Assembly (NCBI GenBank): GCA_017520845.1 | Contig: JAFXEU010000046.1 | Span: forward strand, 1,702-65,701 | Direction of reading: 5' to 3' | DNA length: 64,000 nt | Source: Kiritimatiellia bacterium | GTDB taxonomy: Bacteria; Verrucomicrobiota; Kiritimatiellia; RFP12; UBA1067 | In this document: piece after piece, positions 1 through 64,000 of the stretch | Position numbering within the stretch: the first letter of the stretch is position 1 | Layout of the letters: the number at the start of each line of letters is the position of its first letter | The notes under the pieces: model-generated | The model's input: the letters and a program-made list of their open reading frames with translations, nothing else | The model's database searches: none | What the model was told of the DNA's origin: nothing | Program-made: the position numbers and the translations under genes

Positions 1-1
1 T

Positions 2-391
2 GGAACGAGTCAATACAGTAGTGGCGGTGGCGGCGGAGCTATGGGTGTTGGTGGCGATGCTGTTTATAAAACGGCCGGAAATGGAGGAGAGGGTCTTAAA
101 ATGGATATCACAGGCTCTCTTATTACGTATGGTTCTGGTGGTGGCGGTGGTTCATCTGGCACTAACGGCATAGGTGGTACAAATGCGGGAAACGGTGGAA
201 AGAATAGCGGCACAACAAATAAAAAAGCAGGATCAGCGACGGCAAACTGCGGTGGCGGTGGTGGTGGCGGCGGTCCCAGTAATTTTAATGCCCCTAATTA
301 TATTGGTTACGGCGGCAATGGCGGCTCTGGCATCGTAGTTTTGCGCTATAAGGAGCCGAACACCTCAGGCTTTAAGGTTATTGTTCGCTAA
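2..391 (+). CDS. Glycine-rich repeat protein, C-terminal fragment (5' end lies outside the window)
   Basis: The reading frame is open from the window edge. Gly/Asn-rich repeats (GGGGSSGTNGIGG, GGNGGSG) end in GIVVLRYKEP, and the stop codon is at 389-391. Confidence 0.5.
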   Translation, partial: GTSQYSSGGGGGAMGVGGDAVYKTAGNGGEGLKMDITGSLITYGSGGGGGSSGTNGIGGTNAGNGGKNSGTTNKKAGSATANCGGGGGGGGPSNFNAPNYIGYGGNGGSGIVVLRYKEPNTSGFKVIVR

Positions 392-535
392 GACATTAAG
401 AAAATATAACATTATGAGGGCGAGGAGAATCGCTCTCATAATAGCTTGGGGGCCTCCCCCATTGACGATAATTTGTGGGATATGTTAAAATGCTGTAAAG
501 GCGTTTAATTATATTCCGAAAAGGTATTTTACTGT

Positions 536-2506
536 ATGAAAAAGAAAATATTATCAGTGTTCGCTATTTCTAGTATTCTAGCGTCTTTATTTGCAGCGCC
601 TATCTCGTGTGGACCGTTGGAACTTTCGTGGGATTATCCGGGCGGCAATCTTAAGTTTCGCGGTTTTAAGGATGGTGTCGCTGAGATAGCGCCTGATTTG
701 CGTGATACTAACTTTCCGTGGTTTTATTGGAATTTCGAGGCTGTCGCTACTAAGGCGGGTAAGGTTAAGTTTGCTTTTCCGGTGGGCGCTTCGCGTCTCT
801 CAGCTCAGGGGCCCGCCGTAAGTACGGACGGCGGTAAGTCGTGGAAGTGGCTCGGTAAGTCTAAGACTCATTTTAAAAAGGGCGCGAAGGATAGCGATTC
901 GTTCGAGTGGGAGTTTAAGAAGGCGGGCGAGAAGGTTCGCTTTGCTCAGGGTATTCCGTATCAGCGCTCTGACTTCGAGGCGTTTTATTCTGAGTACGCG
1001 GCATCCTCTTATATGAAGCGCGGCGTTTTAACGAAGACGCGCAAGGGCGTTGACGTTCCGATGGTTGTTATCGGCAATGGCCCCAAGAATGTTCTTATTA
1101 CGGCGCGTCATCATAGCTGCGAGGCGAGCGCGAGTTTTGTGGTTGAGGGCTTTATGCGTGAGGCGTTAAGCGAGTCTCCCGCAGGCAAGGAGTTTCGTGA
1201 TAAATATACTCTTTACGTGATCCCGTTCGTTGATTTAGATGGTGTTGAAGCGGGTGATCAAGGTAAGAACCGCGCTCCTCACGATCATAACCGCGATTAC
1301 GGGCTCGGCGAAAAGGCGCTTTATCCCGAGGTGAAAGCGATAATCAATCTCGATAAGGAGAAAAAGTTCTTTGTCGTTATGGATATGCATGCGCCGGCGG
1401 TCCGCGGCGATATTCATGAGGCGATTTATTTCGCAGGCCATAAGAGCCCGAGTAATGCCGCCAATTCCCATGAGTTTAAGGCGTGGCTGGATGAAGAGCG
1501 GCCCAATGCCACTGGGCGTATCAAGGTGCTCGGTAAGCCTAAGGCCGCAAAAGTTTCGGGCGATACCGGTATTCCCTGCGGTCATTATTTCTCAGTTCAC
1601 GGCACTCAAGTCGCATACAGCGCGACATTTGAATTCGCGTATGCGAACAGCAACTGCAATTATAACGATAAGGCGCTTTTGAAATACGGCGAGGGGATGT
1701 GCCGCGCATTCGTAAGGCTCGATATCTCCAAGAGCGCCGAGCCGCGCAAGGGATATGCGGAATTTGCGGCGTTTACGAAGAAGCTTTCTGCGGGTTTGTC
1801 TAAAGATGTTGTTAAAAAGGCTACAGACGCTATTGATAAAGGTGGTCTCGCCGGGCATTATCTTATGGCGGCGCATTTGGCGCGAGCAGGCGCATATTAT
1901 AAGATGAAGAACTTTAATGAGGCGCTAGCCGACAATGAGGTTGTGCTTAATTCGCCTTATGCAACACAGGCGCAACGCAACAAGGCGGCGTTTGGAGCTT
2001 TGCAATCGCTTATTAACAACCCTAAAACAAAAGGTGAGACGGTCGATAAATGGCGCGAAAAGCTTTTAGCCGAGGGATATCATCTTTATGAGGTCTATGA
2101 GTGTTTGTATGCGTATTATTCTTCCGCCAAGCGTGATGACGATGCTGTCGCTATGGCTAAGATGCAGTTGCCGCTCGCTACGCAATTTAATACAGGTAGG
2201 GTAAGAAACCGCATAATGCGCTATGAGCTTAAATATGGCGATAAGGCCAAGGCGATAGAATTCGCGAGAGCGACGGTAGCGTATTTGAAGCCTAAAATTT
2301 ATCCTGTTGTTCCGCGCGGCGTTTTTGGGCCTGACATGGTGATTGACTGTGTTACCGCGATGGTGGTTCTTCCCGAGACGACGATAGAAGAGGTTGAGAA
2401 AATTGCCGAGCTTGGCCTTAATCATAAAATCTGTTATGATTATAAGCGTAAGAACCTTAAAAAGCTCGTCGATGACTTTAAGGCCGATCGGGCGCTAAAG
2501 AAATAA
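536..2506 (+). CDS. Secreted M14-like zinc carboxypeptidase-family protein with a C-terminal helical-repeat region
   Basis: N-terminal signal peptide. An HxxE motif (RHHSCE), an NRD motif (HDHNRDY) and a later His (MDMHAP) are arranged as in M14 zinc ligands. Confidence 0.45.
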   Translation: MKKKILSVFAISSILASLFAAPISCGPLELSWDYPGGNLKFRGFKDGVAEIAPDLRDTNFPWFYWNFEAVATKAGKVKFAFPVGASRLSAQGPAVSTDGGKSWKWLGKSKTHFKKGAKDSDSFEWEFKKAGEKVRFAQGIPYQRSDFEAFYSEYAASSYMKRGVLTKTRKGVDVPMVVIGNGPKNVLITARHHSCEASASFVVEGFMREALSESPAGKEFRDKYTLYVIPFVDLDGVEAGDQGKNRAPHDHNRDYGLGEKALYPEVKAIINLDKEKKFFVVMDMHAPAVRGDIHEAIYFAGHKSPSNAANSHEFKAWLDEERPNATGRIKVLGKPKAAKVSGDTGIPCGHYFSVHGTQVAYSATFEFAYANSNCNYNDKALLKYGEGMCRAFVRLDISKSAEPRKGYAEFAAFTKKLSAGLSKDVVKKATDAIDKGGLAGHYLMAAHLARAGAYYKMKNFNEALADNEVVLNSPYATQAQRNKAAFGALQSLINNPKTKGETVDKWREKLLAEGYHLYEVYECLYAYYSSAKRDDDAVAMAKMQLPLATQFNTGRVRNRIMRYELKYGDKAKAIEFARATVAYLKPKIYPVVPRGVFGPDMVIDCVTAMVVLPETTIEEVEKIAELGLNHKICYDYKRKNLKKLVDDFKADRALKK

Positions 2507-2566
2507 AGGCGGATCAATGAGATCGGTAAAAACAATTTCCGCCGCCGAAGCCGAGTAGCGCCCGGA

Positions 2567-3871
2567 TCAGTTGAAGCCGAGCGCCTTGAATCCCTCGATG
2601 TCGAAAAAGGCCTCGTGCATGCCTGTAAGCCAGCGGATTACGGGGACGTTGGGCAGTGATCGGATCTGATTATCTTTAATCTGCAACGATCCGCGCCAGT
2701 CGTTTAACATCCTGACGGTCCAATTCCTTGCATCAATGAAGGTATTGCCTCGAATGACAAAATTTTCTGTAACAGCATCGTTTTCATAAAAGAGGATGTG
2801 GGTGCCGTTTGGGTCAGGGCGTTGATCGTGGCCCCAGCCAAAACCGGCATCACGACATACATTGCCTTCAAAAAGTACGTTTCGTGTTGTCCCGGCATGC
2901 CAGTATTCAAAAGAGAATTCCGCCTTTTCGACTGTGTTGCTGCGCCAGATGATATTTTCCTGGACTCCTTCGCGTCCTTGATTGGTGAGAGCCGCATCGT
3001 ATATCTGATTTAGGCGGTTCGATTCAATGAGAGCGTTTTTCGTCGCGCCCCAAAGTTCAATACCGTTGCCGTATCTTACAGGGTAAAGAGTCTCTCCCGT
3101 GATTTTGTCTTTGCGCCAGTACTGGAGCGCGCCTCCAATCCAGCTGATATGGCAGTTCCTGATGACGATATTTCGGGTAAGTCCTGCCGCGATTCCGTGG
3201 GCTGAGCCATAACGCACTGAAAGACCGTCGTAAACGACATCGTGTGCCCAATGCGACGATATAACGTCTTTTCGAAGACATAGCTCGATCGAGCGGAAAA
3301 CTTCAGCCGGATTTTTAGCGCATTTGAGAACAAGACGTTTCGATTTTTCATCATACCAAAAATCTAACTCTTGGCGGATGCCGATTGATTTGGCGTAACG
3401 CCTGTCAGAAGCATTAGTCCATTTGTCGTCGTTCCATTTTTTAACGCCCCATTTTTCGCCGTGGTTGAAAAGTAGAAGTCCGACATCAAGTTCGACATTT
3501 TCGCTCGCCCATAATCCTTCGCCGATACTTTTCCAATCTGACGGCTTTGATCTGTCAAGAGACGATTGTATTGCGGGAGGCGGCAGGCTTTGGGTGTTGG
3601 GTGGATTATATGATGTATACGTAACGGGTTTTCCTTTTTCGCCTGAAACGGGTATGAGCTGCTCGCGCCAAATGCCGCCGCAGGCGAGGCGGACGGTGTC
3701 GCCGGGTTTTATTTCGCCCTTGCGTGTTCTTGCGAGAGTTTTCCATGCTTCTGCGGGAGAAGTGCCTGACGCAGAGTCGCTTCCACTGGATGAATCAACG
3801 TAATAGTCCGCCGCGAAGGCGTTTAGAGTAGCCAGAGAAAGAGTGATAGAGAGAATGATGTTGGAGCGCAT
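2567..3871 (-). CDS. Secreted right-handed beta-helix (pectate-lyase fold) protein
   Basis: Signal peptide followed by the YYVDSSSGSDSASGTSPAEAWKTL opening typical of parallel beta-helix proteins. Repeated N/G-rich turns run through the rest of the protein. Confidence 0.55.
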   Translation of the reverse strand: MRSNIILSITLSLATLNAFAADYYVDSSSGSDSASGTSPAEAWKTLARTRKGEIKPGDTVRLACGGIWREQLIPVSGEKGKPVTYTSYNPPNTQSLPPPAIQSSLDRSKPSDWKSIGEGLWASENVELDVGLLLFNHGEKWGVKKWNDDKWTNASDRRYAKSIGIRQELDFWYDEKSKRLVLKCAKNPAEVFRSIELCLRKDVISSHWAHDVVYDGLSVRYGSAHGIAAGLTRNIVIRNCHISWIGGALQYWRKDKITGETLYPVRYGNGIELWGATKNALIESNRLNQIYDAALTNQGREGVQENIIWRSNTVEKAEFSFEYWHAGTTRNVLFEGNVCRDAGFGWGHDQRPDPNGTHILFYENDAVTENFVIRGNTFIDARNWTVRMLNDWRGSLQIKDNQIRSLPNVPVIRWLTGMHEAFFDIEGFKALGFN

Positions 3872-3928
3872 TGTTAATAAGTTGTGGATTTTTTGTTTTA
3901 GCGAATTATAGCATTTTTGATTTCAAAG

Positions 3929-3937
3929 TGATATAAT
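3929..3937 (+). promoter_or_regulatory. Extended -10 box TGATATAAT
   Basis: Exact TGATATAAT lies about 50 nt upstream of the ATG at 3989, in a divergent intergenic region. Confidence 0.45.
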
Positions 3938-3988
3938 TGAGTTTGATGAATTATATTCATATTTAGTTAAAATTCAACCTAAGAGAAA

Positions 3989-4795
3989 ATGAAAAAATTA
4001 TTGATAATTGCCGCCGCTGCTGTTGCGTGTGCGTTTGTTTCAAATGGAGCGGAGGCTAAGGCTGCGGCGAAAGCCAAAGTTGCTAAATTCAACATTGTCG
4101 AGCGCACTGAGGCTAAAGAGTTTACGGGTAAGGACGGAAAAGTTTTCCGTTATCGTATCGCCGAGAAAGCATCGCCTGACGGCTCTAAAATTCCGCTTGT
4201 CATATTCCTTCACGGAGCGGGAGAGCGCGGCACAAACAATCAGGCTCAACTCGTTCACGGCGTCGGCGATCTTGTGCGCTGGATGGATCAGCACGAGAAG
4301 GGCTATAGGCTGATCGCAGGCCAGGTTCCCTTCGGCAAGCGGTGGGTTGAAGTCAACTGGGGGGCTAAGTCTCACACGATGCCCGAAAATCCTTCCGAGA
4401 CGATGGCGCTTCTTTTGGAGATGCTTGATGCGCAGCTTTCAGACCCCGCGGTCGATCTGAAGCGCATTTATGTTACCGGAATTTCAATGGGCGGCTACGG
4501 AACGTGGGACTTGATTTCCCGCAGACCCGACGTGTTCGCCGCGGCTCTCCCGATTTGCGGCGGCGGTGATGTCGCTCAGGCCGCGAAGATTGCGAAAATT
4601 CCCCTCTGGACGTTCCACGGCAGCGCCGACGGCGCGGTTCCCGTGTGTCGCTCCCGCAATATGGTTTCCGCTCTTTGGGCTAACGGGTCCAATGCGCATT
4701 ACCGCGAATATCCCGACGCCGGGCACGCGGTTTGGGTTGAGACTTATAAGGACAAAAGAGTTCTCTCCTGGTTCTTCAAACAGAAGAAAAAGTGA
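3989..4795 (+). CDS. Secreted alpha/beta-hydrolase esterase (phospholipase/carboxylesterase-like)
   Basis: Signal peptide. HGAGERG oxyanion region, GISMGGYG nucleophile elbow, and later FHGSADG and GH motifs. Confidence 0.7.
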   Translation: MKKLLIIAAAAVACAFVSNGAEAKAAAKAKVAKFNIVERTEAKEFTGKDGKVFRYRIAEKASPDGSKIPLVIFLHGAGERGTNNQAQLVHGVGDLVRWMDQHEKGYRLIAGQVPFGKRWVEVNWGAKSHTMPENPSETMALLLEMLDAQLSDPAVDLKRIYVTGISMGGYGTWDLISRRPDVFAAALPICGGGDVAQAAKIAKIPLWTFHGSADGAVPVCRSRNMVSALWANGSNAHYREYPDAGHAVWVETYKDKRVLSWFFKQKKK

Positions 4796-4827
4796 TGTTG
4801 AACCGGCGGCTGCATCGCCAACGTCAG

Positions 4828-4861
4828 AGTGGCACAAAATGGTCTGACCTTGTTGTGCCAC
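4828..4861 (+). repeat. Recurrent intergenic element, copy 1 (AGTGGCAC-N5-GGTCTGACC-N-TTGTGCCA)
   Basis: Same motif and spacing as copies at 29995-30028, 47816-47855 and 49123-49162. This copy can form a 9-bp hairpin (GTGGCACAA/TTGTGCCAC). Confidence 0.5.
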
Positions 4862-4900
4862 TTTCAGCGTTAAGATAGTCTTTTGCGAGGAGGTAAAGAA

Positions 4901-6076
4901 ATGAAAATCGGAATAATCGGCAAGCTTCTTGTTGCGATGGCTATTGGTGTTGCACTCGGCTTCTTCGCTCCAAGCTGGTGTATGCGCTTACTTAATTCTT
5001 TTGGCGGGACGTTCGGCCAGTTTATCAAGTTCTTTGTGCCTTTGATCATCATCGGCCTGGTGACGCCGGCTATCGCGGAATCAGGAAAAGGCGCGGGGAA
5101 AATTTTACTGGCGACCATGACCGTCGCGTATATATCCACTCTTCTGTCCGGCGCTTACGCGTTCTGCGTTTCGGATTTCGTCTTTCCGCGGATATTGGAA
5201 AACACCTTGGGTCCGTTGTGCGAGACTAAAGAATTTCCCGCATATTTCATTTTTAAGATCCCGCCGCTTATGGGGGTGACCACGGCCTTGGCTGTAGCCT
5301 TTATTTTCGGTCTTTCGATGGTGGCGCTCGATTTGCCGAATCTGAAAAACGTTTTCAATGAGATCCGCAGCGCCGTCGTTTTGACGCTCGCTAAGGTTTT
5401 GATGCCGTTGCTGCCGCTTTATATTCTTACCATTATCGCCGAGCTGACCGCGAGCGGCAAGCTTGTCGTTGTCGGCGGAGAGTCCATCAAAATCATGGCG
5501 CTGGCGATGGCGGTCACCACGACGCTTTTGATAATTCAGTATGTCATTGCGGGTGTCATCACGAGGCGCAATCCGTTTAAAATGCTTTGGTGCATGCTGC
5601 CCGCGTATCTCACCGGCTGGGGGTGCTGCTCTTCCGCGGCGACGCTGCCTGTAACTTTGCGCCAAACGCGTAAAATAGGCGTTTCAGATAAGGTTACGGA
5701 TATGGTGATCCCTCTTTGCTCCAATGTTCATCTCTCCGGCAGTATGGCCAATATGGTCGTATATACGGCCGGCTTCATAGTGCTTGGGGGAGGCGCGATT
5801 TCATTGCCGAATTATATAGAGTTTATGCTGATGCTGAGTATTATCGCCGTCGCGTCTCCCGGCGTTCCCGGCGGTGTCGTGCTTTCGTCGGCCGCGATCG
5901 CCGAAAGCGCGCTTGGATTTTCGCCGGAGCGATATGCGCTTGTGGTCGCCACCTATATGGCGCTCGACGGCATGGGTACGGCCTGTAATCTCACGGGAGA
6001 CGCCGCCATCGCTTCGATCGTGGATAAGTATTTCCGCAAGGATCCCAGCGGTAACAATCATGCCGAGGGGACTTAA
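4901..6076 (+). CDS. Dicarboxylate/amino acid:cation symporter family transporter (SstT-like)
   Basis: Polytopic membrane protein with a DAACS-type SSAATLPV motif. GAGGAGG RBS lies before the ATG at 4901; the track start at 4883 is a TTG. Confidence 0.7.
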   Translation: MKIGIIGKLLVAMAIGVALGFFAPSWCMRLLNSFGGTFGQFIKFFVPLIIIGLVTPAIAESGKGAGKILLATMTVAYISTLLSGAYAFCVSDFVFPRILENTLGPLCETKEFPAYFIFKIPPLMGVTTALAVAFIFGLSMVALDLPNLKNVFNEIRSAVVLTLAKVLMPLLPLYILTIIAELTASGKLVVVGGESIKIMALAMAVTTTLLIIQYVIAGVITRRNPFKMLWCMLPAYLTGWGCCSSAATLPVTLRQTRKIGVSDKVTDMVIPLCSNVHLSGSMANMVVYTAGFIVLGGGAISLPNYIEFMLMLSIIAVASPGVPGGVVLSSAAIAESALGFSPERYALVVATYMALDGMGTACNLTGDAAIASIVDKYFRKDPSGNNHAEGT

Positions 6077-6102
6077 CCTCGAGGCTGTCGGAATCAAACG
6101 GA

Positions 6103-8622
6103 ATGAGGAAAATGAATTTAAAGAAAATCGCTTTTTCGGCCGTTGCGCTGTGCGCGGCGACTTTTTACGGGGCTGAAGTGACGCGGATATTCCGTCCGGC
6201 GCGTAATTCGCGCGGAAACACTAATCTTATTCCAGTTCAGCATGTTGATGACGCTTCCTGGATATGGTCGACGACGAACAGACCCGTTATGCATCAGTTT
6301 GACGATTGGAGCACTTATATATTGACTGAAGGCTCCGGCGAAGTCGAGTTCGTGAAATTCCGCAAAGAGTTCGAGGTGGAAGAAGGCGAGGGCGAGCTTG
6401 TTTTCGACGTGTCGGGAGACGAGAGGTTTTATCTTGTTCTGGACGGAGAGTTTGTCGCCCGAGGGCCTAACCGGAGCAGTGTCGAGAACTGGCAGTATCA
6501 GACGTATTCGGTTAAAAATCTCAAACCAGGCCGACATGTGTTCGAGGCGGTAGTCTGGAAAACGGGAGTCCATTCGCCTATGGCTCAGATTTCCCACCGC
6601 GGCGGTTTCGTTTTCAGCGCCGAGGGAGCGTACGACGCGAAACTCACCACCGGCAAGACCGTATGGCAGGTTGCCGAGATCGATAACATAAAGGCGATGA
6701 AAATTCCGAACGAGGCATGGACCGTCGGGGGACAGTTCGAGATAAAAGGGCGAGGGCCTTATGCCGTCGAGCCTACGGCGTGGCGCGATGCGGTCGTCGT
6801 GCGCAATCACGCGGGAATGAAGGGTCGCGGCATTTGCGGAGTAAGAACGGTAGGGTGGATGCTCTTTCCGACGCAGCTCCCCGATCAGACCGAAGAGCGT
6901 CTTTCGGTCGGCACCGTCAGAGCCGTGGCGCGTAATGTGGAATGGAGATCGCGCCATACGTACAGTGAAGAGGATTGCCGCGATCCGCTTGTCGGTAAAA
7001 TAAATGACTTTCTTAAAAATGGCGGTAAGCTCGTAATCCCGGCGAATATGCGGTTTCAGGCAGCCGTTGATTTAGGCGTTTATAAGTGCGCATATCCGAT
7101 TTTGAAGATGAAGGGCGCTAAAGGCGCGCGCGTTTCGTGGACTTGGGTAGAGTCGGCGATCGACGCCAAGACGAAACGAAAAGCCAACCGTAATGAGATA
7201 GTCGGCAAATATCTGCGCGGATATGGAGACGATTTTATTTCGGATGGAGCTGAAGGAGAGTTTTCAACGCCCTGGTTCAGATGCGGCAGATGGTGCAGGA
7301 TCGATGTCGAAACTCTCGATGAGCCGTTGGAAATTTCGGAGATGTATCTTATTTCGAGCCGTTATCCTCTTGAGACGGAATCCTCCTTTTCGGCGTCTCC
7401 CGACGCGTCGTTCGGCGAAATACGCGACATTTGCGCGCGCGCCATGCAGATGTGCGCGCACGAGACGCTTTTCGACTGTCCCTATTACGAGCAGCTGATG
7501 TATGCCGGCGACACTCGCGTTCAGCTCCTTGTATTGGCGGCCATGTCCAATGACGAGAGGATGATCAAACGCGCGATAGAGTGTTATGACTTAGCTTCGC
7601 GTGATGACGGTTCTGTGCCGATGAGCTGGCCTCAGCGCGGAATTCAGGAGTCGTTTACATATACGCTCGCATATCTTCTCATGTACGGCGATTATGTGAT
7701 GAACGGCAGCGATCGCCAATGGCTTAAGGCGAGGCTCCCCGGATTCAGAAAAACGATGTCAGCAGTCGAATATTACGAGAATGAAGAAGGGCTTTTGGAG
7801 GATGTTCCGGGTTGGCCGTTCATGGATTGGCCGATCGGGTGGTACGCCGGCATGGCGCCGGGCAGCTTCGTGGGAGACGGAGTGAACGCCGAAATAAATC
7901 TATTCTGGCTTCTTGCGCTTGATGCGGCTGTAAAAGTCGAGAAGGCGATGGGTAATGATGATATCGCGGCGCACTGGGCTAAAAAGGCTAAAAAACTCAG
8001 GTGTAAAATTTTCGAAAAGTTCTGGTGCACGAAGAGGGGTCTCCTTTCAGATACTCCTGAGATGAAGCATTTTTCGGAGCATGCCCAGGCGCTTGGAATT
8101 ATCTCGGGCGTGATAGAGGGTAAAAATGCTGAGATAGCGTTAAACCATCTTTTGGAAGATAAGGATTTGGCGCGGTGTACGGTTTACTTTTCGTACTATC
8201 TTTTCGAGGCGTTTTTCAAAATGGACAGGGGGGATCTGTTCCTGAAGCGTCTTGATCTGTGGCGCGAGTATCTGAAGCTGGGCGTAACCACGCTTTTGGA
8301 GCGCCCCGAGAATGAAAAGATCGAGGCGCGCAGCGATTGTCACGCCTGGGGCGCTCATCCGATTTGGTTTATGCAGACGGGACTTGCGGGGATCAAGAGC
8401 GCGGGCGCCTTTTTCTCGCGCGTTCATATAAAGCCGAGCCCCGGGCCTTTAAAGGAGATCAAGGCGTCACACCCGCATCCGAAGGGTATGATAACGGTTG
8501 ATTTGAAATTCGACGGCGCGAAAGCGTCGGGCTATGTCGATACTCCCGTCGATGGAGTTTTCGAATACGGTGATTTTAGCGTGCCGCTTAAAAAGGGTCG
8601 CAACACCATTCGCGGCAATTAA
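6103..8622 (+). CDS. (alpha/alpha)6-barrel glycoside hydrolase, GH78 alpha-L-rhamnosidase-like
   Basis: Signal peptide and 839 aa. FDCPYYEQLMYAGDTR resembles the DCPxRE..GWxGD catalytic-domain motif of GH78-like enzymes. Confidence 0.45.
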   Translation: MRKMNLKKIAFSAVALCAATFYGAEVTRIFRPARNSRGNTNLIPVQHVDDASWIWSTTNRPVMHQFDDWSTYILTEGSGEVEFVKFRKEFEVEEGEGELVFDVSGDERFYLVLDGEFVARGPNRSSVENWQYQTYSVKNLKPGRHVFEAVVWKTGVHSPMAQISHRGGFVFSAEGAYDAKLTTGKTVWQVAEIDNIKAMKIPNEAWTVGGQFEIKGRGPYAVEPTAWRDAVVVRNHAGMKGRGICGVRTVGWMLFPTQLPDQTEERLSVGTVRAVARNVEWRSRHTYSEEDCRDPLVGKINDFLKNGGKLVIPANMRFQAAVDLGVYKCAYPILKMKGAKGARVSWTWVESAIDAKTKRKANRNEIVGKYLRGYGDDFISDGAEGEFSTPWFRCGRWCRIDVETLDEPLEISEMYLISSRYPLETESSFSASPDASFGEIRDICARAMQMCAHETLFDCPYYEQLMYAGDTRVQLLVLAAMSNDERMIKRAIECYDLASRDDGSVPMSWPQRGIQESFTYTLAYLLMYGDYVMNGSDRQWLKARLPGFRKTMSAVEYYENEEGLLEDVPGWPFMDWPIGWYAGMAPGSFVGDGVNAEINLFWLLALDAAVKVEKAMGNDDIAAHWAKKAKKLRCKIFEKFWCTKRGLLSDTPEMKHFSEHAQALGIISGVIEGKNAEIALNHLLEDKDLARCTVYFSYYLFEAFFKMDRGDLFLKRLDLWREYLKLGVTTLLERPENEKIEARSDCHAWGAHPIWFMQTGLAGIKSAGAFFSRVHIKPSPGPLKEIKASHPHPKGMITVDLKFDGAKASGYVDTPVDGVFEYGDFSVPLKKGRNTIRGN

Positions 8623-9752
8623 GAAATCTCTTTGTCGGCAGACGGTTTTGAGAGTGTGCGGCGGATTGCGAGAACATAGGTCAGAAGACCTATCATGATA
8701 ACTCGCATTACGACATACACCCATTCTTTTGTCATATACTGCTCTAAGCCGAAAGTGAAAATCCAGGCGATCGACCGGTATGCACCGTCGAAGAGGTGGG
8801 CCGACATGTAGGCCAAGAGAGCGAACTGCCCAAAGAGAATCGGGATAGATAGTCCAAAGCGGAATTTAAAAATATCAGTTATGATGTAAAGGATCGTGAG
8901 TGCGAGCATGCTCCAGCCGATCGCGAGGAGAGTGAAGCTCACCGTGAATATGGGCTTTATCACGGGGATTTCAAGGCTTAAGAGAAAACCGGCACCGAGA
9001 ATCGCGAGCGATGCGGCGGCGAGGATTTCGGCGCGCAGCCACTGCGTCAGTTTTTTATCGGTCAGGAGTTTAGCGCTTTCCATGCCGAGAATAGTCATCG
9101 CGGCGTACATGAAACTCGGCAGGACCCAGGCGTACTTCGCTTCTTTCATCATGGGATTCGTGTCGGGCAGGAAAAGTCCGAAAATCGCTTTGTCGACTTT
9201 CATCGCGAGGTTGCCGCTTTGCGAGTAGTCGCCGCCGAAGTGGATGAGCGCGCCGTAGATTATAAACATTGAGAGCGCTATGGAGAGCCGCGTATAGCGG
9301 GATTTCAGGAGAAAAACGCCTGCCGCCGCGACATATCCGATGGCGATGGTCTGGAGCGTATTGCTGAAATACATGAATTGATCGGGATCGTAAGTGAAAA
9401 AGCGCCCCTGGACGAGCATCCCGAAAAACCACAGTATGGCGAATCTTGCTCCGACGTGCTTCCAGTAGGCGGCGGTGGATTTTCCGTTTTCAAGCCTCTT
9501 GCCGAGCGCGAAGGGTACAGCCGCTCCGCACATGAATATGAAAAGCGGCATGATAAGGTCCCATAACTGAAAACCGGTCCAGTCTACATGATCGAGCTGA
9601 TCTATAACGCATTGGGGTAGGCCGCCCATTGCCCGTGAAACGGCTTTTATCAGCGGTCCGAAGCATAAAAGAAGCATCATATCGAGCCCGCGCAGCAGGT
9701 CTAATGAGAAAAGGCGATTCTGAGGATATTTTTCGCAGATTGAAATTTTCAT
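8619..9752 (-). CDS. Acyltransferase-3/DUF5009-like membrane protein (heparan-alpha-glucosaminide N-acetyltransferase-like)
   Basis: Opens with RLFSLDLLRGLDMMLL and has about 10 predicted TM segments. Confidence 0.5.
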   Translation of the reverse strand: MKISICEKYPQNRLFSLDLLRGLDMMLLLCFGPLIKAVSRAMGGLPQCVIDQLDHVDWTGFQLWDLIMPLFIFMCGAAVPFALGKRLENGKSTAAYWKHVGARFAILWFFGMLVQGRFFTYDPDQFMYFSNTLQTIAIGYVAAAGVFLLKSRYTRLSIALSMFIIYGALIHFGGDYSQSGNLAMKVDKAIFGLFLPDTNPMMKEAKYAWVLPSFMYAAMTILGMESAKLLTDKKLTQWLRAEILAAASLAILGAGFLLSLEIPVIKPIFTVSFTLLAIGWSMLALTILYIITDIFKFRFGLSIPILFGQFALLAYMSAHLFDGAYRSIAWIFTFGLEQYMTKEWVYVVMRVIMIGLLTYVLAIRRTLSKPSADKEIS

Positions 9753-9825
9753 GTCGGGATTATATCACATTATCAGGCTCTCTTAAACTAAAAATGTCGC
9801 TGTATTGCTGTAATGAGGGAATTTT

Positions 9826-9834
9826 TGATATAAT
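9826..9834 (+). promoter_or_regulatory. Extended -10 box TGATATAAT, 7 nt before the yceD ATG
   Basis: Exact TGATATAAT. The ATG at 9842 falls at the expected transcription start. Confidence 0.5.
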
Positions 9835-9841
9835 ATGCCGT

Positions 9842-10285
9842 ATGAATTCGAAAAGTGAAGAAAGATTTCTGATAGATGTCGCGAGACTCGACGAGGGCGG
9901 CGAACATCTTGAGGGCGAAGTGGACATTGTCGATCTCGATGAGGAGTTCGTCAAGTCATTCGCGCCTATGAGATACAGTATCTTCGCTCAGCTTTTCGGT
10001 ACGGAACTTTTAATAAAAGGTCGCTTAGAGCAGGATTTTGACCTTGTCTGCTCGCGTTGCGGCAAGGATTTCGATACTACCGTAAAGGTCGAAGATTTCA
10101 TTGTTTCGGTTGAAGTTTCCGCCAAGGATCAGTTCGCCGATTTGACCGATGAAGCAAGAGAGTGTATAATACTCGCTTTACCGACATTCCCGTTGTGTGA
10201 TGAATCGTGTCCTGGGATCATACAAAACGCCTCAAATGTGGCGGACGATCGATGGAGCGCGCTCGACGGATTGAAGGTTGAGTGA
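9842..10285 (+). CDS. yceD: YceD/DUF177 family protein
   Basis: Acidic protein with CSRCGKDFD and LCDESCPG motifs. It sits directly upstream of rpmF-plsX, the conserved gene order. The longer track ORF from 9629 overlaps the divergent gene. Confidence 0.7.
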   Translation: MNSKSEERFLIDVARLDEGGEHLEGEVDIVDLDEEFVKSFAPMRYSIFAQLFGTELLIKGRLEQDFDLVCSRCGKDFDTTVKVEDFIVSVEVSAKDQFADLTDEARECIILALPTFPLCDESCPGIIQNASNVADDRWSALDGLKVE

Positions 10286-10313
10286 GATACAGTAGAGAAA
10301 AGGAGAAAAAGAA

Positions 10314-10493
10314 ATGGCTAGCCCTAAGAACCGTGTTTCGAAAATGCGCAAGCGTCAGCGTGTCGCTTCTCTCGAGAAGCCCATCCTCGCTTCTGTTTCA
10401 ACGTGCCCCGAGTGCGGCGCGGCGAAGCGTTCGCACCGCGTGTGCCCGAAGTGCGGCACGTATAAAGGCCGTAAGGTAATCTCCGCTGAATAA
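10314..10493 (+). CDS. rpmF: 50S ribosomal protein L32
   Basis: 59-aa ORF MASPKNRVSKMRKRQR...CPECG...CPKCGTYKGRKV, preceded by an AGGAGA RBS. It is too short to appear in the ORF track. Confidence 0.85.
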   Translation: MASPKNRVSKMRKRQRVASLEKPILASVSTCPECGAAKRSHRVCPKCGTYKGRKVISAE

Positions 10494-10522
10494 GCGGTGT
10501 TTCTCCGTAATAGGTTTTTCCT

Positions 10523-11575
10523 ATGACGCGGGTAGCTCTTGATGCGATGGGGGGCGATTACGCCCCCAAGCAGATCATCGTCGGCGCCGTTGAGGCCGTG
10601 TGCGGTCTTAACGACGTCAGTGTTCTTCTTGTCGGCAATTCCGAGGCTATTCAGAAAGAGGTCGCCCGTTTTGCCAAAAAACGCAAGACCATGTATCATC
10701 AGGCCGTTTCGAGCGGCAGGTTGGAGATTGTTCATGCTCCCGATCAGGTGGAGATGGATGATGTTCCCGTTGAAGCCGTCCGTAAAAAGAAGGACTGCTC
10801 GATCAATGTCGCGATGCGGCTTGTGAAGGAAGGCAAGGCCGACGCTTTCGTTTCGGCGGGAAATTCCGGAGCGGTAGCGACAAGCGCTATTTTAAACCTC
10901 GGTCGTATTCCCGGCGTTAAGCGCCCGGCGATCGCGATGGTTCTGCCTACGAAGTCGCCTAGCCGCCCGCTTCTGCTGCTTGACGCCGGCGCCAATATGG
11001 ACTGCCATCCGGAGTGGCTCGCACAGTTCGCCGTGATGGGCAGCGTCTACTCCAAGACGGTTCTCAGGCGTGAAAATCCTTCCGTAGGACTTCTTTCGAT
11101 CGGCTCTGAAGAATGCAAAGGCAATGAACTCATCCATGAGACGAATCCTTTGCTTCAGAAGATAAAAGATATCAATTTCGTCGGCAATGTCGAAGGCCAC
11201 GATATATGCGGCGGTAATCTCGATGTCGCCGTGGCGGACGGTTTTGTCGGCAACGTCGTTTTAAAAACTGTTGAATCGGTCGCCAAGGCCATCGGCGGTT
11301 GGCTTAAAACGGAATTGAAGAAGAGCTTTTTCCGCAAGATATGCGCGCTTATGCTCAAACCCGCTTTCAACTCGCTTAAAAAGCAGATGGATCCGGAGGT
11401 TTACGGCGGCGCACCGCTGTTGGGCGTACCGAGAGCGGTTATCATCACCCACGGAAATTCCACCCATAAGGGTATTTATTATGCAATCAAGACCGGCGTG
11501 TCCGCGGCGAGAAACGACGTTACCGGGCTTATCGAAAAAGCCATCGCCGCCCATGCCGAGGATCGGTTGCAGTAA
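10523..11575 (+). CDS. plsX: Phosphate acyltransferase PlsX
   Basis: [11 protein letters not shown]-terminus, SAGNSGA motif and the expected length. Confidence 0.85.
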
Positions 11576-14148
11576 TGAGCGATTATAATTTTTCCCAGAT
11601 AGAGAAGAAGTGGCAGCGTTATTGGCTCGAGAATAAGACGTTCAAGACGGATAACGACGCCAAGGGTGAGAAGTTTTATTGTCTGGACATGTTCCCGTAT
11701 CCGTCGGGCGCCGGTCTCCATGTGGGCCACCCCGAAGGGTATACGGCGACCGATATCCTCTGCCGCTACAAGAGGATGAAGGGCTTCAACGTTCTTCATC
11801 CTATGGGTTGGGACGCGTTCGGTCTTCCCGCCGAGCAGTACGCCGTCGAGACGGGTACCCACCCCGCGGTCACGACCAAGAAGAACGTCGACCGCTTCCG
11901 CGAGCAGATCCGCGCTCTCGGCTTCAGCTATGACTGGGATCGCGAAATCAACACGACGGATCCGAAGTACTACAAGTGGACCCAGTGGATTTTCGAGAAG
12001 CTTTACGAGAAGGGGCTCGCGTACGTTGCCGAAGTTCCTGTAAACTGGTGCCCGGCTCTCGGTACGGTGCTTGCGAACGAAGAGGTCATCGACGGCCGCT
12101 CCGAGCGCGGCAACCACCCCGTAATACGCAAGCCCATGCGCCAGTGGATGCTTAAGATTACCGAATACGCAGAGCGCCTGCTGAACGATCTCGATGAGCT
12201 TGACTGGTCCGAGGGTATCAAGGAGATGCAGCGCAACTGGATCGGTAAATCCACCGGCGCGCTCGTTGATTTCAAGGCCGCGGGTGATACGATTACAGTT
12301 TATACCACGCGCTGTGATACGCTTTTCGGCGCTACGTACATGGTGCTTTCGCCAGAGCATAAGCTTATCGAAAAGTGGCTCGAGGACGGTACGATAAAGA
12401 ACGCCGACGCGGTGCGCGAATATCAGAAAAAAGCCGCCTCGAAGAGCGACCTTGAGCGTACTGAGCTTAATAAAGAGAAGACGGGTGTCCGTCTCGATGG
12501 AGTAACAGGCAAGAATCCCGTCAATGGCGATGAGTTGCCGATTTTCATTTCCGACTATGTTCTCGCGACTTACGGTACGGGCGCGATTATGGCCGTTCCC
12601 GCGCACGATGAGCGCGACTTTGAGTTTGCGAAGGTGTTTGATCTTCCGATTTATCAGGTTGTTGCGAAGGATGATTCTAGCGTATCTAGCGTTTCTAGTT
12701 CATCTAGAGTTCCCTACACCGCTGATGTAGCCTTTACTGATATCGCTTCGGGCGTTATGGTCAACTCCGGCTTTATTACCGGTCTTTCCGTAAAGGATGC
12801 CCAGGCGAAGATGATCGCATGGCTTGAGGAAAATGGGGTCGGTAAGGCGAAGACGCAGTATAAGCTTCGCGACTGGCTCTTCTCGCGCCAGCGTTACTGG
12901 GGCGAGCCGTTCCCCGTCATTCACTGGGAAGACGGTACTCAGAGCCTTGTTTCTGAAGAGGATCTGCCTCTTACGCTTCCCGAGCTCGCCGATTACAAGC
13001 CTACGGGCACGGGCGAGCCGCCGCTCGCGAAGGCGACCGAATGGCTCAACGTCGTCGATCCCGTTACGGGCAAGAAGGGCGTCCGCGAGACGAATACGAT
13101 GCCCCAGTGGGCCGGCAGCTGCTGGTACTATCTTAGGTATATCGATCCCGAGAACGATAGCGCGTTCGCCGACTCAGAACTTTTGAAGAAGTGGCTCCCC
13201 GTCGATCTTTACGTCGGCGGCGCCGAGCACGCCGTCCTCCACCTTCTTTACGCCCGTTTCTGGCACAAGGTTCTTTTTGATCTCGGGCTCGTTCCGACGA
13301 AGGAGCCGTTCCAGCGTCTCGTCAACCAGGGTATGATCCTCGGGCTCGCCTATAAGACGAAGCGCGGCGTTCTGATTCCGATGGATCAGATTGAATGGCG
13401 CGAGGGTAAGCCGTGGGGCGCCGAAGAGGGCTGCGAGATGGAGGAGCTTACTGAGTTCCCCGCGAAGATGTCGAAGTCTTTGAGAAATGTCGTAAATCCC
13501 GACGACGTAATCCGCGATTTCGGTGCCGACTCTTTAAGGCTCTATGAAATGTTCATGGGCCCCCTGCAGGCCGTTAAGCCCTGGTCCACAAAGGGTGTAG
13601 AGGGCGTTCACCGCTTCCTCAAGCGCGCCAACCGTCTCGTTACCGAGTCGAAAATCGAGGATCGCGCGTTGACGAAGGCCGAGGCGAAGAGCTTGAACGC
13701 GATGATCAAGAAGGTTGGCGACGATCTCGAGGCGATGGCGTTCAATACCGGAATTTCGGCGATGATGGTCTTTATGAACGAGGCCGAAGATTTCGCGAAG
13801 GCGGGCGCTCTCTCCAAGGAATATCTGAAGAAGTTCGTGCTCTGCCTCGCGCCGTTCGCGCCGCACCTCGGCGAGGAACTCTGGGAATATCTCGGCGGCG
13901 AGAAGACTCTCGCATACGAGCCGTGGCCAGTTTACGATCCCGCCGCGCTCGTCGAGGACGAGATCGAAATCCCCGTTCAGGTTATGGGCAAGCTCCGCGG
14001 TCGCGTCAAGATTCCTGTCGCGGCGACGCCCGCCGAGATGGAGGAGGCCGCCAAGGCCGACGCCGAAGTCGCGAAATTCCTCGAGGGCAAGACGATCGTC
14101 AAGGTTATCGCCGTTCCCAAGCGTATGGTGAATTTCGTCGTCCGCTGA
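11575..14148 (+). CDS. leuS: Leucyl-tRNA synthetase
   Basis: [12 protein letters not shown] (HIGH) and KMSKSLRN (KMSKS) motifs. 857 aa. Confidence 0.95.
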
Positions 14149-14180
14149 AGATAATCTGGCCTGAAGGGTGCCGTAAGCTT

Positions 14181-14735
14181 ATGAAAATCAAGTTTCTAAA
14201 AGTCAAGGGGACGTGGCGCGAGGTAGCCGATGCCGCGCGCACCACGATCCGTCAGGATGAGGGTACTAAGGAGCCTTCGTCCAAATGGAAGAAGCGGATT
14301 TTATTGGCTGAACATTCGCCGGTCAGAAAGTTGAACTTCAACTGGAAGTGGATCGATCTGCCGTATTGGGTTTCCGTTCATTTCGTGCGACATAAATTCG
14401 GCATCGAACATTTTGTCTCGACCCAGCGGACCGACCGCACCGGTGTCGAGCGCGAGGCGAACCGTCAGGACGCTCCCGTTATGCACGAGTGTTTCGCGAA
14501 CGCCCAGGCCGTGATGTTCATCTCTCGCCGCCGTCTTTGCGCCCAGGCGAGCGCCGAGACCCGTGCCGCCTGGCGGGCGGTCGTCGACGCGATAGCCGAG
14601 AAGGAGCCCGAGGTCGCCGCATGCTGCGTTCCCGAGTGCGTTTACCGAGGATTCTGCCCCGAGTTCAAGACATGCGGATTTTTCGGAAGTCCCGCATACG
14701 AGAAGGCGCTTGCGAAATATCGCGAAGTCAAGTAG
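14181..14735 (+). CDS. Short ThyX-fold (flavin-dependent thymidylate synthase-like) protein with a Cys-rich C-terminus
   Basis: AEHSPVRKLNFNWKWIDLPYWVSVHFVRHKFGIEHFVSTQR parallels the ThyX segment H-x-x-P-x-E...RHRxxSxxxxSxRY. The C-terminal tail is CCVPECVYRGFCPEFKTCG. Confidence 0.35.
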   Translation: MKIKFLKVKGTWREVADAARTTIRQDEGTKEPSSKWKKRILLAEHSPVRKLNFNWKWIDLPYWVSVHFVRHKFGIEHFVSTQRTDRTGVEREANRQDAPVMHECFANAQAVMFISRRRLCAQASAETRAAWRAVVDAIAEKEPEVAACCVPECVYRGFCPEFKTCGFFGSPAYEKALAKYREVK

Positions 14736-14788
14736 TTGCGCAACAGCCGCTAATTTAGTATACTATTATTTTATTGGAGAAAAATCGA

Positions 14789-15067
14789 ATGAATAGCGAA
14801 CTTTTGAAAAAAGCCCACGAGAAGATCAAGTCTACGCCCGTTTTGGTGAACCTCATTTCAAAGCGCGAGCGTGAACTTATTAACGGCGCGAAGCCTCTGG
14901 TAAAGCCTGCCTCGCTCGATGAAGACAAGTGCGATATCGCTCTTCGCGAAGTTGCCGAGGGTAAGCTTATCGCCGAAATCGATTTTGACGCTTATGCCAA
15001 GGCCGAGGAAGCGAAGGCCAAGTGGAACCAGAAGCAGGTTAACGTTAACTCGCTCTTTGCCGACTGA
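14789..15067 (+). CDS. rpoZ: DNA-directed RNA polymerase subunit omega
   Basis: LVNLISKRERELINGAKPLV and IALREVAEGKL match conserved omega segments. GGAGA RBS lies 8 nt upstream. Confidence 0.65.
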   Translation: MNSELLKKAHEKIKSTPVLVNLISKRERELINGAKPLVKPASLDEDKCDIALREVAEGKLIAEIDFDAYAKAEEAKAKWNQKQVNVNSLFAD

Positions 15068-15072
15068 AAAAG

Positions 15073-15525
15073 GTGGCTGACGGTAAGTTTAATCCCGTTT
15101 TCTGCGAGAACCGCAAGGCTCGTCATGATTATACCGTACTCGATACCGTCGAGTGCGGTATTGTCTTGACGGGAACCGAGGTTAAATCGGTGCGTCACGG
15201 CGAGGTTTCGCTCGCAGGGTCTTACGGGGCTGTTCTTAAGGACGAGCTCTGGCTTGTCGGGGCCGATATCGCGGCCTACAAGTTCGGCAACAGATTCAAT
15301 CATGAGCCGAAGAGCATGCGCAAGCTTCTGGTCCACGCCAAGGAGGTGCGCGAATTGCGCCTTAAGACGGAGGCGAAAGGGCTTACGCTCATTCCTCTGA
15401 AGGTTTACCTGAAACACGGACGGATTAAAGTCGCATTGGGCGTATGCAGAGGTAAGGCGCTCCATGACAAGCGCGATACCCTTAAGAAAAAGGCGTTGAA
15501 GCGCGACCTTGAAAGAGGAATGTGA
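15073..15525 (+). CDS. smpB: SsrA-binding protein SmpB
   Basis: ENRKARHDY..LTGTEVKS...and a basic C-terminal tail. GTG start. Confidence 0.85.
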   Translation: MADGKFNPVFCENRKARHDYTVLDTVECGIVLTGTEVKSVRHGEVSLAGSYGAVLKDELWLVGADIAAYKFGNRFNHEPKSMRKLLVHAKEVRELRLKTEAKGLTLIPLKVYLKHGRIKVALGVCRGKALHDKRDTLKKKALKRDLERGM

Positions 15526-15529
15526 TTTT

Positions 15530-15538
15530 TGATATAAT
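15530..15538 (+). promoter_or_regulatory. Extended -10 box TGATATAAT upstream of secY
   Basis: Exact motif, followed by a leader with an AAGGAG RBS before the ATG at 15577. Confidence 0.5.
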
Positions 15539-15576
15539 AATAAGATAAGTTTCCAAAGTAAGGAGAATATACAGTT

Positions 15577-16917
15577 ATGTCTATGATGAAGGGCTTTTCG
15601 AACGTGTTCCGCATTCCGGAGCTCCGTAAGAAAATTTTTATCACTCTCGGTCTCGTGGCCGTTTGCCGTTTTGTGTCACACGTTCCGACTCCGGGCGTCG
15701 ATTGGAATGCGCTGCAGGCGATGTTCAAGGGCGCGAGCGGCACAGGCAGGGGCGTTCTTGACTGGTTCAACACCTTTACGGGCGGCGCTCTCGGGCAGTG
15801 CACGATCGGTACGCTCTCCATCTGGCCTTACATTTCGGCGTCGATCGTGATCCAGCTCCTCTCTTCGATGATTCCGTCTCTCCAGAAGTTGAAGAAGGAA
15901 GGCGAGAACGGCCGTCAGCAGCTCGCTCAGATCACCCGTTATCTTACCATCGTACTGTGTATCGTTCAGTCCTACGGTATGGTGAAGTTCATGACGAGCC
16001 TCCCCGGCGGCGTTGTCGTCGAACCTGGTGTCGGGTTCACGCTTATGACCATTATATGCATGACGTCGGCTTCTCTCTTTATTATGTGGGTCGCCGATCA
16101 GATTACCTCGTTCGGTGTCGGTAACGGCGCGTCTTTGATCATCATGATCAATATCACTTCCCGTCTGCCCGACGCCATCTGGGAGGCTTATCAGCGTTAC
16201 TTCGTTTTGCGCAACGCCAGCATGACCGAGCTTATTCTTCTCGTACTGTTCTTTGTCGTTGTCGTTATGGGTACCGTAATGCTTACCCAGGGCGTCAGAA
16301 AGGTCGCGATTCATTCCACGCGCCGCAGCGTCGGCGGCGGAAACACCTACGGCATGAAGCAGACGTATATGCCCCTTAAGGTCAACTACACCGGCGTTAT
16401 GCCGATCATCTTCGCCCAGCCGCTTTTGCAGATCGTTTCCCTCGGCCTTAAGTATGTGGCTTCAGAAGGCCCCGTCCGCAGATTCGCCGACGCGCTTTCG
16501 GAGTCTACCTCGTCCACCCATATTCTCATCTATTCCGTATTGATCGTCTTCTTCACGTTTTTCTGGGTAGCGACCCAGTTCAACGCGATCGATATTTCCG
16601 AGAATCTCAAGAAGGACGGCAGCTACCTTCCCGGCGTCCGCCCGGGTCGCGCCACGGCGGAGTATCTCGACGACATGATGACGAAGATTACGGTTATCGG
16701 CGCTTTCGGCCTTCTCGTCATCGCGATCGTTCCGATGCTTCTTATGGGCCGTTTGGGCATTCCTTACGCTCTCGTTTCGTTCTTCGGCGGCACCTCGCTT
16801 CTCATTATCGTCGGTGTTGCGCTTGATACGCTCCGCATTCTCGAGAGCCATCTTCTCGTGCGCAAGTACGACGGCTTCCTGAGTCACGGCAGGCTTCGCG
16901 GCCGTTCCGGAATGTGA
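15577..16917 (+). CDS. secY: Preprotein translocase subunit SecY
   Basis: 10-TM profile. LRKKIFITLGLV and GxGNGxSLII motifs. Confidence 0.9.
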   Translation: MSMMKGFSNVFRIPELRKKIFITLGLVAVCRFVSHVPTPGVDWNALQAMFKGASGTGRGVLDWFNTFTGGALGQCTIGTLSIWPYISASIVIQLLSSMIPSLQKLKKEGENGRQQLAQITRYLTIVLCIVQSYGMVKFMTSLPGGVVVEPGVGFTLMTIICMTSASLFIMWVADQITSFGVGNGASLIIMINITSRLPDAIWEAYQRYFVLRNASMTELILLVLFFVVVVMGTVMLTQGVRKVAIHSTRRSVGGGNTYGMKQTYMPLKVNYTGVMPIIFAQPLLQIVSLGLKYVASEGPVRRFADALSESTSSTHILIYSVLIVFFTFFWVATQFNAIDISENLKKDGSYLPGVRPGRATAEYLDDMMTKITVIGAFGLLVIAIVPMLLMGRLGIPYALVSFFGGTSLLIIVGVALDTLRILESHLLVRKYDGFLSHGRLRGRSGM

Positions 16918-16956
16918 TTTTCGCGTAGCTTACGATAGACAGACATACGGATTATT

Positions 16957-16965
16957 TGATATAAT
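16957..16965 (+). promoter_or_regulatory. Extended -10 box TGATATAAT upstream of the Tat-exported oxidoreductase gene
   Basis: Exact motif. A second GGATATAAT lies at 16985-16993. Confidence 0.4.
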
Positions 16966-17036
16966 CCGTATGTTGTTTTTTTAGGGATATAATAAATTTT
17001 ATCAGACAATAAGATAACAAAAAAGGATAAATAACA

Positions 17037-18491
17037 ATGAGCACTAACCGTAGAGATTTCATCAAGGGTACAGCATGGATGGGTGCCGCAGCGGCCCTCG
17101 CCGGCGCCGGTTGCAAGAGCAATAAGATTTGCGCTCCCGGTTCGATGACCGTTTTCGCCGACAAGCCCATCAAGAAGCTTCGCGTCGGCTTTGTCGGTCT
17201 TGGTATGCGCGGCCCCGGCGCCGTTCACCGCATCGCCAACATTCCCGGCGTCGAGATTGTCGCCCTTTGCGATCTTTACAAGAATCGTGTCGCTGCCCAG
17301 CAGAAGTTCCTCAAGGATAACGGCAAGAAGCCCGCCCGCGAGTATTACGTTTACGAGACGACCAAGGGGCCTTCGAAGGACGAGACGGCTGCTTACCGCG
17401 CGCTTTGCGAGAGCGATCTCGATCTCGTTTACATCGCGACGCCCTGGGCGCTTCATGCCCCCGTCGCTCTCTACGCGATGGAGCACGGCAAGCATGCCGC
17501 CATCGAAGTTCCCGCCGCGATGACGCTTGACGAGTGCTGGGCTCTCGTCGAGACTTCCGAGCGTACGGGCCGTCATTGCATGCAGCTCGAGAACTGCTGT
17601 TACGGCGATGTCGAGATGTTCTCGCTCAATATCGCCCGCAAGGGTCTTCTCGGTGAGATTATGCATGGCGAGGGCGCTTACATCCACGATCTCCGCGCGC
17701 TCAATTACCTCGATCCCGCGAAGGGCGGATATCAGGGCTACTGGCGCCTTAAGTGGAACAACGAGCACTTCGGCAACCCCTATCCGACGCACGGTCTCGT
17801 TCCCCTGATGCAGGCGATGAACATCAACCGCGGTGACCGTTTCGATTATCTTTCCTGCATTTCCACCAACCAGGTCGGCATGAGCCTTTACGCCAAGACG
17901 AAATACCCCGACTGCAAGTGGCGCAACGACCTTAACCCGAAGTGCGGCGATATGTCCACGACCGTCATGCACACCGTCAACGGCAAGACCGTTATGGTTC
18001 AGCACGACGTCACGAGCCCCAGGCCTTACAGCCGTATCAATCTTCTTTCCGGCACGAAGGGCTGCCTCAACGACTATCCCTTCAGGATCGCTCTCGAGGA
18101 GAAGCCCGGCGAGGGAGCCCACGGCTGGTTCGACGAGAAGAAGACGGCCGAGATCCGCGAGAAGTACCGTCACCCCCTCTGGAAGGTCGCGGGCGAGCTC
18201 GCCAAGAAGATGGGCGGCCACGGCGGCATGGACTTCCTCATGGACTTGAGACTCTGCTACTGTCTCCAGAACGGTCTTCCGCTCGATATGGACGTTTACG
18301 ATCTCGCGACGTCCTGCTCGGTCTGCGAACTTTCCGAGAAGTCCGCTCTCAACCGCGGCAATTCGGTCGACGTTCCCGACTTTACGCGCGGCGCGTGGAA
18401 GACGAACAAGCCTCTCGATATCGTCACTGTCGATCTCAAGAAGCTCGGGCTTAAGGATGTCAAGGCTGACGATACTCAGCTGAATGTCTGA
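17037..18491 (+). CDS. Tat-exported Gfo/Idh/MocA-family oxidoreductase (GH109-like)
   Basis: Twin-arginine signal NRRDFIKGTAWMGAAAA. N-terminal Rossmann fold VGFVGLGMRG. Length and C-terminal region resemble GH109-type enzymes. Confidence 0.65.
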   Translation: MSTNRRDFIKGTAWMGAAAALAGAGCKSNKICAPGSMTVFADKPIKKLRVGFVGLGMRGPGAVHRIANIPGVEIVALCDLYKNRVAAQQKFLKDNGKKPAREYYVYETTKGPSKDETAAYRALCESDLDLVYIATPWALHAPVALYAMEHGKHAAIEVPAAMTLDECWALVETSERTGRHCMQLENCCYGDVEMFSLNIARKGLLGEIMHGEGAYIHDLRALNYLDPAKGGYQGYWRLKWNNEHFGNPYPTHGLVPLMQAMNINRGDRFDYLSCISTNQVGMSLYAKTKYPDCKWRNDLNPKCGDMSTTVMHTVNGKTVMVQHDVTSPRPYSRINLLSGTKGCLNDYPFRIALEEKPGEGAHGWFDEKKTAEIREKYRHPLWKVAGELAKKMGGHGGMDFLMDLRLCYCLQNGLPLDMDVYDLATSCSVCELSEKSALNRGNSVDVPDFTRGAWKTNKPLDIVTVDLKKLGLKDVKADDTQLNV

Positions 18492-18978
18492 TAGCGTAAA
18501 GCGAATCCTATCGCACGATTGCGGCGCGTTCTGGCAATTCGTGAAATACGGCGTCATCGGCGTATTGTCAACGATTGTTCAGACCGCCGCGTTCTATTTT
18601 CTCGCTTCGACGGCGCTGATGTGTCTTAATTCCGACGACTTCGCCGTCAGGTTCCTTTCCCTTCCTTCCGCAGAAGTCTCCGACGGCGTGAGGGCGTGGC
18701 GTTTCGGCCTGGCCACGGGAATCGGATTTGTCATTTCGAACATTTTCTGCTGGGTGATGAACAGGGCGTTTGTGTTTAAGCCGGGCAGGCACGTGTGGTA
18801 TGTCGAACTTGCGATGTTTATGGCCGTGTCCGGTTTCGCGATGCTTTTGGCCACGGTGTTGAGCGGCGTTTTGATTTCAAGGTTTGCGTTGATGACGACG
18901 CTTGCCGTTCTGATAGAGGTCTTCGTGTCGTTCGTTTTCAATTTTCTTATCCGTAAATTCATTATTTTCAAAGGTTGA
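18484..18978 (+). CDS. GtrA-family membrane protein
   Basis: FVKYGVIGVLSTIVQTAAFYFL opening and four TM segments. Confidence 0.55.
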   Translation: MSDSVKRILSHDCGAFWQFVKYGVIGVLSTIVQTAAFYFLASTALMCLNSDDFAVRFLSLPSAEVSDGVRAWRFGLATGIGFVISNIFCWVMNRAFVFKPGRHVWYVELAMFMAVSGFAMLLATVLSGVLISRFALMTTLAVLIEVFVSFVFNFLIRKFIIFKG

Positions 18979-18996
18979 TAAAGAGAGGTCGAGTAT

Positions 18997-19866
18997 ATGA
19001 ATATCATTGACGGCAAGCTTCTTGCGGCGAATCTCCGCGCGGAAATCGCGTCGGGAGTCGCGAAACTTAAAGAGGAAAAAGGCATTGTTCCCGGCCTCGC
19101 GGTCATTCTCGTCGGCAACAATCCCGCGAGCGTCAGCTATGTGACCGCTAAGGAAAAGGCGTGCGTCGAATCGGGAATGTATTCGCGCGAGATCCGTCTT
19201 CCCGAAACGACGACCCAGGATGAGCTTGTGAAACTCGTTAAGGAGCTCAACGCCGATCCCGCGATACACGGTATTCTCGTTCAGCTTCCCGTTCCGAAGC
19301 ACATCAGCGACAAGGCCGTAATCGACGCGATCGCGCCCGAAAAGGACGTCGACGGTTTTACGCCGATCAACGTCGGTAAGATGCTTATCGGCGAAGAGTG
19401 CTTTCTGCCCTGCACTCCGCACGGCATCATTAAACTTATCGAATTTTCCGGTATGGACATAAAGGGTAAGCACGCCGTCGTTATCGGACGGTCCAACATC
19501 GTCGGCAAGCCCGTCGCCGTTCTTCTCGCCCGCAGGGAGACTAACGCCACGGTCACGCTCTGCCATACGGGTACACCCGATATCGCGAAGTTCACGCGCG
19601 AGGCCGATATCGTCGTCGTCGCCGCCGGCCGCCCCGATACGCTGAAGGGCGATATGCTCAAACCCGGCGCGGTCGTCATCGACGTCGGCGTAAATCGCAT
19701 TCCCGACGACACGAAGCCGAAGGGTTTCCGTCTTGTCGGAGACGCGGATTTCGAAAGCTGCTCCGCCGTCGCGGGCGCGATTACTCCCGTTCCGGGCGGC
19801 GTCGGCCCGATGACGATCACGATGCTTCTCTGGAACACGCTTGAATCGGCGAAGAGGGTTAAATGA
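18997..19866 (+). CDS. folD: Bifunctional methylenetetrahydrofolate dehydrogenase/cyclohydrolase FolD
   Basis: [18 protein letters not shown]-like (VQLPVPKH) and GRSNIVGKP motifs. Confidence 0.9.
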
Positions 19867-20210
19867 AAGCGGCCGTTCTCGCCTTGACGATTCCGCTTCA
19901 GCCGCTCGTAAGCGAGAACGTACTTGAGCCGAGCGTCCGCAATGAGGTTGATCATGCGCTTTCGCGTGCGCCTCAAGCGGAGCGCGTCGAAGTAATTGTC
20001 GCTTCAAATTCGGTGGTTTCTGTTGTTTCGTCTACGAACGTAATCGGTAAAATACTTTATCATTCTTCAGGGGATGTCTTCGGGACGAACGGACTTTCGG
20101 CGACCGATATCGCGATAAAACTCGTTTCGTCCCAGAAGAGCGACGGCAGATGGACGCTCGGCACAAACGATGTTACTTCTCTCGCTGTTGATATTCTTAA
20201 ATCGTTGTAA
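19863..20210 (+). CDS. Hypothetical protein
   Basis: ATGA start/stop overlap with folD suggests translational coupling. No family recognised. Confidence 0.35.
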
Positions 20211-20232
20211 ATCGCAATAATACATTAAAATT

Positions 20233-20241
20233 TGATATAAT
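20233..20241 (+). promoter_or_regulatory. Extended -10 box TGATATAAT, 7 nt before the ATG at 20249
   Basis: Exact motif. The spacing predicts a leaderless transcript. Confidence 0.5.
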
Positions 20242-20248
20242 TTTCAAC

Positions 20249-23200
20249 ATGAAAAAATATGGAATAATGAATCGGGCGGCGGTCATTGTTGCTTGCGTTG
20301 TGACTGTTTGCTGCAATTTAAGAGGAGACGAATTTCTGCAAGGAACCGGCACCGCTTCGCTTAAAGAGCGTGTCGCGGCGGATTTTGAAGGAAAGAACGC
20401 AGAGGTATATCACTATGCCGTTCCTCCGATGAGCGATATTCAGCGCTTGAGCGACGTTTATCCAACCGATGGTGTCGCGGGAGGCACCGTTAATATCGTT
20501 ACGGCCAAGGATGAGTTCGAGCCAGGCTCTTTTCTCGTGTGGGCGAATGAAGATTTAGGCAAGGTCGCTTTTACCTTGAGCGAGTTCAAGAATGAGAAGG
20601 GTGATGTGTTCCCCGCCGGGGATCTCGACTTGAAGTTCGTCAAAGTCTGGTATCAGAATAAAAACGCCTGGTTCAGCTATTTCGGCGATACTGACTTTAA
20701 ACTTTGCCCTGAACTTTTAGTCAACGACGAGGATATCGTCCGCGTCGATACGGCGAAGAAGGCTAACTACGCCCGTCTCGTCGATAAGGACGGTAAGGTA
20801 AGCGAGCATTGGCTTAATCCGCCGCGTCGCTTTAACAGGCGTCAGCTCACTCAGTCTTGGCGTTCGACCGAACGCTTCCATTGTATGCGCGAGGACTTTT
20901 TTGACGCGCCTACATTAAAGCCCGTCACATTGCCCAAAAATGAATTCCGTAATTTCTTCTTGACCGTTCACGCCCGAAAGAATACCAAGAGCGGTTTATA
21001 TAAGGGAGCTGTTAAGATGACCGCCAAGAACGGTAAAGCTATCGGTGAGATCCCCGTAGCTGTTCGCGTTTTAGATTTTACGCTTCCGCAGCCTAAGTGC
21101 TATATGACCCCTGAGAAGGATTTTCTCGTATCGGCCTACAGTTACATGTCTTTCGACGGCATCTGCGAACTTAACGGTTATAATCTGCCGCTCGCTCATA
21201 AGCAGATGGATGCGTTCTTTAAGAATCTTGCCGAGCATAATCAGACTATGCACATGGTTCGCGGCAACATGAACAATGAGGCTTTTGAGACGATTGAGAA
21301 GATGCGCAAAAACGGTATGCGCATTGATGTTCTTCAGGGCGTGACGACGAGCGCGCGCGGCGAGAGTAAGGCGGGGCATGCCAAGCGCGTCGCCGCGGAA
21401 TTAGATCGCAGATACGGACATCATAATGTTTATATCGGTTATGGTGACGAGCCGCCCACCAGATGGTTCGTTAAAAACCGCGATCATTTTAAGGCTTATC
21501 AGGGTGCGGGGCTTAAGTTCTTTATCGCGGGCGGTAATCAGGTCTTCTATAAGGCCGGCTATTTCTACGATTGGCACAATACCGCGAGTCTCGCGACCGA
21601 TGGTACGGTACCTGGGCATTGGAGCAAGATGCAGAACGACAATCGCTCGGCGTGGTACGCCGTCCCTCACGTCGGAACCGAGAATCCGTCGCTTAATCGC
21701 CGCGTCAACGGTATGGGCGCTTACTTAAGCGGTTATACGGCGCTATGTAACTATGCTCACCATTTCGGTCCTTGGAATGACGACAGTACGACCTATAAGC
21801 CTATGGTTCTTGCGTATGGTGTCAGCAACGGCGTTATCGATACGCTCGCGTGGGAGGGGTTCCGCGAAGGTGTCGACGATATCAGATACGCGACGCTGAT
21901 GACTGATCTTGCCCGCAAGGCTCAGAAGTCGAGCGATTTGAATACCCGCTATCTCGGCGGAAAGGCGATGCATTATCTCGCTACTCTCGATCATACGAGC
22001 GCCGATCAGGATGCGGTACGCGCTGAAATGATCCGCTATACGACTGAATTGATGAAGGTTGTAACGCCTACCGAGATTAAGAGCGAGTTTACAGTTGATA
22101 AATTGGCTTCCGAGAAGGCGGCTAAGGATCTCAACGAGGAGTTTGAGGCCGAGAAGAAGGCTCTTGAGGCGAAACACGCCAAGGATAAAGTTAAAACCGC
22201 TTATCATTTAGCGGTCGCTAAACTTTACGCGAAGTATTTTCGTGAGAATGAGGGCGGTAAGTATCTTGAGAGCGTCGGCCTTTATGGCGCGGCGTTCGCT
22301 TATTACCATTTTCTTCCCGAAGATATAATGCGCTTATCTAAAAAGGCTTTCGCCGAAGGTCGCGGCAAGGGTCCTGGTAACGGGCGCGATGTCGCGTTCT
22401 GGAATCTCGTGGCGGAAGACGCTTCGCTAACTTCGGAATTTAAGAATGTATTTTTTGAGCACATTAAGCCTACAGATACGAATAAGTTGAAGCGCGCGAT
22501 TTCGGGTGTGATGTCCAAGGAGCTCGGCTCACAGCGCCGCTTGTTCGTAAATGAGCGCATTCCCGCTTTTGTCGCCATCGCCGATCAGATGTGGGAGCTT
22601 ATTAAAAAGTACGATATCGTTCCCAATAACGCTTTCGCACGCAACAGCTTCGACGCATATATGATGGTGGGCCGTTATGACGACGCGTACGCTGCGGCTA
22701 TGGCCGGATTGAAAGACGCCAAGGCTAAGGATATCGATAAATATCGTCTTGGTCTTAGCGCGGCGATCGCTAAGATTAGTTCTTCGCCTAAGAAAGTCGT
22801 AGAAGCTATTCGCGAATTTGATAAGACCTGCGAGCTTAAGATTTCCAATAAGGATCGCGTCGCCCAGCTTTCAGCGGTCGGTTCGGTGATAAATGCTCTC
22901 GGTAACCGCGAAGATGTTATCCGTCAGCTTGAGGAATATCGCAAGTCACTTTATGTTCCGACGCCTAAAAAGCGCTATCAGGTTAAGTTCTCCGATAAAA
23001 CGATTACCGGCATCTGCGACATCGAGAAGTTTATCGCGCCTATGACCGTTTATGACCGCCGTTATGGCGGGAGCATGGAGTTTTTAACGACCGACGTAAC
23101 CTCGGGCGATCGCGGCAAGGTCGGCTCGACCAAGGAAATTATACCGGACGCTAAGATGAAAGTCGTTGCCGATGAGCGCGGCATTCATTTTCTTATTGTC

Positions 23201-23929
23201 AGCGACGATCCTAAGGCGCGTGATGTAGGTTTAGGTTTAGTTGGCGGCGGATCGTTCGAAGCGTATATCGCTCCCGGCGAGAACGCGCCATATCTTTGCA
23301 TGATGATGAATCCTCTTGCCAAGAAGATGACGGTATTCAATACGATGTTCTCGACGTTCGGCTATCGATTCCTCAATGCCCGCAATGATACTGCCAAATA
23401 TAAGGTTGATTGCGAATATCGCGATGGCTCAATCGCTTTTTATTTCTTCCTTTCGTGGGATAATTGGGCTGAGCGCATTCCCTCAGACGGTTCAGTGTGG
23501 GATTTTGAGAATATGTATTGGAATCGCGCGGGTAACCAGTGCTGGAACGGTACCGAATCGATTCACGGCCGCTCGACCTGGGGCGAGCTTGAATTCAAGT
23601 TGACCGCGGCTCAGCGCGCTAAAATCTTAAAGCCGCTCGTATGCAGGGCGTTCGCCGAATATAAGTCCGAGAAGATTTGTCATGGAGCTAAGAACGGTAT
23701 AATCGAGTGGGCTAAGGATCCGGAGTTCTGCGAAGTCGAGTTTTACGAGAGCGAAGTTAAGCCCCTCGTCGCTGAACTTGATAAGTTGGGTGAAGAGGTT
23801 AAAGGCGATATGGATGACGCGACCGTTCTTCGTCTTGCCGAGACGGCGCTCCCGCGCTGGCTTAACGTTTCGTTCGAAATCCAGCGCCGCCGCGCGCGCT
23901 GGCTGCAGAAAAAAGAAATCGGTTTATAA
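20249..23929 (+). CDS. Large secreted protein of unknown function (possible glycan-active N-terminal region)
   Basis: Signal peptide and a 1226-aa uninterrupted ORF with coding-like composition. No catalytic motif recognised with confidence. Confidence 0.6.
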   Translation: MKKYGIMNRAAVIVACVVTVCCNLRGDEFLQGTGTASLKERVAADFEGKNAEVYHYAVPPMSDIQRLSDVYPTDGVAGGTVNIVTAKDEFEPGSFLVWANEDLGKVAFTLSEFKNEKGDVFPAGDLDLKFVKVWYQNKNAWFSYFGDTDFKLCPELLVNDEDIVRVDTAKKANYARLVDKDGKVSEHWLNPPRRFNRRQLTQSWRSTERFHCMREDFFDAPTLKPVTLPKNEFRNFFLTVHARKNTKSGLYKGAVKMTAKNGKAIGEIPVAVRVLDFTLPQPKCYMTPEKDFLVSAYSYMSFDGICELNGYNLPLAHKQMDAFFKNLAEHNQTMHMVRGNMNNEAFETIEKMRKNGMRIDVLQGVTTSARGESKAGHAKRVAAELDRRYGHHNVYIGYGDEPPTRWFVKNRDHFKAYQGAGLKFFIAGGNQVFYKAGYFYDWHNTASLATDGTVPGHWSKMQNDNRSAWYAVPHVGTENPSLNRRVNGMGAYLSGYTALCNYAHHFGPWNDDSTTYKPMVLAYGVSNGVIDTLAWEGFREGVDDIRYATLMTDLARKAQKSSDLNTRYLGGKAMHYLATLDHTSADQDAVRAEMIRYTTELMKVVTPTEIKSEFTVDKLASEKAAKDLNEEFEAEKKALEAKHAKDKVKTAYHLAVAKLYAKYFRENEGGKYLESVGLYGAAFAYYHFLPEDIMRLSKKAFAEGRGKGPGNGRDVAFWNLVAEDASLTSEFKNVFFEHIKPTDTNKLKRAISGVMSKELGSQRRLFVNERIPAFVAIADQMWELIKKYDIVPNNAFARNSFDAYMMVGRYDDAYAAAMAGLKDAKAKDIDKYRLGLSAAIAKISSSPKKVVEAIREFDKTCELKISNKDRVAQLSAVGSVINALGNREDVIRQLEEYRKSLYVPTPKKRYQVKFSDKTITGICDIEKFIAPMTVYDRRYGGSMEFLTTDVTSGDRGKVGSTKEIIPDAKMKVVADERGIHFLIVSDDPKARDVGLGLVGGGSFEAYIAPGENAPYLCMMMNPLAKKMTVFNTMFSTFGYRFLNARNDTAKYKVDCEYRDGSIAFYFFLSWDNWAERIPSDGSVWDFENMYWNRAGNQCWNGTESIHGRSTWGELEFKLTAAQRAKILKPLVCRAFAEYKSEKICHGAKNGIIEWAKDPEFCEVEFYESEVKPLVAELDKLGEEVKGDMDDATVLRLAETALPRWLNVSFEIQRRRARWLQKKEIGL

Positions 23930-23948
23930 CGGCAAAAAGAGTTTTTTT

Positions 23949-25361
23949 ATGGCTGATTCACTACATACGGCATTGCCGCTCAAATACCGCCCGATGACGT
24001 TCGATGATGTCGTCGGACAGGAACACGTCGTTAAAACGCTGCGCCACGCGATTGAAGCGAAGCGCATCGCCAACGCGTATCTCTTCATCGGTCCGCGCGG
24101 AATCGGAAAGACGACTCTTTCGCGAATTTTCGCCAAGGCGCTTAATTGCTCTTCTCCGAACGGCGTAGAGCCTTGCGGGAAGTGCACCAACTGTCTCGAA
24201 ATCGCCGCAGGACGCTCGCTCGACGTTACTGAGCTCGACGCGGCGTCCCACAACAAGGTTGAGGACGTTAAGCCGATTATCGAGGCTGTCGAGTTTAAGC
24301 CGACCTCGTCGCCGTACAAAATATTCATCATCGACGAATGTCACATGCTTTCGAACGCGGCGTGGAACGCGCTTCTGAAAACTCTAGAGGAGCCTCCGTC
24401 TCATGTGAGATTCGTCTTCGCGACGACCGAGGGCGATAAGGTTCTCGCGACAATCGTTTCGCGCTGCCAGAGATTTGATTTGAGGCGCATTCAGACGAAC
24501 GATATCGTTTCGCGCCTTTCGTATATCTGTAAAAACGAGAATATCAGCGCCGAGACTGACGCGCTTCTGGCCATCGCGCGCGGAGCCGAGGGCGGCATGC
24601 GCGATGCGCTCTCGTCGCTCGATCAGCTCATTTCGTTTACGGGCGAGAAGGTGACCGAAGATGACGCGCTCGGAGTTTTCGGCCTCGTTTCGCGCTCTCA
24701 GCTCGAGAATCTTGCGGGGGCTATCCTTAAAGGCGACGTCGCATCCATTCTCACGTCGATCGAGACGTTCGATTCTGCGGGGAAGAACATGCGCCGGTTG
24801 GCGGGCGAACTCCTGAAACACTTCAGAAATCTGGTGGTTCTTCAGGCTTTGGGGCCTGAGTCCAAGTCGCTTGAGGCCACTCCTGAACAGATTGAGACTT
24901 TAGTTGAACAGGCTAAAGGCATTGACGCCGGTCGGGTTTTCAGAATTTGCGATCAGCTCTCAGAAATGGAGGATAAGCTTCGTCATGTCTTAAGCGTCAG
25001 AACGTTGATTGAAATGACGCTCATCCGCGCGAGCCGCATCGCGACGACCGCGACGATCGAAGAGCTTATGAAGGCGGTAAGATCGCTCAAGTCTTCGGGA
25101 GTAGCTGATTTGCCCGAGATCCGCGTCCAAAGCGAGCGCCTCGCCGCGCCTGCGGGAACGTCTTCCGCGCCCGCAACTGTGCGCGAGCCTGCGTCGGAGC
25201 CGGTCGCGCCGCCGCCCGTACAGGAGACTGCCGCTCAAAGCGCTGCATACTCCAAGCCTGTTTCCCATGAGAGGCGCGAAGAGATTTTAAACGACGATAA
25301 ACTCAATTCCATACTCGCGTCGGCCCCTGGCGCGTTGATAAGCGAGATAAGAGGGAGGTAA
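23949..25361 (+). CDS. dnaX: DNA polymerase III subunit gamma/tau
   Basis: KYRPMTFDDVVGQEHV, GPRGIGKTT (Walker A), a CGKCTNC zinc module and IIDECHML. The start is taken at the internal Met of the longer track ORF. Confidence 0.9.
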   Translation: MADSLHTALPLKYRPMTFDDVVGQEHVVKTLRHAIEAKRIANAYLFIGPRGIGKTTLSRIFAKALNCSSPNGVEPCGKCTNCLEIAAGRSLDVTELDAASHNKVEDVKPIIEAVEFKPTSSPYKIFIIDECHMLSNAAWNALLKTLEEPPSHVRFVFATTEGDKVLATIVSRCQRFDLRRIQTNDIVSRLSYICKNENISAETDALLAIARGAEGGMRDALSSLDQLISFTGEKVTEDDALGVFGLVSRSQLENLAGAILKGDVASILTSIETFDSAGKNMRRLAGELLKHFRNLVVLQALGPESKSLEATPEQIETLVEQAKGIDAGRVFRICDQLSEMEDKLRHVLSVRTLIEMTLIRASRIATTATIEELMKAVRSLKSSGVADLPEIRVQSERLAAPAGTSSAPATVREPASEPVAPPPVQETAAQSAAYSKPVSHERREEILNDDKLNSILASAPGALISEIRGR

Positions 25362-25363
25362 AT

Positions 25364-25804
25364 ATGTTTACCGCTGACTGGATATGGCTTTACATCGGCG
25401 CCGCGCTTATGATGCTTGAGCTCATTTCGCCCGGTTTTGTAGTTTTCTTTTTCGGGCTCGCCGCGGCGACTACGGGTGTCTTGACCATGTTCGCGGAAGA
25501 CGCTTTCACGACGATCTGGCAGGTTTTGACCTTTGCCGGATTGTCGATAGTTTATCTCGTGTTTTTGCGCCGTGTCGTGAAGAAGCTTTTTTCAGGCACG
25601 GTCGAAACATCCGCATCTAATTTTGAAGATGATTTTCCCGGCAAGATCGCGGTAGTGACCGAGGATATAAATACGCCTCTTTCAGGGCGGGTTATGCTTG
25701 GGGATGCCGAGTGGACTGCAGTCGCCGATGTTCCGATCGAAAAGGGCGTTAACGTCCGCGTTGTCGTTCGCGACAATCTGACGCTTAAAGTCGAGCGGGT
25801 TTAG
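25364..25804 (+). CDS. NfeD-family membrane protein (short form)
   Basis: Two or three N-terminal TM segments and a C-terminal OB-like segment GRVMLGDAEWTAV...V.V. Confidence 0.6.
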   Translation: MFTADWIWLYIGAALMMLELISPGFVVFFFGLAAATTGVLTMFAEDAFTTIWQVLTFAGLSIVYLVFLRRVVKKLFSGTVETSASNFEDDFPGKIAVVTEDINTPLSGRVMLGDAEWTAVADVPIEKGVNVRVVVRDNLTLKVERV

Positions 25805-25869
25805 AGAACAGCGTTTAGATGTCGTGTGTTAGCGGCATAGGGCGATTGCCCTGTGCCGCTGATTGTCAG

Positions 25870-27084
25870 TTACGGCTCCAGCATAAGTTTGCGGAACTTG
25901 GCTATGTCCTCGTCGGTAAAGCCGACTTTTCTGACGTAGTTTTCGGCACGTTCCAATGTTGTCGTGCCCTTGCCGTGCCTTATGAAGCTTTTGGGGATAT
26001 TGTCGTAGAAGCCCTTGTGGTTGAAATGAGGACCCCGGTTCCAAAAGCCGGTAGCCTCCCAGTCAAGACTGAGATCGTCGTCGTTTACTCCAAGAAGCGC
26101 AAGAAGGACATAAGTGAGGGTCCCCGTGCGATCTTGTCCGGCATAGCAGTGGACGATAAAAGGGTAATTCTCTTCTTCGAGCATCAATTTGAAAATCTGC
26201 TTGAATTTTTTTTGAATTCCTTTGTTGTGAATGCCGCCGTAAGCCGCGAATGAAGCGTGCACCCAGTTGACGCCTGATCCGAGCGGCGAATTCGTCATGC
26301 ATAAGGTTTCCGAGTTGTTTCTCAAATCGATATCCGTTTTAAAGCCGAGATATTTAAGCATTTCATCGCGAGTCGATTGGCTTGAACGGGTTTTGCCGCG
26401 TTTGGTATCTTTTACGATTCTCTTGTTTCTGTTCGTCTGAGCGGCCTCTCACTCCGCCTGGCGGCCCAGATCAAACAGCTCCTTCTTGGTATAGTAGGTC
26501 TGTTTAGGATGATCGTTCATCGCCGCCGAGCGATAAATCATTCCCTGTTTGACGCGCTTGCCGTTAAGCCCGATATAACCGCCGAGATCGCGCACGTTCG
26601 GAACTCCGGGGAATCGGATAATGCGAGGGACGACGTCTTCGGTTTTGAAAGTCGATGAAACCGTCTCGCCGCCCGCAGTTACGGTCCACTTGTAGCCGGT
26701 TGCGATTTTCAGGTTGTCGATATAAGTGAATTTATCCTTAAGCGTCGCCTCGTAAGCGAGTTTTCCCGTTTCCGCTTCACAAACTTTTACGGTGTATTCC
26801 GAGCCGTCCGGTCCGTCCCATTCAAGACGTGTGGTCTTAGGCCACCAGCTTTTGCGTTCTTTGCCGTTAACTTTCTCGGCAGGAAGAGCGAGGACGCTTT
26901 TACGATAATCCTTATTACGGAATTTTTCGCGTCTTTCCTTAAGCGGCATTGTGACAAAAGCTTTCTGCGGATCGGTTAAAGTCGGCACAACCGCTGCGTC
27001 CGCCGGAGATACGGTTTTGAGTGAAGCGGCAGATGCGCTGAAAATCGTTAATGCAGAAAGAGTGATTAAGAGCAGGTTTTTCAT
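25870..27084 (-). pseudogene. Secreted tyrosine-phosphatase-family (CX5R) protein interrupted by one in-frame TGA (26449-26451)
   Basis: ORFs 26449..27144 and 25870..26361 are in the same frame. The intervening 87 nt is open and is preceded only by a TGA. The upstream half has a signal peptide (MKNLLLITLSALTIFSASA, start 27084) and NVRDLGG...YRS. The downstream half has DLR and HCYAGQDRTG. Confidence 0.6.
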
Positions 27085-27423
27085 TTTTACGCCTTTGCTG
27101 TTATTAAATGTCCTAATGTTAGCATTAATCGGCAGACGCGTCAATAGTTGCTCAACCTGGAATATCCCCAGTTTATAGGGCTGAATTTTGTTGTATACCT
27201 GATTTCATTGTGTAGAACTGATGTTTTATCGTCTAAAAATCTGAAAAAGTGATTCCTCGTCTGTACAACAGTAATTATTGTTTAGCCGTCAATGGCTTCG
27301 CGCTCTATTGTTGCTTGCATGTTGCTATGCTATATATAAAAGCGGCCACGGATATGAGCCACAGGGAGTTTTGTAGCGGAAGGTTTAATTCTGCGCTACG
27401 CTTAGTTGCGCTTGACGCGCGAC

Positions 27424-27661
27424 CACGAAAACTGAGGCGGTGACGAATCGCGCTCAAGGCGCGATTGAAGCGTCGATGTCCGCACTCACTTTGAGGCTTC
27501 GCCTCAGTAGCGCGTCCATCTACGCTTCACCCTATCGGGTTTCGTCACTCGCCTCAGACACAAAACCCCTACGGGGTCACGAAAGCATCTCCTGCGGAGA
27601 CTTACACGAAAAGTGCAGCATAAGACAAACATTGTACAATCTGCGAAGATTGTCAATTTTT
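27424..27661 (+). ncRNA. Candidate structured RNA, left copy (multi-helix domain, then hairpins separated by ACACGAAA-type linkers, then a terminator-like hairpin)
   Basis: Long-range helix 27432-27447/27541-27557 encloses three hairpins. Linkers lie at 27424-27431, 27558-27565, 27577-27584 and 27604-27612. A hairpin at 27632-27656 is followed by TTTTT. Confidence 0.4.
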
Positions 27662-27814
27662 GCAATAATGGCCTGATTTTCTTGTGCACTAACTTTCTAT
27701 GTCACTTTGGCAGTTGCTTTTGTGAAGTTCGTCATTTATGATGCGCACTACCTTACATCTATCATAGCCTTACGAAGTAGCTCGTAAGAGGAATGGCATA
27801 AGTAAGCCTAAGAC

Positions 27815-28134
27815 CTTAAACGAACTTCGGCAGAATGTACTCATTATCTCCAGTGTTGCGCTTTTCGTGTAGCCTCCGAAGGAGGCGTTTTTGTGTCGGC
27901 ACGAAGTGCCGCTTTAGTGTTTGAGTTAAGTGACGAAACCCGATAGGGTGAAGAGGCGTTGGGCGCACCACCGAGGCGAAGCCTCAAGGTGAGTGCGCAC
28001 GACGCCTCTTCAATCGCGCGGTAATTCGCCTGCGACGAAGTCGTCAGGTTGACCGACGAGCGTAGCGAGGAGCTTTCGCGGAGCGAAAGTCGCAAGAGTC
28101 CGAGCGCGATTCGTCACTAACTCAACTTTCGTGT
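27815..28134 (-). ncRNA. Candidate structured RNA, right copy (same architecture on the minus strand, about 80-nt expansion in one hairpin)
   Basis: The homologous helix 28110-28125/27921-27937 has four compensated differences from the left copy. Linkers lie at 28126-28134, 27913-27920, 27888-27896 and 27861-27870. No clear terminator. Confidence 0.35.
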
Positions 28135-28329
28135 TTCGCGGCGGAGCCGCCTCTGGAGGTTATGGTTATTACTGTTGTACAGAATGAATAAAGGCAAATG
28201 GGGAAAGGTGGGGATATTCCAGTTGCTCAGCATATTGACGCAAAAGCCCGGTTTGTGGTACCATACGAACGGGTTAAGGTCGCATTTCGGTTAATGTGGC
28301 CGTTGAATAAACAATGAAAGGAAAAACTT

Positions 28330-29274
28330 ATGATTTCTTTTATGTCAGCATTGAATTACGCCGGTTTGATTTTTGTAGGTTTAGTAGCGCTGATTGTAGT
28401 TATAGCCATTTTAAAGACCGCTGTCGTAGTTCCTCAGAAAACGGCCTACATCGTCGAGCGTCTCGGCAAGTATCGCTGCACTCTCGACGCCGGATTCCAT
28501 ATTCTGCTGCCGTTTTTCGACCGCATCGCATATCGCCATACGCTCAAGGAGCAGGCGATCGACGTGCCGCCCCAGGAATGCATCACGAAGGATAATATCG
28601 CCGTGTCGGTCGACGGCATTCTTTATATGCAGGTGATGGATCCCGCCAAGGCCTCGTACGGAATCGGCAATTATCTTTTCGCGACGACCCAGCTCGCTCA
28701 GACGACGATGCGTTCCGAAATGGGCAAGCTCGATCTCGACCGCAGTTTCGAGGAGCGCACTTCTATTAACGCGGCCGTTGTTGCGGCTGTCGACAAGGCT
28801 TCTGACCCGTGGGGGATAAAGGTTACGCGTTATGAAATCAAGAACATTACTCCTCCGAGGACGATTCGCGACGCGATGGAAAAGCAAATGCGCGCCGAAC
28901 GGGAAAAGCGTGCTATGATCGCCGAGTCCGAGGGCGAGCGTCAGGCCAAGATCAACCGCGCCGAAGGCGAGAGGCAGGAGGCGATTGCGCTTTCCGAGGG
29001 TGAACGCGCCCGCCGCATCAACGAGGCGGAGGGTCAGGCCAAGGAGATTCTTCTTGTAGCCGAAGCTCAGGCGGCAGGTATCACCAAGGTCGCCGAGGCG
29101 ATAAACGGCGCTGGGGGACTCGAGTCCGTCAATATGCAACTCGCCCAGCAGTATCTTGCCCAGTTCGGCAATCTCGCGAAGACCAACAATACCATGATCA
29201 TTCCTTCGAACCTTGCGGATGTCGCGGGCGTTTTGAAGGTGTGCACTTCAGTCATCAAGAAGGTTGAAGGCTGA
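28330..29274 (+). CDS. SPFH/band-7 (stomatin-like, QmcA/YbbK-type) protein
   Basis: N-terminal TM segment, an SPFH core (VPQKTAYIVERLGKY...TKDNI...) and a C-terminal coiled-coil EAEG repeat region. Confidence 0.85.
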   Translation: MISFMSALNYAGLIFVGLVALIVVIAILKTAVVVPQKTAYIVERLGKYRCTLDAGFHILLPFFDRIAYRHTLKEQAIDVPPQECITKDNIAVSVDGILYMQVMDPAKASYGIGNYLFATTQLAQTTMRSEMGKLDLDRSFEERTSINAAVVAAVDKASDPWGIKVTRYEIKNITPPRTIRDAMEKQMRAEREKRAMIAESEGERQAKINRAEGERQEAIALSEGERARRINEAEGQAKEILLVAEAQAAGITKVAEAINGAGGLESVNMQLAQQYLAQFGNLAKTNNTMIIPSNLADVAGVLKVCTSVIKKVEG

Positions 29275-29980
29275 CGGGCTACTTGACGCTGTCTGGCCGC
29301 GCAGATGCGAAATCTGTGCGGGCCGGGCGGACAGGCCGGGGCGGTATGTCTGTTCCGCCTGTTTGATGCGTATCCCTTTTCTCAGCCAGGAGGGGTGCTG
29401 CCGTGTATGCGGCAGAAGCGTCGAGAATGCGGCCGGCGGTTTTGTCTGCGAGGAATGCAGGCGGAGCGGTCCTTTTTATGACGCCGCCGCGAGCGCCGTC
29501 GTTTTTGAAGACGACGCCCGCGCTCTTTTGCTCAAATACAAATCCGGCGAGGGGGTTTGGCTCAAGGACGACCTTGTCGACTGGATCGCCGCCGCCGCGG
29601 GAGCGCGGTACGATCTCGCTGAGGTCGATGCGGTTGTGCCTATGCCGATCACGCTTTTTCACAGAATCGACCGCGGATATAACCAGTGCGTGTATCTGGC
29701 GCGTTCAATCGCGAAACACATCGACAGAGCTTGTCTTGAGTCTGTCGTGGCAAGATGCGGCCATCCTAAACGGCAGGCCGGCTTGAGCGAAGAGGAGCGC
29801 CGGGAAAACGTTATCGGAACATTCAAGGTCATCGACCCGAAACCGGTCCGTGGGCGGACGATTCTTCTGCTCGACGACGTCATGGCGACCGGATCGACGC
29901 TTTCGGAGTGCGCTAAAACGCTGAAGGAGGCGGGAGCCTGGCGCGTCTGGGCGGTGACGCTGGCCCGCTCCGTCCGGTGA
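29264..29980 (+). CDS. comF: ComF-family protein (phosphoribosyltransferase domain)
   Basis: N-terminal CxxC...CxxC zinc-finger pairs and a C-terminal PRTase motif ILLLDDVMATGST. TTG start overlaps the SPFH gene end. Confidence 0.7.
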   Translation: MKADGLLDAVWPRRCEICAGRADRPGRYVCSACLMRIPFLSQEGCCRVCGRSVENAAGGFVCEECRRSGPFYDAAASAVVFEDDARALLLKYKSGEGVWLKDDLVDWIAAAAGARYDLAEVDAVVPMPITLFHRIDRGYNQCVYLARSIAKHIDRACLESVVARCGHPKRQAGLSEEERRENVIGTFKVIDPKPVRGRTILLLDDVMATGSTLSECAKTLKEAGAWRVWAVTLARSVR

Positions 29981-29994
29981 TGTGTTTTTGACAA

Positions 29995-30028
29995 AGTGGC
30001 ACAGATAGGTCTTTTTGTGCCAAAATTT
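29995..30028 (+). repeat. Recurrent intergenic element, copy 2 (AGTGGCAC-N5-GGTCT..TTTTGTGCCA-AAATTT)
   Basis: Motif shared with 4828-4861, 47816-47855 and 49123-49162. It lies about 35 nt upstream of the lysS -10 box. Confidence 0.5.
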
Positions 30029-30060
30029 CAGTAGTAGTCCGTAGACGGTAATGATAATTA

Positions 30061-30069
30061 TGATATAAT
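30061..30069 (+). promoter_or_regulatory. Extended -10 box TGATATAAT, 8 nt before the lysS ATG
   Basis: Exact motif. The ATG is at 30078. Confidence 0.5.
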
Positions 30070-30077
30070 ATTTGGCT

Positions 30078-31526
30078 ATGGAAACGAATGAATATCGCGA
30101 GCAAAGGCTCGTCAGCATGAAAGCTCTGGCCGAACTCGGCTTTGAGCCCTATGGTTGCAAGTACGATCACGACGATCTCTCCAAGATCCGCGCGGAATTC
30201 GAGGAGGGTAAAGCCGCGCGCGTCGCCGGTCGTCTTATGATGATCCGCCGCATGGGCAAGATGAATTTCTGCACCATGAATGACGGTACTGATAAATTTC
30301 AGCTTATATTCAAGCGCGATGAACTTTCAGAGACGATGTTCGCCGCGTTCAAGCAGCTTAATCTCGGCGACATCATCGGCGCCGAAGGTACTCTCTTTAC
30401 GACCCAAAAGGGCGAGAAGTCCCTCGTCGTCAAGGAGTGGACGATGCTCGCCAAGGCGCTCGAGCAGCCGCCGGAGAAGTTCCACGGCCTCGCCGACCAG
30501 GAGGAGTGCTACCGCCGCCGTTATGTCGACCTGATGACGAACGACGAGTCTCGCAACCGCTTCTTCACTCGCTCGCGTCTCATCCAGGAAATCCGCAAGT
30601 ACCTCTGGGACCGCGGCTTTGTTGAGGTCGAGACCCCCATTCTTCAGGATCAGGCCGGCGGCGCGGCGGCTAAGCCGTTCGTTTCGCATTTCAACGCGCT
30701 CGATAAGGACTGCGTCATGCGCATCGCGCCGGAGCTTTACCTTAAGCGGCTCCTCGTCGGCGGCATGAACAAGGTTTTCGAGCTCGGTAAGGATTTCCGC
30801 AACGAGGGTATCGACCGCACTCACAACCCCGAGTTCACGGTTTGCGAGATTTACGAGGCTTACGGCGACCGTACCTCGATGGAAGCGATCATGGAAGGGC
30901 TTCTGCCGCATCTCTGCGATACGGTCATCGGCAAGCGCGAAATCGAATACGGCGACAATAAGACCGTCATTAATTTCAATCCCCCTTACCGCCGCGTCGC
31001 CTACAAGGATCTCGTCAAGGAGCTCATGGGCGAAGACTGGTTCGATCTTCCGTTTGAAACTCAGCTCGAGAAGGCTAAGGCGAAGGGCCGTGAGACCGAG
31101 ACGAATCTTGAGCTCGACGGGGTGGATTGTGAGCTTATGCTTACGCATGAGGTTTACGACAAGCTCATCGAGCGCAACATCATGCAGCCTACGTTCGTTA
31201 CCCGCATTCCGCGTCAGTTCGTCCCGCTCGCCAAGGCGTGCAAGGACGATCCCACGCTCGTCGACGTATTCGAGTTTGTCGTCGCGGGTCGCGAGCTCTG
31301 CCCCGGATACACCGAGCAGAACGATCCCATCGCCCAGCGCGAGGCTCTCGAAAACCAGGCCGGCGAAGATACCGAGAAGATCGACGAGGATTTCATTTCG
31401 GCTCTCGAGTGCGGTATGCCCCCGACGGGCGGCCTCGGCTTCGGCGTCGACCGTCTCGTCATGTTCCTGACCGGGTGCGATTCCATCCGTGACGTTGTTC
31501 TATTCCCACAGATGAAGAAGGCTTAA
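30078..31526 (+). CDS. lysS: Lysyl-tRNA synthetase (class II)
   Basis: OB-fold N-domain and class II motifs (FRNEGID, GGLGFGVDRLVM). The track start at 30072 is a TTG two codons upstream. Confidence 0.93.
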   Translation: METNEYREQRLVSMKALAELGFEPYGCKYDHDDLSKIRAEFEEGKAARVAGRLMMIRRMGKMNFCTMNDGTDKFQLIFKRDELSETMFAAFKQLNLGDIIGAEGTLFTTQKGEKSLVVKEWTMLAKALEQPPEKFHGLADQEECYRRRYVDLMTNDESRNRFFTRSRLIQEIRKYLWDRGFVEVETPILQDQAGGAAAKPFVSHFNALDKDCVMRIAPELYLKRLLVGGMNKVFELGKDFRNEGIDRTHNPEFTVCEIYEAYGDRTSMEAIMEGLLPHLCDTVIGKREIEYGDNKTVINFNPPYRRVAYKDLVKELMGEDWFDLPFETQLEKAKAKGRETETNLELDGVDCELMLTHEVYDKLIERNIMQPTFVTRIPRQFVPLAKACKDDPTLVDVFEFVVAGRELCPGYTEQNDPIAQREALENQAGEDTEKIDEDFISALECGMPPTGGLGFGVDRLVMFLTGCDSIRDVVLFPQMKKA

Positions 31527-31527
31527 T

Positions 31528-32325
31528 ATGAGCGACAATTCTTTTGATTTCGGCGCGATGCTCGACGATCAGATGAAGGGCATCAAGCGTACTTATAAAT
31601 TCGGCAAGGCGTTCAACGACGATAAACTCATCATCCGCCCCAAGAAGCAGGTGGTCGAGGTGATGAGCGACGACAACGCGACCGTAAAGGCCGCGTGGGA
31701 GTCGGGCGAGGCGATCGCGGGTCTTGTCGAAAAACAGATAAAGGGCGGTTACGAGATAACAGTCGCGGGCGAGAGGGCGTTCTGCCCCTTCAGCCAGATC
31801 GACCGCTATACGAAGGATCCCGCCGAATACATCGGGCGCAAGTTCGATTTTCTCGTTTCCGATTATTCCAAGGACGAGCGCGGGCTCAATATCGTTCTTT
31901 CGCGCCGCGCGCTTCTTGAGGTTCAGGCCGAGGCTCTTAAGGAGGCCATGCTCGAGCGCCTTATCGAAGGCGAGACCTTGAGCGGAACGGTCACGCGCGT
32001 ACTCGACTTCGGCGCGTTCGTCGATCTGGGCGGCATCGAGGGGCTTATACCCGTAAGGGAAATCTCGTGGGAACGCGTCGACAATCCCGCGAGCGTGCTT
32101 AAGTCGGGCGATGGCGTTACGGTCAAGATCATACGCATCGACCGCGACAGCGGCAAGATTTCTCTTTCGCGCAGAGAATGCGTCGCGCGCGTATTCAAGA
32201 AGAGCGCCGAGGAAGTCGCCGCCGAAGAGACCGCCGCTGAAGTTTCCGCGTGGATGAAAGAGGCCGAGAGGAAGAACGCCAACGTCGGTTCGATCGCGGG
32301 CGCGTTTGATAAGCTCGGTCTTTAA
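31528..32325 (+). CDS. S1 RNA-binding domain protein
   Basis: Two S1-like segments (GYEITVAGERAFCPFSQ; GTVTRVLDFGAFVDLGGIEGLIPVREISW). Confidence 0.65.
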   Translation: MSDNSFDFGAMLDDQMKGIKRTYKFGKAFNDDKLIIRPKKQVVEVMSDDNATVKAAWESGEAIAGLVEKQIKGGYEITVAGERAFCPFSQIDRYTKDPAEYIGRKFDFLVSDYSKDERGLNIVLSRRALLEVQAEALKEAMLERLIEGETLSGTVTRVLDFGAFVDLGGIEGLIPVREISWERVDNPASVLKSGDGVTVKIIRIDRDSGKISLSRRECVARVFKKSAEEVAAEETAAEVSAWMKEAERKNANVGSIAGAFDKLGL

Positions 32326-32357
32326 TTTCTATTTTTGCGCTACGGGGAAGACGGTAG

Positions 32358-34571
32358 ATGTCCAAAGATAAGGATAAGAGCAAAAAGGAATCGGCGCCGC
32401 CGAGTCTTTTCGACAATCTTGATCTGTTTGCCGATGTCGCTTCGGGCGGTGCGCGGACGGAAGTTAAAAAGAGTGATGTGAGCGCCGCGCCTGCGGCACC
32501 TGCCGTAAAGCCCGCAGCAGGGCTTACGGGGTCGGGGCCGATGCGCGAGCTCTTTGACTTCAACTTCCGCCAGTATTCGGCGTATGTAATCTGTTCGCGC
32601 GCGATACCTGCCGTCGAGGACGGGCTTAAGCCTGTTCAGCGCCGCATTATGCATTCGTTATGGGAGAAGGATGACGGCCGCTATACAAAAGTCGCCAACA
32701 TCGTCGGTCACGCGATGCAGTACCATCCACATGGAGATGCGTCTATCGGCGACGCGCTGTGCGTTCTTGCGAATAAACTTTGGGGCGAGGGCAAGGGTTA
32801 TCTGATCGACGGACAGGGTAACTACGGTTCGCTCTTGACCGGTATGCCTCACGCCGCGACGCGATATATCGAGTGTCGTCTTACGGAACTGGCGCGCAAA
32901 GAGATTTTCAACAAAAAGACGACATCGTTCGTTCCAAATTACGACGGCAGAAAGGAGGAGCCGGTCTATCTCCCCGCGAAAATTCCTCTTCTTCTGATGC
33001 TCGGCGCCGACGGTATCGCCGTCGGTCTTTCGACTGCGATTCTGCCTCACAACTTCATTGAGCTTTTAGAGGCCGAAATCGCCTGCATTCAGAAAAAGCC
33101 TTTTCAGCTCTATCCCGATTTTCAGCTCGGCGGAACGCTCGATGTTTCGGATTATCAGGACGGTCTGGGAAAGATTAAGGTCCGTGCGAAGATCGAGAAG
33201 GAAGATAAGAATAAGCTTATCATCACCGAACTTCCGTGGGGCGAGACGACCGATTCGCTCGCCGAGTCGATCGAGGAGGCGATCAAGAAGAAAAAGGTTC
33301 CCGTCCGCAAACTCCACGATCTGACTAACGATACCGTTAAAATAGAGCTTGAGCTTCAGACGGGCGAGAGCCAGGAGAAGGCGATCGTCGCCCTTTATGC
33401 GTTCACGAATTGCGAAAAGTCGCTTTCGTCGCGTCCGATCGTTCTTGATGCGGGCCGTCCGAAACTGATGACGATCAGCGAGATCGTCCGCAAGAACGTC
33501 GAGCGCCTTATGGAGCTTACGAAGCGCGAACAGGAAATCCGCCTCGGCGAGCTTGACGACCTTTATCATGCGCGTACTCTCGACAGGATATTCATCGAGG
33601 AGCGCATTTATAAGCGCATTGAGACAGAGAAGACGATGGAGGGTGTCAAAAAGGCCATCGTTACCGGCTTCGAGCCGTTCCTCAAGGAATTGCGCCGCGG
33701 GATCGTCGACGAGGATATTGAGAGACTTCTTAAAATCCCGATCCGCCGCATTTCGCAGTTTGATATCGACAAGAACCGCGAAGAGATTGAAGGCATCGAG
33801 AAGGAAGAGGCCCAGGTCCGCGACAATATCGAGCATCTGCGCTCGTTCGTCGTAAAGTATCTGAAGGGCCTTATAAAGGAATACGCGAAGAAGTATCCGC
33901 GCTGCTCGAAGATCGAGTCGGGCGCGTTCAAGGAGGTCGACGTCCGCGCGATAACGGCGAGCGAACTGACGATAAAGTGGGATAAGGAGAATAATTTCGT
34001 CGGCTCGGGTCTTCGCAACGGAGACGAACTGTTTAAGTGCTCTTCGCTCGATGAGCTTATTTTCGTATGGAAAGACGGCCGCTTTAAGAAAACGCAGCCT
34101 GAAGATAAGATTTTCGTAGATAAGAATCTGCTCGCCGTAATCCGCTACAACCAGGAGAAGGACCGCGAGGCGCGCGAGTTCACCGTCGTCTACGAGGAGG
34201 GCGGTTACGGGTTCAGCTACATCAAACGCTTCAGGTTCGGCGGGCTTATCCGCAATAAGGATTACCGTCTCGCGCCGGAGAAGCCTAAATCGAAGATTCT
34301 TTTCTTCCAGGAAGGCTGTCCCGATACGATTTACGTGAAGTTCAAACCGGCCAAGAACCAGAAGATACATCAGCAGTATTTTCTCCCCAAAGAGCAGGTT
34401 AAGCGCGTCAATCCCGAGACGAAGAAGCTTGAGGATCAGGATGTCGTCGCCGTGCGCGCCGCAGGCACGAAGGGTAAGCAGCTTACTACCAAGCCGATTG
34501 CGCGCATTTCGTCGTCTAAAGGATCCTGGTGGGACGATAAAGAGGCCCTGTCGAAAGGAATTTTAGATTAA
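32358..34571 (+). CDS. parC: Type IIA topoisomerase subunit A (ParC/GyrA family, topoisomerase IV-like)
   Basis: RQYSAYVICSRAIPAVEDGLKPVQRRI, YHPHGD and an active-site AATRYIE-type segment. Confidence 0.75.
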   Translation: MSKDKDKSKKESAPPSLFDNLDLFADVASGGARTEVKKSDVSAAPAAPAVKPAAGLTGSGPMRELFDFNFRQYSAYVICSRAIPAVEDGLKPVQRRIMHSLWEKDDGRYTKVANIVGHAMQYHPHGDASIGDALCVLANKLWGEGKGYLIDGQGNYGSLLTGMPHAATRYIECRLTELARKEIFNKKTTSFVPNYDGRKEEPVYLPAKIPLLLMLGADGIAVGLSTAILPHNFIELLEAEIACIQKKPFQLYPDFQLGGTLDVSDYQDGLGKIKVRAKIEKEDKNKLIITELPWGETTDSLAESIEEAIKKKKVPVRKLHDLTNDTVKIELELQTGESQEKAIVALYAFTNCEKSLSSRPIVLDAGRPKLMTISEIVRKNVERLMELTKREQEIRLGELDDLYHARTLDRIFIEERIYKRIETEKTMEGVKKAIVTGFEPFLKELRRGIVDEDIERLLKIPIRRISQFDIDKNREEIEGIEKEEAQVRDNIEHLRSFVVKYLKGLIKEYAKKYPRCSKIESGAFKEVDVRAITASELTIKWDKENNFVGSGLRNGDELFKCSSLDELIFVWKDGRFKKTQPEDKIFVDKNLLAVIRYNQEKDREAREFTVVYEEGGYGFSYIKRFRFGGLIRNKDYRLAPEKPKSKILFFQEGCPDTIYVKFKPAKNQKIHQQYFLPKEQVKRVNPETKKLEDQDVVAVRAAGTKGKQLTTKPIARISSSKGSWWDDKEALSKGILD

Positions 34572-34654
34572 ATGAAAATTTTTTTGTCAGATTTCACAAG
34601 GTGATTTACCTACCTAACTGTAACCGCCAAATGCGGAGAAAGAGAAGGTGCAAT

Positions 34655-35098
34655 ATGAACAAAATGATTAAAATCGCAGCAGTTTGTGTCGCAGTCGCGC
34701 TTTGCGCGGGAACGACATTCGCAAGAGGTCATCGCGGCCCCGTCCGCGGTCATAGTCGTGTCGTCCGCCATCATCATGTTTCTCGTCCCGTGCATCGCCA
34801 TTGTCACGGCAGTGCCTGGGGTCGCGGCGGCAGGAATTTCTGGCCGGGCTTCGTGGGCGGTATCGTCGGCGGCGTAATCGCCGACAGGGTTGTTACAACT
34901 CCCGTCACGACGGTCGTCACCACGCCAACGGTCGTTACTACGCCTGTCGTCACTACGCCTGTCGTTACGACGCCGGTGTACACGACTCAGAATGTCTGGG
35001 TGGAAGGTCGTTACGTCGATCAGGTCCAAGCCAACGGCACTGTGGTAAGAGTCTGGCAGCCTGGCCATTACGAGCAGCGTCAGGTCCTGGTACAGTGA
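34655..35098 (+). CDS. Small secreted His/Arg-rich protein with VVTTP tandem repeats
   Basis: Signal peptide MNKMIKIAAVCVAVALCAG, then HRGPVRGHSRVVRHHHVSRPVHRH, a Gly-rich hydrophobic segment and (V/T)VTTP repeated about six times. GAGAAGG RBS. Confidence 0.55.
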   Translation: MNKMIKIAAVCVAVALCAGTTFARGHRGPVRGHSRVVRHHHVSRPVHRHCHGSAWGRGGRNFWPGFVGGIVGGVIADRVVTTPVTTVVTTPTVVTTPVVTTPVVTTPVYTTQNVWVEGRYVDQVQANGTVVRVWQPGHYEQRQVLVQ

Positions 35099-35120
35099 AT
35101 GGCATCGAGGTGGTTACAAC

Positions 35121-35159
35121 AAAAAAATCCTATCGCCAAGACGCGGTAGGATTTTTTTT
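35121..35159. terminator. Bidirectional rho-independent terminator (A-run, 9-bp hairpin, T-run)
   Basis: AAAAAAA TCCTATCGC-CAAGAC-GCGGTAGGA TTTTTTTT lies between the convergent small CDS and the tRNA. Confidence 0.75.
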
Positions 35160-35165
35160 ATTAAG

Positions 35166-35242
35166 TGGTGGACCCGGCGGGACTTGAACCCACGACCCGG
35201 AGATTATGAGTCACCTGCTCTGACCGACTGAGCTACGGGTCC
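35166..35242 (-). tRNA. tRNA with CAT anticodon (elongator Met, or Ile2 if lysidine-modified), CCA encoded
   Basis: The reverse complement GGACCCGTAGCTCAGTCGGTCAGAGCAGGTGACTCATAATCTCCGGGTCGTGGGTTCAAGTCCCGCCGGGTCCACCA folds as a cloverleaf. The G1-C72 pair argues against an initiator tRNA. Confidence 0.85.
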
Positions 35243-35256
35243 GACCTTGAAACAAT

Positions 35257-35265
35257 ATTGTATCA
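35257..35265 (-). promoter_or_regulatory. Extended -10 box TGATACAAT for the tRNA gene
   Basis: The motif on the minus strand ends 14 nt upstream of the mature tRNA 5' end. Confidence 0.5.
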
Positions 35266-35340
35266 AATAATTCCGTTATACTCAATACGGGTAATCCTAT
35301 TTCTAAAATCACCAGAGCAGGTGCGGTTTTTGCGGAATTT

Positions 35341-35349
35341 TGATATAAT
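35341..35349 (+). promoter_or_regulatory. Extended -10 box TGATATAAT, 10 nt before the exosortase ATG
   Basis: Exact motif. The ATG is at 35360. Confidence 0.5.
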
Positions 35350-35359
35350 ATCGCCTGTT

Positions 35360-36877
35360 ATGAGAGTGGGGACTATAAAGTCTAGATTGATTCTGATGGC
35401 TGTCGCGTTTGTTGCAATGGTTATCGGATTCAACGCTATGATTCTTAATCATTTGCCGAGCATGTTCTTAGCTCCTGAAGAGGATATGGATTATGCATGG
35501 TTTGTCCCTCTATTTACAGTTGCGGTTCTTTGGATGGAGCGTCGGCGGATTTCAAAGTCTTTAGGGGAGCCGAGTATCGCTGGCGCTTTTGCGACGATTC
35601 CGTTTCTTTTTATCGGGCTCTTGGGCGTGAGAGGCATCCAGGTCCGTTTTGAACTGTTGGCTTTCGTCGGTCTTCTAGTTACAATCCCGTGGGCTTTATT
35701 TGGCGGAAAATGCGCCAAGAGAGTGTTTTTTCCGATAGCGTGTCTTCTTTTCTGCATGCCGATGGCGTCGTTTCTGGCGATTTTTACCGTTCCGTTGAGA
35801 CTTTTTGTCAGCTCTGTGTCTACCGGGGTTTTATCGTTATTCGGGATGGAAATCGTGCGTCACGGCAATATGATTACATTGCCGAGCGTGATTGTCGACG
35901 GCAAGCCTTTCGGCGTTGGCATCGCCGATCCGTGCAGCGGCTTGAGGTCTATTGTCGCTTTGGTGGCCGTGTCTGTCGGCTACGGTTATTTTGCGCAGCG
36001 TACGTGGTCCCGTCGTGCGGTACTCTTGGTATGCTCGGTTCCGATCGCAGTTTTCTGCAATATTGTCAGAATCATGTCGATCTGCCTTATCGCCCGCTTC
36101 GCGTCGCCATCGTATGCTACGGGACAAGGGCATGATTTTCTAGGCTTTATCGTTTTCGCCCTCGGGATTTATCTGACGGTTCTTTTAAGCGATCTTCTCA
36201 ATAAGATTCCTCTTCGCGCCCGGAGCGCGGGTGCGGAAGATAATCTGCCTGACGAGTCAGAGACTCTTTCGACCGCGACTTCTTCAACCGGAATTTTCTC
36301 AGGTTTTAAGGCGATCGCGCCCGTGGCGCTTTTGATTTCGGTGATGATCTTCCAGGTCGCTGCGCCTCCGCCTGAAGTAGCCGAGCCGCCGAGAGTCGTA
36401 TTCCCCGAAATCCCCGGGTTTGAGTTCGAAGAGATTCCTCCGTCGGAAGCGGAGCTTAAGCAGCTTGTCGGAGCTGAACTCGGCAAACGCAGATATACCC
36501 ATCGAGACGGCTTTTGGTTCCAGACTTCCAAGGTTGTCAGCGGCCCCAGCAAATCTTCTCTTCATCGTCCCGAGCTTTGCCTCCCTTCTCAGGGGCATGA
36601 TTTGGGCGCTTCGTGCGAGGTTGCCGTCGACGGCGTGGAGTGGACTGTCATACCGCTCAGTTTCAAGACGGGCGGCGGAGCGCTGTTCGCATATACGTTC
36701 TTTAATCAGTCCGGGTACAGAACCTCATCCCACCTGAACAGGATATTTATCGACGTGTGGGATCGTACGGTCCACGGTCGTATCGACAGGTGGGCGATGT
36801 TGACCGTGCTGGTGCCAACGGACGACGAAAACGCTCTTAAGTTCGTGTTAAGAGAAATGAACAAGGCGGTGAAGTGA
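35360..36877 (+). CDS. Exosortase (EpsH/Xrt family) fused to an EpsI-like C-terminal domain
   Basis: Polytopic N-terminal half with the catalytic-type DPCSGLRS Cys motif and NIVRI Arg motif, plus a roughly 200-aa soluble C-terminal extension. Confidence 0.7.
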   Translation: MRVGTIKSRLILMAVAFVAMVIGFNAMILNHLPSMFLAPEEDMDYAWFVPLFTVAVLWMERRRISKSLGEPSIAGAFATIPFLFIGLLGVRGIQVRFELLAFVGLLVTIPWALFGGKCAKRVFFPIACLLFCMPMASFLAIFTVPLRLFVSSVSTGVLSLFGMEIVRHGNMITLPSVIVDGKPFGVGIADPCSGLRSIVALVAVSVGYGYFAQRTWSRRAVLLVCSVPIAVFCNIVRIMSICLIARFASPSYATGQGHDFLGFIVFALGIYLTVLLSDLLNKIPLRARSAGAEDNLPDESETLSTATSSTGIFSGFKAIAPVALLISVMIFQVAAPPPEVAEPPRVVFPEIPGFEFEEIPPSEAELKQLVGAELGKRRYTHRDGFWFQTSKVVSGPSKSSLHRPELCLPSQGHDLGASCEVAVDGVEWTVIPLSFKTGGGALFAYTFFNQSGYRTSSHLNRIFIDVWDRTVHGRIDRWAMLTVLVPTDDENALKFVLREMNKAVK

Positions 36878-38793
36878 TGGAAAAACTGCTGATAAAATCC
36901 ATTCCTTATCTTACGTCTTTTCTCGGAGCGCTGATTCTGACGCTTTTTCTCGTTCCTCTGGTCCGACGCTTGAACATAAAGCTTGGCATGATCGATAAGC
37001 CTGACCCGAGGCGCGTCAACAAGGTCCCGATCCCCCGCGGCGGGGGTCTCGCCCTTATCGCGGGCGTACTGGTTTCGTACGGTATTTTCGTTCTCTTTTT
37101 CGGCAAGGATCCTTTTTACGCTAAAAACGTATCCGAGAATATTTACTGGAAATACGCTGTTCTTTCTCTTTCTATCGGGGCTCTCGGATTTATCGACGAC
37201 TGTTTCGGAATGAAGCCGAAGGTTAAGCTTTTAGGCCAGATCACCGTTGCCGTTCTGACCTGGTGGTGGGGCGATTTGGGATTCCATCGACTTTGGCCTT
37301 CGATTCCTGCGGCACTCGATTGTTTCATAACCGTTTTCTGGATTGTAGGAGCCGTCAACGCGTTCAACCTTATAGACGGCCTTGACGGCCTCGCTTCGGG
37401 CCTTGCGTTCATCGCGACGTTCGGCATGGCAGGTGCGCTGTTTCTGGCTCACAGTCCCGCCTCGAGCCTTTATTACTTCGCGTTCGCGGGAGGGCTCTTG
37501 GGCTTTCTTCGTTATAACTACAACCCTGCGTCCATTTTTCTCGGCGATTGCGGCTCGATGTTCATCGGTTATACGATCGCGTTTCTGCCGCTTGCGTCAC
37601 AGGCCGAAAACTCCTTCCTGGTGTCCATCGGAGTTCCCCTCCTGGCGATGGGGGTTCCCGTTTTCGATACGTTTCTTGCGATCGTCCGCCGGTCCCTGCG
37701 CCATCTTATCCGCCGCCGCGATTCTTCAGAGACCGGCAACGGCGAGGTTATGACCGCAGATGCGGATCACGTGCACCATCGAATCCTCCGCTCGGTCGGT
37801 CTCAATCAGCGCAAGGCCGCCTGGATTCTTTATGTCGTTGCGATTCTGCTCGTCCTCTTCGGGCTTTCGGGAGTAGTCTTTAAGTCGCGCGCTGCGGGTC
37901 TTTGGCTTTTGGGATTTCTGTTTGCCGCCGTAGTTGTCGTAAAAGATATGGCTCGAATAGAAATCTTTGATTTCGGACGCCTTATCAATTCGGTTGCCCG
38001 TGACGAGAGCGTCGTGCCGCGCAGGCTTAAGTCGCGACTTTCGGTTCCTTTTTATCTCGTAGCCGATATAGCGCTGCTTATTGCCGTCTTTTTTGTCTGC
38101 GCATGGGCTCTTAAAATTAATGTCGGGCGCATCATGCTCCGCGTCGGTATGCCTATCAGAGTGATTTCGATATTTATTCCTCTCGTTTTATTCAGGACCT
38201 ATCAGACGGTCTGGTCGAGGGCGATGTCGTCCAATTACGCGAGACTTCTTTTCGCCTGCATCGTCGGCGGTATTGTCGGGTCGGCCGCAATTTATTATTC
38301 GCCCGCCTACAATTACCAGCTTAAGGCGATGACGGTCATGTATCCGTTGGTTTCTTTTATTGCGCTTTCGCTTCTGCGTAATCTGCGGACGATTATCAGA
38401 GATTCCTTTTACAATCTCGACTGTTCCCGTCTTCTGAAAAGCGGCTCGGCATCACGCGTCCTCGTTTACGGCTCCGGCCTGAGATACCGCGCTTTTCGCA
38501 GGGAGCTTGTGAGAACCGCGTCCGAAAACGACAGAATAATCGTCGGTATAGTCGACGACAACCTTCTTCTGCGCGGTCAGTATATCGGCGGAGTTAAAAT
38601 CTACGGCTCGATCAACATGCTCAAGTCGATAATTGAGAAGACAAAGGCCGATGCTCTCGTCATCGCCTGCGACCTCAGTCAGGAAAGGCTGAGAATCGTC
38701 TGCAGGAAGCTCGCATTGACCAACCTGAAGGTTTCAAGATTTTATTTAAATGAAAAACAGCTGGATTTATCAGCGGAAGGATTAAAGGAGTAA
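36874..38793 (+). CDS. Glycosyltransferase family 4 (WecA/MraY-like phospho-sugar transferase) with extra TM and Rossmann-like C-terminal region
   Basis: IDKPDPRRVNKVPIPRGGGLA and NAFNLIDGLDGLA motifs. C-terminal RVLVYGSGLRY...IVGIVDDN. The start overlaps the exosortase stop. Confidence 0.7.
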   Translation: MMEKLLIKSIPYLTSFLGALILTLFLVPLVRRLNIKLGMIDKPDPRRVNKVPIPRGGGLALIAGVLVSYGIFVLFFGKDPFYAKNVSENIYWKYAVLSLSIGALGFIDDCFGMKPKVKLLGQITVAVLTWWWGDLGFHRLWPSIPAALDCFITVFWIVGAVNAFNLIDGLDGLASGLAFIATFGMAGALFLAHSPASSLYYFAFAGGLLGFLRYNYNPASIFLGDCGSMFIGYTIAFLPLASQAENSFLVSIGVPLLAMGVPVFDTFLAIVRRSLRHLIRRRDSSETGNGEVMTADADHVHHRILRSVGLNQRKAAWILYVVAILLVLFGLSGVVFKSRAAGLWLLGFLFAAVVVVKDMARIEIFDFGRLINSVARDESVVPRRLKSRLSVPFYLVADIALLIAVFFVCAWALKINVGRIMLRVGMPIRVISIFIPLVLFRTYQTVWSRAMSSNYARLLFACIVGGIVGSAAIYYSPAYNYQLKAMTVMYPLVSFIALSLLRNLRTIIRDSFYNLDCSRLLKSGSASRVLVYGSGLRYRAFRRELVRTASENDRIIVGIVDDNLLLRGQYIGGVKIYGSINMLKSIIEKTKADALVIACDLSQERLRIVCRKLALTNLKVSRFYLNEKQLDLSAEGLKE

Positions 38794-38796
38794 AAA

Positions 38797-40095
38797 ATGA
38801 GTTCCTACGATAAAGAGTCGGTAATGAAATTCCACAAGGGCGGCAAGGTCGGCGTTTCGTTGCCTAAGCCTCTTAAGTCCAAAGACGATCTCTGTCTGGC
38901 GTATACGCCCGGCGTCGCTCACGCGGTAAAGGCGATCGCCGCCGATAAGAACGCTCTTTATGACTGCACGGCGAAGCCTAATCTCGTCGCGGTCGTTTCG
39001 GATGGAACCGCGATTCTCGGTCTCGGCGATCTCGGGGCTTCCGCTTCGATTCCCGTCATGGAAGGCAAGGCCGTCCTCTTTAAGGCGTTCGGCGACGTTG
39101 ACGCGTGGCCCGTTCCGCTCAACTGCTGCCGCCAGGGCGGCGCTAACGATGGTAAGACCGATCCCAAGCGCGTCATTGAAATGGTCAAGGCCATCGCTCC
39201 GCAGTACGGCGGCATCAATCTTGAGGATATCGCTTCGCCCGCGTGCTTTGAAATCGAGGACGTTCTCGATCGTGAGCTCGACATCCCCGTTTTCCACGAC
39301 GATCAGTGGGGAACGGCCGTGATTACGCTTTCCGGCGTCATCAACTACGCTTATCTCGCCGGCCGCGAACTTTCGTCGCTTAAGATCGTGATAAACGGCG
39401 CGGGTGCCGCGGGAATCCGCATTTGCGATATGCTGAAGGCCGCCGGAGCCGTGAACATCGTAATGTGCGACAAGGAGGGCGTCATTCGCAAGGATCGCCC
39501 GAATCTTAACGAGTTTAAGGCCAGACACGCCGTCGAGACCGATCTTAAGACCCTTAAGGAGGCGCTCGTCGGGGCGGACGTCTTTATCGGAGTTTCGGCC
39601 GCCAACGTTCTCGTCGGCGACGACGTCAAGACGATGGGGGAATATCCGGCGATTTTCGCGATGGCGAATCCCGATCCAGAAATCGCTCCCGCCGAGGTCG
39701 AGAAGGCTCTCGCCGGACGCAAATATATCATGGTTACCGGCCGCAGCGACTATCCCAACCAGATAAACAATGTTCTCGGCTTCCCGTATCTTTTCCGCGG
39801 CGCTCTCGACGTCCGCGCGACGACGATCAACAAGGAGATGAAGGTCGCCGCCGCCGACGCGCTCGCCAATCTCGCGCGTCAGAGCGTTCCCGAGGACATC
39901 AAGGCCCTTTATCCGAACGAGAATCTCGAGTTCGGTCCCGGCTACATCATCCCCAAGCCGTTCGACCGCAGACTTTTCGTCGAGGTCAGCTTCGCCGTCG
40001 CGAAGGCCGCTATCGAGACGGGTGTAGCGCGTCTTAAGGTCGATCTCGACGAGTATCGCGCCGACCTCGAGCGCCGCAATGCCGCGCGCGGCTGA
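38797..40095 (+). CDS. maeB: NAD(P)-dependent malic enzyme
   Basis: LAYTPGVA, VVSDGTAILGLGDLG and NGAGAAG motifs. Confidence 0.85.
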   Translation: MSSYDKESVMKFHKGGKVGVSLPKPLKSKDDLCLAYTPGVAHAVKAIAADKNALYDCTAKPNLVAVVSDGTAILGLGDLGASASIPVMEGKAVLFKAFGDVDAWPVPLNCCRQGGANDGKTDPKRVIEMVKAIAPQYGGINLEDIASPACFEIEDVLDRELDIPVFHDDQWGTAVITLSGVINYAYLAGRELSSLKIVINGAGAAGIRICDMLKAAGAVNIVMCDKEGVIRKDRPNLNEFKARHAVETDLKTLKEALVGADVFIGVSAANVLVGDDVKTMGEYPAIFAMANPDPEIAPAEVEKALAGRKYIMVTGRSDYPNQINNVLGFPYLFRGALDVRATTINKEMKVAAADALANLARQSVPEDIKALYPNENLEFGPGYIIPKPFDRRLFVEVSFAVAKAAIETGVARLKVDLDEYRADLERRNAARG

Positions 40096-40124
40096 ATATA
40101 ATGTCTGATTTAAGGAAGAAGGTT

Positions 40125-41738
40125 ATGAGCACATACAAATGGTCTTGGTTCAGAGCGGGCCGCATTGCGCAGATCGCGCTCAAAAACGGCGACGATATCG
40201 CCAATCTGGCGTCTCTCGACAAGAAGTACTTCATGGCGATGTCCTTGCCTATCAAGTCGGTTCGCTACGACAGGCGGATGCTTGAGCTTATGGATACCGA
40301 CAAGGACGGACGCATCCGCATTTCCGAGGTCTTGTCCGCCATCGAGTTCCTTAAAGCAAAGGGAGTCGATCTCAATACGCTTTTCAAACCTTCAAAAGAC
40401 GACGAGGCCGCTCTTGCCGAGGTCGTGAAAAAAGAGTCCGATCTGGCCGGGCTCGAACCGTCCGAGGCCGATAAAAAGGCGATGGCGGACTGGATTGAGA
40501 AAGGCGCGAGCCCTGAGGTGGCGACTCTCGGCGAAAAAACGGCCGATGCCGCCGCCGCGCTCTGTGCCGTGGAAGGCCTGATCGACACGTTCTTCGTTCC
40601 TGCCGCCGACATGCCGCTCGTCATGGAGGAGCCCGACAAGGTTCTTCCCTTGGACAACCGTCTCAATCCCGCTCACCGCGAAAAGATTTTTGCGTTCCGC
40701 GACAAGTGCGTGAAGGAGATTCTCGGCGATGTCGAATCTCTTGACTTTCTGTCCTGGGGTCGCGTAAAGGCGGCGCTCGCCCCTTATCGCGCCCATCAGG
40801 CCGCCAAGCCCGTCATGAATGCGGAAATGAAACGCGCTCTTGAGGACGAGGAAAGGGTTTTAAGGTATAAGCTCAGGCTTCTCGAATTCCTCGAGAACTT
40901 CGTCAACATGAAGCGTCTCTATTCGAGGGAGGCTCTTGCGATGTTTCAGATCGGCACGCTCCGCATCGACGCGAGGGAGATGGTGCTTTCATTCGATGTT
41001 GAAAGCGAAGCCGCCCACAGCGCGCTCGCGGTAAAGTCCAATTGCTGCGTTCTTTATCTCAAGCTTACGAATATGGCGACAAAGGCGACGCGTTCGATCT
41101 GTTCCGTCGTCACAAAGGGTACCGTCTCGCGTCTTTACGTCGGCAGGAACGGCGTCTTTCACGATCTTGACGGCAACGAGTGGGAGGCGGTAGTGACCAG
41201 AGTGGTTGAAAGCCAGGTTTCTCTCGCCGAAGCGTTCTGGCTTCCCTGGAAGAAGGTCGCCGACGGAATCTCCTCTATGGTTAAGAAGTTTCTCGGCGAA
41301 AAGCAGGCCGTCGGACAGAAGACGATCGACAAGGGTTCCAAGAACGCGGAGTCCGGCGGAGCGGCGATGGCTTCAAGCGTTGCGGCCATCGGTATCGCCG
41401 TCGGCATGATCGGCGCGGCGGCCGCGTCGATCGCCGCCGTCTTTACCGGAATGTCGCCGAAGAATTTCGCGATTTCACTCGCCGCTCTCATACTGGTCGT
41501 TTCTCTGCCGAGCGTCATACTTACGTGGTTCAAGCTTCGCCGTCGCGATATCGGCGCTATTTTAAACGCCAGCGGCTGGGCGGTAAACCGACCGATGGCG
41601 TTTTCGATAAAGCGCGCGAGCGAATTCACGAGGTGTCTGCCCTGCAAGGGATGTTTCTGGTTCTGGCTCAAGACGATTTTCATAGTGGCTCTCGTAGCGG
41701 GGGCGTATTTCGGATGGAATTATTATAAATCGATATAA
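40125..41738 (+). CDS. Membrane-anchored protein with an N-terminal EF-hand-like loop; function unknown
   Basis: DTDKDGRIRISE matches the canonical DxDxDGxIxxxE loop. Three C-terminal TM segments. AGGAAG RBS lies before the ATG at 40125 (alternative ATG at 40101). Confidence 0.5.
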   Translation: MSTYKWSWFRAGRIAQIALKNGDDIANLASLDKKYFMAMSLPIKSVRYDRRMLELMDTDKDGRIRISEVLSAIEFLKAKGVDLNTLFKPSKDDEAALAEVVKKESDLAGLEPSEADKKAMADWIEKGASPEVATLGEKTADAAAALCAVEGLIDTFFVPAADMPLVMEEPDKVLPLDNRLNPAHREKIFAFRDKCVKEILGDVESLDFLSWGRVKAALAPYRAHQAAKPVMNAEMKRALEDEERVLRYKLRLLEFLENFVNMKRLYSREALAMFQIGTLRIDAREMVLSFDVESEAAHSALAVKSNCCVLYLKLTNMATKATRSICSVVTKGTVSRLYVGRNGVFHDLDGNEWEAVVTRVVESQVSLAEAFWLPWKKVADGISSMVKKFLGEKQAVGQKTIDKGSKNAESGGAAMASSVAAIGIAVGMIGAAAASIAAVFTGMSPKNFAISLAALILVVSLPSVILTWFKLRRRDIGAILNASGWAVNRPMAFSIKRASEFTRCLPCKGCFWFWLKTIFIVALVAGAYFGWNYYKSI

Positions 41739-41742
41739 AATT

Positions 41743-42417
41743 ATGAGAGTTGTTGCAATAGACGGTCCGAGCGGAGCCGGTAAATCCAGCGTTTCGCGCA
41801 TAGTCGGAGAGAAAATCGGCTTTCTTCATGTCGATTCAGGAGCGCTTTACCGCATTCTTACCTGGCAGTGTCTTGCGGCGGGTGTCGATATGGATGATCC
41901 CGAGGCGATCGCCGCTCATACGGCAAGGGTCGAGATCGAGTGTCGCCCAGAGAACGGCCGTATCGCGTATTACGTGAACGGCGAACAGCCCGGCGAGCGC
42001 ATCCGCACGCCCGACATCAACGCCAACGCTTCGAAGGTCGCCCGCGAGAAGCCTGTGCGCGACTACGTTACCTCGCTTTTAAGAGGAATGGTAAAGTACG
42101 GCGATCTCGTTGTCGAAGGTCGCGATATTACTACCGCAGTATTCCCCGATTCTCCCGCGAGATTCTATCTCACGGCTTCCGCCGAGGCGCGCGCCCGCCG
42201 CCGCCAGAAGGAGGAGGTCGACAAGGGTATCGCCAATCAGTCGACCGAGGACGTAAAGGCGTCGCTTCTCGCCCGTGACGCGATCGACTCGACGCGCAAG
42301 TACGCCCCCTTGAAAAAGGCCGACGGCGCGATTGAGATCGATTCGAGCGATTTGACGCTCGATGAGGTCGTCGAGCTTGTCATGAACGCCCTGCCTGAAG
42401 ATTGGAAGCATTTGTAA
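41743..42417 (+). CDS. cmk: Cytidylate kinase
   Basis: IDGPSGAGKSS P-loop, DSGALYR and GRDITTAVFPD motifs. Confidence 0.88.
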   Translation: MRVVAIDGPSGAGKSSVSRIVGEKIGFLHVDSGALYRILTWQCLAAGVDMDDPEAIAAHTARVEIECRPENGRIAYYVNGEQPGERIRTPDINANASKVAREKPVRDYVTSLLRGMVKYGDLVVEGRDITTAVFPDSPARFYLTASAEARARRRQKEEVDKGIANQSTEDVKASLLARDAIDSTRKYAPLKKADGAIEIDSSDLTLDEVVELVMNALPEDWKHL

Positions 42418-43290
42418 TTGAAGCTCTCCGTTAAAATCTGTCTCGCTGTTCTTGGGCTTTATTTCGCCGCTGCCGTTTTCGGCGAAATACAGTACCATGA
42501 TGCGGTATCGAACGACGAGATCGCGCAATATAACCAGGTTAACCTTTATGCGCGTTATCTTCCGCCGCTCAGCAGCGCCCCCTCGTTCGAGGATCCGGAG
42601 CAGGAGGAATTCTTTCTTCTCGGAACCGACAATCTCGGTCGAAGCGTAGCGCTGAGGCTGATGCAGGGTACGCGCATCGCGTTCCATGTCGGAATAATGA
42701 CGTCGCTCATAGCGATCCCCCTCGGTGTGCTGCTGGGGCTTCTGGGCGGATATTTCAAAGGGTGGGTCGACTCTGTCGTCGTGTGGCTCTCGGCGACGGT
42801 CGCGTCGATGCCCGGGCTTCTGTTCATTCTTGCGATATCGCTCGTTGTCGGGCAGGGACTTCTGGGTATTTACATGGGCATCGGCCTTACGACCTGGGTC
42901 GGCGTCTGCAGAACTATCCGCGCCGAGGTGATGAAGCAGACCGACAGGGCGTACGTCCAGGCGGCGAAGACCCTCGGGTATTCGCATTTGAGAATAATGT
43001 TCCGGCATATTCTCCCCAATGTCGCCCATATAATTCTCATCCAGTTTTCAATCCGCTTTCCCGCGGCCATATCGACCGAGGTTTTCATTTCGTTTCTCGG
43101 TATCGGCGTTCAGGGAGAGCCGAGCTGGGGCATCATGATCGACAACGCCAGGCGCCGCCTCTGTCAGGGTGTGTGGTGGGAGATGACGTTCACGACGATC
43201 GCGATTTTTGTTCTTGTGCTCGTATTTAATCATCTGGCGGATTATTTGAGAGATCGGCTCGACCCGGCTTTAAGAAGCGAACGACGGTAA
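42418..43290 (+). CDS. ABC transporter permease (peptide/nickel OppC/DppC type)
   Basis: Six-TM profile and an EAA-like loop (AAKTLGYSHLRIMFRHILPN). TTG start. No partner ABC genes are adjacent. Confidence 0.7.
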   Translation: MKLSVKICLAVLGLYFAAAVFGEIQYHDAVSNDEIAQYNQVNLYARYLPPLSSAPSFEDPEQEEFFLLGTDNLGRSVALRLMQGTRIAFHVGIMTSLIAIPLGVLLGLLGGYFKGWVDSVVVWLSATVASMPGLLFILAISLVVGQGLLGIYMGIGLTTWVGVCRTIRAEVMKQTDRAYVQAAKTLGYSHLRIMFRHILPNVAHIILIQFSIRFPAAISTEVFISFLGIGVQGEPSWGIMIDNARRRLCQGVWWEMTFTTIAIFVLVLVFNHLADYLRDRLDPALRSERR

Positions 43291-43308
43291 ATTTTAATAT
43301 TTGTTGAA

Positions 43309-44532
43309 ATGAAAAAAATAGAATATAAGTGGACTGCTCTTTTTCTTTTATGGATCGCCTGTTTTCTCCAGCAGGGAATGCGACAGATTTTTCCGCCGCT
43401 CGCCAGCACCATCGGAGGTGAATTCGGCGCTGATGCGGCGTTTCGCGGTTCTGTGATGGGCGTTTTCACGCTTGTCTACGCGCTTAGCGTTCCGTTCTCG
43501 GGGATGGCCGGTGATTTTTTAAGCCGAAAGAAAATCGTCGTCTTTTCACTTGCCGTCTTTTCGCTCGGTGTTTTAGGCGCCGGTTGGGCGAGCGGAATTT
43601 TAGGTATAATGCTTCTTTACGGCGGCATCAACGGTTTCGGTCAGAGTTTCTTCTATCCCGCCACGACGTCGATCGTCCAGCAGCTTCACAGCGAGAGCAA
43701 GGCGACGGCGCTTTCGATTCTTCAGCTGGCCATCTATCTCGGCATTATAATATTTTCGTTCGCTTCCGGAAAGATGCTCGACGTCTGCGGCGACTGGCGC
43801 GTTCCGTTCAAGGTTTTCGGTTTTATAGGTGCCGTCTGGGCGCTTGCGCTCGTGTTTCTTTTAAGGAACACCCCGCTTAATGCCGCATCTTCCGTGAAGC
43901 CGGCCTTTTCGCGGGCGTTGAAGTCCGTATTCTCGAAGCCTTCGGTCGTTCTCCTCGCGCTTGGACTCGGCATGCAGATATTCGTCGACGTCGGTTTTAA
44001 GATGTGGATGCCCACGTATCTGGAGGAGACGTTCCCGGGTATGTCTAAGGCCTCTTGCGGTCTTAACGCCGTGCTGTGGCATTATCTCGGCGCCTTTGCG
44101 GGCGTGATGATTGCGAGCCGCCTTTCCGACAAGCTCGTCCGCCGTCGTCCCGGAATACGTATGGAAATGAATATAATAGGTCTTCTTCTCGGAGCGCCGT
44201 TCATTTTGTGGATGGCGAGGGCGGGATCCTTCGGGGCGATCTGCTGGGCGATGGGGCTTTTCGGATTTTTCCGGGGCGTATACGATTCCAATCAGTTCGC
44301 GTCCATTTTCGATGTGGTCGAGCCGCGCTACCGCGCTTCCGCGATGGGGATGGTTCTCCTTTTTGCGTTCGCTTTCGGAGCCGTTGCGCCGGTGGTCATG
44401 GGGCTTGTAAAGGATTCGTTCAATAATCTAGCGCCGGTAATGGCGTCGCTTTCGGCATTTTTCGTCGCCGGGGCCGCGATAATACTTGTCGCGAGAATCT
44501 TTTTTCTCAGGCGCGATTATGTCGGCAGGTGA
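43309..44532 (+). CDS. MFS transporter
   Basis: 12-TM profile with the GMAGDFLSRKK loop motif between TM2 and TM3. Confidence 0.7.
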   Translation: MKKIEYKWTALFLLWIACFLQQGMRQIFPPLASTIGGEFGADAAFRGSVMGVFTLVYALSVPFSGMAGDFLSRKKIVVFSLAVFSLGVLGAGWASGILGIMLLYGGINGFGQSFFYPATTSIVQQLHSESKATALSILQLAIYLGIIIFSFASGKMLDVCGDWRVPFKVFGFIGAVWALALVFLLRNTPLNAASSVKPAFSRALKSVFSKPSVVLLALGLGMQIFVDVGFKMWMPTYLEETFPGMSKASCGLNAVLWHYLGAFAGVMIASRLSDKLVRRRPGIRMEMNIIGLLLGAPFILWMARAGSFGAICWAMGLFGFFRGVYDSNQFASIFDVVEPRYRASAMGMVLLFAFAFGAVAPVVMGLVKDSFNNLAPVMASLSAFFVAGAAIILVARIFFLRRDYVGR

Positions 44533-44562
44533 TATTTCCCATTGCGCTTTGGGAGAATAAAG

Positions 44563-44571
44563 TGATATACT
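44563..44571 (+). promoter_or_regulatory. Extended -10-like box TGATATACT upstream of rpsA
   Basis: 8/9 match to the recurrent TGATATAAT. About 80-nt leader with two small hairpins. Confidence 0.35.
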
Positions 44572-44650
44572 ATAGGTTCCACGCCCAAAAACGGGGTGGA
44601 CGCGGCCGAAAACCGCGATTATAAATTAAACAATAAAAATACAATAAAGT

Positions 44651-46405
44651 ATGGCAATTCGTAAACCTACGGCTCCGTCGGAGCGTTCGTCCGCGATGGA
44701 AGCGATGCTCGCGCAGGCGCTTCAGGAGTCGAAGTTCAAGAATGGTAGCATCATCGAGGGTACCATCAGCGCCGTCAAGGGTGACGACGTTTTCATTGAC
44801 ATCGGTTACAAGTCCGAGGGTGCGGTTTCCGCGTCCGAGTTCGGCGACGTCAGCGTCAAGGTCGGCGACAAGGTAACCGTAATGCTCGTTCAACTCGAGA
44901 ACGAGAAGACCGGTATGGTTGAGCTTTCCAAGCGCCGCGCCGACGAGAAGATCCGCTGGGAGAAGATTCTCGAGCGTTATGTCGAAGGCTGCGTCGTCAC
45001 CGGCACGATCAAGTCTGCCGTCCGCGGCGGTCTTCTGGTCGCCATCGACGATGTCGAGGCGTTCCTGCCCGGCAGCCAGGTCGAAGTCGCTCCCGTCAAG
45101 GAGCTCGAGCCCTATGTCGGCCAGACATTCGATTTCAAGGTCATCAAGATTTCCAACGAGAGACGCAACCTCATCGTTTCGCGCCGCGAACTCATCGAGG
45201 GCACGCTCGCCGAGAAGAAGGCCGAGCTCCTCGCCTCTCTCCAGAAGGGCGAAGTCCGCAAGGGCCGCGTGAAGAACATCACCGACTTCGGCGCGTTCAT
45301 CGACCTCGACGGTCTCGACGGACTCCTCCACATCACCGATATGAGCTGGGGCCGCGTCAAGCACCCGGCCGAGATGCTTAAGGTCGGCGAAGAGCTCGAC
45401 GTCATGGTTCTCGATGTCGATCGCGACCGCGAGCGCGTCAGCCTCGGACTTAAGCAGACGACCGAGAATCCCTGGAACACGATTCAGGAGCAGTTCCCCG
45501 TCGGCGCCCGCGTCGCCGGTAAGGTCGTCAATCTCGCCGCTTACGGCGCGTTCATCGAGATCGCTCCCGGCGTCGAAGGTCTCGTCCACATCAGCGAATT
45601 CAGCTGGACCAAGCGCGTTGCCCGCGCCAGCGACGTTCTCAATGTCGGCGACGAGGTTCAGGTCGTCGTTCTCTCCGTCGACATCGACAACCAGAAGATC
45701 GCCCTCGGCATCCGCCAGACCCAGGACAATCCCTGGGATACGGTTCAGGAGCGCTTCCCGGTCGGTTCGAAGGTTTCGGGCAAGATCCGCAACTTCACGG
45801 CTTACGGCGCGTTCGTCGAGCTCGAAGAGGGCATCGACGGCATGATCCACGTCAGCGACATGAGCTGGACGCGCAAGATCAACCATCCTTCCGAGTGCCT
45901 CCAGAAGGGCCAGGAAGTCGAGGCCGTCGTTCTCGACGTCAACCCGAAAGAGCAGCGCATCTCGCTCGGCCTCAAGCAGGCTCAGACCGATCCCTGGAGC
46001 GACATCGCCGCGAAGTACGCGGTCGGCTCCACCGTCAAGGGCAAGGTCTCCAAGATCGCCTCGTTCGGTGCGTTCATCGAGCTCGAGGACGGTGTCGACG
46101 GTCTCGTCCACATCTCCCAGATCTCCGATCAGCGCGTCGAGAAGGTCAAGGACGCTCTCGAAGTCGGTCAGGAAGTCGAGGCCCGCGTCGTCAAGGTCGA
46201 CCGCGGCGAGCGCCGTATCGGTCTTTCGATCCGCGCCATGACGATGAGCGACGAGGAGCTCAAGGCTCTCGAGGCCGAGGCCGCCGGCGAACCCGTCGAG
46301 CCCGTATCCTCCAAGACAGCCGGCAGCGACAGCCTCGGTGGCCTCTCCGCCGCGTTTGACAATGCGTTCGCGAACGTCGAGTGGCAGCCCGGCGAGTCCA
46401 AGTAA
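44651..46405 (+). CDS. rpsA: 30S ribosomal protein S1
   Basis: Six tandem S1 domains (repeated G.V..I..FGAF..L...GL.H.S). Confidence 0.92.
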   Translation: MAIRKPTAPSERSSAMEAMLAQALQESKFKNGSIIEGTISAVKGDDVFIDIGYKSEGAVSASEFGDVSVKVGDKVTVMLVQLENEKTGMVELSKRRADEKIRWEKILERYVEGCVVTGTIKSAVRGGLLVAIDDVEAFLPGSQVEVAPVKELEPYVGQTFDFKVIKISNERRNLIVSRRELIEGTLAEKKAELLASLQKGEVRKGRVKNITDFGAFIDLDGLDGLLHITDMSWGRVKHPAEMLKVGEELDVMVLDVDRDRERVSLGLKQTTENPWNTIQEQFPVGARVAGKVVNLAAYGAFIEIAPGVEGLVHISEFSWTKRVARASDVLNVGDEVQVVVLSVDIDNQKIALGIRQTQDNPWDTVQERFPVGSKVSGKIRNFTAYGAFVELEEGIDGMIHVSDMSWTRKINHPSECLQKGQEVEAVVLDVNPKEQRISLGLKQAQTDPWSDIAAKYAVGSTVKGKVSKIASFGAFIELEDGVDGLVHISQISDQRVEKVKDALEVGQEVEARVVKVDRGERRIGLSIRAMTMSDEELKALEAEAAGEPVEPVSSKTAGSDSLGGLSAAFDNAFANVEWQPGESK

Positions 46406-46432
46406 GAAACATCTCACGAAAGGAACACCGAA

Positions 46433-46663
46433 ATGTCCAGAGTTTGTGAAATCTGCGGTAAGGGTCCCACGGTCGGCAACGTCATCGTCCGCAAGGGTTC
46501 TCCCAAGTACAAAGGCGGTATCGGTTTGCACACGACCGGCATCTCCAAGCGCCGTTTCCTTCCCAACCTTCAGACCGTCCGCACCACGGACGGCAAGGGC
46601 AACACCAAGCGCGTGCGCGTCTGCACCCGCTGCCTGAAGGCCGGCAAGGTCACCAAGGCTTAA
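46433..46663 (+). CDS. rpmB: 50S ribosomal protein L28
   Basis: MSRVCEICGKGPTVGN...KRRFLPNLQ. Confidence 0.85.
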   Translation: MSRVCEICGKGPTVGNVIVRKGSPKYKGGIGLHTTGISKRRFLPNLQTVRTTDGKGNTKRVRVCTRCLKAGKVTKA

Positions 46664-46679
46664 TTTAAGTTAAAACTAA

Positions 46680-47705
<1,026 letters not shown>

Positions 47706-47729
47706 TCACGAGAGCGATAAAGAAAAAAA

Positions 47730-47762
47730 ATCCCTGCCGAGCAGTCGGCGGGGATTTTTTTA
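47730..47762. terminator. Rho-independent terminator after gap (A-run, 11-bp hairpin, T-run)
   Basis: AAAAAAAA-TCCCTGCCGA-GCAG-TCGGCGGGGA-TTTTTTT. Confidence 0.8.
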
Positions 47763-47772
47763 TTCAGAATTT

Positions 47773-47807
47773 TAGTCGTTAGTGTTTAGTCGGTAGTCGT
47801 TAGTGAT
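47773..47807 (+). repeat. Five tandem heptamers TAGTNNN (TAGTCGT TAGTGTT TAGTCGG TAGTCGT TAGTGAT)
   Basis: Read directly from the sequence. They lie at the left edge of the AT-richer island, just upstream of promoter module copy A. Confidence 0.7.
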
Positions 47808-47815
47808 GTGCCAAA

Positions 47816-47893
47816 GCGGCAGTGGAAGGTCTGATCGTTTTGCGCCAGAATTTTTGGGGAGGAGTGGAGGATTTAACTGGGATTTGATATAAT
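47816..47893 (+). promoter_or_regulatory. Promoter module copy A (recurrent element plus GGGGAGGAGTGGAGG plus TGATATAAT) upstream of the DUF3990-like gene
   Basis: About 80 nt, near-identical to 49123-49200. It ends in the extended -10 box at 47885-47893. Confidence 0.6.
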
Positions 47894-47920
47894 ATAGACA
47901 CTTAAAAAGGTAAATATAAA

Positions 47921-48403
47921 ATGATTCTTTATCACGGTAGCAATATGGTTGTTGAGCAACCCGAAATCTTAAAGCCAAGTCACGCACTTGACTTTGGACC
48001 GGGCTTTTATACAACATTGAACCGTGATCAAGCTGTTGACTTTGCTCAAAAAGTTGTTCTGCGCAAGGGCGGTTCACCCGTGGTTAATGAGTATGAGATT
48101 GATAGTGATACAGCCTTTGGACTTTGCGATGTGTTGAAATTTAGTGAACCTAATGAGATATGGCTTGATTTTGTTTGTTCCTGTCGCGATGGAGTTAATG
48201 TAGCCAAAGGAAGGGATTTTGTCTTCGGTCCAGTTGCGAATGATGATGTGTATAGAACATTGACGTTATATAGAGAAGGCGAACTTACAAAGGATGAAAC
48301 GCTTGCTAGATTGAAGATTAAGCAACTTTATAATCAACTTGTTTTCGCAACTGAAAAAGCGCTTAGTTTTATCCGATTTAAGAAGGCGGAGGTGATTGCA
48401 TGA
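47921..48403 (+). CDS. DUF3990-like protein with a PARP-like H-Y-E signature (candidate ADP-ribosyltransferase fold)
   Basis: LYHGS (His5), GPGFYTT (Tyr30) and VVNEYEI (Glu57) occur in the order and spacing of the PARP/diphtheria-toxin-clade H-Y-E motifs. AAAAGG RBS. Confidence 0.6.
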   Translation: MILYHGSNMVVEQPEILKPSHALDFGPGFYTTLNRDQAVDFAQKVVLRKGGSPVVNEYEIDSDTAFGLCDVLKFSEPNEIWLDFVCSCRDGVNVAKGRDFVFGPVANDDVYRTLTLYREGELTKDETLARLKIKQLYNQLVFATEKALSFIRFKKAEVIA

Positions 48404-48642
48404 CGGAGAGGCAGTATATAGCTTTTCTCGGCGTTTTGGTTCTTCCTTCGCTGGTGGCGGAAATTGTGAAGCGATTGGGTATCAGCGAGGCTGAAGCTAC
48501 AGAGCGACTTTACCGCTCGGAGATGTATGAAAAACTTTCTGACGAACGGTTGAAGCTTTGGCATTATAGTCCTGTAATGCTCGGTGAAATGTTCGTAGAA
48601 GCTGAAAGAACTGGTGTCATACCATATCCTGAGGAGGCGTAA
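48400..48642 (+). CDS. Small helical protein, DUF3791-like partner 1
   Basis: 80 aa, with an ATGA overlap to the preceding gene. LYRSEMYEKLSDERLKLWHYSP resembles the small proteins usually encoded next to DUF3990. Confidence 0.5.
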   Translation: MTERQYIAFLGVLVLPSLVAEIVKRLGISEAEATERLYRSEMYEKLSDERLKLWHYSPVMLGEMFVEAERTGVIPYPEEA

Positions 48643-48644
48643 GT

Positions 48645-48875
48645 ATGAGTGAGCCAGGTAAGTTTTTGATTTACTGCATAGAAATGTATCGCCGGATGAA
48701 GAATATTTCCGGTCGTGCTGCGTATGAATTGTTTCAATCAACAGGGGCGGATGAGTATGTCCGCAATTGTTATGGTGCGTTGCATACGACAGGCGAGCAA
48801 TATATGCTTGAGGATATAGATGAATATATTCAAGATCAATGTAGAAGAAAAGGGAGAAAACTAACGATAGATTGA
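48645..48875 (+). CDS. Small helical protein, DUF3791-like partner 2
   Basis: 76 aa, 2 nt after the previous stop. IYCIEMYRR...YGALHTTGEQYMLEDIDEYI pattern. Confidence 0.5.
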   Translation: MSEPGKFLIYCIEMYRRMKNISGRAAYELFQSTGADEYVRNCYGALHTTGEQYMLEDIDEYIQDQCRRKGRKLTID

Positions 48876-49087
48876 ATGAAATATAGACCAGTCGCGGCGG
48901 AAGGCGAAATGCGCCGAAGAAGCTTTGCTTCGGAGGGAAGATTCGGCGAAGCCGAACCCGAAGATATCTGCCGAGGCGAAGCCGAGTCTGCGCAGCAGGT
49001 CGCTAGAGCAGTGCACGCCAGCGTCCGCGTAGGTGGTTCCAGAGTTGAGTAACTACGGAATATAGAATGACACGGAAAGTTTTTAAC

Positions 49088-49114
49088 CGTGTAGATCGTG
49101 TAGAACGTATAGAA
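49088..49114 (+). repeat. Three tandem 9-mers CGTRTAGAW
   Basis: CGTGTAGAT CGTGTAGAA CGTATAGAA, immediately upstream of promoter module copy B. Confidence 0.6.
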
Positions 49115-49122
49115 GTGGGGAA

Positions 49123-49200
49123 GTGGCAGTGGAAGGTCTGACCGTTTTGTGTCAGAATTTTTGGGGAAGAGTGGAGGGGATGAGGGATTTTTGGTATAAT
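49123..49200 (+). promoter_or_regulatory. Promoter module copy B (recurrent element plus GGGGAAGAGTGGAGG plus TGGTATAAT) upstream of cas9
   Basis: Near-identical to 47816-47893. The extended -10 box is at 49192-49200, about 190 nt before cas9. Confidence 0.55.
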
Positions 49201-49252
49201 AAAAATGTAGATTAGGCGAAATACAAGATAGGTAACCAAGATAATCTTATGC

Positions 49253-49355
49253 AAAAAATAAGGCCTGATACAGAGTATGTACCAGGCAAGTCTTCCGACT
49301 ACGGCATATAGCCTTATTGTGAAAAGACGAACTTATTTTAGCATAAGGAATTGTA
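49253..49355 (-). ncRNA. tracrRNA: Predicted tracrRNA (anti-repeat, AAGGC nexus hairpin, terminator hairpin plus U-tract)
   Basis: + strand 49316-49328 (ATTGTGAAAAGAC) differs from repeat positions 1-13 only at two sites, and both give G-U pairs in a crRNA:minus-strand-RNA duplex. It is followed on the minus strand by AAGGCUAUAUGCCGU. A 9-bp hairpin follows (49263-49287), whose single non-Watson-Crick pair is G-U only on the minus strand. The RNA ends in CUUAUUUUUU. The 5' end is not determinable. Confidence 0.65.
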
Positions 49356-49389
49356 GTTCGTCAATCTGATTAAGAAAGGAAGTTTGAAA

Positions 49390-52300
49390 ATGAAGAGATT
49401 AGGAATTGACTTAGGTACTTCATCTATCGGATGGGCTGTATTAGATGATGAGAGAATTGCTTCTGCTCCGCGCGGACTTTATGCGCCTAATGTTATAGAT
49501 TGCGGGGTGGTCGTTTTCCCAGAAGGTATGGATCGTGATAAGTCCGGCAATTTAATGTCTCGTGCGGCTGAGCGTAGAATGAAAAGAGCGGCAAGACGTT
49601 TAATCAGGCGTAGGAGATATCGTAAATTTCATATTCTAAAACTACTCATTGAAAATAGCATGTGTCCTATGTCTCTTGAAAGCTTAAAAAAGTGGAAGGA
49701 GACAGGGAAATATCCTGTTGATGATAATGACTTTATGGATTGGCTTTCGGCTACGAATACGAAGAATCCTTATGTTGATAGGAAAAATGCGGCAGAGAGA
49801 CCTGTCGACGCGTATTCTTTTGGACGTGCTATATATCACATAGCGCAGCGTCGTGGCTTTAAGAGTTCTAAGAAAGAGCTTTTAGCGGAGTTTGATGCAG
49901 ATGATCAATCTGGTTCAAAGCAAAAGAAGGAAACTGAATTAGGTGAAGTTAAGCGTGGAATTAAAGAATTAAGTCAATTGATGGGGGAAAAGACGCTTGG
50001 TCAGTACTTTTATGAGTTATATCAGAAAGGTGAGAAAGTCCGCGGCAGAAAGACCGATAGAAAAGCGCATTATGAAAAGGAATTTGATGTAATTTGCGAT
50101 AAGCAGAAAGCTCTTGTTTCGTCTGAGTTGCGAGAGAAGATGCGTAGCATTCTGTTCTTTCAGCGTCCGCTTCGGATTCAGCGACATCTGGTCGGCTGGT
50201 GCGAATTGGAAAAAGGCAAGAAGTATCGCAGGTGTCTTGAAAGTCATCCTTTGTTTGAGCGTTTTAGAGCGCTGTGCTTTTTAAATAATTTTAAGGTTCG
50301 CAAAGAGGGTGCGGAAGGAGATTTTATTTCACTTACGCAGGAACAGCGGGACTTTATTCTCACTAAGATGATGAGAGTTACACCTTTTAAGGATGGTGTA
50401 AAAGCTTTGATGAAGGAATTTAACAAGGAATTCTCCGCTAAGGGAGAAGCGCCGTGGGTTTCGAACCATCGTGATTATGCGGATGTACCCATTCTTGAGG
50501 TGACGGCAAGGTTCGAAAAATTAGGAATACCTAAAACAGACTGGCAAACGGCACTAAACGCCTCTGTAGATTTTGATGATTTATTGATGCTTGAAGCATG
50601 GGCTAAAAAGAGATGGGGCTTTGATGATAAGAAGGCTCGCGAATTTGTCCGCATAAATCCATCTACGGAGCGCGCTAAATATTCTCTTCATGCTATAAAT
50701 CTTATTTTGCCGTGGTTAGAGGAAGGGTATAAATTAAGTCAGGCTATTTATCTCGCTAAGATGCCTGAAATAATTCCCGATTGGAATTCTAATAAAAGTA
50801 AGATATTGGAGATTATTGAACGTGAGACGGAGGCGTACCATAAGCAAAAGGACGGGTTTAAATATTCAAAGACGGCGCCTAAATTGGTTTCGTTGACAGA
50901 GCGCTTAAAATCGGCTTTCCGAGAATTTTGGATTTCAATAGGCGCGGCGGGCGCACTGTTTGAATCTGAATACGATAAATTATATATCGATAAGGCTTTG
51001 ACCGATATTGATAATCCTATCTTGCCTCCGGTAAATATGGGTTCTATTAAAAATCCTATGGTGTTGCATTCGCTTACGATGCTTAGGAGATTAGTAAATA
51101 CTCTCCGCGCGAATGGGACTATTGACGCGCATACCGTTATCAATATCGAGCTGGCGCGAACAGTGAACTCGGCGAACATGTGCCGCGCGATCGAGAAAAG
51201 AAATGTTGAGCTGGCGAAGGAGCGAGATGAAGCTAAGAAAGAATTAGCAGAAGAACTTAAAATCAATGGTATGACATCTAATATTGATGATGATCTTATC
51301 TTGAGATATTTATTGTGGAAAGAGCAAAATCGGTTTAGTGTTTATACCGGCCAGCAAATCTCGTTCAAGCAAATGGTTCAGGATTGCGATATTGAACATA
51401 CATTACCGAGGGCGAGAGGCGGCACGAACGAGCAGTCGAATTTAACATTGTGCGAGTCTCATTACAATCGTAATGTAAAAAAGAAGAGATTGCCGTGCGA
51501 ATGTCCAAACGCTGAAGAAGCATGGTATGACGATGAGGCAAAGATTGAATATCCCGCATTATTCTCAGGAAAGGTCTTAAAGGATTGGGAGGCTAAACTC
51601 GCATCGTTTGAGGAGGATTGTGCAAACAATAGAGGAGGTCGAGGGGGTGATCCTGAAGCGTATGCCAGAAAGCGGCAGAAGTTCTTGATGTATGATTTAA
51701 AGAGAGCTTATTGGAAAAAGAAAATAGGAATGTTCCGTATATCAGCGGAGCGAGCCCAAGAAACGGCATTTATGCCGCGTCAGTTAGTCGATACAGGATC
51801 GATAACTAAGTTCGCTGTAGAATTCCTTAAACAACGATATTCTAAGGTTTATCCTCGTAACGGCGCAGCCGTAGCGTTCGCGAGAAAAGCTTGGGGGATG
51901 CAAGAGTCTGACGAGAAGAAGGATCGTAGTGATCACACGCATCATGCGATGGATGCTATTGTGATAGCGGCATTGGATAATAAACGATTCGCGGATATAT
52001 GCGCAACATTAGGAAATATAGAGGATGATAGTCAGTATGTTTGTACTCCTCCGTATGAAGACTTTGGGGAGTTAGCGTACAAGGCTAGAGAAAGTATACT
52101 CGTAAGGCATATTCCGCTTAACCGAAAGATGGTTCCTTATCAAGAGTCGGCAACGAGGAAAAATCTCCGATTGGCTACCCCGGTTAAGCGGACGGACGGG
52201 TCGGTGATTTGTAAGGTTACTTCAAGCGGAAGTACGGTAAGGGGTAGTTTACACGATGATACCTTGTATGGAAAAATAAACATGCGGGGAAAGACGGTTA

Positions 52301-53067
52301 CAGTAATTAGAAAGACAATAGCTTCAGTTGGAAAGTTGGCAGATTTACAAAAGTTGGCGAAGGAAGCTGTAGATCCTTCAGTTGGAAAGACCCTGGCGCG
52401 TCAGATTGATGAATATTTAGCGCAAGGAGTAGATGGTGATAAAATTGCGGCTACTATGCCGTTTTGGGGGCCGAAGGATAAGGACGGTACGCCAGATAGA
52501 AACGGTATACCATTGAAGAAGGTTAGGGTTGTTTTTGGTAAAAATCCAGATCCGATTCGCAGCCACGATATGGTTAGTGAAAACGCGTTGCATAATTCTG
52601 TATATGGTTCGGGAGGAGATCTTTTAGAACTTGTTATAACTAAGGACGCAAAAGGTAAGGTTGTGCCGCGCAGTATCTCGCTAAAGGAAGGTGCTGAAGG
52701 TATAGAGATTGATAAAGAAGCTTTGGTAATACGTCCGGGAATGGCGGTCTTGTTCTTTGAGAAAAATCCAGAGGAGTTGTATAGTTTATCGCAAGACATA
52801 TTATCTAAGAGGCTTTATATCGTTCGTAAATTTGAAGACTCTGGGAGGATGAAATTGCGCTATCATAGAGAGGCGAGAATGGCGACGGTATTAAGTAAAG
52901 ATTTGGTGGCTATAAAAAAGAATAAGGACGGTCAATCTTCTATTGCTTATGATAAGCCTCATGAGTTACTTTTGATTAGTCCCAAGACATATATAAATAA
53001 CGCATTGTTTGAAGGTCGTGATTTTATTGTGTCATTGGATGGCAAAATTCAATTTCTGAATCGATGA
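49390..53067 (+). CDS. cas9: Cas9 (type II-C-like), RuvC and HNH motifs intact
   Basis: RuvC-I GIDLGTSSIGWAV. Arg-rich bridge helix RAAERRMKRAARRLIRRRRYR. HNH DIEHTLPRARGG...N..L......N. RuvC-III DHTHHAMDAIVIA. AAGGAAG RBS lies before the ATG at 49390 (the track start at 49384 is a TTG). Confidence 0.93.
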   Translation: MKRLGIDLGTSSIGWAVLDDERIASAPRGLYAPNVIDCGVVVFPEGMDRDKSGNLMSRAAERRMKRAARRLIRRRRYRKFHILKLLIENSMCPMSLESLKKWKETGKYPVDDNDFMDWLSATNTKNPYVDRKNAAERPVDAYSFGRAIYHIAQRRGFKSSKKELLAEFDADDQSGSKQKKETELGEVKRGIKELSQLMGEKTLGQYFYELYQKGEKVRGRKTDRKAHYEKEFDVICDKQKALVSSELREKMRSILFFQRPLRIQRHLVGWCELEKGKKYRRCLESHPLFERFRALCFLNNFKVRKEGAEGDFISLTQEQRDFILTKMMRVTPFKDGVKALMKEFNKEFSAKGEAPWVSNHRDYADVPILEVTARFEKLGIPKTDWQTALNASVDFDDLLMLEAWAKKRWGFDDKKAREFVRINPSTERAKYSLHAINLILPWLEEGYKLSQAIYLAKMPEIIPDWNSNKSKILEIIERETEAYHKQKDGFKYSKTAPKLVSLTERLKSAFREFWISIGAAGALFESEYDKLYIDKALTDIDNPILPPVNMGSIKNPMVLHSLTMLRRLVNTLRANGTIDAHTVINIELARTVNSANMCRAIEKRNVELAKERDEAKKELAEELKINGMTSNIDDDLILRYLLWKEQNRFSVYTGQQISFKQMVQDCDIEHTLPRARGGTNEQSNLTLCESHYNRNVKKKRLPCECPNAEEAWYDDEAKIEYPALFSGKVLKDWEAKLASFEEDCANNRGGRGGDPEAYARKRQKFLMYDLKRAYWKKKIGMFRISAERAQETAFMPRQLVDTGSITKFAVEFLKQRYSKVYPRNGAAVAFARKAWGMQESDEKKDRSDHTHHAMDAIVIAALDNKRFADICATLGNIEDDSQYVCTPPYEDFGELAYKARESILVRHIPLNRKMVPYQESATRKNLRLATPVKRTDGSVICKVTSSGSTVRGSLHDDTLYGKINMRGKTVTVIRKTIASVGKLADLQKLAKEAVDPSVGKTLARQIDEYLAQGVDGDKIAATMPFWGPKDKDGTPDRNGIPLKKVRVVFGKNPDPIRSHDMVSENALHNSVYGSGGDLLELVITKDAKGKVVPRSISLKEGAEGIEIDKEALVIRPGMAVLFFEKNPEELYSLSQDILSKRLYIVRKFEDSGRMKLRYHREARMATVLSKDLVAIKKNKDGQSSIAYDKPHELLLISPKTYINNALFEGRDFIVSLDGKIQFLNR

Positions 53068-53969
53068 TAAAAAGAACACTGGTTTTTACTACTTCGGGTA
53101 AGCTGCGCCTTCACCTTCGTCAATTAGTTTGGGAAGGTGAAGATGGTCACTCGTCGCAAGTTCCAATAGAGGATATAGGATTTGTTATATTGGAATCTCC
53201 TTTGATAACTGTCTCAATTGCATTATTGCGACAGTTAGCTATATCAAACGCGGCAGTTGTGATTTGTGACGCGTCGCATATGCCAGGCTCATATCTTCTG
53301 CCGGTTGCAGGGCATACAATGTGTCAGAAGGTAATGGGAATGCAGATTGAGTTGTCAGATTTAAAGAAAGATATTCTATGGGCACAGACTGTCAGAAGGA
53401 AGATATACAATCAAGGATGTATAGCAAAGAGGTATAATTTATCATTGGGGAGGGATTTGATTAAATGGTCCAAAGAGGTTAAAAGAGGAGATCCTAATAA
53501 TCTTGAGGCTCAAGCAGCTAGAGCGTATTTTACAATCTTTACTATGGATGAAATGCAACCGTTTCATCGCTCTCCAACAGGTCCAATGCCTAATCCTGCT
53601 CTTAATTATGGATATGCCATATTGAGGGCTGCAGTTGCGCGGGCGCTAGTTTCGGCTGGGCTTAATTGCATGATAGGCATTCATCACCATAATCAATATG
53701 ATCCATATTGCCTCGCAGATGATATAATGGAGCCGTATAGACCGTTCGTGGATATTCTAATATTGGAGAATTATAGTATATTTGAGAAGTCTGACGAGGT
53801 GACGCCAGAAATGAAGAAGGTGTTGCTTGGATTGTTGGTAATGGATGTAGAAATAGGTACGATGAAGCGTCCGTTAATGAACGCGCTTTCACTTACGGCA
53901 GCATCGATAGTCAGAGTGATTTCTGGTAAGGATGAAGAAATAGAATATCCGAAAGTAGAAGTCGGATGA
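53064..53969 (+). CDS. cas1: Cas1 (type II)
   Basis: ATGA overlap with cas9, 301 aa. Conserved NYGYAILR, HHHNQYDPYCLADD and EPYRPFVD segments. Confidence 0.9.
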   Translation: MIKRTLVFTTSGKLRLHLRQLVWEGEDGHSSQVPIEDIGFVILESPLITVSIALLRQLAISNAAVVICDASHMPGSYLLPVAGHTMCQKVMGMQIELSDLKKDILWAQTVRRKIYNQGCIAKRYNLSLGRDLIKWSKEVKRGDPNNLEAQAARAYFTIFTMDEMQPFHRSPTGPMPNPALNYGYAILRAAVARALVSAGLNCMIGIHHHNQYDPYCLADDIMEPYRPFVDILILENYSIFEKSDEVTPEMKKVLLGLLVMDVEIGTMKRPLMNALSLTAASIVRVISGKDEEIEYPKVEVG

Positions 53970-54328
53970 AAGGGCGAGAAACATCAATAGATTTATTCAC
54001 AAGTATAAGTCATTATAAAACTGTGTGGCTTTATGCGATGTTTGATTTGCCGGTGGTAACGAAAACCCAACGAAGAAGGGCGACGCAATTTCGAAAAGGC
54101 CTTCTTAAAGATGGGTTTAGTATGCTGCAATATTCAGTATATATTAGGCATTGTGCATCTAAGGAGAATATGGAGGTGCATGAGAAGCGTGTTAAAATGA
54201 TGACTCCAGAAGATGGTACGGTCTCGTTGCTGGCTGTTACAGATCGTCAATTCGGAGAAATGAAGACATTGTATGGTAAAAAAGTGCTGAAGCCTAAGGC
54301 GCAGCCTGTTCAATTGGAGTTTTTTTAG
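53966..54328 (+). CDS. cas2: Cas2 (type II)
   Basis: ATGA overlap with cas1. YAMFDLPV...QYSVYIRHC core. Confidence 0.85.
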   Translation: MKGRETSIDLFTSISHYKTVWLYAMFDLPVVTKTQRRRATQFRKGLLKDGFSMLQYSVYIRHCASKENMEVHEKRVKMMTPEDGTVSLLAVTDRQFGEMKTLYGKKVLKPKAQPVQLEFF

Positions 54329-54346
54329 CATTAGAGGATAAAGAGA

Positions 54347-54355
54347 TGATATAAT
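54347..54355 (+). promoter_or_regulatory. Extended -10 box TGATATAAT in the CRISPR leader
   Basis: Exact motif 51 nt upstream of repeat 1, on the same strand as the GTTGTG...ACAAT repeat orientation. Confidence 0.5.
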
Positions 54356-54406
54356 AGTAGTGTTCGCTTATTGATCTTTGATAATTTAAATGTAGTCTTT
54401 TATAAG

Positions 54407-55890
54407 GTTGTGAAAGGACATCTTTTTAAAGACTAATACAATGCACCGCATTTGTGCGACTCGCACCAACGGGTTGTGAAAGGACATCTTTTTAAAGACT
54501 AATACAATTCGGTATCTGCTTATACAAGCAGTCGCGTAGTTGTGAAAGGACATCTTTTTAAAGACTAATACAATTTCTGGCTTATCGTGCTTGCGTTCCA
54601 AATAGTTGTGAAAGGACATCTTTTTAAAGACTAATACAATAAGTATTTATGATACAATTCTGTATCTGTTGTTGTGAAAGGACATCTTTTTAAAGACTAA
54701 TACAATCTTCAGGAGTTCGAGGACGAGCTGAAGGCAGTTGTGAAAGGACATCTTTTTAAAGACTAATACAATATTCCCGTTAAAGACTCGGTAAAGCGGA
54801 AGTTGTGAAAGGACATCTTTTTAAAGACTAATACAATTATTCTGAGTACCATTAGTCAAACCAAGAGGTTGTGAAAGGACATCTTTTTAAAGACTAATAC
54901 AATTTTCCGTCGTGTCAAATGTCACCGTGACACGTTGTGAAAGGACATCTTTTTAAAGACTAATACAATTCCAAGATTCACAATTGAGGATTTCAGTATG
55001 TTGTGAAAGGACATCTTTTTAAAGACTAATACAATTTAACACATATTATGCGACACTCGTCACAGTTGTGAAAGGACATCTTTTTAAAGACTAATACAAT
55101 TCAGCGTCTCGTACTCGTCGTCGTCGCAGGTTGTGAAAGGACATCTTTTTAAAGACTAATACAATTCTATAAATCATTTACCTGTTCATGAATTGTTGTG
55201 AAAGGACATCTTTTTAAAGACTAATACAATACGAGCAACAAAGATACCAGCGATAAAGCCGTTGTGAAAGGACATCTTTTTAAAGACTAATACAATCCTT
55301 CAAGAGCAATACTTTGTGCAGTGTTGGTTGTGAAAGGACATCTTTTTAAAGACTAATACAATTGCTAAAAATAACACCCATGGAAATTATCAGTTGTGAA
55401 AGGACATCTTTTTAAAGACTAATACAATCACGAGAGAAGCGCGTGCATGTTTTTGAATTGTTGTGAAAGGACATCTTTTTAAAGACTAATACAATTGCAG
55501 CATTGTTAATACTACCTTCAGTTTCGTTGTGAAAGGACATCTTTTTAAAGACTAATACAATAAAAGAATGAAACAGTATGAATCATACATCGTTGTGAAA
55601 GGACATCTTTTTAAAGACTAATACAATTAACCGACAAAGAAAGGAGAATCAAACATGGTTGTGAAAGGACATCTTTTTAAAGACTAATACAATAGCCTTT
55701 GAGGGCGTCAAGCCTCCGGGCATCGTTGTGAAAGGACATCTTTTTAAAGACTAATACAATCTAAATCCGATTGACTGTTTTGATTATTAGTTGTGAAAGG
55801 ACATCTTTTTAAAGACTAATACAATGTTGCACACGAACATGCCGTTGGATGAAAGTTGTGAAAGGACATCTTTTTAAAGACTAATACAAT
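54407..55890 (+). CRISPR. CRISPR array: 23 identical 36-nt repeats GTTGTGAAAGGACATCTTTTTAAAGACTAATACAAT, 22 spacers of 29-31 nt
   Basis: Repeats were located by hand at 54407, 54473, 54539 ... 55790, 55855. All copies read as identical, and all spacers are unique. Confidence 0.97.
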
Positions 55891-55937
55891 ATTGATTTAT
55901 TTCTTTATTGATATATGTTGCATAAAAAGATTTTAAG

Positions 55938-55995
55938 GCCTTCAAATCATGCATATATTCTAATTATAATATGTATGATTTGAGGGCTTTTTTGT
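55938..55995 (+). terminator. Long hairpin (19 bp) plus T-rich tract downstream of the last repeat
   Basis: GCCTTCAAATCATGCATAT (55938-55956) pairs with ATATGTATGATTTGAGGGC (55969-55987), followed by TTTTTTGTTTTCTTTTT. The G-U pairs are valid on the + strand. Confidence 0.7.
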
Positions 55996-56087
55996 TTTCT
56001 TTTTGCCGAAATTAAGTTTCATAATTGATTTTTGAGGTGTTTTTTTTTATCGATTAACTTTGTTTTTTGAACTTATTGGTTTGGTTA

Positions 56088-56096
56088 TGGTATACT
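56088..56096 (+). promoter_or_regulatory. Extended -10-like box TGGTATACT
   Basis: About 40 nt upstream of the ATG at 56137, which has a GAGGAG RBS. Confidence 0.4.
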
Positions 56097-56136
56097 GTCA
56101 GTAGTTGTTGAATTTGATAGAGGAGATTCAAAAGAA

Positions 56137-56817
56137 ATGGGTTCAATGTTTAAAATGTTTTGGCAGAAAATTTTTGGCCGTACACTAACTGAGGAGGAGT
56201 TGTACGGTAGGAGGATGCTTGTTGAGGATAAGTCTAAGGCAATAGAATCGATTAAGAATGTAGTTGCGAAGGAGAAGCTGCGTCTTTACCAAATTGAAGA
56301 GGAAGCTCGGCGTCATAAAAGAGAACTAGTGTCTAAGATTGAGAAAGAGAGGCGGAAAAAGTCGAATGATGAAACTGTTCGTTCTTCAATAGAAGCGCCT
56401 CCTCTTTTTGCTAGTCCAGAGTTTGCACTCTCAGGAGTGAAAGCGGATTTTATTAGGGAGCAAGTTGCTCAAGCAAAGACCTTTGCAAAAACTTTACTAG
56501 AGTATGTTTCTTCTAGGTGTGAAGGGGTGGCAAGTGTCTGTTACCGTCGCGCCGGGTTAAGTCGTCAACTTTATTCCAAGATTATTTCTAATCCTGAGTT
56601 AGGCGTAAAAAAGCGTACTGTTATGCAACTTTGTATTGGGTTAAAGCTTCCTATCGAAGAGGCGAATGCATTCATGGCGGTTGCTGGATATTGTTTTTCA
56701 AAGTCAAACTTTGAGGATATGGCATTTCAGTGGTGTATTGAAAATGACGTTTATAATATTTTCGATGTTAATGATCTTCTTGTCGCTGGAACTTGTGAGC
56801 CAATAACAATATACTAA
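56137..56817 (+). CDS. Coiled-coil protein with a C-terminal XRE-like helix-turn-helix domain
   Basis: The C-terminal half (SVCYRRAGLSRQLYSKIISNPELGVKKRTVMQLCIGLKLPIEEANAFMAVAGYCFSKSNFEDMAFQWCIEN..YNIFDVNDLL) matches a common HTH module: ...S+LFSKI..N....P.K.T..AL.I.L.L...E...LL..AGY.LS.S..FD.I..Y.I....Y.I.E.N..L. Confidence 0.6.
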   Translation: MGSMFKMFWQKIFGRTLTEEELYGRRMLVEDKSKAIESIKNVVAKEKLRLYQIEEEARRHKRELVSKIEKERRKKSNDETVRSSIEAPPLFASPEFALSGVKADFIREQVAQAKTFAKTLLEYVSSRCEGVASVCYRRAGLSRQLYSKIISNPELGVKKRTVMQLCIGLKLPIEEANAFMAVAGYCFSKSNFEDMAFQWCIENDVYNIFDVNDLLVAGTCEPITIY

Positions 56818-57036
56818 AATGTAAATGTTGCGTTGACATTTTGGCAGCAGGGATATAGTACAATATTCGTGTTTTTGAAGTTAGACTTTGAGGTGATGAA
56901 GATGCAAGGCAGTATATCGAACAAATCAAAGCAACCTACCCAACAGCCGCAAGATTGCTGGGCGGAGGTAGACCACTATTATATAGAAGTCCTATGTTTT
57001 CGGAATCAGATTACGAAATTCTAAAAAAGGGATAAA

Positions 57037-57729
57037 ATGTATCTTACCAAACTAGATGATATACTTGATGTGCTATGGGAGCATTTTTGGTCTGCGAGGA
57101 GTGGCTCTGAATATTTTGTGCGGTGGGGGTTGATTGAATTAAACAATCTTGGTTACATTAATATTACAATGTCAGAGTCGGATGAATGTGTAAGACGAGA
57201 CGTTACTCCAGAAGAGATGTATATGCCTTATGTGTATGCTATGGGGTTGTTGCGTTTACACGAGGTTAGTATTGAGGCGCGGGCTAATAATTATCATGCA
57301 TGTGATACCGATTTTGCGGAGTATGTTCCATTTCTTGAGGAGGCGATTCCGCCAATTGTTTTAGGACAATTTTATGCTAAGGCTTGCGAACTTGGAAAGG
57401 ATAAAGATGACCAAAAAATGATTGATGAATTTGATGGGGATGCCGTTATCAAGTTGTTAAGATTAATAAAAGATGATATATGTTGCATTGGTCTTGAATG
57501 TATGGCTATAGCTCTTAATATGGACTGCCCAGAATTAATAGAGACAGTCGAGCGGTACGATGAAGAAACTGAAGGATGTTATGAAGAAAATGTCGTAGTT
57601 TATTCTGATTTTGAAGGCTTTTGCAGATATTTAGAAACCGTTGAATTTGAGGATGTTATAAAGTTGTGGTCCTATGACGATCAAAAGTATATGGAATGGC
57701 TTGGTGGTAATAATATCTTTTGGACATAA
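57037..57729 (+). CDS. Highly acidic hypothetical protein
   Basis: 230-aa ORF, visibly rich in Asp/Glu and Cys, AT-rich like the island. No family recognised. Confidence 0.45.
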   Translation: MYLTKLDDILDVLWEHFWSARSGSEYFVRWGLIELNNLGYINITMSESDECVRRDVTPEEMYMPYVYAMGLLRLHEVSIEARANNYHACDTDFAEYVPFLEEAIPPIVLGQFYAKACELGKDKDDQKMIDEFDGDAVIKLLRLIKDDICCIGLECMAIALNMDCPELIETVERYDEETEGCYEENVVVYSDFEGFCRYLETVEFEDVIKLWSYDDQKYMEWLGGNNIFWT

Positions 57730-58203
57730 CAAAGTGAAGATTAATAGCGAGGGGGACTGCCCCATTGGAGAAAAGTGGTGTAAAGTAGCGGTTAATGCGG
57801 TGCTTTGATGATATTTTATGAAATGAGGTAAGTCCAAGGCAGGCGAGTATGGAATAGGAAGGCTCGGAAAATGAAGCGCGAAATGAAAACGGAATGATCG
57901 GGGCGATTGTCGGGGATAAGGTTTGCGGCTCAAAGGACGACACAACAATGATGGTGTTTGATCTGTCGGAGAGATTGAAGAATCAATACCGAAATCGCCT
58001 CAAAGACTGCGGAGCCAAGAAAAGCGAACTTGCCCTTGAAATCAGGATCGAAAACGATACCGCCGTCTTCTATTCCCTAAAGGCGGACAATCATTAAGCT
58101 AAAGCGAAAGTTAAGTCGACAGCTTACCGCCGCATTTATATAAATGCGGTGGTTGGTTGGGTGATGATTCTGGCGCTAATTGAATTACGCGGAAGCCGAA
58201 ATA

Positions 58204-58212
58204 TGGTACAAT
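58204..58212 (+). promoter_or_regulatory. Extended -10-like box TGGTACAAT
   Basis: 7 nt before the ATG at 58220. If the real start is the internal Met at 58304, the transcript has a leader instead. Confidence 0.4.
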
Positions 58213-58219
58213 ATCCGCC

Positions 58220-58864
58220 ATGGGAAAATCAGCGGAGTTGATTATAGAGTCGAGAGGTGCGCATTTCGCGGCCGGACGCGTAAAACGCCCGTTTAAGAGC
58301 GGTATGCTTTTAAGGGCGTTCGGCGCTCTTTTTTTTCTATGCGCGGCGCACGGGTGCGTTTTCTCGGACGGCTCGCCGGAAATGGATCCTCGGCCAGAGA
58401 AATGGGCGAAGCCCGTCGAGTGCGCGGGAGTGCCGAATCTTTACAAAATAAACGATTCGCTTTACCGCAGCGCCCAGCCCACCGCCGAAGGAATGACCAA
58501 CCTTGTCTCTCTCGGAATAAAGACGGTTGTCAATCTTCGGGATTTTCATTCAGACGAGGACGAGATCGGTTCGCTTCCGCTGAAAATGAAACGGATAGAG
58601 GTTTTCACGGCGAATATGAAAGATGAATACGTGGATGAATTTTTATCTGTCGTCGCGGATACGAACGCGACGCCCGTTCTGGTGCACTGTCAGCACGGAG
58701 CCGACAGGACGGGAACGATGTGCGCCATGTATCGTATAATGTGCGAAGGATGGAATGTGGAAGACGCGATAGATGAGATGCAGAACGGAGGTTTCGGATA
58801 TCACTCCATCTGGTTGAATCTCCCGCGTTTCATTCGGAGGTCCGCGAAATCGCGCGGCAAATAA
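58220..58864 (+). CDS. Membrane/lipid-anchored dual-specificity (CX5R) protein phosphatase
   Basis: VHCQHGADRTG active-site loop. Hydrophobic N-terminal segment LRAFGALFFLCAAHGC (possible lipobox; alternative start at 58304). Confidence 0.7.
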   Translation: MGKSAELIIESRGAHFAAGRVKRPFKSGMLLRAFGALFFLCAAHGCVFSDGSPEMDPRPEKWAKPVECAGVPNLYKINDSLYRSAQPTAEGMTNLVSLGIKTVVNLRDFHSDEDEIGSLPLKMKRIEVFTANMKDEYVDEFLSVVADTNATPVLVHCQHGADRTGTMCAMYRIMCEGWNVEDAIDEMQNGGFGYHSIWLNLPRFIRRSAKSRGK

Positions 58865-58881
58865 GTGAGATATGAAAACTT

Positions 58882-60018
58882 ATGACGGAATTATTTTCTT
58901 TTAAAACGATTGAAGAGGCCGAGGCGAAACTCGACTCTCTCGGCGGATATAAGGATCCTGCCGAAGTCGTTCCATTGAAGGGCGCAAGCGCCCATGAGGT
59001 CGCGGTAGGGCCCGTCCATGCGGGCGTTATCGAGCCTGGACATTTTCGTTTCCAGTGCATGGGGGAAGACGTCTACAATCTTCAGATATTTCTCGGCTAT
59101 CAGCATCGCGGGGTCGAGGAGGCGATAGTTAATGCGGCCGGCAATATCGCGCGTCAGATCGCGCTTGCCGAAACATGCGCCGGCGACACTTCCGCCGCGG
59201 CCGCGATCGCGTTCGCGGAGCTGATGGAACGGGCGTTCCCGTCGCGCTTTCGCTCTCCGGACATTGAGGCTTTGCGATTGAGGAACATCCTTCTCGAGCT
59301 TGAGCGCATCGCGAATCATACGGGCGACCTGGGCGCGCTCGCGGGGGACGTCGCGTTTCTTCAGACGGCGTCTTTCTGCGGACGGATAAGAGGAGAATAT
59401 CTCAATATGACGGCTTTATTCTGCGGCAACCGTTTCGGACGCAACGCGATAGTGCCGGGCGGTGTGCGCGTAGAGGCTACGCCGGAAAAATACGGCGAGA
59501 TTGAAGCATGGATCGGTCGCGTGAAGCCGGAACTCGACCGTGCCCTTAAACTGATGTTTCATGAGCATTCCGTCTGCGACAGATTCGACGGGACGGGAAG
59601 AGTTCCCAAGGACGTTGCCGAGTCGATCGGCCTCGTCGGCGTCGCCCGTCGCGCTTCGGTCGAGTTCAACGGCGACGTAATGGCGAGGGCACTTGTGAGA
59701 CGAATCGAGATAAACGAGGCGCACATGAAAATCGCGAAGTTGATTCGAGGCGAAGCGCCCGCTTCTGAGACTCCCCGATTCGACGGCTTAAAGCCAGACG
59801 GGTTTACGGTCGCAGTTTCAACTTCCGCGGCGTGGCGCGGACCGCTTGTGCACGCGGCGCTGTTTTCTCCGGACGCGAAGATGGTCCGTTACAGGATAGT
59901 TGATCCGTCCGCTCATAACTGGCCCGGGCTCGCATGGGCGCTTCGCGGCGAGCAGATCTCGAACTTTCCGATATGCAATAAATCATTCAACCTCTCGTAC
60001 TGCGGAACGGACAGATAA
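58882..60018 (+). CDS. Group-4 [NiFe]-hydrogenase large-subunit/NuoD-family protein lacking the canonical NiFe-binding Cys pairs
   Basis: GPVHAGVIEPGHFRF and LGYQHRG motifs of the HycE/EchE/NuoD family. The position of RxCGxC reads AETCAGD, and the C-terminal DPCxxC position reads NLSYCGTDR. Confidence 0.65.
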   Translation: MTELFSFKTIEEAEAKLDSLGGYKDPAEVVPLKGASAHEVAVGPVHAGVIEPGHFRFQCMGEDVYNLQIFLGYQHRGVEEAIVNAAGNIARQIALAETCAGDTSAAAAIAFAELMERAFPSRFRSPDIEALRLRNILLELERIANHTGDLGALAGDVAFLQTASFCGRIRGEYLNMTALFCGNRFGRNAIVPGGVRVEATPEKYGEIEAWIGRVKPELDRALKLMFHEHSVCDRFDGTGRVPKDVAESIGLVGVARRASVEFNGDVMARALVRRIEINEAHMKIAKLIRGEAPASETPRFDGLKPDGFTVAVSTSAAWRGPLVHAALFSPDAKMVRYRIVDPSAHNWPGLAWALRGEQISNFPICNKSFNLSYCGTDR

Positions 60019-60029
60019 AAGGTGGCACT

Positions 60030-60764
60030 ATGCTGAAAGCGTTTATAGCGAGAATAAAAGAAGGATGCAGGACTGGCGCGTTCCCTCCGGCCGAGCCGAA
60101 TCTGCCGCCTGATTTCAGGGGGCGTCCGGAGATCGACGCGGCGACGTCGGCCGAGGAAGTCGAGGCGATGAAGAGCGTATGTCCCGTCGACGGTGCGCTC
60201 GGGTTTTCAGACGGCAAGGCGTTTATCGATATGGGGCGCTGCATTTTCTGCGGCCGCTGCGCCGCGAAGTGCACCAAGGTCAGATTCACGAGAGAGTACC
60301 GTCTCGGCGTATTCAAACGCGACGATCTCGTTGTCCGCGCGGGGGAAGGCGGGTACGTTCCGCCCGTCCAGACTAACTCAGAGGCACTGCGGCTTAAGGG
60401 CTCTCTGCAGCTGCGCGAGGTTTCGGCGGGCGGATGCGCCGCATGCGAGCTCGACGCGAACGTTCTCGGCACTCCGGCATGGGATATGGCGCGCTTCGGC
60501 ATAAGATTCGCGGTCTCTCCCCGCCATGCGGACGCCGTTTATCTGACAGGGCCCGTTTCAAAGAATATGCAGCTGGCGCTCGACAAAACGTACGCCGCGA
60601 TGCCCGAGCCGAGATTTTTGATCGCGGCCGGAGCGTGCGCGATTTCAGGAGGATTGTATGAACGCGGAGAATATCCGGCGGAGCCCGCGCTTTACATCCC
60701 GGGCTGTCCTCCTCATCCTGCAACCACGCTTGAGGCGCTCCTTCGTTTCGTCGGAGACATGTGA
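60030..60764 (+). CDS. NuoB/HycG-family small subunit fused to an N-terminal ferredoxin-like segment
   Basis: CIFCGRCAAKC (CxxCxxCxxxC) and CPVDG in the N-terminal part. GGCAACELD, LTGPVSKNM, AAGACAISGG and IPGCPPHP match the NuoB/HycG cluster-binding pattern. Confidence 0.65.
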   Translation: MLKAFIARIKEGCRTGAFPPAEPNLPPDFRGRPEIDAATSAEEVEAMKSVCPVDGALGFSDGKAFIDMGRCIFCGRCAAKCTKVRFTREYRLGVFKRDDLVVRAGEGGYVPPVQTNSEALRLKGSLQLREVSAGGCAACELDANVLGTPAWDMARFGIRFAVSPRHADAVYLTGPVSKNMQLALDKTYAAMPEPRFLIAAGACAISGGLYERGEYPAEPALYIPGCPPHPATTLEALLRFVGDM

Positions 60765-61366
60765 TGCTTTCGGATGCCGAAAACGTGATTCTTGCGGCGG
60801 GAGCCTTTCCTAAAAAAGGGGGTGCGGCGCGGCGCATCCTCGATTCGGCGGAGCGCGTCGTCTGCTGCGACAGCGCGGCAGACGCGTTCAGGAGGAATTG
60901 CGGTCGCGAGCCTTTCGCGGTCGTCGGGGACTGCGATTCCGTCAAGGGCAGATTCAAGACTCTTGTCAGAGTCGAGGAGCAGGATACCAACGATCTCGCC
61001 AAGGCGGTAAGATTCTGCCGCGAGAAGGGCATCGGAAATCTCGTCATCCTCGGCGCGACGGGTAAACGGGACGATCACAGTCTCGGCAATATTTTCAGGG
61101 CGCTCGATTTCGCCATCGACGTGGTTACGGATTACGGGCGCTTTACCGCTCTTGAGGGAACTAAGACCTACCGCGTTAAGCCCGGCGCGGGAGTGTCGGT
61201 TTTCGCCGTAGATCCGGAAACGGAAATGACGTCGAAGGGTCTTCAGTGGCCGCTCGACGGGGTCAGGTTCGAAAACCTCTATTGCGCGACGCTCAACAGG
61301 GCCGTCGGCGGCGAAGTGACCTTAAGTTCAACCAAACGTGTTTACGTATATTTTCCTTTCAAATGA
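60761..61366 (+). CDS. thiN: Thiamine pyrophosphokinase
   Basis: VVGDCDS, QDTNDLAKA and LGATGKRDDH motifs. The start overlaps the previous stop. Confidence 0.7.
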   Translation: MMLSDAENVILAAGAFPKKGGAARRILDSAERVVCCDSAADAFRRNCGREPFAVVGDCDSVKGRFKTLVRVEEQDTNDLAKAVRFCREKGIGNLVILGATGKRDDHSLGNIFRALDFAIDVVTDYGRFTALEGTKTYRVKPGAGVSVFAVDPETEMTSKGLQWPLDGVRFENLYCATLNRAVGGEVTLSSTKRVYVYFPFK

Positions 61367-61887
61367 AAATCGTTCTTGCCAGCGCGAGCCCGCGGAGGGC
61401 CAAAATTCTTGAATCGTCAGGTGTCGATTTCACGGTAGTGAAAACCGACGCGAAGGAAGTCGCATACGACGACGATCCATGCCGCACGGTCAGCGAAAAC
61501 GCCCTTGCGAAGGGCGCTGCCGCAAAATGCTCTGATGTTCTTTCGGCGGATACGATCGTCTGGTACGATAACCGAATTTACGGAAAGCCGCGTTCTTTTG
61601 ACGAGGCGAAAGAGTTTCTGCGCACGTTGAGCGGCAAGGTCCATTCGGTCTTTACGGGCGTCGCTTTCAACGGAGAAGTGAAAGTTGTGGAAAGCAAGGT
61701 CAGATTCCGCAGGTTGACCGACGCGGAGATAGACGAGTATGTCGAGCGCGTCAAACCGCTCGATCGTGCAGGCGCGTATGATATAGACGAGTCGGGCGAT
61801 CTTATAATCGAATCGTACAGCGGAAGTTATGAGAATATCATGGGTCTTCCGGTCGAGCCTCTCAAGGAGTGGGGTGTTGTCGAATGA
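61363..61887 (+). CDS. maf: Maf-family nucleoside-triphosphate pyrophosphatase
   Basis: IVLASASPRR opening, GKP and AGAY.I.. motifs. ATGA overlap with thiN. Confidence 0.8.
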   Translation: MKIVLASASPRRAKILESSGVDFTVVKTDAKEVAYDDDPCRTVSENALAKGAAAKCSDVLSADTIVWYDNRIYGKPRSFDEAKEFLRTLSGKVHSVFTGVAFNGEVKVVESKVRFRRLTDAEIDEYVERVKPLDRAGAYDIDESGDLIIESYSGSYENIMGLPVEPLKEWGVVE

Positions 61888-62621
61888 ACCGGGGCGCGGT
61901 AGGATTTTTCGATTCCGGCCTGGGCGGACTCTGCATTCTTGATGCGTTCAAGAGGGAGTGTCCTTCGGAGTCTACCGTATATATCGCCGACAGCGCGAAC
62001 TGTCCTTACGGCAACAGAAGCGCGGAGGAAATCGTCGCGCTTTCCGACGCGAACGTCAAAAGACTTCTTGAGGCCGGCTGCAAAATGATCGTCGTAGCCT
62101 GCAACACGGCGAGCGCCGCTGCGCTTGAATTTCTGCGCTCGAAATATTCCGATGTGCCGTTCGTCGGAATCGAGCCCGCCATCAAGCCCGCGGCGATGGA
62201 ATCTAAAACGGGCGTTGTCGGAGTTCTTGCCACGGCGGGCACCTTCGGAGGGCGTCTCTACAATGAAACCAAGGCGAAGTTCGCGAAGAACGTAACGGTG
62301 ATCGCGACGGTCGCCGACGAGTTCGTCGATCTTGTCGAAAGAGGCGAGACGTCGGGCGAGGAGGCCGAGCGGATCGTCCGCAGAAAGATCGAGCCCTTGA
62401 TTGCGGCGTCCTGCGATAAGATCGTTCTCGGCTGTACGCACTTTCCGCATTTAAGGTCTTTAATTGAAAAGGTAGCAGCCGGTCGCGCTGAAATCATTGA
62501 ACCTTCGCTGGCGGTTGCGCTCAGAGCGAAAAGCGTTCTCGAGAGCAGGGGCCTTGCAAACGCCGGCGGAGGCGAGGCGAAACATGTTTTTATTTCAACC
62601 AAGAGGGGAGATTCGCGATGA
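61884..62621 (+). CDS. murI: Glutamate racemase
   Basis: FDSGLGGL, two active-site Cys contexts (ACNTAS, LGCTHFP). ATGA overlap with maf (track GTG at 61869 is an alternative start). Confidence 0.85.
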   Translation: MNRGAVGFFDSGLGGLCILDAFKRECPSESTVYIADSANCPYGNRSAEEIVALSDANVKRLLEAGCKMIVVACNTASAAALEFLRSKYSDVPFVGIEPAIKPAAMESKTGVVGVLATAGTFGGRLYNETKAKFAKNVTVIATVADEFVDLVERGETSGEEAERIVRRKIEPLIAASCDKIVLGCTHFPHLRSLIEKVAAGRAEIIEPSLAVALRAKSVLESRGLANAGGGEAKHVFISTKRGDSR

Positions 62622-63097
62622 CTCAACAGGCCGTTAATTTAGTGGAACTTCTGAAAGCGAACGGCAGAACGTGCGCGACGGCGGAGAGCTGCACGGGTGG
62701 GATGATCGGATCTCTTATTACGGCCGTTCCCGGTTCGAGCGAAGTCTATCTGGGCGGAGTCGTAAGTTACGCCAATTCCGTAAAGGCGGGCGTTCTCGGC
62801 GTTTCCGCCGGGACGTTGGAGACTTTCGGCGCCGTTTCCGAAAAGTGCGCGTCGGAAATGGCCGAGGGTGCAAGGCGCTTGACTGGGGCGGATGTCGCCG
62901 TCAGCGTGACCGGCATCGCGGGTCCGGGCGGCGGCAGCGCCGAAAAGCCCGTCGGCCTCGTCTGGTTCGCCGTCGCGACCAAAAGCGGAACTCGCTCCGA
63001 GAAGGCGATTTTCGCGGGTTCGCGCGATGACGTCCGCAAGGCTGCCGCGATGCACGCCGTGGGTATGTTGACCGTAGCGGCGCTCGGTATGGATTGA
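62618..63097 (+). CDS. pncC: CinA-family nicotinamide-nucleotide amidohydrolase (PncC domain)
   Basis: ATAESCTGGMIGSLITAVPGSS and TGIAGPGGG motifs. Confidence 0.8.
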   Translation: MTQQAVNLVELLKANGRTCATAESCTGGMIGSLITAVPGSSEVYLGGVVSYANSVKAGVLGVSAGTLETFGAVSEKCASEMAEGARRLTGADVAVSVTGIAGPGGGSAEKPVGLVWFAVATKSGTRSEKAIFAGSRDDVRKAAAMHAVGMLTVAALGMD

Positions 63098-63122
63098 AGA
63101 ATTCCTAAGATGCCGCAAAAGA

Positions 63123-63131
63123 TGGTATAAT
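63123..63131 (+). promoter_or_regulatory. Extended -10 box TGGTATAAT, 8 nt before the folE ATG
   Basis: The ATG is at 63140. Confidence 0.5.
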
Positions 63132-63139
63132 ACTCGAAT

Positions 63140-63712
63140 ATGAAAAAACCGAAAGAGCCGAATCAGAAAAAAATAGCCGCGCTTGTAAAGAGCATTCTTA
63201 TCGAACTGGGAGAGGATCCCGATCGCGAAGGTCTTAAGAAAACTCCCGAGCGTGTCGCGAAGTCCCTCACGTTTTTGACGCGCGGCTACCGCCAGAACGT
63301 TAAAACCGTCGTGAACGGAGCCTATTTCACCAGCGGCACCAATCACATGGTGATATTGAAGGATATCGAGCTTTATTCGATGTGCGAGCATCACATGCTG
63401 CCGTTCTACGGCAGGTGCGCCATAGGCTACATTTCGAAGGGTAAGGTTCTCGGGGTCTCCAAGCTTGCGCGTATCGTCGACATGTTCGCAAGGCGCCTTC
63501 AGATACAGGAGCGCATGACCGAGGAGATCGCCAATGCGGTGATGGCGGAGTCCGGAGCCGAGGGCGTCGGCGTCGTCATCAGGGCGAAGCACCTGTGCAT
63601 GATGATGCGCGGAGTGGAGAAGCAGAACAGCGAAATGACGACTTCCGCAGTATTGGGCTCTTTCCGCAGCGACGAGAAGGTGCGTCAGGAATTTCTGTCT
63701 CTTATCGGTTAA
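63140..63712 (+). CDS. folE: GTP cyclohydrolase I
   Basis: [11 protein letters not shown] and [10 protein letters not shown] motifs. Confidence 0.92.
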
Positions 63713-63729
63713 AGGAAAACGCCAAAGAT

Positions 63730-64000
63730 ATGAAAAGACTTCTGACAATTCAGGATATCAGCTGTGTAGGACAGTGCTCGACCACCGTTGCGCTGCCGCT
63801 CATTTCGGCATGCGGCGTAGAGTGCGCCATTCTGCCGCCGGCGATTCTTTCCAACCATACCGGAGGATTCAAGTCCTGGAGTTTCGCAGATCTGACCGGC
63901 GAACTCGGTAATGTCGAAAAGAAGTGGATTGAGCAAGGCATCAGGTTCGACGCTTTTTATACCGGTTACGTCTGCGAAAGCCATATAGACCCGATTCTCT
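63730..64000 (+). CDS. pdxK: Pyridoxal/pyridoxamine kinase, N-terminal fragment (runs off the window)
   Basis: LTIQDISCVGQCSTTVALPLISACGVE...LSNHTGGF, the typical PdxK-type opening. The frame is open to the window end. Confidence 0.6.
   Translation, partial: MKRLLTIQDISCVGQCSTTVALPLISACGVECAILPPAILSNHTGGFKSWSFADLTGELGNVEKKWIEQGIRFDAFYTGYVCESHIDPIL

Follow-up and report, generated by a model that had tools for sequence, protein, structure and literature searches.

A dispersed, mosaic repeat family of gut Kiritimatiellia built from inverted pairs of arms with a covarying four-way junction

The 1.1-kb non-coding gap between a phosphatase gene and an SPFH gene (27084-28330) of the window, i.e., the whole 64,000-nucleotide stretch of Kiritimatiellia DNA analyzed here, is one instance of a mosaic repeat family that is dispersed in multiple copies in gut Kiritimatiellia. 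The family was previously undescribed and is new so far as searches of Rfam 15 and of phage and plasmid collections tell. Its unit consists of two arms placed head to head, one of type L and one of type R. The two types diverged long ago, measure about 270 nt each, and are separated by a centre of 70 to 330 nt with a conserved motif. Each arm consists of a small hairpin (P0), a nearly perfect four-way junction (P1-P4), and two C-G-closed triloop hairpins, and the substructures are joined by 8-nt linkers that read ACACGAAA on one strand and TTTCGTGT on the other. The conclusion that the arms are selected to keep a fold is supported by the comparative data presented below.

In the window copy (Table 1), the L+R pair is enclosed by two outer modules, each ending in a 15-bp inverted repeat, and the whole element lies between the back-to-back promoters of the two flanking genes. 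The initial annotation had found no convincing coding sequence in the gap, and gene callers applied to identical contigs call none there either. Two ORFs of 78 and 83 aa were considered as a protein or small toxin and discarded, as they are broken by loops of 3, 4, or 5 nt and by 60- to 80-nt insertions; because loop lengths vary in this way among homologues, any reading frame would shift. A 9-codon ORF in the centre (MPFLL..) was likewise rejected, since its ribosome-binding site is not conserved. The described lack of a transposase, reverse transcriptase, or recombinase nearby applies to about 7 kb around the element, and the repeat of a CRISPR-Cas9 locus 21 kb away shows no similarity to it by eye. 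An assembly artefact was dismissed because three samples yielded four contigs in which this 1.6-kb region is 100% identical. The region is also 99% identical in another assembly (L034), and a contig from a separate study (L037), truncated within the right arm, shows 99% identity across the 1,044 bases covered. No inverted variant of the centre, which would indicate an invertible segment, occurs among the identical and near-identical assemblies of the window copy. The genes nfeD and SPFH are adjacent in relatives and are split here by the element and two phosphatase genes.

Table 1. Features of the window copy (positions refer to the window).
Feature	Position	Strand	Details
Direct repeat (9 bp, near-perfect), left copy	27148-27156		TTGCTCAAC; read from the sequence; possible target-site duplication
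Outer-L module	27157-27275	+	Begins with 15-bp inverted repeat CTGGAATATCCCCAG (27157-27171), ends with CTGTACAACAGTAAT
Module upstream of L arm	27276-27404	+	Sigma-70-like promoter, then two small hairpins
Sigma-70-like promoter	27311-27316, 27333-27338	+	TTGCTT, 16-nt spacer, TATATA; recognized by eye, below scanning-tool threshold
L-type arm core	27405-27561	+	P0 (27408-27420) plus four-way junction; covariance model 166.7 bits
L arm P1	27432-27447 with 27541-27557		Encloses P2, P3, P4
L arm inner helices			P2 AATCGCGC/GCGCGATT; long P3; P4 ACCC-TATC-GGGT
L arm distal part	27562-27661		Hairpins 27566-27576 (CCCC-TAC-GGGG) and 27588-27600 (TCTCC-TGC-GGAGA); ACACGAAA-type linkers between hairpins; GTACAATCTGCGAAG motif; AT-rich hairpin 27636-27653, then T5 (27657-27661)
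Terminator-like site	27578-27564 plus TTGTGT	-	Terminator scan
Asymmetric centre	27662-27799		Facing -10-like boxes TATGAT (27737-27742) and ATCATA (27761-27766), 18 bp apart
Conserved centre motif	27763-27798		CATAGCCTTACGAAGTAGCTCGTAAGAGGAATGGCA; also in L015, L017, L020, L021, L028, L029, L030
Centre hairpin	27768-27790		In other copies, G·U pairs appear only when read on the minus strand
R arm distal part	27800-27916		Hairpin 27872-27886 (GCCTCC-GAA-GGAGGC) then GTTTTTGTGT; hairpin 27897-27911 (CGGCAC-GAA-GTGCCG) then CTTTAGTGTT
R-type arm core	27917-28153	-	Four-way junction plus P0 (28140-28151); covariance model 160.5 bits
R arm P1	27921-27937 with 28110-28125
79-nt insertion	28024-28102		GCGA-rich, hairpin-forming; in P2 loop of right arm
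Outer-R module	28154-28222	-	Holds ATTACTGTTGTACAGA (28168-28183), ends in 15-bp inverted repeat (28208-28222)
Direct repeat (9 bp), right copy	28223-28231		TTGCTCAGC

The two arms are homologous, as already recognized in the initial annotation: 27459-27565 and 27913-28019 align without a gap over 107 nt and are 82% complementary, and a second homologous block (27424-27455 versus 28102-28133) reaches 84%. Four base pairs of P1 had been reported to differ between the arms, and all four are indeed compensated (4/4), with the same 1-nt bulge retained; the differences keep the pairing within each arm and break the pairing between the arms. A supposed 3-bp insertion in the second helix proved not to be an indel, as the arms align ungapped there and differ by substitutions. 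The GAGGC-TTC-GCCTC tip is conserved as described. The extra sequence noticed in the right-arm CGCGC hairpin measures 79 nt and is absent from five close homologues (L013, L016, L018, L019, and L021), which are otherwise 94 to 96% identical. Both arms fold far better than shuffled sequence, with z scores of -7 to -8.

The proposal that the fold is under selection gained support from an alignment of more homologues. The covariance-model set holds 25 arms from the window and 17 related loci (Kiritimatiellia MAGs and metagenomes), and 25 to 26 dispersed arms are counted in 18 sources. Compensatory double changes occur in 39 of the 58 pairs of these 25 arms, in which 90.4% of the cells pair. Double-change cells number 177, compared with 56 ± 6.6 in shuffles (none of the 500 attained 177) and 16 to 38 in slid controls, and an independent MAFFT alignment recovered double changes in 33 of the 58 pairs (113 versus 39.5 cells). 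Most helix positions vary between arms, with 71 further pair types, and still the architecture of the junction is retained; it also survives independent insertions of 60 to 80 nt, located within P2 or P3 or upstream of P1. In the P2 stem and the P4 hairpin, the sequence is conserved as well as the pairing.

The initial annotation could match the element to no known family, and the Rfam 15 search (criterion: gathering score, or at least E < 0.01) agrees with this: at gathering score, the whole window yielded only a tRNA-Met at 35169-35242, and ARAGORN, too, reported only this distant gene. With E values of up to 10 allowed, the best match of the region 26900-28500 was a fungal snoRNA (E = 0.85), and eleven related loci gave no Rfam match. 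A blastn search with the element against phage and plasmid collections returned no match, and the exact core 21-mer is absent from IMG/VR.

Two independent sequence patterns led to 18 further loci in Kiritimatiellia MAGs and metagenome contigs; a chance match in an unrelated genome (L014) was left out. The earlier view of a private palindrome, or of a paralogous pair at a single locus, has to be abandoned, as the element is a dispersed mosaic repeat that nearly always forms an inverted L+R pair. This pair is conserved in seven loci (window, L015, L020, L021, L028, L029, and L031). One MAG from yak rectum harbors at least six arms, several of them at contig ends, with smc, pnp, a sulfatase gene, and other unrelated genes as neighbors; the R-type arms at four of its loci are 93 to 96% identical. 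Because copies within a genome differ by 4 to 7%, there is no sign of very recent transposition. The mosaic arrangements include an alternating +/-/+ order (L029), arms that have lost the sequence between two linker repeats, exchange of a P2-P3 cassette, and a variant core designated "type B", and the L and R types remain distinct in several genomes.

The multiple dispersed, non-coding copies, a criterion for MITEs, have unrelated flanking genes and adjoin gene starts and gene ends alike. No common neighboring gene was found among the phosphatase, SPFH, smc, pnp, TonB receptor, sulfatase, and NMN transporter genes beside them. A riboswitch or cis-regulatory leader was discarded, since the position is not constant and the neighbors are functionally unrelated. 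Neither the window nor the surroundings of any fetched copy revealed a partner enzyme, be it a HUH/Y1 transposase or another.

The 32-nt terminal inverted repeat of the initial annotation is not a single repeat but has three parts. One is a perfect 15-bp inverted repeat (CTGGAATATCCCCAG) and another a 9-bp direct repeat (TTGCTCAAC/TTGCTCAGC) with a match of 8/9; the third, CGTCAATA/TATTGACG, corresponds to the back-to-back -35 boxes from which the two flanking genes are divergently transcribed. The shared motif TCTGTACAACAGTAAT is a perfect 16-nt inverted repeat (27260-27275 and 28168-28183). Terminal inverted repeats, another MITE criterion, are present in the window copy, and the same ends occur in L015, L019, L021, and L028. 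In these four loci the outer-L module recurs at 86 to 98% identity, with homology beginning exactly at the 15-bp repeat; in L015 it stands alone, without an arm. The adjoining module upstream of the L arm is conserved only in L021 and L028. The outer-R module is present in L013, L016, L018, and L021, and an arm-less version lies upstream of the SPFH gene in the relatives L003 and L004. Upstream of the SPFH genes of relatives (91 to 97% identical), the outer-R module occurs without arms, and no empty site that defines an insertion is available there. The direct repeat is lacking in L021, the one other complete copy, and the outer, terminal-repeat modules are absent from many pairs, e.g., L015, L020, and L030.

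The initial annotation favored an RNA transcribed inward, but the strand-asymmetric features favor the opposite, outward strand. Triloops read G-N-A on the outward strand in 59 of 76 cases, versus one on the inward strand, and 66 of the 76 are closed by C-G; the loops appear as C-UNC-G inward and as C-GNA-G outward. The helix mismatches, read on the inward strand, are pyrimidine-pyrimidine 93 times and purine-purine 23 times, and C·U or U·C accounts for 75 of the former, i.e., G·A or A·G on the outward strand. The outward strand folds more stably as RNA in 22 of 23 arms and has the lower folding energy as DNA in both arms tested. Hairpin-plus-U-tract sites are also found on this strand: two on the plus strand (27872-27886 and 27897-27911), both terminator-like and conserved in R-type arms, and one on the minus strand (27578-27564). 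Terminator-like sites number 4 in 1.6 kb versus 2.1 ± 1.6 in shuffles, which is not significant.

An RNA encoded on one strand would normally show an excess of G·U over A·C. No such excess exists in the helices, with 27 versus 22 among 1437 cells and 26 versus 23 in the MAFFT alignment. Wobble pairs were accordingly dropped as a guide to the strand, as they show no bias; the absent excess is consistent with DNA or with a requirement for folding in both senses. A single P3 pair is U·G on the inward strand in 13 of 25 arms. The terminator-like hairpin described initially on the left arm is present together with its T5. The promoter-like module occurs in only three L-type copies, and several arms abut stop codons or terminators.

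That the arms are two convergent, independently transcribed genes for structured non-coding RNAs, each read inward, ending in or beyond the centre, and possibly terminated by the hairpin-plus-U-tracts of the partner arm, is a serious rival explanation but appears less likely than the one preferred below. The strong covariation, the lack of a matching known family, and the conserved P2 and P4 sequences speak for such genes, as do the sigma-70-like promoter about 75 nt upstream of P0 and the 3' hairpin followed by T5 on the L arms of the window, L021, and L028; the recurrent inward U·G pair of P3 and the 3'-extension hairpin of R arms, with G·U only on the inward strand (L015, L020, and L030), agree with them. 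However, many arms directly follow a stop codon or terminator and leave no room for a promoter (L020a, L030, L025, and L027), and R arms are without a convincing one. The UNC triloops and C·U mismatches of the inward strand do not stabilize RNA, its predicted fold is the weaker one in all but one of the 23 arms, G·U is not in excess over A·C, and a multi-copy mosaic with deletion derivatives resembles repeat DNA rather than a gene family. Outward transcription, for which loops and mismatches would be stabilizing, is the premise of a further explanation, by which two facing centre promoters fire across the centre and produce leader or regulatory RNAs that consist of the G/A-rich opposite arm and run toward the flanking gene. 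The -10-like centre boxes are conserved with a fixed 18-bp spacing (TATGAT/TAATGA, N18, ATCATA) and have -35-like partners, a TGTTAATGA box in L017, L028, and L030 resembles an extended -10, and both window arms point toward the starts of the flanking genes. We nevertheless regard leaders of this kind as improbable: the promoters are weak and recognized by eye, the scan gave only one marginal minus-strand site in the centre, the terminator-like hairpins precede the structured domain, whereas a riboswitch or attenuator would have them in the reverse order, the outward direction is antisense into the 3' end of a neighbor in half of the loci, and the flanking genes share no function.

About as likely as the convergent RNA genes is a purely transcript-level cis element at operon boundaries, i.e., an orientation-independent terminator, insulator, or stabilizer of mRNA ends that spreads by recombination only. 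Transcription from either side would be stopped at the far arm, by up to four stems that are each followed by (C/G)UUU(N)GUGU. Terminator-like sites on the outward strand of both arms, U-rich tails like those of real terminators of related loci (e.g., TTGTGATTTTTTGTGTG in L030), and intergenic positions that directly follow gene ends and directly precede promoters, irrespective of orientation, all suit such an element, and if folding in both senses were required, this would account for helices of Watson-Crick pairs only and for the missing wobble bias. On the other hand, the number of terminator-like sites is not above chance, most linkers (CUUUCGUGU) are poor U-tracts, and a terminator would need far less than a conserved four-way junction of 58 bp in which the P2 and P4 sequences are invariant; being downstream of the best terminator hairpins, the junction would moreover rarely be transcribed. 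A decaying inverted duplication without any function, in which the seemingly compensated changes stem from template switching or gene conversion in quasi-palindromes, is very improbable. The missing excess of G·U over A·C would fit such decay, and the cassette-like exchange of P2-P3 between copies indicates that gene conversion operates. Yet the same junction, with the 71 further pair types, is kept in arms that differ at most helix positions and despite independent 60- to 80-nt insertions, the loops are strongly biased in sequence toward one strand, and the L and R types are still distinct in several genomes.

The explanation we prefer, although tentatively and with less than even confidence, is that the element is a giant REP/BIME-like repeat, folded as a single strand and functioning in both orientations. 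The dispersed copies, the mosaic L+R pairs, the covarying fold, the asymmetry between the strands, and the ends and positions of the copies speak for it. The selected form would be the intra-arm fold of one strand, most probably the G/A-rich one (minus for the left arm and plus for the right). Because the arms are inverted, each DNA strand, and any transcript crossing the element in either direction, has exactly one arm in the G/A-rich form, so that the element would work whichever way round it lies. An enzyme acting in trans may recognize the fold as single-stranded DNA and thereby spread or maintain the repeat, and on transcription the hairpin-plus-U-tract units of the far arm could act as terminators or insulators at operon boundaries. 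Several observations count against this giant-repeat reading: the direct repeat is found in only one of two complete copies, many pairs are without outer modules, no partner enzyme was seen near the copies, copies within a genome show no sign of very recent transposition, and the window copy is identical or 99% identical in several independent assemblies. Moreover, a complex junction with sequence-conserved P2 and P4 would be expected of a functional RNA or of a specific protein target rather than of known REP or MITE repeats, the L-type arms of three loci have a plausible inward promoter and an AT-rich terminator, and one P3 pair is often U·G on the inward strand. It is conceivable, though doubtful, that the four-way-junction arm represents a new class of functional folded nucleic acid, namely an obligate L+R hetero-pair with one active copy per strand, and thus either a new large structured RNA (possibly catalytic or protein-scaffolding) or the structure by which a mobility or replication system acting on single-stranded DNA recognizes its target.

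Should the fold be functional, the family would be the first structured repeat family described for the Kiritimatiellota, which are abundant and little-studied bacteria of gut and rumen, and it would extend the REP/BIME concept from 35-nt hairpins to 270-nt four-way-junction hetero-pairs. With its strictly Watson-Crick helices and one-stranded loops and mismatches, it provides a clean comparative test of selection on RNA versus single-stranded DNA. The element is also of practical relevance, since it breaks MAG assemblies (several copies are located at contig ends) and marks sites of genome rearrangement.

With the large structured RNAs OLE, GOLLD, ROOL, HEARO, and raiA, the arms share a length of hundreds of nucleotides, covarying multi-helix junctions, variable peripheral helices, and their discovery by comparison. 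In those RNAs the strand is clear, the helices are biased toward G·U, and the loops are of the GNRA or UUCG kind; they do not occur as inverted repeat pairs, and the Kiritimatiellia arms match none of them in Rfam 15. Palindromes read as single-stranded DNA are known from several systems, e.g., the T- or Y-shaped hairpins at both genome ends of parvoviruses (ITRs), the telomere palindromes of Streptomyces with C-GCA-G loops, and ssiA/ssiB of RSF1010, which are paired priming signals on opposite strands; C-G-closed G-N-A triloops are the classic loops of extra-stable DNA mini-hairpins. Multi-branched nested palindromes, an inverted pair, and one functional copy per strand are common to these systems and the present element. 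However, theirs are placed at replicon ends or origins and served by dedicated replication proteins, whereas the element described here is internal, chromosomal, and multi-copy, with no cargo and no replication-protein gene nearby.

MITEs such as Correia/NEMIS, ERIC/IRU, BOX, and RUP are likewise non-coding and dispersed, with strong secondary structure over the whole element, and the window copy resembles them in its 15-bp terminal inverted repeats, its possible 9-bp target duplication, and its promoter-adjacent insertion. Known MITEs are typically shorter than about 400 bp and form single foldback hairpins whose ends are conserved rather than the interior. In the present family, it is the interior junction that is most conserved and covarying, and many pairs have no terminal-repeat modules; we know of no parent IS. 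REP doublets are mobilized by RAYT transposases, and the REP unit is a stem-loop of 20 to 40 nt. The Kiritimatiellia unit differs from REP/BIME/REPIN elements in its size of about 270 nt with a four-way junction and three hairpins, in its low copy number (at least six arms in one fragmented MAG), and in its host phylum, the Kiritimatiellota; there is no consistent GTAG/CGTC tag, GTAG preceding only hp6 of the R type, and no RAYT gene was seen in the window or the fetched loci. It shares with them the intergenic, multi-copy occurrence in mosaic clusters at operon boundaries, the two unit types in inverted or alternating order with conserved linkers, and the compensatory changes in the hairpins. 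The roles in termination and mRNA stability proposed for the proteobacterial REP/BIME/REPIN elements can likewise be exerted from either strand, depending on which one is transcribed (PMC3733652; PMC3184786).

Only short ORFs and no credible gene occupy the 1,245 bp that separate the phosphatase gene (minus strand, start 27084) from the SPFH gene (plus strand, 28330; homologues were named from Kiritimatiellia MAGs), and gene callers made no calls there on identical public contigs, which bears out the initial annotation. The two halves of the element were identified by a repeat finder as inverted homologues, as had been proposed, and a coding reading of the arms was ruled out because their loop lengths vary by 3, 4, and 5 nt. 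The presumed 32-nt terminal inverted repeat is actually composed of a 15-bp inverted repeat, a 9-bp direct repeat (TTGCTCAAC/TTGCTCAGC), and a pair of -35 boxes (TTGACG) belonging to the promoters that face outward on either side and were also picked up by a promoter scan. The supposed 3-bp insertion in the second helix reflects substitutions in a gap-free stretch of the arm alignment.

Table. Coordinates of features in the window and in related loci (L numbers)
Feature	Position	Strand	Details
Inverted homology	window 27459-27565 vs 27913-28019		107 nt, ungapped, 82% complementary; repeat finder
Inverted homology	window 27424-27455 vs 28102-28133		84%; repeat finder
Perfect inverted repeat	window 27260-27275 / 28168-28183		16 nt; repeat finder
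Perfect inverted repeat	window 27157-27170 / 28209-28222		14 nt by repeat finder, 15 nt on inspection
Outer-R module	window 28168-28222; L003 3836-3902; L004 1581-1649
Type B arm	L020 4230-4590; L017 4460-4716; L015 7933-7997	L017: -
9-codon ORF	window 27797-27768	-	centre motif also in L015, L017, L020, L030
Purine-rich insertions	window 28024-28102; L015 5075-5170; L017 3990-4065; L026 40-110; L020 6540-6650
Duplicated segment	L030 2400-2700 and 4270-4572
nfeD-SPFH interval	window 25364-28330
Tandem phosphatase genes	window 25870-26361 and 26449-27084	opposite to nfeD and SPFH	tyrosine phosphatase family
Third phosphatase gene	window 58220-58864		dual-specificity/tyrosine phosphatase superfamily
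tRNA-Met (CAT) gene	window 35166-35242	-
Type II CRISPR-Cas locus	window 49384-55890
Cas9	window 49384-53067		1,227 aa, RuvC_III + HNH_4
cas1	window 53064-53969
cas2	window 53966-54328
CRISPR array	window 54407-55890		~22 repeats

Both arms share an architecture that, with z of about -7 to -8, folds much more stably than its shuffled counterparts. A small hairpin, P0, precedes a nearly perfect four-way junction of P1 (the long closing helix), P2 (AAUCGCGC/GCGCGAUU), P3 (a long helix), and P4 (ACCC-UAUC-GGGU), and two small triloop hairpins come after it. All four differences that distinguish the arms in P1 are compensated and the bulge is retained, as described earlier. In an alignment of 25 arms based on a covariance model, which was built from 18 arms after a profile search, 90.4% of the cells pair, 39 of 58 pairs changed on both sides, and 177 cells are double changes, versus 56 ± 6.6 in column shuffles (0/500 reached 177) and 16 to 38 when the 3' partners were slid by 1 to 3 columns. 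The respective values from an independent MAFFT alignment of 18 arms were 87.4%, 33/58, and 113, versus 39.5 ± 4.9 and 12 to 33. The covariation that the initial annotation expected of additional homologues is thus present. Further compensated changes occur in three arms that neither search pattern had selected (L028a, L029b, and L031b), where GCGGCAAA/TTTGCCGC replaces GTGACGAA/TTCGTCAC in P1 and AGCC/GGCU replaces ACCC/GGGU in P4. Independent insertions have not disrupted the junction, whether in P2 (79 nt, window right arm), in P3 (~60 nt, L015), or upstream of P1 (~70 nt, L017). A transcript spanning both arms is predicted to prefer a giant inter-arm duplex (-401 kcal/mol), but since the L/R differences in P1 keep pairing within the arms and disrupt pairing between them, selection probably acts on each arm folding alone. 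Low-complexity purine-rich stretches (CCAAGCCGAGCG, GCGAGGCCGAG, GCGAAGC) recur as short insertions in or beside the arms in either orientation and may represent another family of small hairpin repeats that are prone to insertion.

Two exact-pattern scans, with a different conserved block each, of species-representative genomes and a metagenome collection matched 8 loci in the former (seven from two Kiritimatiellia MAGs and one chance match) and 11 in the latter. The profile search and then the proposed covariance model search, over the window and related loci from Kiritimatiellia MAGs and metagenomes, found 25 to 26 arms, only two of them in the window; neither search found arms in close relatives with a 91 to 97% identical SPFH gene, and phage, plasmid, and viral collections yielded no match to the element. 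In agreement with the earlier failure to assign a known RNA family, Rfam 15 gave no match in the window's element or in 11 related loci, the sole Rfam or ARAGORN match in the window being a tRNA-Met gene.

The arms almost always occur in inverted, heterologous pairs. L arms have the outer P1 CUGAGGCG/CGCCUCAG and end in an AT-rich hairpin followed by T4-5; R arms have UUGAGUUA/UAACUCAA and end in an extension with the conserved motif CATAGCCTTACGAAGTAG.T.GTAAGAGGAA.GGCA. L and R are combined in the window, L015, L020, and L021, one partner is a variant arm in L028 and L029, and both are in L031. In L017, the partner of the L arm is a "type B" arm, which keeps P0, the CACGAAAGCUGAG start, and the centre motif of ordinary arms and carries a ~230-nt hairpin (GGTGGGTTAATCGGAGG...CCTCCGATTAACCCAC) as its core instead of the four-way junction. 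The repeat family is mosaic: the left arms of the window and L021 are ~97% identical except for a wholly swapped P2-P3 cassette, and L029 has a +/-/+ arrangement with one P0 hairpin common to arms. In L030, an R arm has lost exactly the stretch between two ACAC(G)AAA linkers. A ~300-bp segment of this locus, which spans the centre, this shortened R arm, and a flank carrying two terminators, occurs twice, 1.87 kb apart (~99% identity), with the second copy lying directly after a truncated arm at an ORF end. One yak-rectum MAG contains at least six arms, with R-type arms at four loci being 93 to 96% identical, and four of its contigs terminate inside the element. The centre motif also contains a 9-codon ORF (M/V-P-F-L/F-L-R/Q-A/S-T-S/P-stop) that is conserved and shows synonymous changes. 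This ORF overlaps both a hairpin and a promoter-like sequence (TTGCAA, 15-nt spacer, TATGAT) and has no conserved ribosome-binding site in the window, L015, L017, L020, or L030.

Outer modules ending in the 15-bp inverted repeat wrap the pair in the window, L021, and several copies of the yak-rectum MAG, and homology to other copies begins and ends exactly at this repeat. The window copy is inserted between two back-to-back -35 boxes and flanked by an 8/9-matching direct repeat; L021 has no such duplication, and some other pairs lack outer modules, which makes the element no more than a possible MITE. The window copy is stable: four contigs from three samples match its 1.6-kb region at 100% identity and L034 matches it at 99%. 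L037, a contig of another study that breaks off within the right arm, is also 99% identical along the 1,044 bases that it covers, and none of the assemblies carrying this copy showed an inverted centre. The window neighborhood comprises the housekeeping genes dnaX, nfeD, comF, lysS, and topoisomerase IV; together with the SPFH homologues, these genes identify the organism as a gut Kiritimatiellia. In many relatives (comparison with L006 to L011), nfeD and the SPFH gene form one operon, with nfeD 33 nt upstream; because two tandem phosphatase genes and the 1.07-kb element intervene in the window, this conserved pair was split here by rearrangement or insertion. With a third such gene in the same 64 kb, this genome appears to have an expanded phosphatase family. 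The outer-R module (CTGT[T/A]GTACAG ... GGRGAWAWTCC), in which CTGTAGTACAG is a perfect 5-1-5 palindrome, immediately precedes the SPFH promoter even in arm-free relatives and may be either an older remnant or a regulatory site of this promoter. The window also harbors a type II CRISPR-Cas locus, whose repeat, the first ~36 nt (length read by eye) of the 66-nt unit GTTGTGAAAGGACATCTTTTTAAAGACTAATACAAT, does not resemble the element by eye.

Wobble pairs pick no strand, since helix cells with G·U are as rare as those with A·C (27 versus 22). Triloops, mismatches, stability, and terminator-like sites all point away from the inward strand, from which an RNA had been thought to be transcribed, and favor the outward, G/A-rich one. 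Of the 76 triloops in hairpins predicted for 23 arms, 59 read U-N-C inward, i.e., G-N-A outward (1/76 reads G-N-A inward), 66 of 76 are closed by C-G, and the common tetraloops UAUC and UAAC become GAUA and GUUA. Non-Watson-Crick helix cells are pyrimidine-pyrimidine in 93 cases versus purine-purine in 23 on the inward strand; 75 of the 93 are C·U or U·C and hence G·A or A·G outward, among them a tandem GA in the left-arm P3 of the window. For RNA, the outward strand is predicted to be the more stable one in 22 of 23 arms, with a mean difference of 8.2 kcal/mol, part of which could stem from its G/U-rich linkers; for DNA, this holds in both arms tested (3.4 and 6.2 kcal/mol) with the fold unchanged. 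Counter-evidence on the inward strand comprises a promoter-like module with an AT-rich terminator in three L arms, G·U pairs in the R-extension hairpin, and, in 13 arms, a U·G pair within P3; convergent ncRNA genes, which these features would suit, are an unlikely but live alternative. C-GNA-G triloops are classic extra-stable DNA mini-hairpins; as the arms' predicted hairpins have them and contain no GNRA or UUCG loops, the modeled folds lean slightly towards DNA rather than RNA.

Hairpin-plus-U-tract units on the outward strand would suit a terminator or insulator acting purely at the RNA level, which we consider improbable. Outward leaders from promoters in the centre are less probable still; the element adjoins gene starts about as often as gene ends, and the genes next to family members are unrelated (smc, pnp, a TonB-dependent receptor, sulfatases, an NMN transporter, and an HNH protein). 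A quasi-palindrome without function is very improbable.

The analysis shows that the element is dispersed in multiple copies, has paired arms with covarying helices and a terminal repeat, and differs between strands in its loops and mismatches; by analogy and tentatively, it is best explained as a dispersed mosaic repeat, a very large counterpart of REP/BIME/REPIN elements. The selected state of such a repeat would be the single-stranded intra-arm fold of the G/A-rich strand, and the inverted hetero-pair would place one arm in this state on each DNA strand and on any transcript crossing the element either way, which may be why it shows no orientation preference relative to genes. A trans-acting enzyme would read the fold as single-stranded DNA, and the hairpin-plus-U-tract units would terminate read-through. 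The element is described neither in Rfam nor in the searched literature; a functional RNA of a genuinely new type, or a new structure recognized as single-stranded DNA, is conceivable but rather doubtful. Structured intergenic repeats are already known as a kind, whereas the size, the four-way junction, the hetero-pairing, and the phylum are new here.

Follow-up and report, generated by a model that had tools for sequence, protein, structure and literature searches.

The array of short hairpins and A-rich linkers found in the window (the whole stretch of 64,000 nucleotides of Kiritimatiellia DNA that was analysed) appears to be a module of a clade-specific, multi-copy foldback DNA repeat, similar in kind to REP/BIME, BOX or MITE elements, in which the constraint to maintain base pairing acts on the DNA. 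We favour this explanation tentatively, with somewhat less than even confidence, because it accounts for most of the features described below. The architecture of a hairpin, a four-way junction and a further hairpin is preserved through compensatory changes that are almost exclusively Watson-Crick, and the octamer linkers, together with a tail that follows them, are the most conserved sequences of the element. Its modules are found shuffled, truncated or solitary at unrelated loci in Kiritimatiellae gut assemblies.

The interval 27090-28330 is a large imperfect palindrome placed between a gene for a phosphatase-like protein (minus strand) and an SPFH/Band-7 gene (plus strand); the local gene order is dnaX-NfeD-phosphatase / SPFH. 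Within it, two arms converge on a 176-nt centre and are flanked by outer modules that end in perfect inverted repeats (CTGGAATATCCCCA and TCTGTACAACAGTAAT). We describe each arm on the strand from which the linkers are read as A-rich octamers (plus for the left arm, minus for the right), henceforth the linker strand. In this direction the order is HP0, linker 1, four-way junction, linker 2, HP1, linker 3, HP2, linker 4 and a conserved 36-nt tail terminating in GTACA[A/T]TCTGC(C)GAAG, and the successive linkers take the forms (A/C)CACGAAA(G/A), ACAC[A/T/G]AAA, [A/T]CAC[G/A]AAA and ACACGAAAAG. There are no more than one unpaired base and sometimes none at the junction point. The eight linkers and four hairpins listed by the initial annotation were all recovered in place; the 126-nt four-way junction between linkers 1 and 2 and the conserved tail had been passed over. 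The parts of the unit are as follows (L numbers denote other loci with related copies).

27157-28222, both arms: whole foldback (palindromic) repeat unit, about 1.06 kb, with nested inverted repeats I1-I3, I6 and I8
27157-27275, plus strand: left outer module (CTGGAATATCCCCA ... TCTGTACAACAGTAAT), with perfect 14- and 16-nt inverted repeats shared with the right end
27408-27420, plus strand: left HP0, GCGC-TTGAC-GCGC
27423-27431, plus strand: left linker 1, CCACGAAAA (annotated initially as CACGAAAA, 27424-27431)
27432-27557, plus strand: left four-way junction, 126 nt, comprising P1 (27432-27447 with 27541-27557), P2 (27448-27464), P3 (27466-27529) and P4 (27530-27539)
27558-27565, plus strand: left linker 2, ACACAAAA; ACAC and AAA are invariant in 21 cores and the fifth base alone is variable
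27566-27576, plus strand: left HP1, CCCC-TAC-GGGG
27577-27584, plus strand: left linker 3, TCACGAAA
27588-27600, plus strand: left HP2, TCTCC-TGC-GGAGA
27604-27612, plus strand: left linker 4, ACACGAAAA
27613-27648, plus strand: left conserved tail, GTGCAGCATAAGACAAACATTGTACAATCTGCGAAG, kept in all arm types, junction-less copies included
27649-27824, no strand assigned: centre between the tails, containing ATCATAGCCTTACGAAGTAGCTCGTAAGAGGAATGGCA; conserved in L011, L015, L020, L021, L029 and L003, and 97% identical to L021
27825-27860, minus strand: right conserved tail
27861-27920, minus strand: right linker-hairpin array, comprising linker 4 (27861-27870), HP2 (27872-27886), linker 3 (27888-27896), HP1 (27897-27912) and linker 2 (27913-27920)
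27921-28125, minus strand: right four-way junction, in which P1 shows covariation with the left copy in its outer half (TTGAGTTA/TAACTCAA versus CTGAGGCG/CGCCTCAG)
28024-28102, no strand assigned: 79-nt insertion, a separate small repeat, in the P2 loop of the right junction
28126-28134, minus strand: right linker 1, ACACGAAAG
28138-28150, minus strand: right HP0, GCGGC-TCC-GCCGC
28166-28222, minus strand: right outer module; L001, L014 and L016 have a matching module upstream of their arm

The terminal inverted repeats of the unit consist of a perfect 14-bp pair (CTGGAATATCCCCA/TGGGGATATTCCAG) and long imperfect arms. A possible target-site duplication in the window, TTGCTCAAC versus TTGCTCAGC, agrees at 8/9 positions, but this sequence is itself near-palindromic, and L021 has none. 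The left outer module is present also in L019 and L021, and a solitary copy (98% identical) occupies L011:313-431, between two convergent genes. The hairpins of the right array read CGGCAC-TTC-GTGCCG and GCCTCC-TTC-GGAGGC on the minus strand, and HP0 is represented in other copies by GCGGC-TCC-GCCGC or GCGCC-TCC-GGCGC. Directly after the last linker, the tail (consensus GCAxCA..GA..GTACA[A/T]TCTGCGAAG) makes up a fifth conserved piece. The 79-nt insertion is missing at exactly that point from L021, L001, L014, L016 and L019, and similar sequence occurs twice in L026; by eye, a small repeat in L017 also resembles it. A 13-bp closing helix, formed upstream of HP0 with the tail in the fold of the left arm, was ruled out, as it is not kept in L021 or in right-type copies.

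The promoter scan returned a single weak site in the centre and no consensus promoter. On the opposite strand of the tail, TTGACA-N14-TACAAT was rejected as a promoter given its short spacer and its absence from the right type, and neither TGGAATATCCCCA nor TTGGCACAAA matched a sigma-54 -24/-12 promoter. A small ORF in the centre (MDINPLRFALDEVRQN in L011) is not conserved in L020 or L003. Rfam 15 gave no match for 26500-29000 at E values up to 1, and at the gathering score the window and 12 of the loci gave only tRNA matches. Literature searches on the octamer and on Kiritimatiellae non-coding RNA found nothing relevant.

Homologues were first searched with an exact-pattern scan of one genome per species, which identified true relatives in Kiritimatiellae gut MAGs only (7 contigs of RGIG9840, together with RGIG9599 and JAZOQU01); pattern matches in other phyla appeared to be chance look-alikes, mostly within coding sequence. 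Nine more loci came from metagenome contigs scanned with the last linker and the tail, and profile searches gave more copies, bringing the total to 25 arms with at least three linkers, from 19 sources. All of them belong to one narrow clade, in which descent and recombination link the copies, and the covariation and loop counts given below therefore reflect few independent events. Among viral contigs the linker-plus-tail pattern had 0 matches; a triple-linker pattern had more than 120, many of them in giant-virus MAG contigs, and these were judged unspecific and set aside. The window itself is identical to ENA scaffolds, scaffold_686 of ERZ28653793 among them, and a look-up of the SPFH protein, made in search of polymorphism at this locus, gave identical copies only.

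The best preserved relative is L021, of which positions 817-1799 hold the entire unit, 88-97% identical, with values of 81-97% for individual blocks, between unrelated flanks; homology to the window begins and ends at window positions 27158 and 28218, at the borders of the element. Blocks of 97% identity adjoin blocks of 81% and the cores are swapped between copies, which indicates recombination between copies. Convergent pairs of arms are found also in L011, L020, L003 and L021. Elsewhere the modules are combined more freely: L023, L024, L022/L026 and L029 have junction-less copies made up of the hairpin(s), linkers and tail alone, and a junction of different sequence, equal in shape and length, appears as 'type 3' in L003, L022, L023 and L027, with a further form having a 17-bp P1 in L022. 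Copies probably number in the tens per genome, which is low for REPs, and many are placed at contig ends, where a repeat that breaks assemblies should be found.

The genes that flank these copies are mutually unrelated housekeeping genes. Smc-, PNPase-, PurH-, DnaE- and XerD-like proteins could be named by their N-terminal sequence alone, and SPFH by a Pfam match. Several loci show an alternation of elements and small accessory genes, namely PDDEXK_3 (three times), zeta toxin, ParE, NYN, Kinase-PolyVal, DUF3800 and DUF3990; the cargo found between arms is a PDDEXK_3 gene, and in L003 a gene of this family reads into a reversed arm. No transposase was seen between arms, no Y1 transposase was detected in the subset of ORFs scanned against Pfam, and no integrase adjoins the arms save for the XerD-like gene of L017, named by its N-terminal sequence alone.

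The fold z-score for 27400-27660 is -8.6 as RNA, and the junction folded as DNA has z-scores of -9.2 and -10.1 for its two strands, far below those of shuffled sequences. To follow the pairing across copies we used a MAFFT alignment of 15 cores with the structure specified by hand. In this alignment 95.4% of the cells are paired, compared with 32-44% in slid controls, and 19/50 pairs have double changes, a figure matched by 0/500 shuffles. One-sided G·U appears in 2/700 cells, and there are 0 pairs that vary on one side only. In a model-based alignment of 21 cores, which takes in the divergent types, the count over 1050 cells gave 962 Watson-Crick combinations against 9 of G·U and 10 of A·C, with 59 others. 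In natural structured RNAs, G·U accounts for a substantial share of the pairs on the strand that is transcribed, and A·C for a very small one. The wobble pairs could not be used to assign a functional strand here, G·U and A·C being rare to about the same extent, and this is itself evidence: with both equally low, G·T and A·C are equally unwelcome, which fits pairing that is selected in DNA or on both strands.

The linkers behave quite differently from the stems. They are near-invariant in the 25 related arms while the stems between them are replaced, which is the outcome that the initial annotation had named as a check on its ACACGAAA linkers. Among 21 distinct cores, the majority base reaches a mean frequency of 0.93 in the columns of the flanking linkers, 11/16 of which are invariant, compared with 0.81 in stem columns and 0.74 in the remaining unpaired ones (0 invariant), although this alignment was made from a model that itself included the linkers and leans towards it. 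They are retained even in the 'type 3' and L022:1548 cores, the junctions of which are otherwise unalignable. The small hairpins between them have at least 11 unrelated stems, each perfectly Watson-Crick. On the linker strand the linkers are predicted to be single-stranded, again as first proposed, with modelled unpaired probabilities of 0.65-0.95. The most natural reason for the conservation of the octamer is a protein that reads it. Ten sites of the form ACACDAAA occur in the 64-kb window, six of them within the 1.06-kb element (Poisson probability of six or more, 2e-10), and the remaining four compare with about 4.5 expected for the whole window, at least two of them lying inside coding sequence by comparison with the ORF list. 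Outside the element the motif is thus at chance level in the 64-kb window, which gives no sign there of the matching regulon that had been suggested.

Hairpin loops point to the strand complementary to the linkers. Among 69 unique loops, 35 are of the form T..C on the linker strand and only 3 are G..A, and 22/28 triloops are C(TNC)G, i.e. C(GNA)G on the complement. Read on the complementary strand, the array is a series of hairpins in which C(GNA)G or C(GNNA)G forms the loop and TTT[C/T/A]GTGT comes next, with C favoured at the position that corresponds to the fifth base of the linker (55/95 linkers). GCGNAGC and GCGNNAGC are known as extraordinarily stable mini-hairpin motifs of DNA, held by a sheared G·A pair and dependent on a C-G closing pair, and such mini-hairpins serve as single-stranded DNA signals in the origin of phage G4 and, with CCGAAGG, in ssiA of RSF1010 (PMC13037366, PMC3201870). 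Right HP2 contains CCGAAGG, the loop core that is also present in RSF1010 ssiA. When folded with RNA parameters, 18/19 copies have the more stable junction or core on the complementary strand; for the small hairpins ViennaRNA DNA parameters show no strand difference.

If the foldback repeat does act as DNA, as we favour, pairing would be constrained in the single strands that replication, transposition or recombination exposes, or in cruciforms, and not in the RNA of one strand. The repeated unit would then be a mini-hairpin followed 3' by TTT[C/T/A]GTGT (equivalently, GTGT just 5' of the next hairpin), a site defined by both structure and sequence for a putative DNA enzyme that would spread or maintain the element. 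Candidates for this role may be an HUH/Y1-type transposase, as for REPs, a recombinase or a primase-like protein. Were transcription to start in the centre of the element, or to run through from the partner arm, these units could act as weak intrinsic terminators, as a by-product. Several observations weigh against this DNA-level explanation: target-site duplications are not consistent (window, L021), template switching at quasi-palindromes could yield Watson-Crick 'compensation' without selection, the strand difference of the small hairpins is absent under DNA parameters, the copy number is low for REPs, and the narrow clade limits the independent substitutions to a modest number.

One alternative is that the arms are tandem intrinsic terminators forming a bidirectional insulator. 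In RNA from the complementary strand each GC-rich hairpin with its G..A loop would be followed by UUU[C/U/A]GUGU, and transcription that comes in from either flank or sets out from the centre would stop in the far arm, insulating the neighbours and stabilising their 3' ends. We regard this as unlikely, even though three of the four small hairpins of the window are flagged as terminator-like on the strand opposite to the linkers (both hairpins of the right array being flagged on plus), a single shared format of hairpin plus TTT.GTG recurs in 39 instances across loci, loop bias and lower fold energy point to the same strand, and the PDDEXK_3 gene of L003 runs into a reversed arm. The window element, however, has divergently transcribed genes on its two sides, a position that calls for no terminator, and gene orientation is mixed at other loci. 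Terminators also leave the conservation of GUGU unexplained, U-richness falls short of its maximum because UUUCGUGU results from the commonest middle base, termination has no use for a strictly covarying four-way junction of 126 nt, and G·U is near-absent although RNA terminators tolerate it. A general terminator type of these genomes was ruled out, since hairpin plus TTT.GTGT is nearly confined to the elements and is not found at ordinary gene ends; terminator-like sites showed no enrichment in window positions 1-20000.

A selfish or neutral repeat with no sequence-specific reader, in which young copies are homogenised by gene conversion and template switching restores perfect stems, seems to us improbable to much the same degree. 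It would readily produce the alternation of 97% and 81% blocks and the swapped cores of the window and L021, the perfect Watson-Crick stems with no intermediates, and the many truncated or interrupted copies. Against it, linkers are kept across cores that are otherwise unalignable and are more conserved than all other unpaired columns, and a neutral process would not be expected to produce so strong a bias for G..A loops on one strand.

The accessory genes invite a more specific proposal, which we consider quite improbable: the arms may represent recombination or transposition sites of a new class, folding as single-stranded DNA and each joining a four-way junction to an array of mini-hairpin-plus-octamer units, at which a putative enzyme moves or shuffles toxin and nuclease cassettes (PDDEXK_3, zeta, ParE, NYN, Kinase-PolyVal) in gut Kiritimatiellae. 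On this proposal, and with the same low probability, the element would be a functional parallel to integron attC or REP/RAYT, unrelated to either in sequence.

The interpretation given in the initial annotation, that of a sponge or decoy RNA, stood in part. Probably unpaired octamers between stems free to vary are upheld in the homologues, and a CsrB/CrcZ-like sponge RNA gene is not. Arms transcribed on the linker strand (left plus, right minus) would titrate an RNA-binding protein or endoribonuclease with their four ACAC[G/A/U]AAA linkers, which are A-rich, conserved, predicted to be unpaired and separated by variable stems; the upstream module shared by long copies could hold a promoter, the same-strand hairpins of the convergent partner could terminate the transcript, and NYN and ParE (RNases, toxins) are among the neighbours at other loci. 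We nevertheless find this very unlikely, as G·U is no commoner than A·C and one-sided changes are nearly absent, the G..A loops and the greater stability in 18/19 copies belong to the other strand, neither a consensus promoter nor an own terminator was found on the linker strand, the supposed promoter module also occurs solitary between two convergent genes and is lacking in short-type copies, the motif is not enriched outside the element within 64 kb, and a locus that is multi-copy, truncated and shuffled (25 arms, 19 sources) is not gene-like.

If the DNA-level explanation is true, these copies represent a family of repeats that has not been described before, large, branched and conserved in structure, in a gut phylum that has been little studied, and the hairpin plus TTTCGTGT offers a concrete handle in the search for the enzyme. 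The locus also illustrates a risk for annotation: with z-scores near -9 and clear covariation it resembles a convincing novel structured RNA, and it would be misfiled as a small RNA or sponge if its multi-copy context and the G·U census were left out. As the repeats break assemblies of this clade, knowledge of the unit also aids the finishing of MAGs.

Several known systems share some of these features. A CRISPR-repeat mimic (a hairpin with an 8-nt ...GAAAG handle) is an analogy only, as the stems are variable and neither an array nor cas genes were seen. CsrB/RsmZ and CrcZ similarly repeat a short unpaired motif between or on hairpins with variable stems. They are, however, genes dedicated to this role, which have regulated promoters and terminators and occur in one to few copies, with a partner protein and with the motif in target mRNAs, none of which was found for the element, the covariation of which is not RNA-like either. 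The G4 origin and the ssiA/ssiB signals of RSF1010 have C(GNA)G and C(GNNA)G loops and, like the element, place their signals on opposite strands of an inverted repeat (PMC13037366). Yet ssi signals and phage origins belong, as single copies, to replicon origins whose primases are known, whereas the element is a chromosomal multi-copy repeat that has no replicon genes.

Integron attC sites resemble the element in that structure is conserved while sequence is free, in a fold that would form in single-stranded DNA, in having a conserved bulged base in the main stem, and in an order of element, gene and element with small toxin genes or genes of unknown function. By inspection, the attC core sites RYYYAAC...GTTRRRY are absent: P1 of the right type has GTTAGTG...CTTAAC, in the reverse order, and the left type has neither. 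The arms also form mostly convergent pairs and not co-oriented arrays, and no IntI gene was seen. BOX, ERIC, Correia and MITE-like repeats are, like the element, modular and intergenic, with a variable number of units, terminal inverted repeats and stable predicted folds at unrelated loci; the element differs in its longer, branched arms, in covariation within the arm and in having neither a clear target-site duplication nor a known parent insertion sequence.

REP elements carry GTAG 5' of their hairpin, and their associated RAYT protein is a Y1 HUH transposase, the gene for which is flanked by inverted REPs. REP/BIME and the element have in common dispersed, intergenic, GC-rich palindromes that form mosaic clusters and inverted arrangements, with possible side effects on termination or on the stability of mRNA. 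Both have a short conserved flank at the hairpin, GTAG in REPs and, 5' on the complementary strand of the element, GTGT as part of TTT.GTGT. The element departs from REP/BIME in its several unrelated stems, its 126-nt four-way junction, the 8-nt octamer flank, the 1-kb foldback, and in numbering tens and not hundreds of copies. With GTGT where REPs have GTAG, no attC core sites and a target-site duplication that is suggestive in the window alone, the element is best filed as a structured intergenic repeat outside every named family.

The right-arm junction of the foldback element carries an insertion that sits exactly within the P2 loop and is missing at the corresponding point in the related loci L021, L001, L014, L016 and L019 on other contigs.

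28024-28102, right-arm junction: GC-rich insertion of 79 nt

Sequence similar to this insertion occurs twice in another such locus (L026). The insertion has the look of a mobile repeat in its own right, smaller than the element and targeting a hairpin loop. A small repeat resembling it was also spotted by eye in L017.

Further repeated sequences accompany the arms. Tandem purine-rich motifs (GGTGAAGGTTAAAGGTGAAGGTGAAC, GGTTTAGAAAGGTTTAGAAAG, on the strand left arm plus, right arm minus) are found before many arms or after their tails, very GC-rich runs of mini-hairpins whose loops are of the GAAG or TTCG type (GGCCGAAGGCC, CCCCGAAGGGG, GCCGAAGGC) adjoin elements, and an identical hairpin, GGGGGAC-TGTCCCCC followed by TTGTG(A/G)TT, lies beside arms on different contigs.

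L003:1262-1330, L029:2580-2640 and 4450-4520, L020:7175-7225, L022:505-560: purine-rich tandem motifs
L015:3990-4060 and 4740-4850, L022:2300-2420, L029:2960-3130, L020:6540-6680: GC-rich mini-hairpin runs
L003:2345-2375, L029:2650-2690 and 4520-4550: GGGGGAC-TGTCCCCC hairpin

The mini-hairpin runs, one of which breaks up linker 1 in the arm of L015, constitute one more repeat class, and the shared hairpin is either an additional module or a terminator. Elements are also interleaved with small accessory genes in a cassette-like order, element-gene-element.

L003:1-2350, L022:278-2300, L029:2129-5078, L024, L026, L028: alternation of elements and accessory genes

The genes between elements encode PDDEXK_3/GxxExxY (three cases), zeta toxin, ParE, NYN and Kinase-PolyVal; one junction in L028 has a PDDEXK_3 gene in place of its 5' half.

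NfeD-like and SPFH/Band-7 genes are as a rule operon partners; in the window, the 1.06 kb repeat and two opposite-strand phosphatase-like genes stand between them.

25364-25804: NfeD-like gene
27139-27156: host flank, CGTCAATAGTTGCTCAAC
28223-28240: host flank, TTGCTCAGCATATTGACG
28330-29274: SPFH/Band-7 gene

The flanks CGTCAATAGTTGCTCAAC and TTGCTCAGCATATTGACG could hold a 9-bp direct repeat matching at 8 of 9 positions; alternatively, they could be the remains of an older palindrome (CGTCAATA...TATTGACG) of a divergent promoter region, split by the insertion. Four loci whose downstream genes differ present, some 30 nt beyond the right border, an outward-facing, extended -10-like promoter (TGGTACCAT, TGGTATAAT, TGATAAAGT), at which L001 and L016 share an identical 14 nt (TATTATACCATAAA).

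Window 28235-28264, L001 ~337-350, L016 ~1133-1146, L021 ~1815-1845: extended -10-like promoter sites

Either the element would carry this putative promoter itself, or it would insert just upstream of existing ones.

Within the arms, all left- and right-type copies retain a single bulged T on the 3' strand of P1, between its conserved inner and covarying outer half.

27541-27557 (left arm) and 27921-27937 (right arm): bulged T of P1

The bulged T of the element resembles the extrahelical bases found in integron attC sites.
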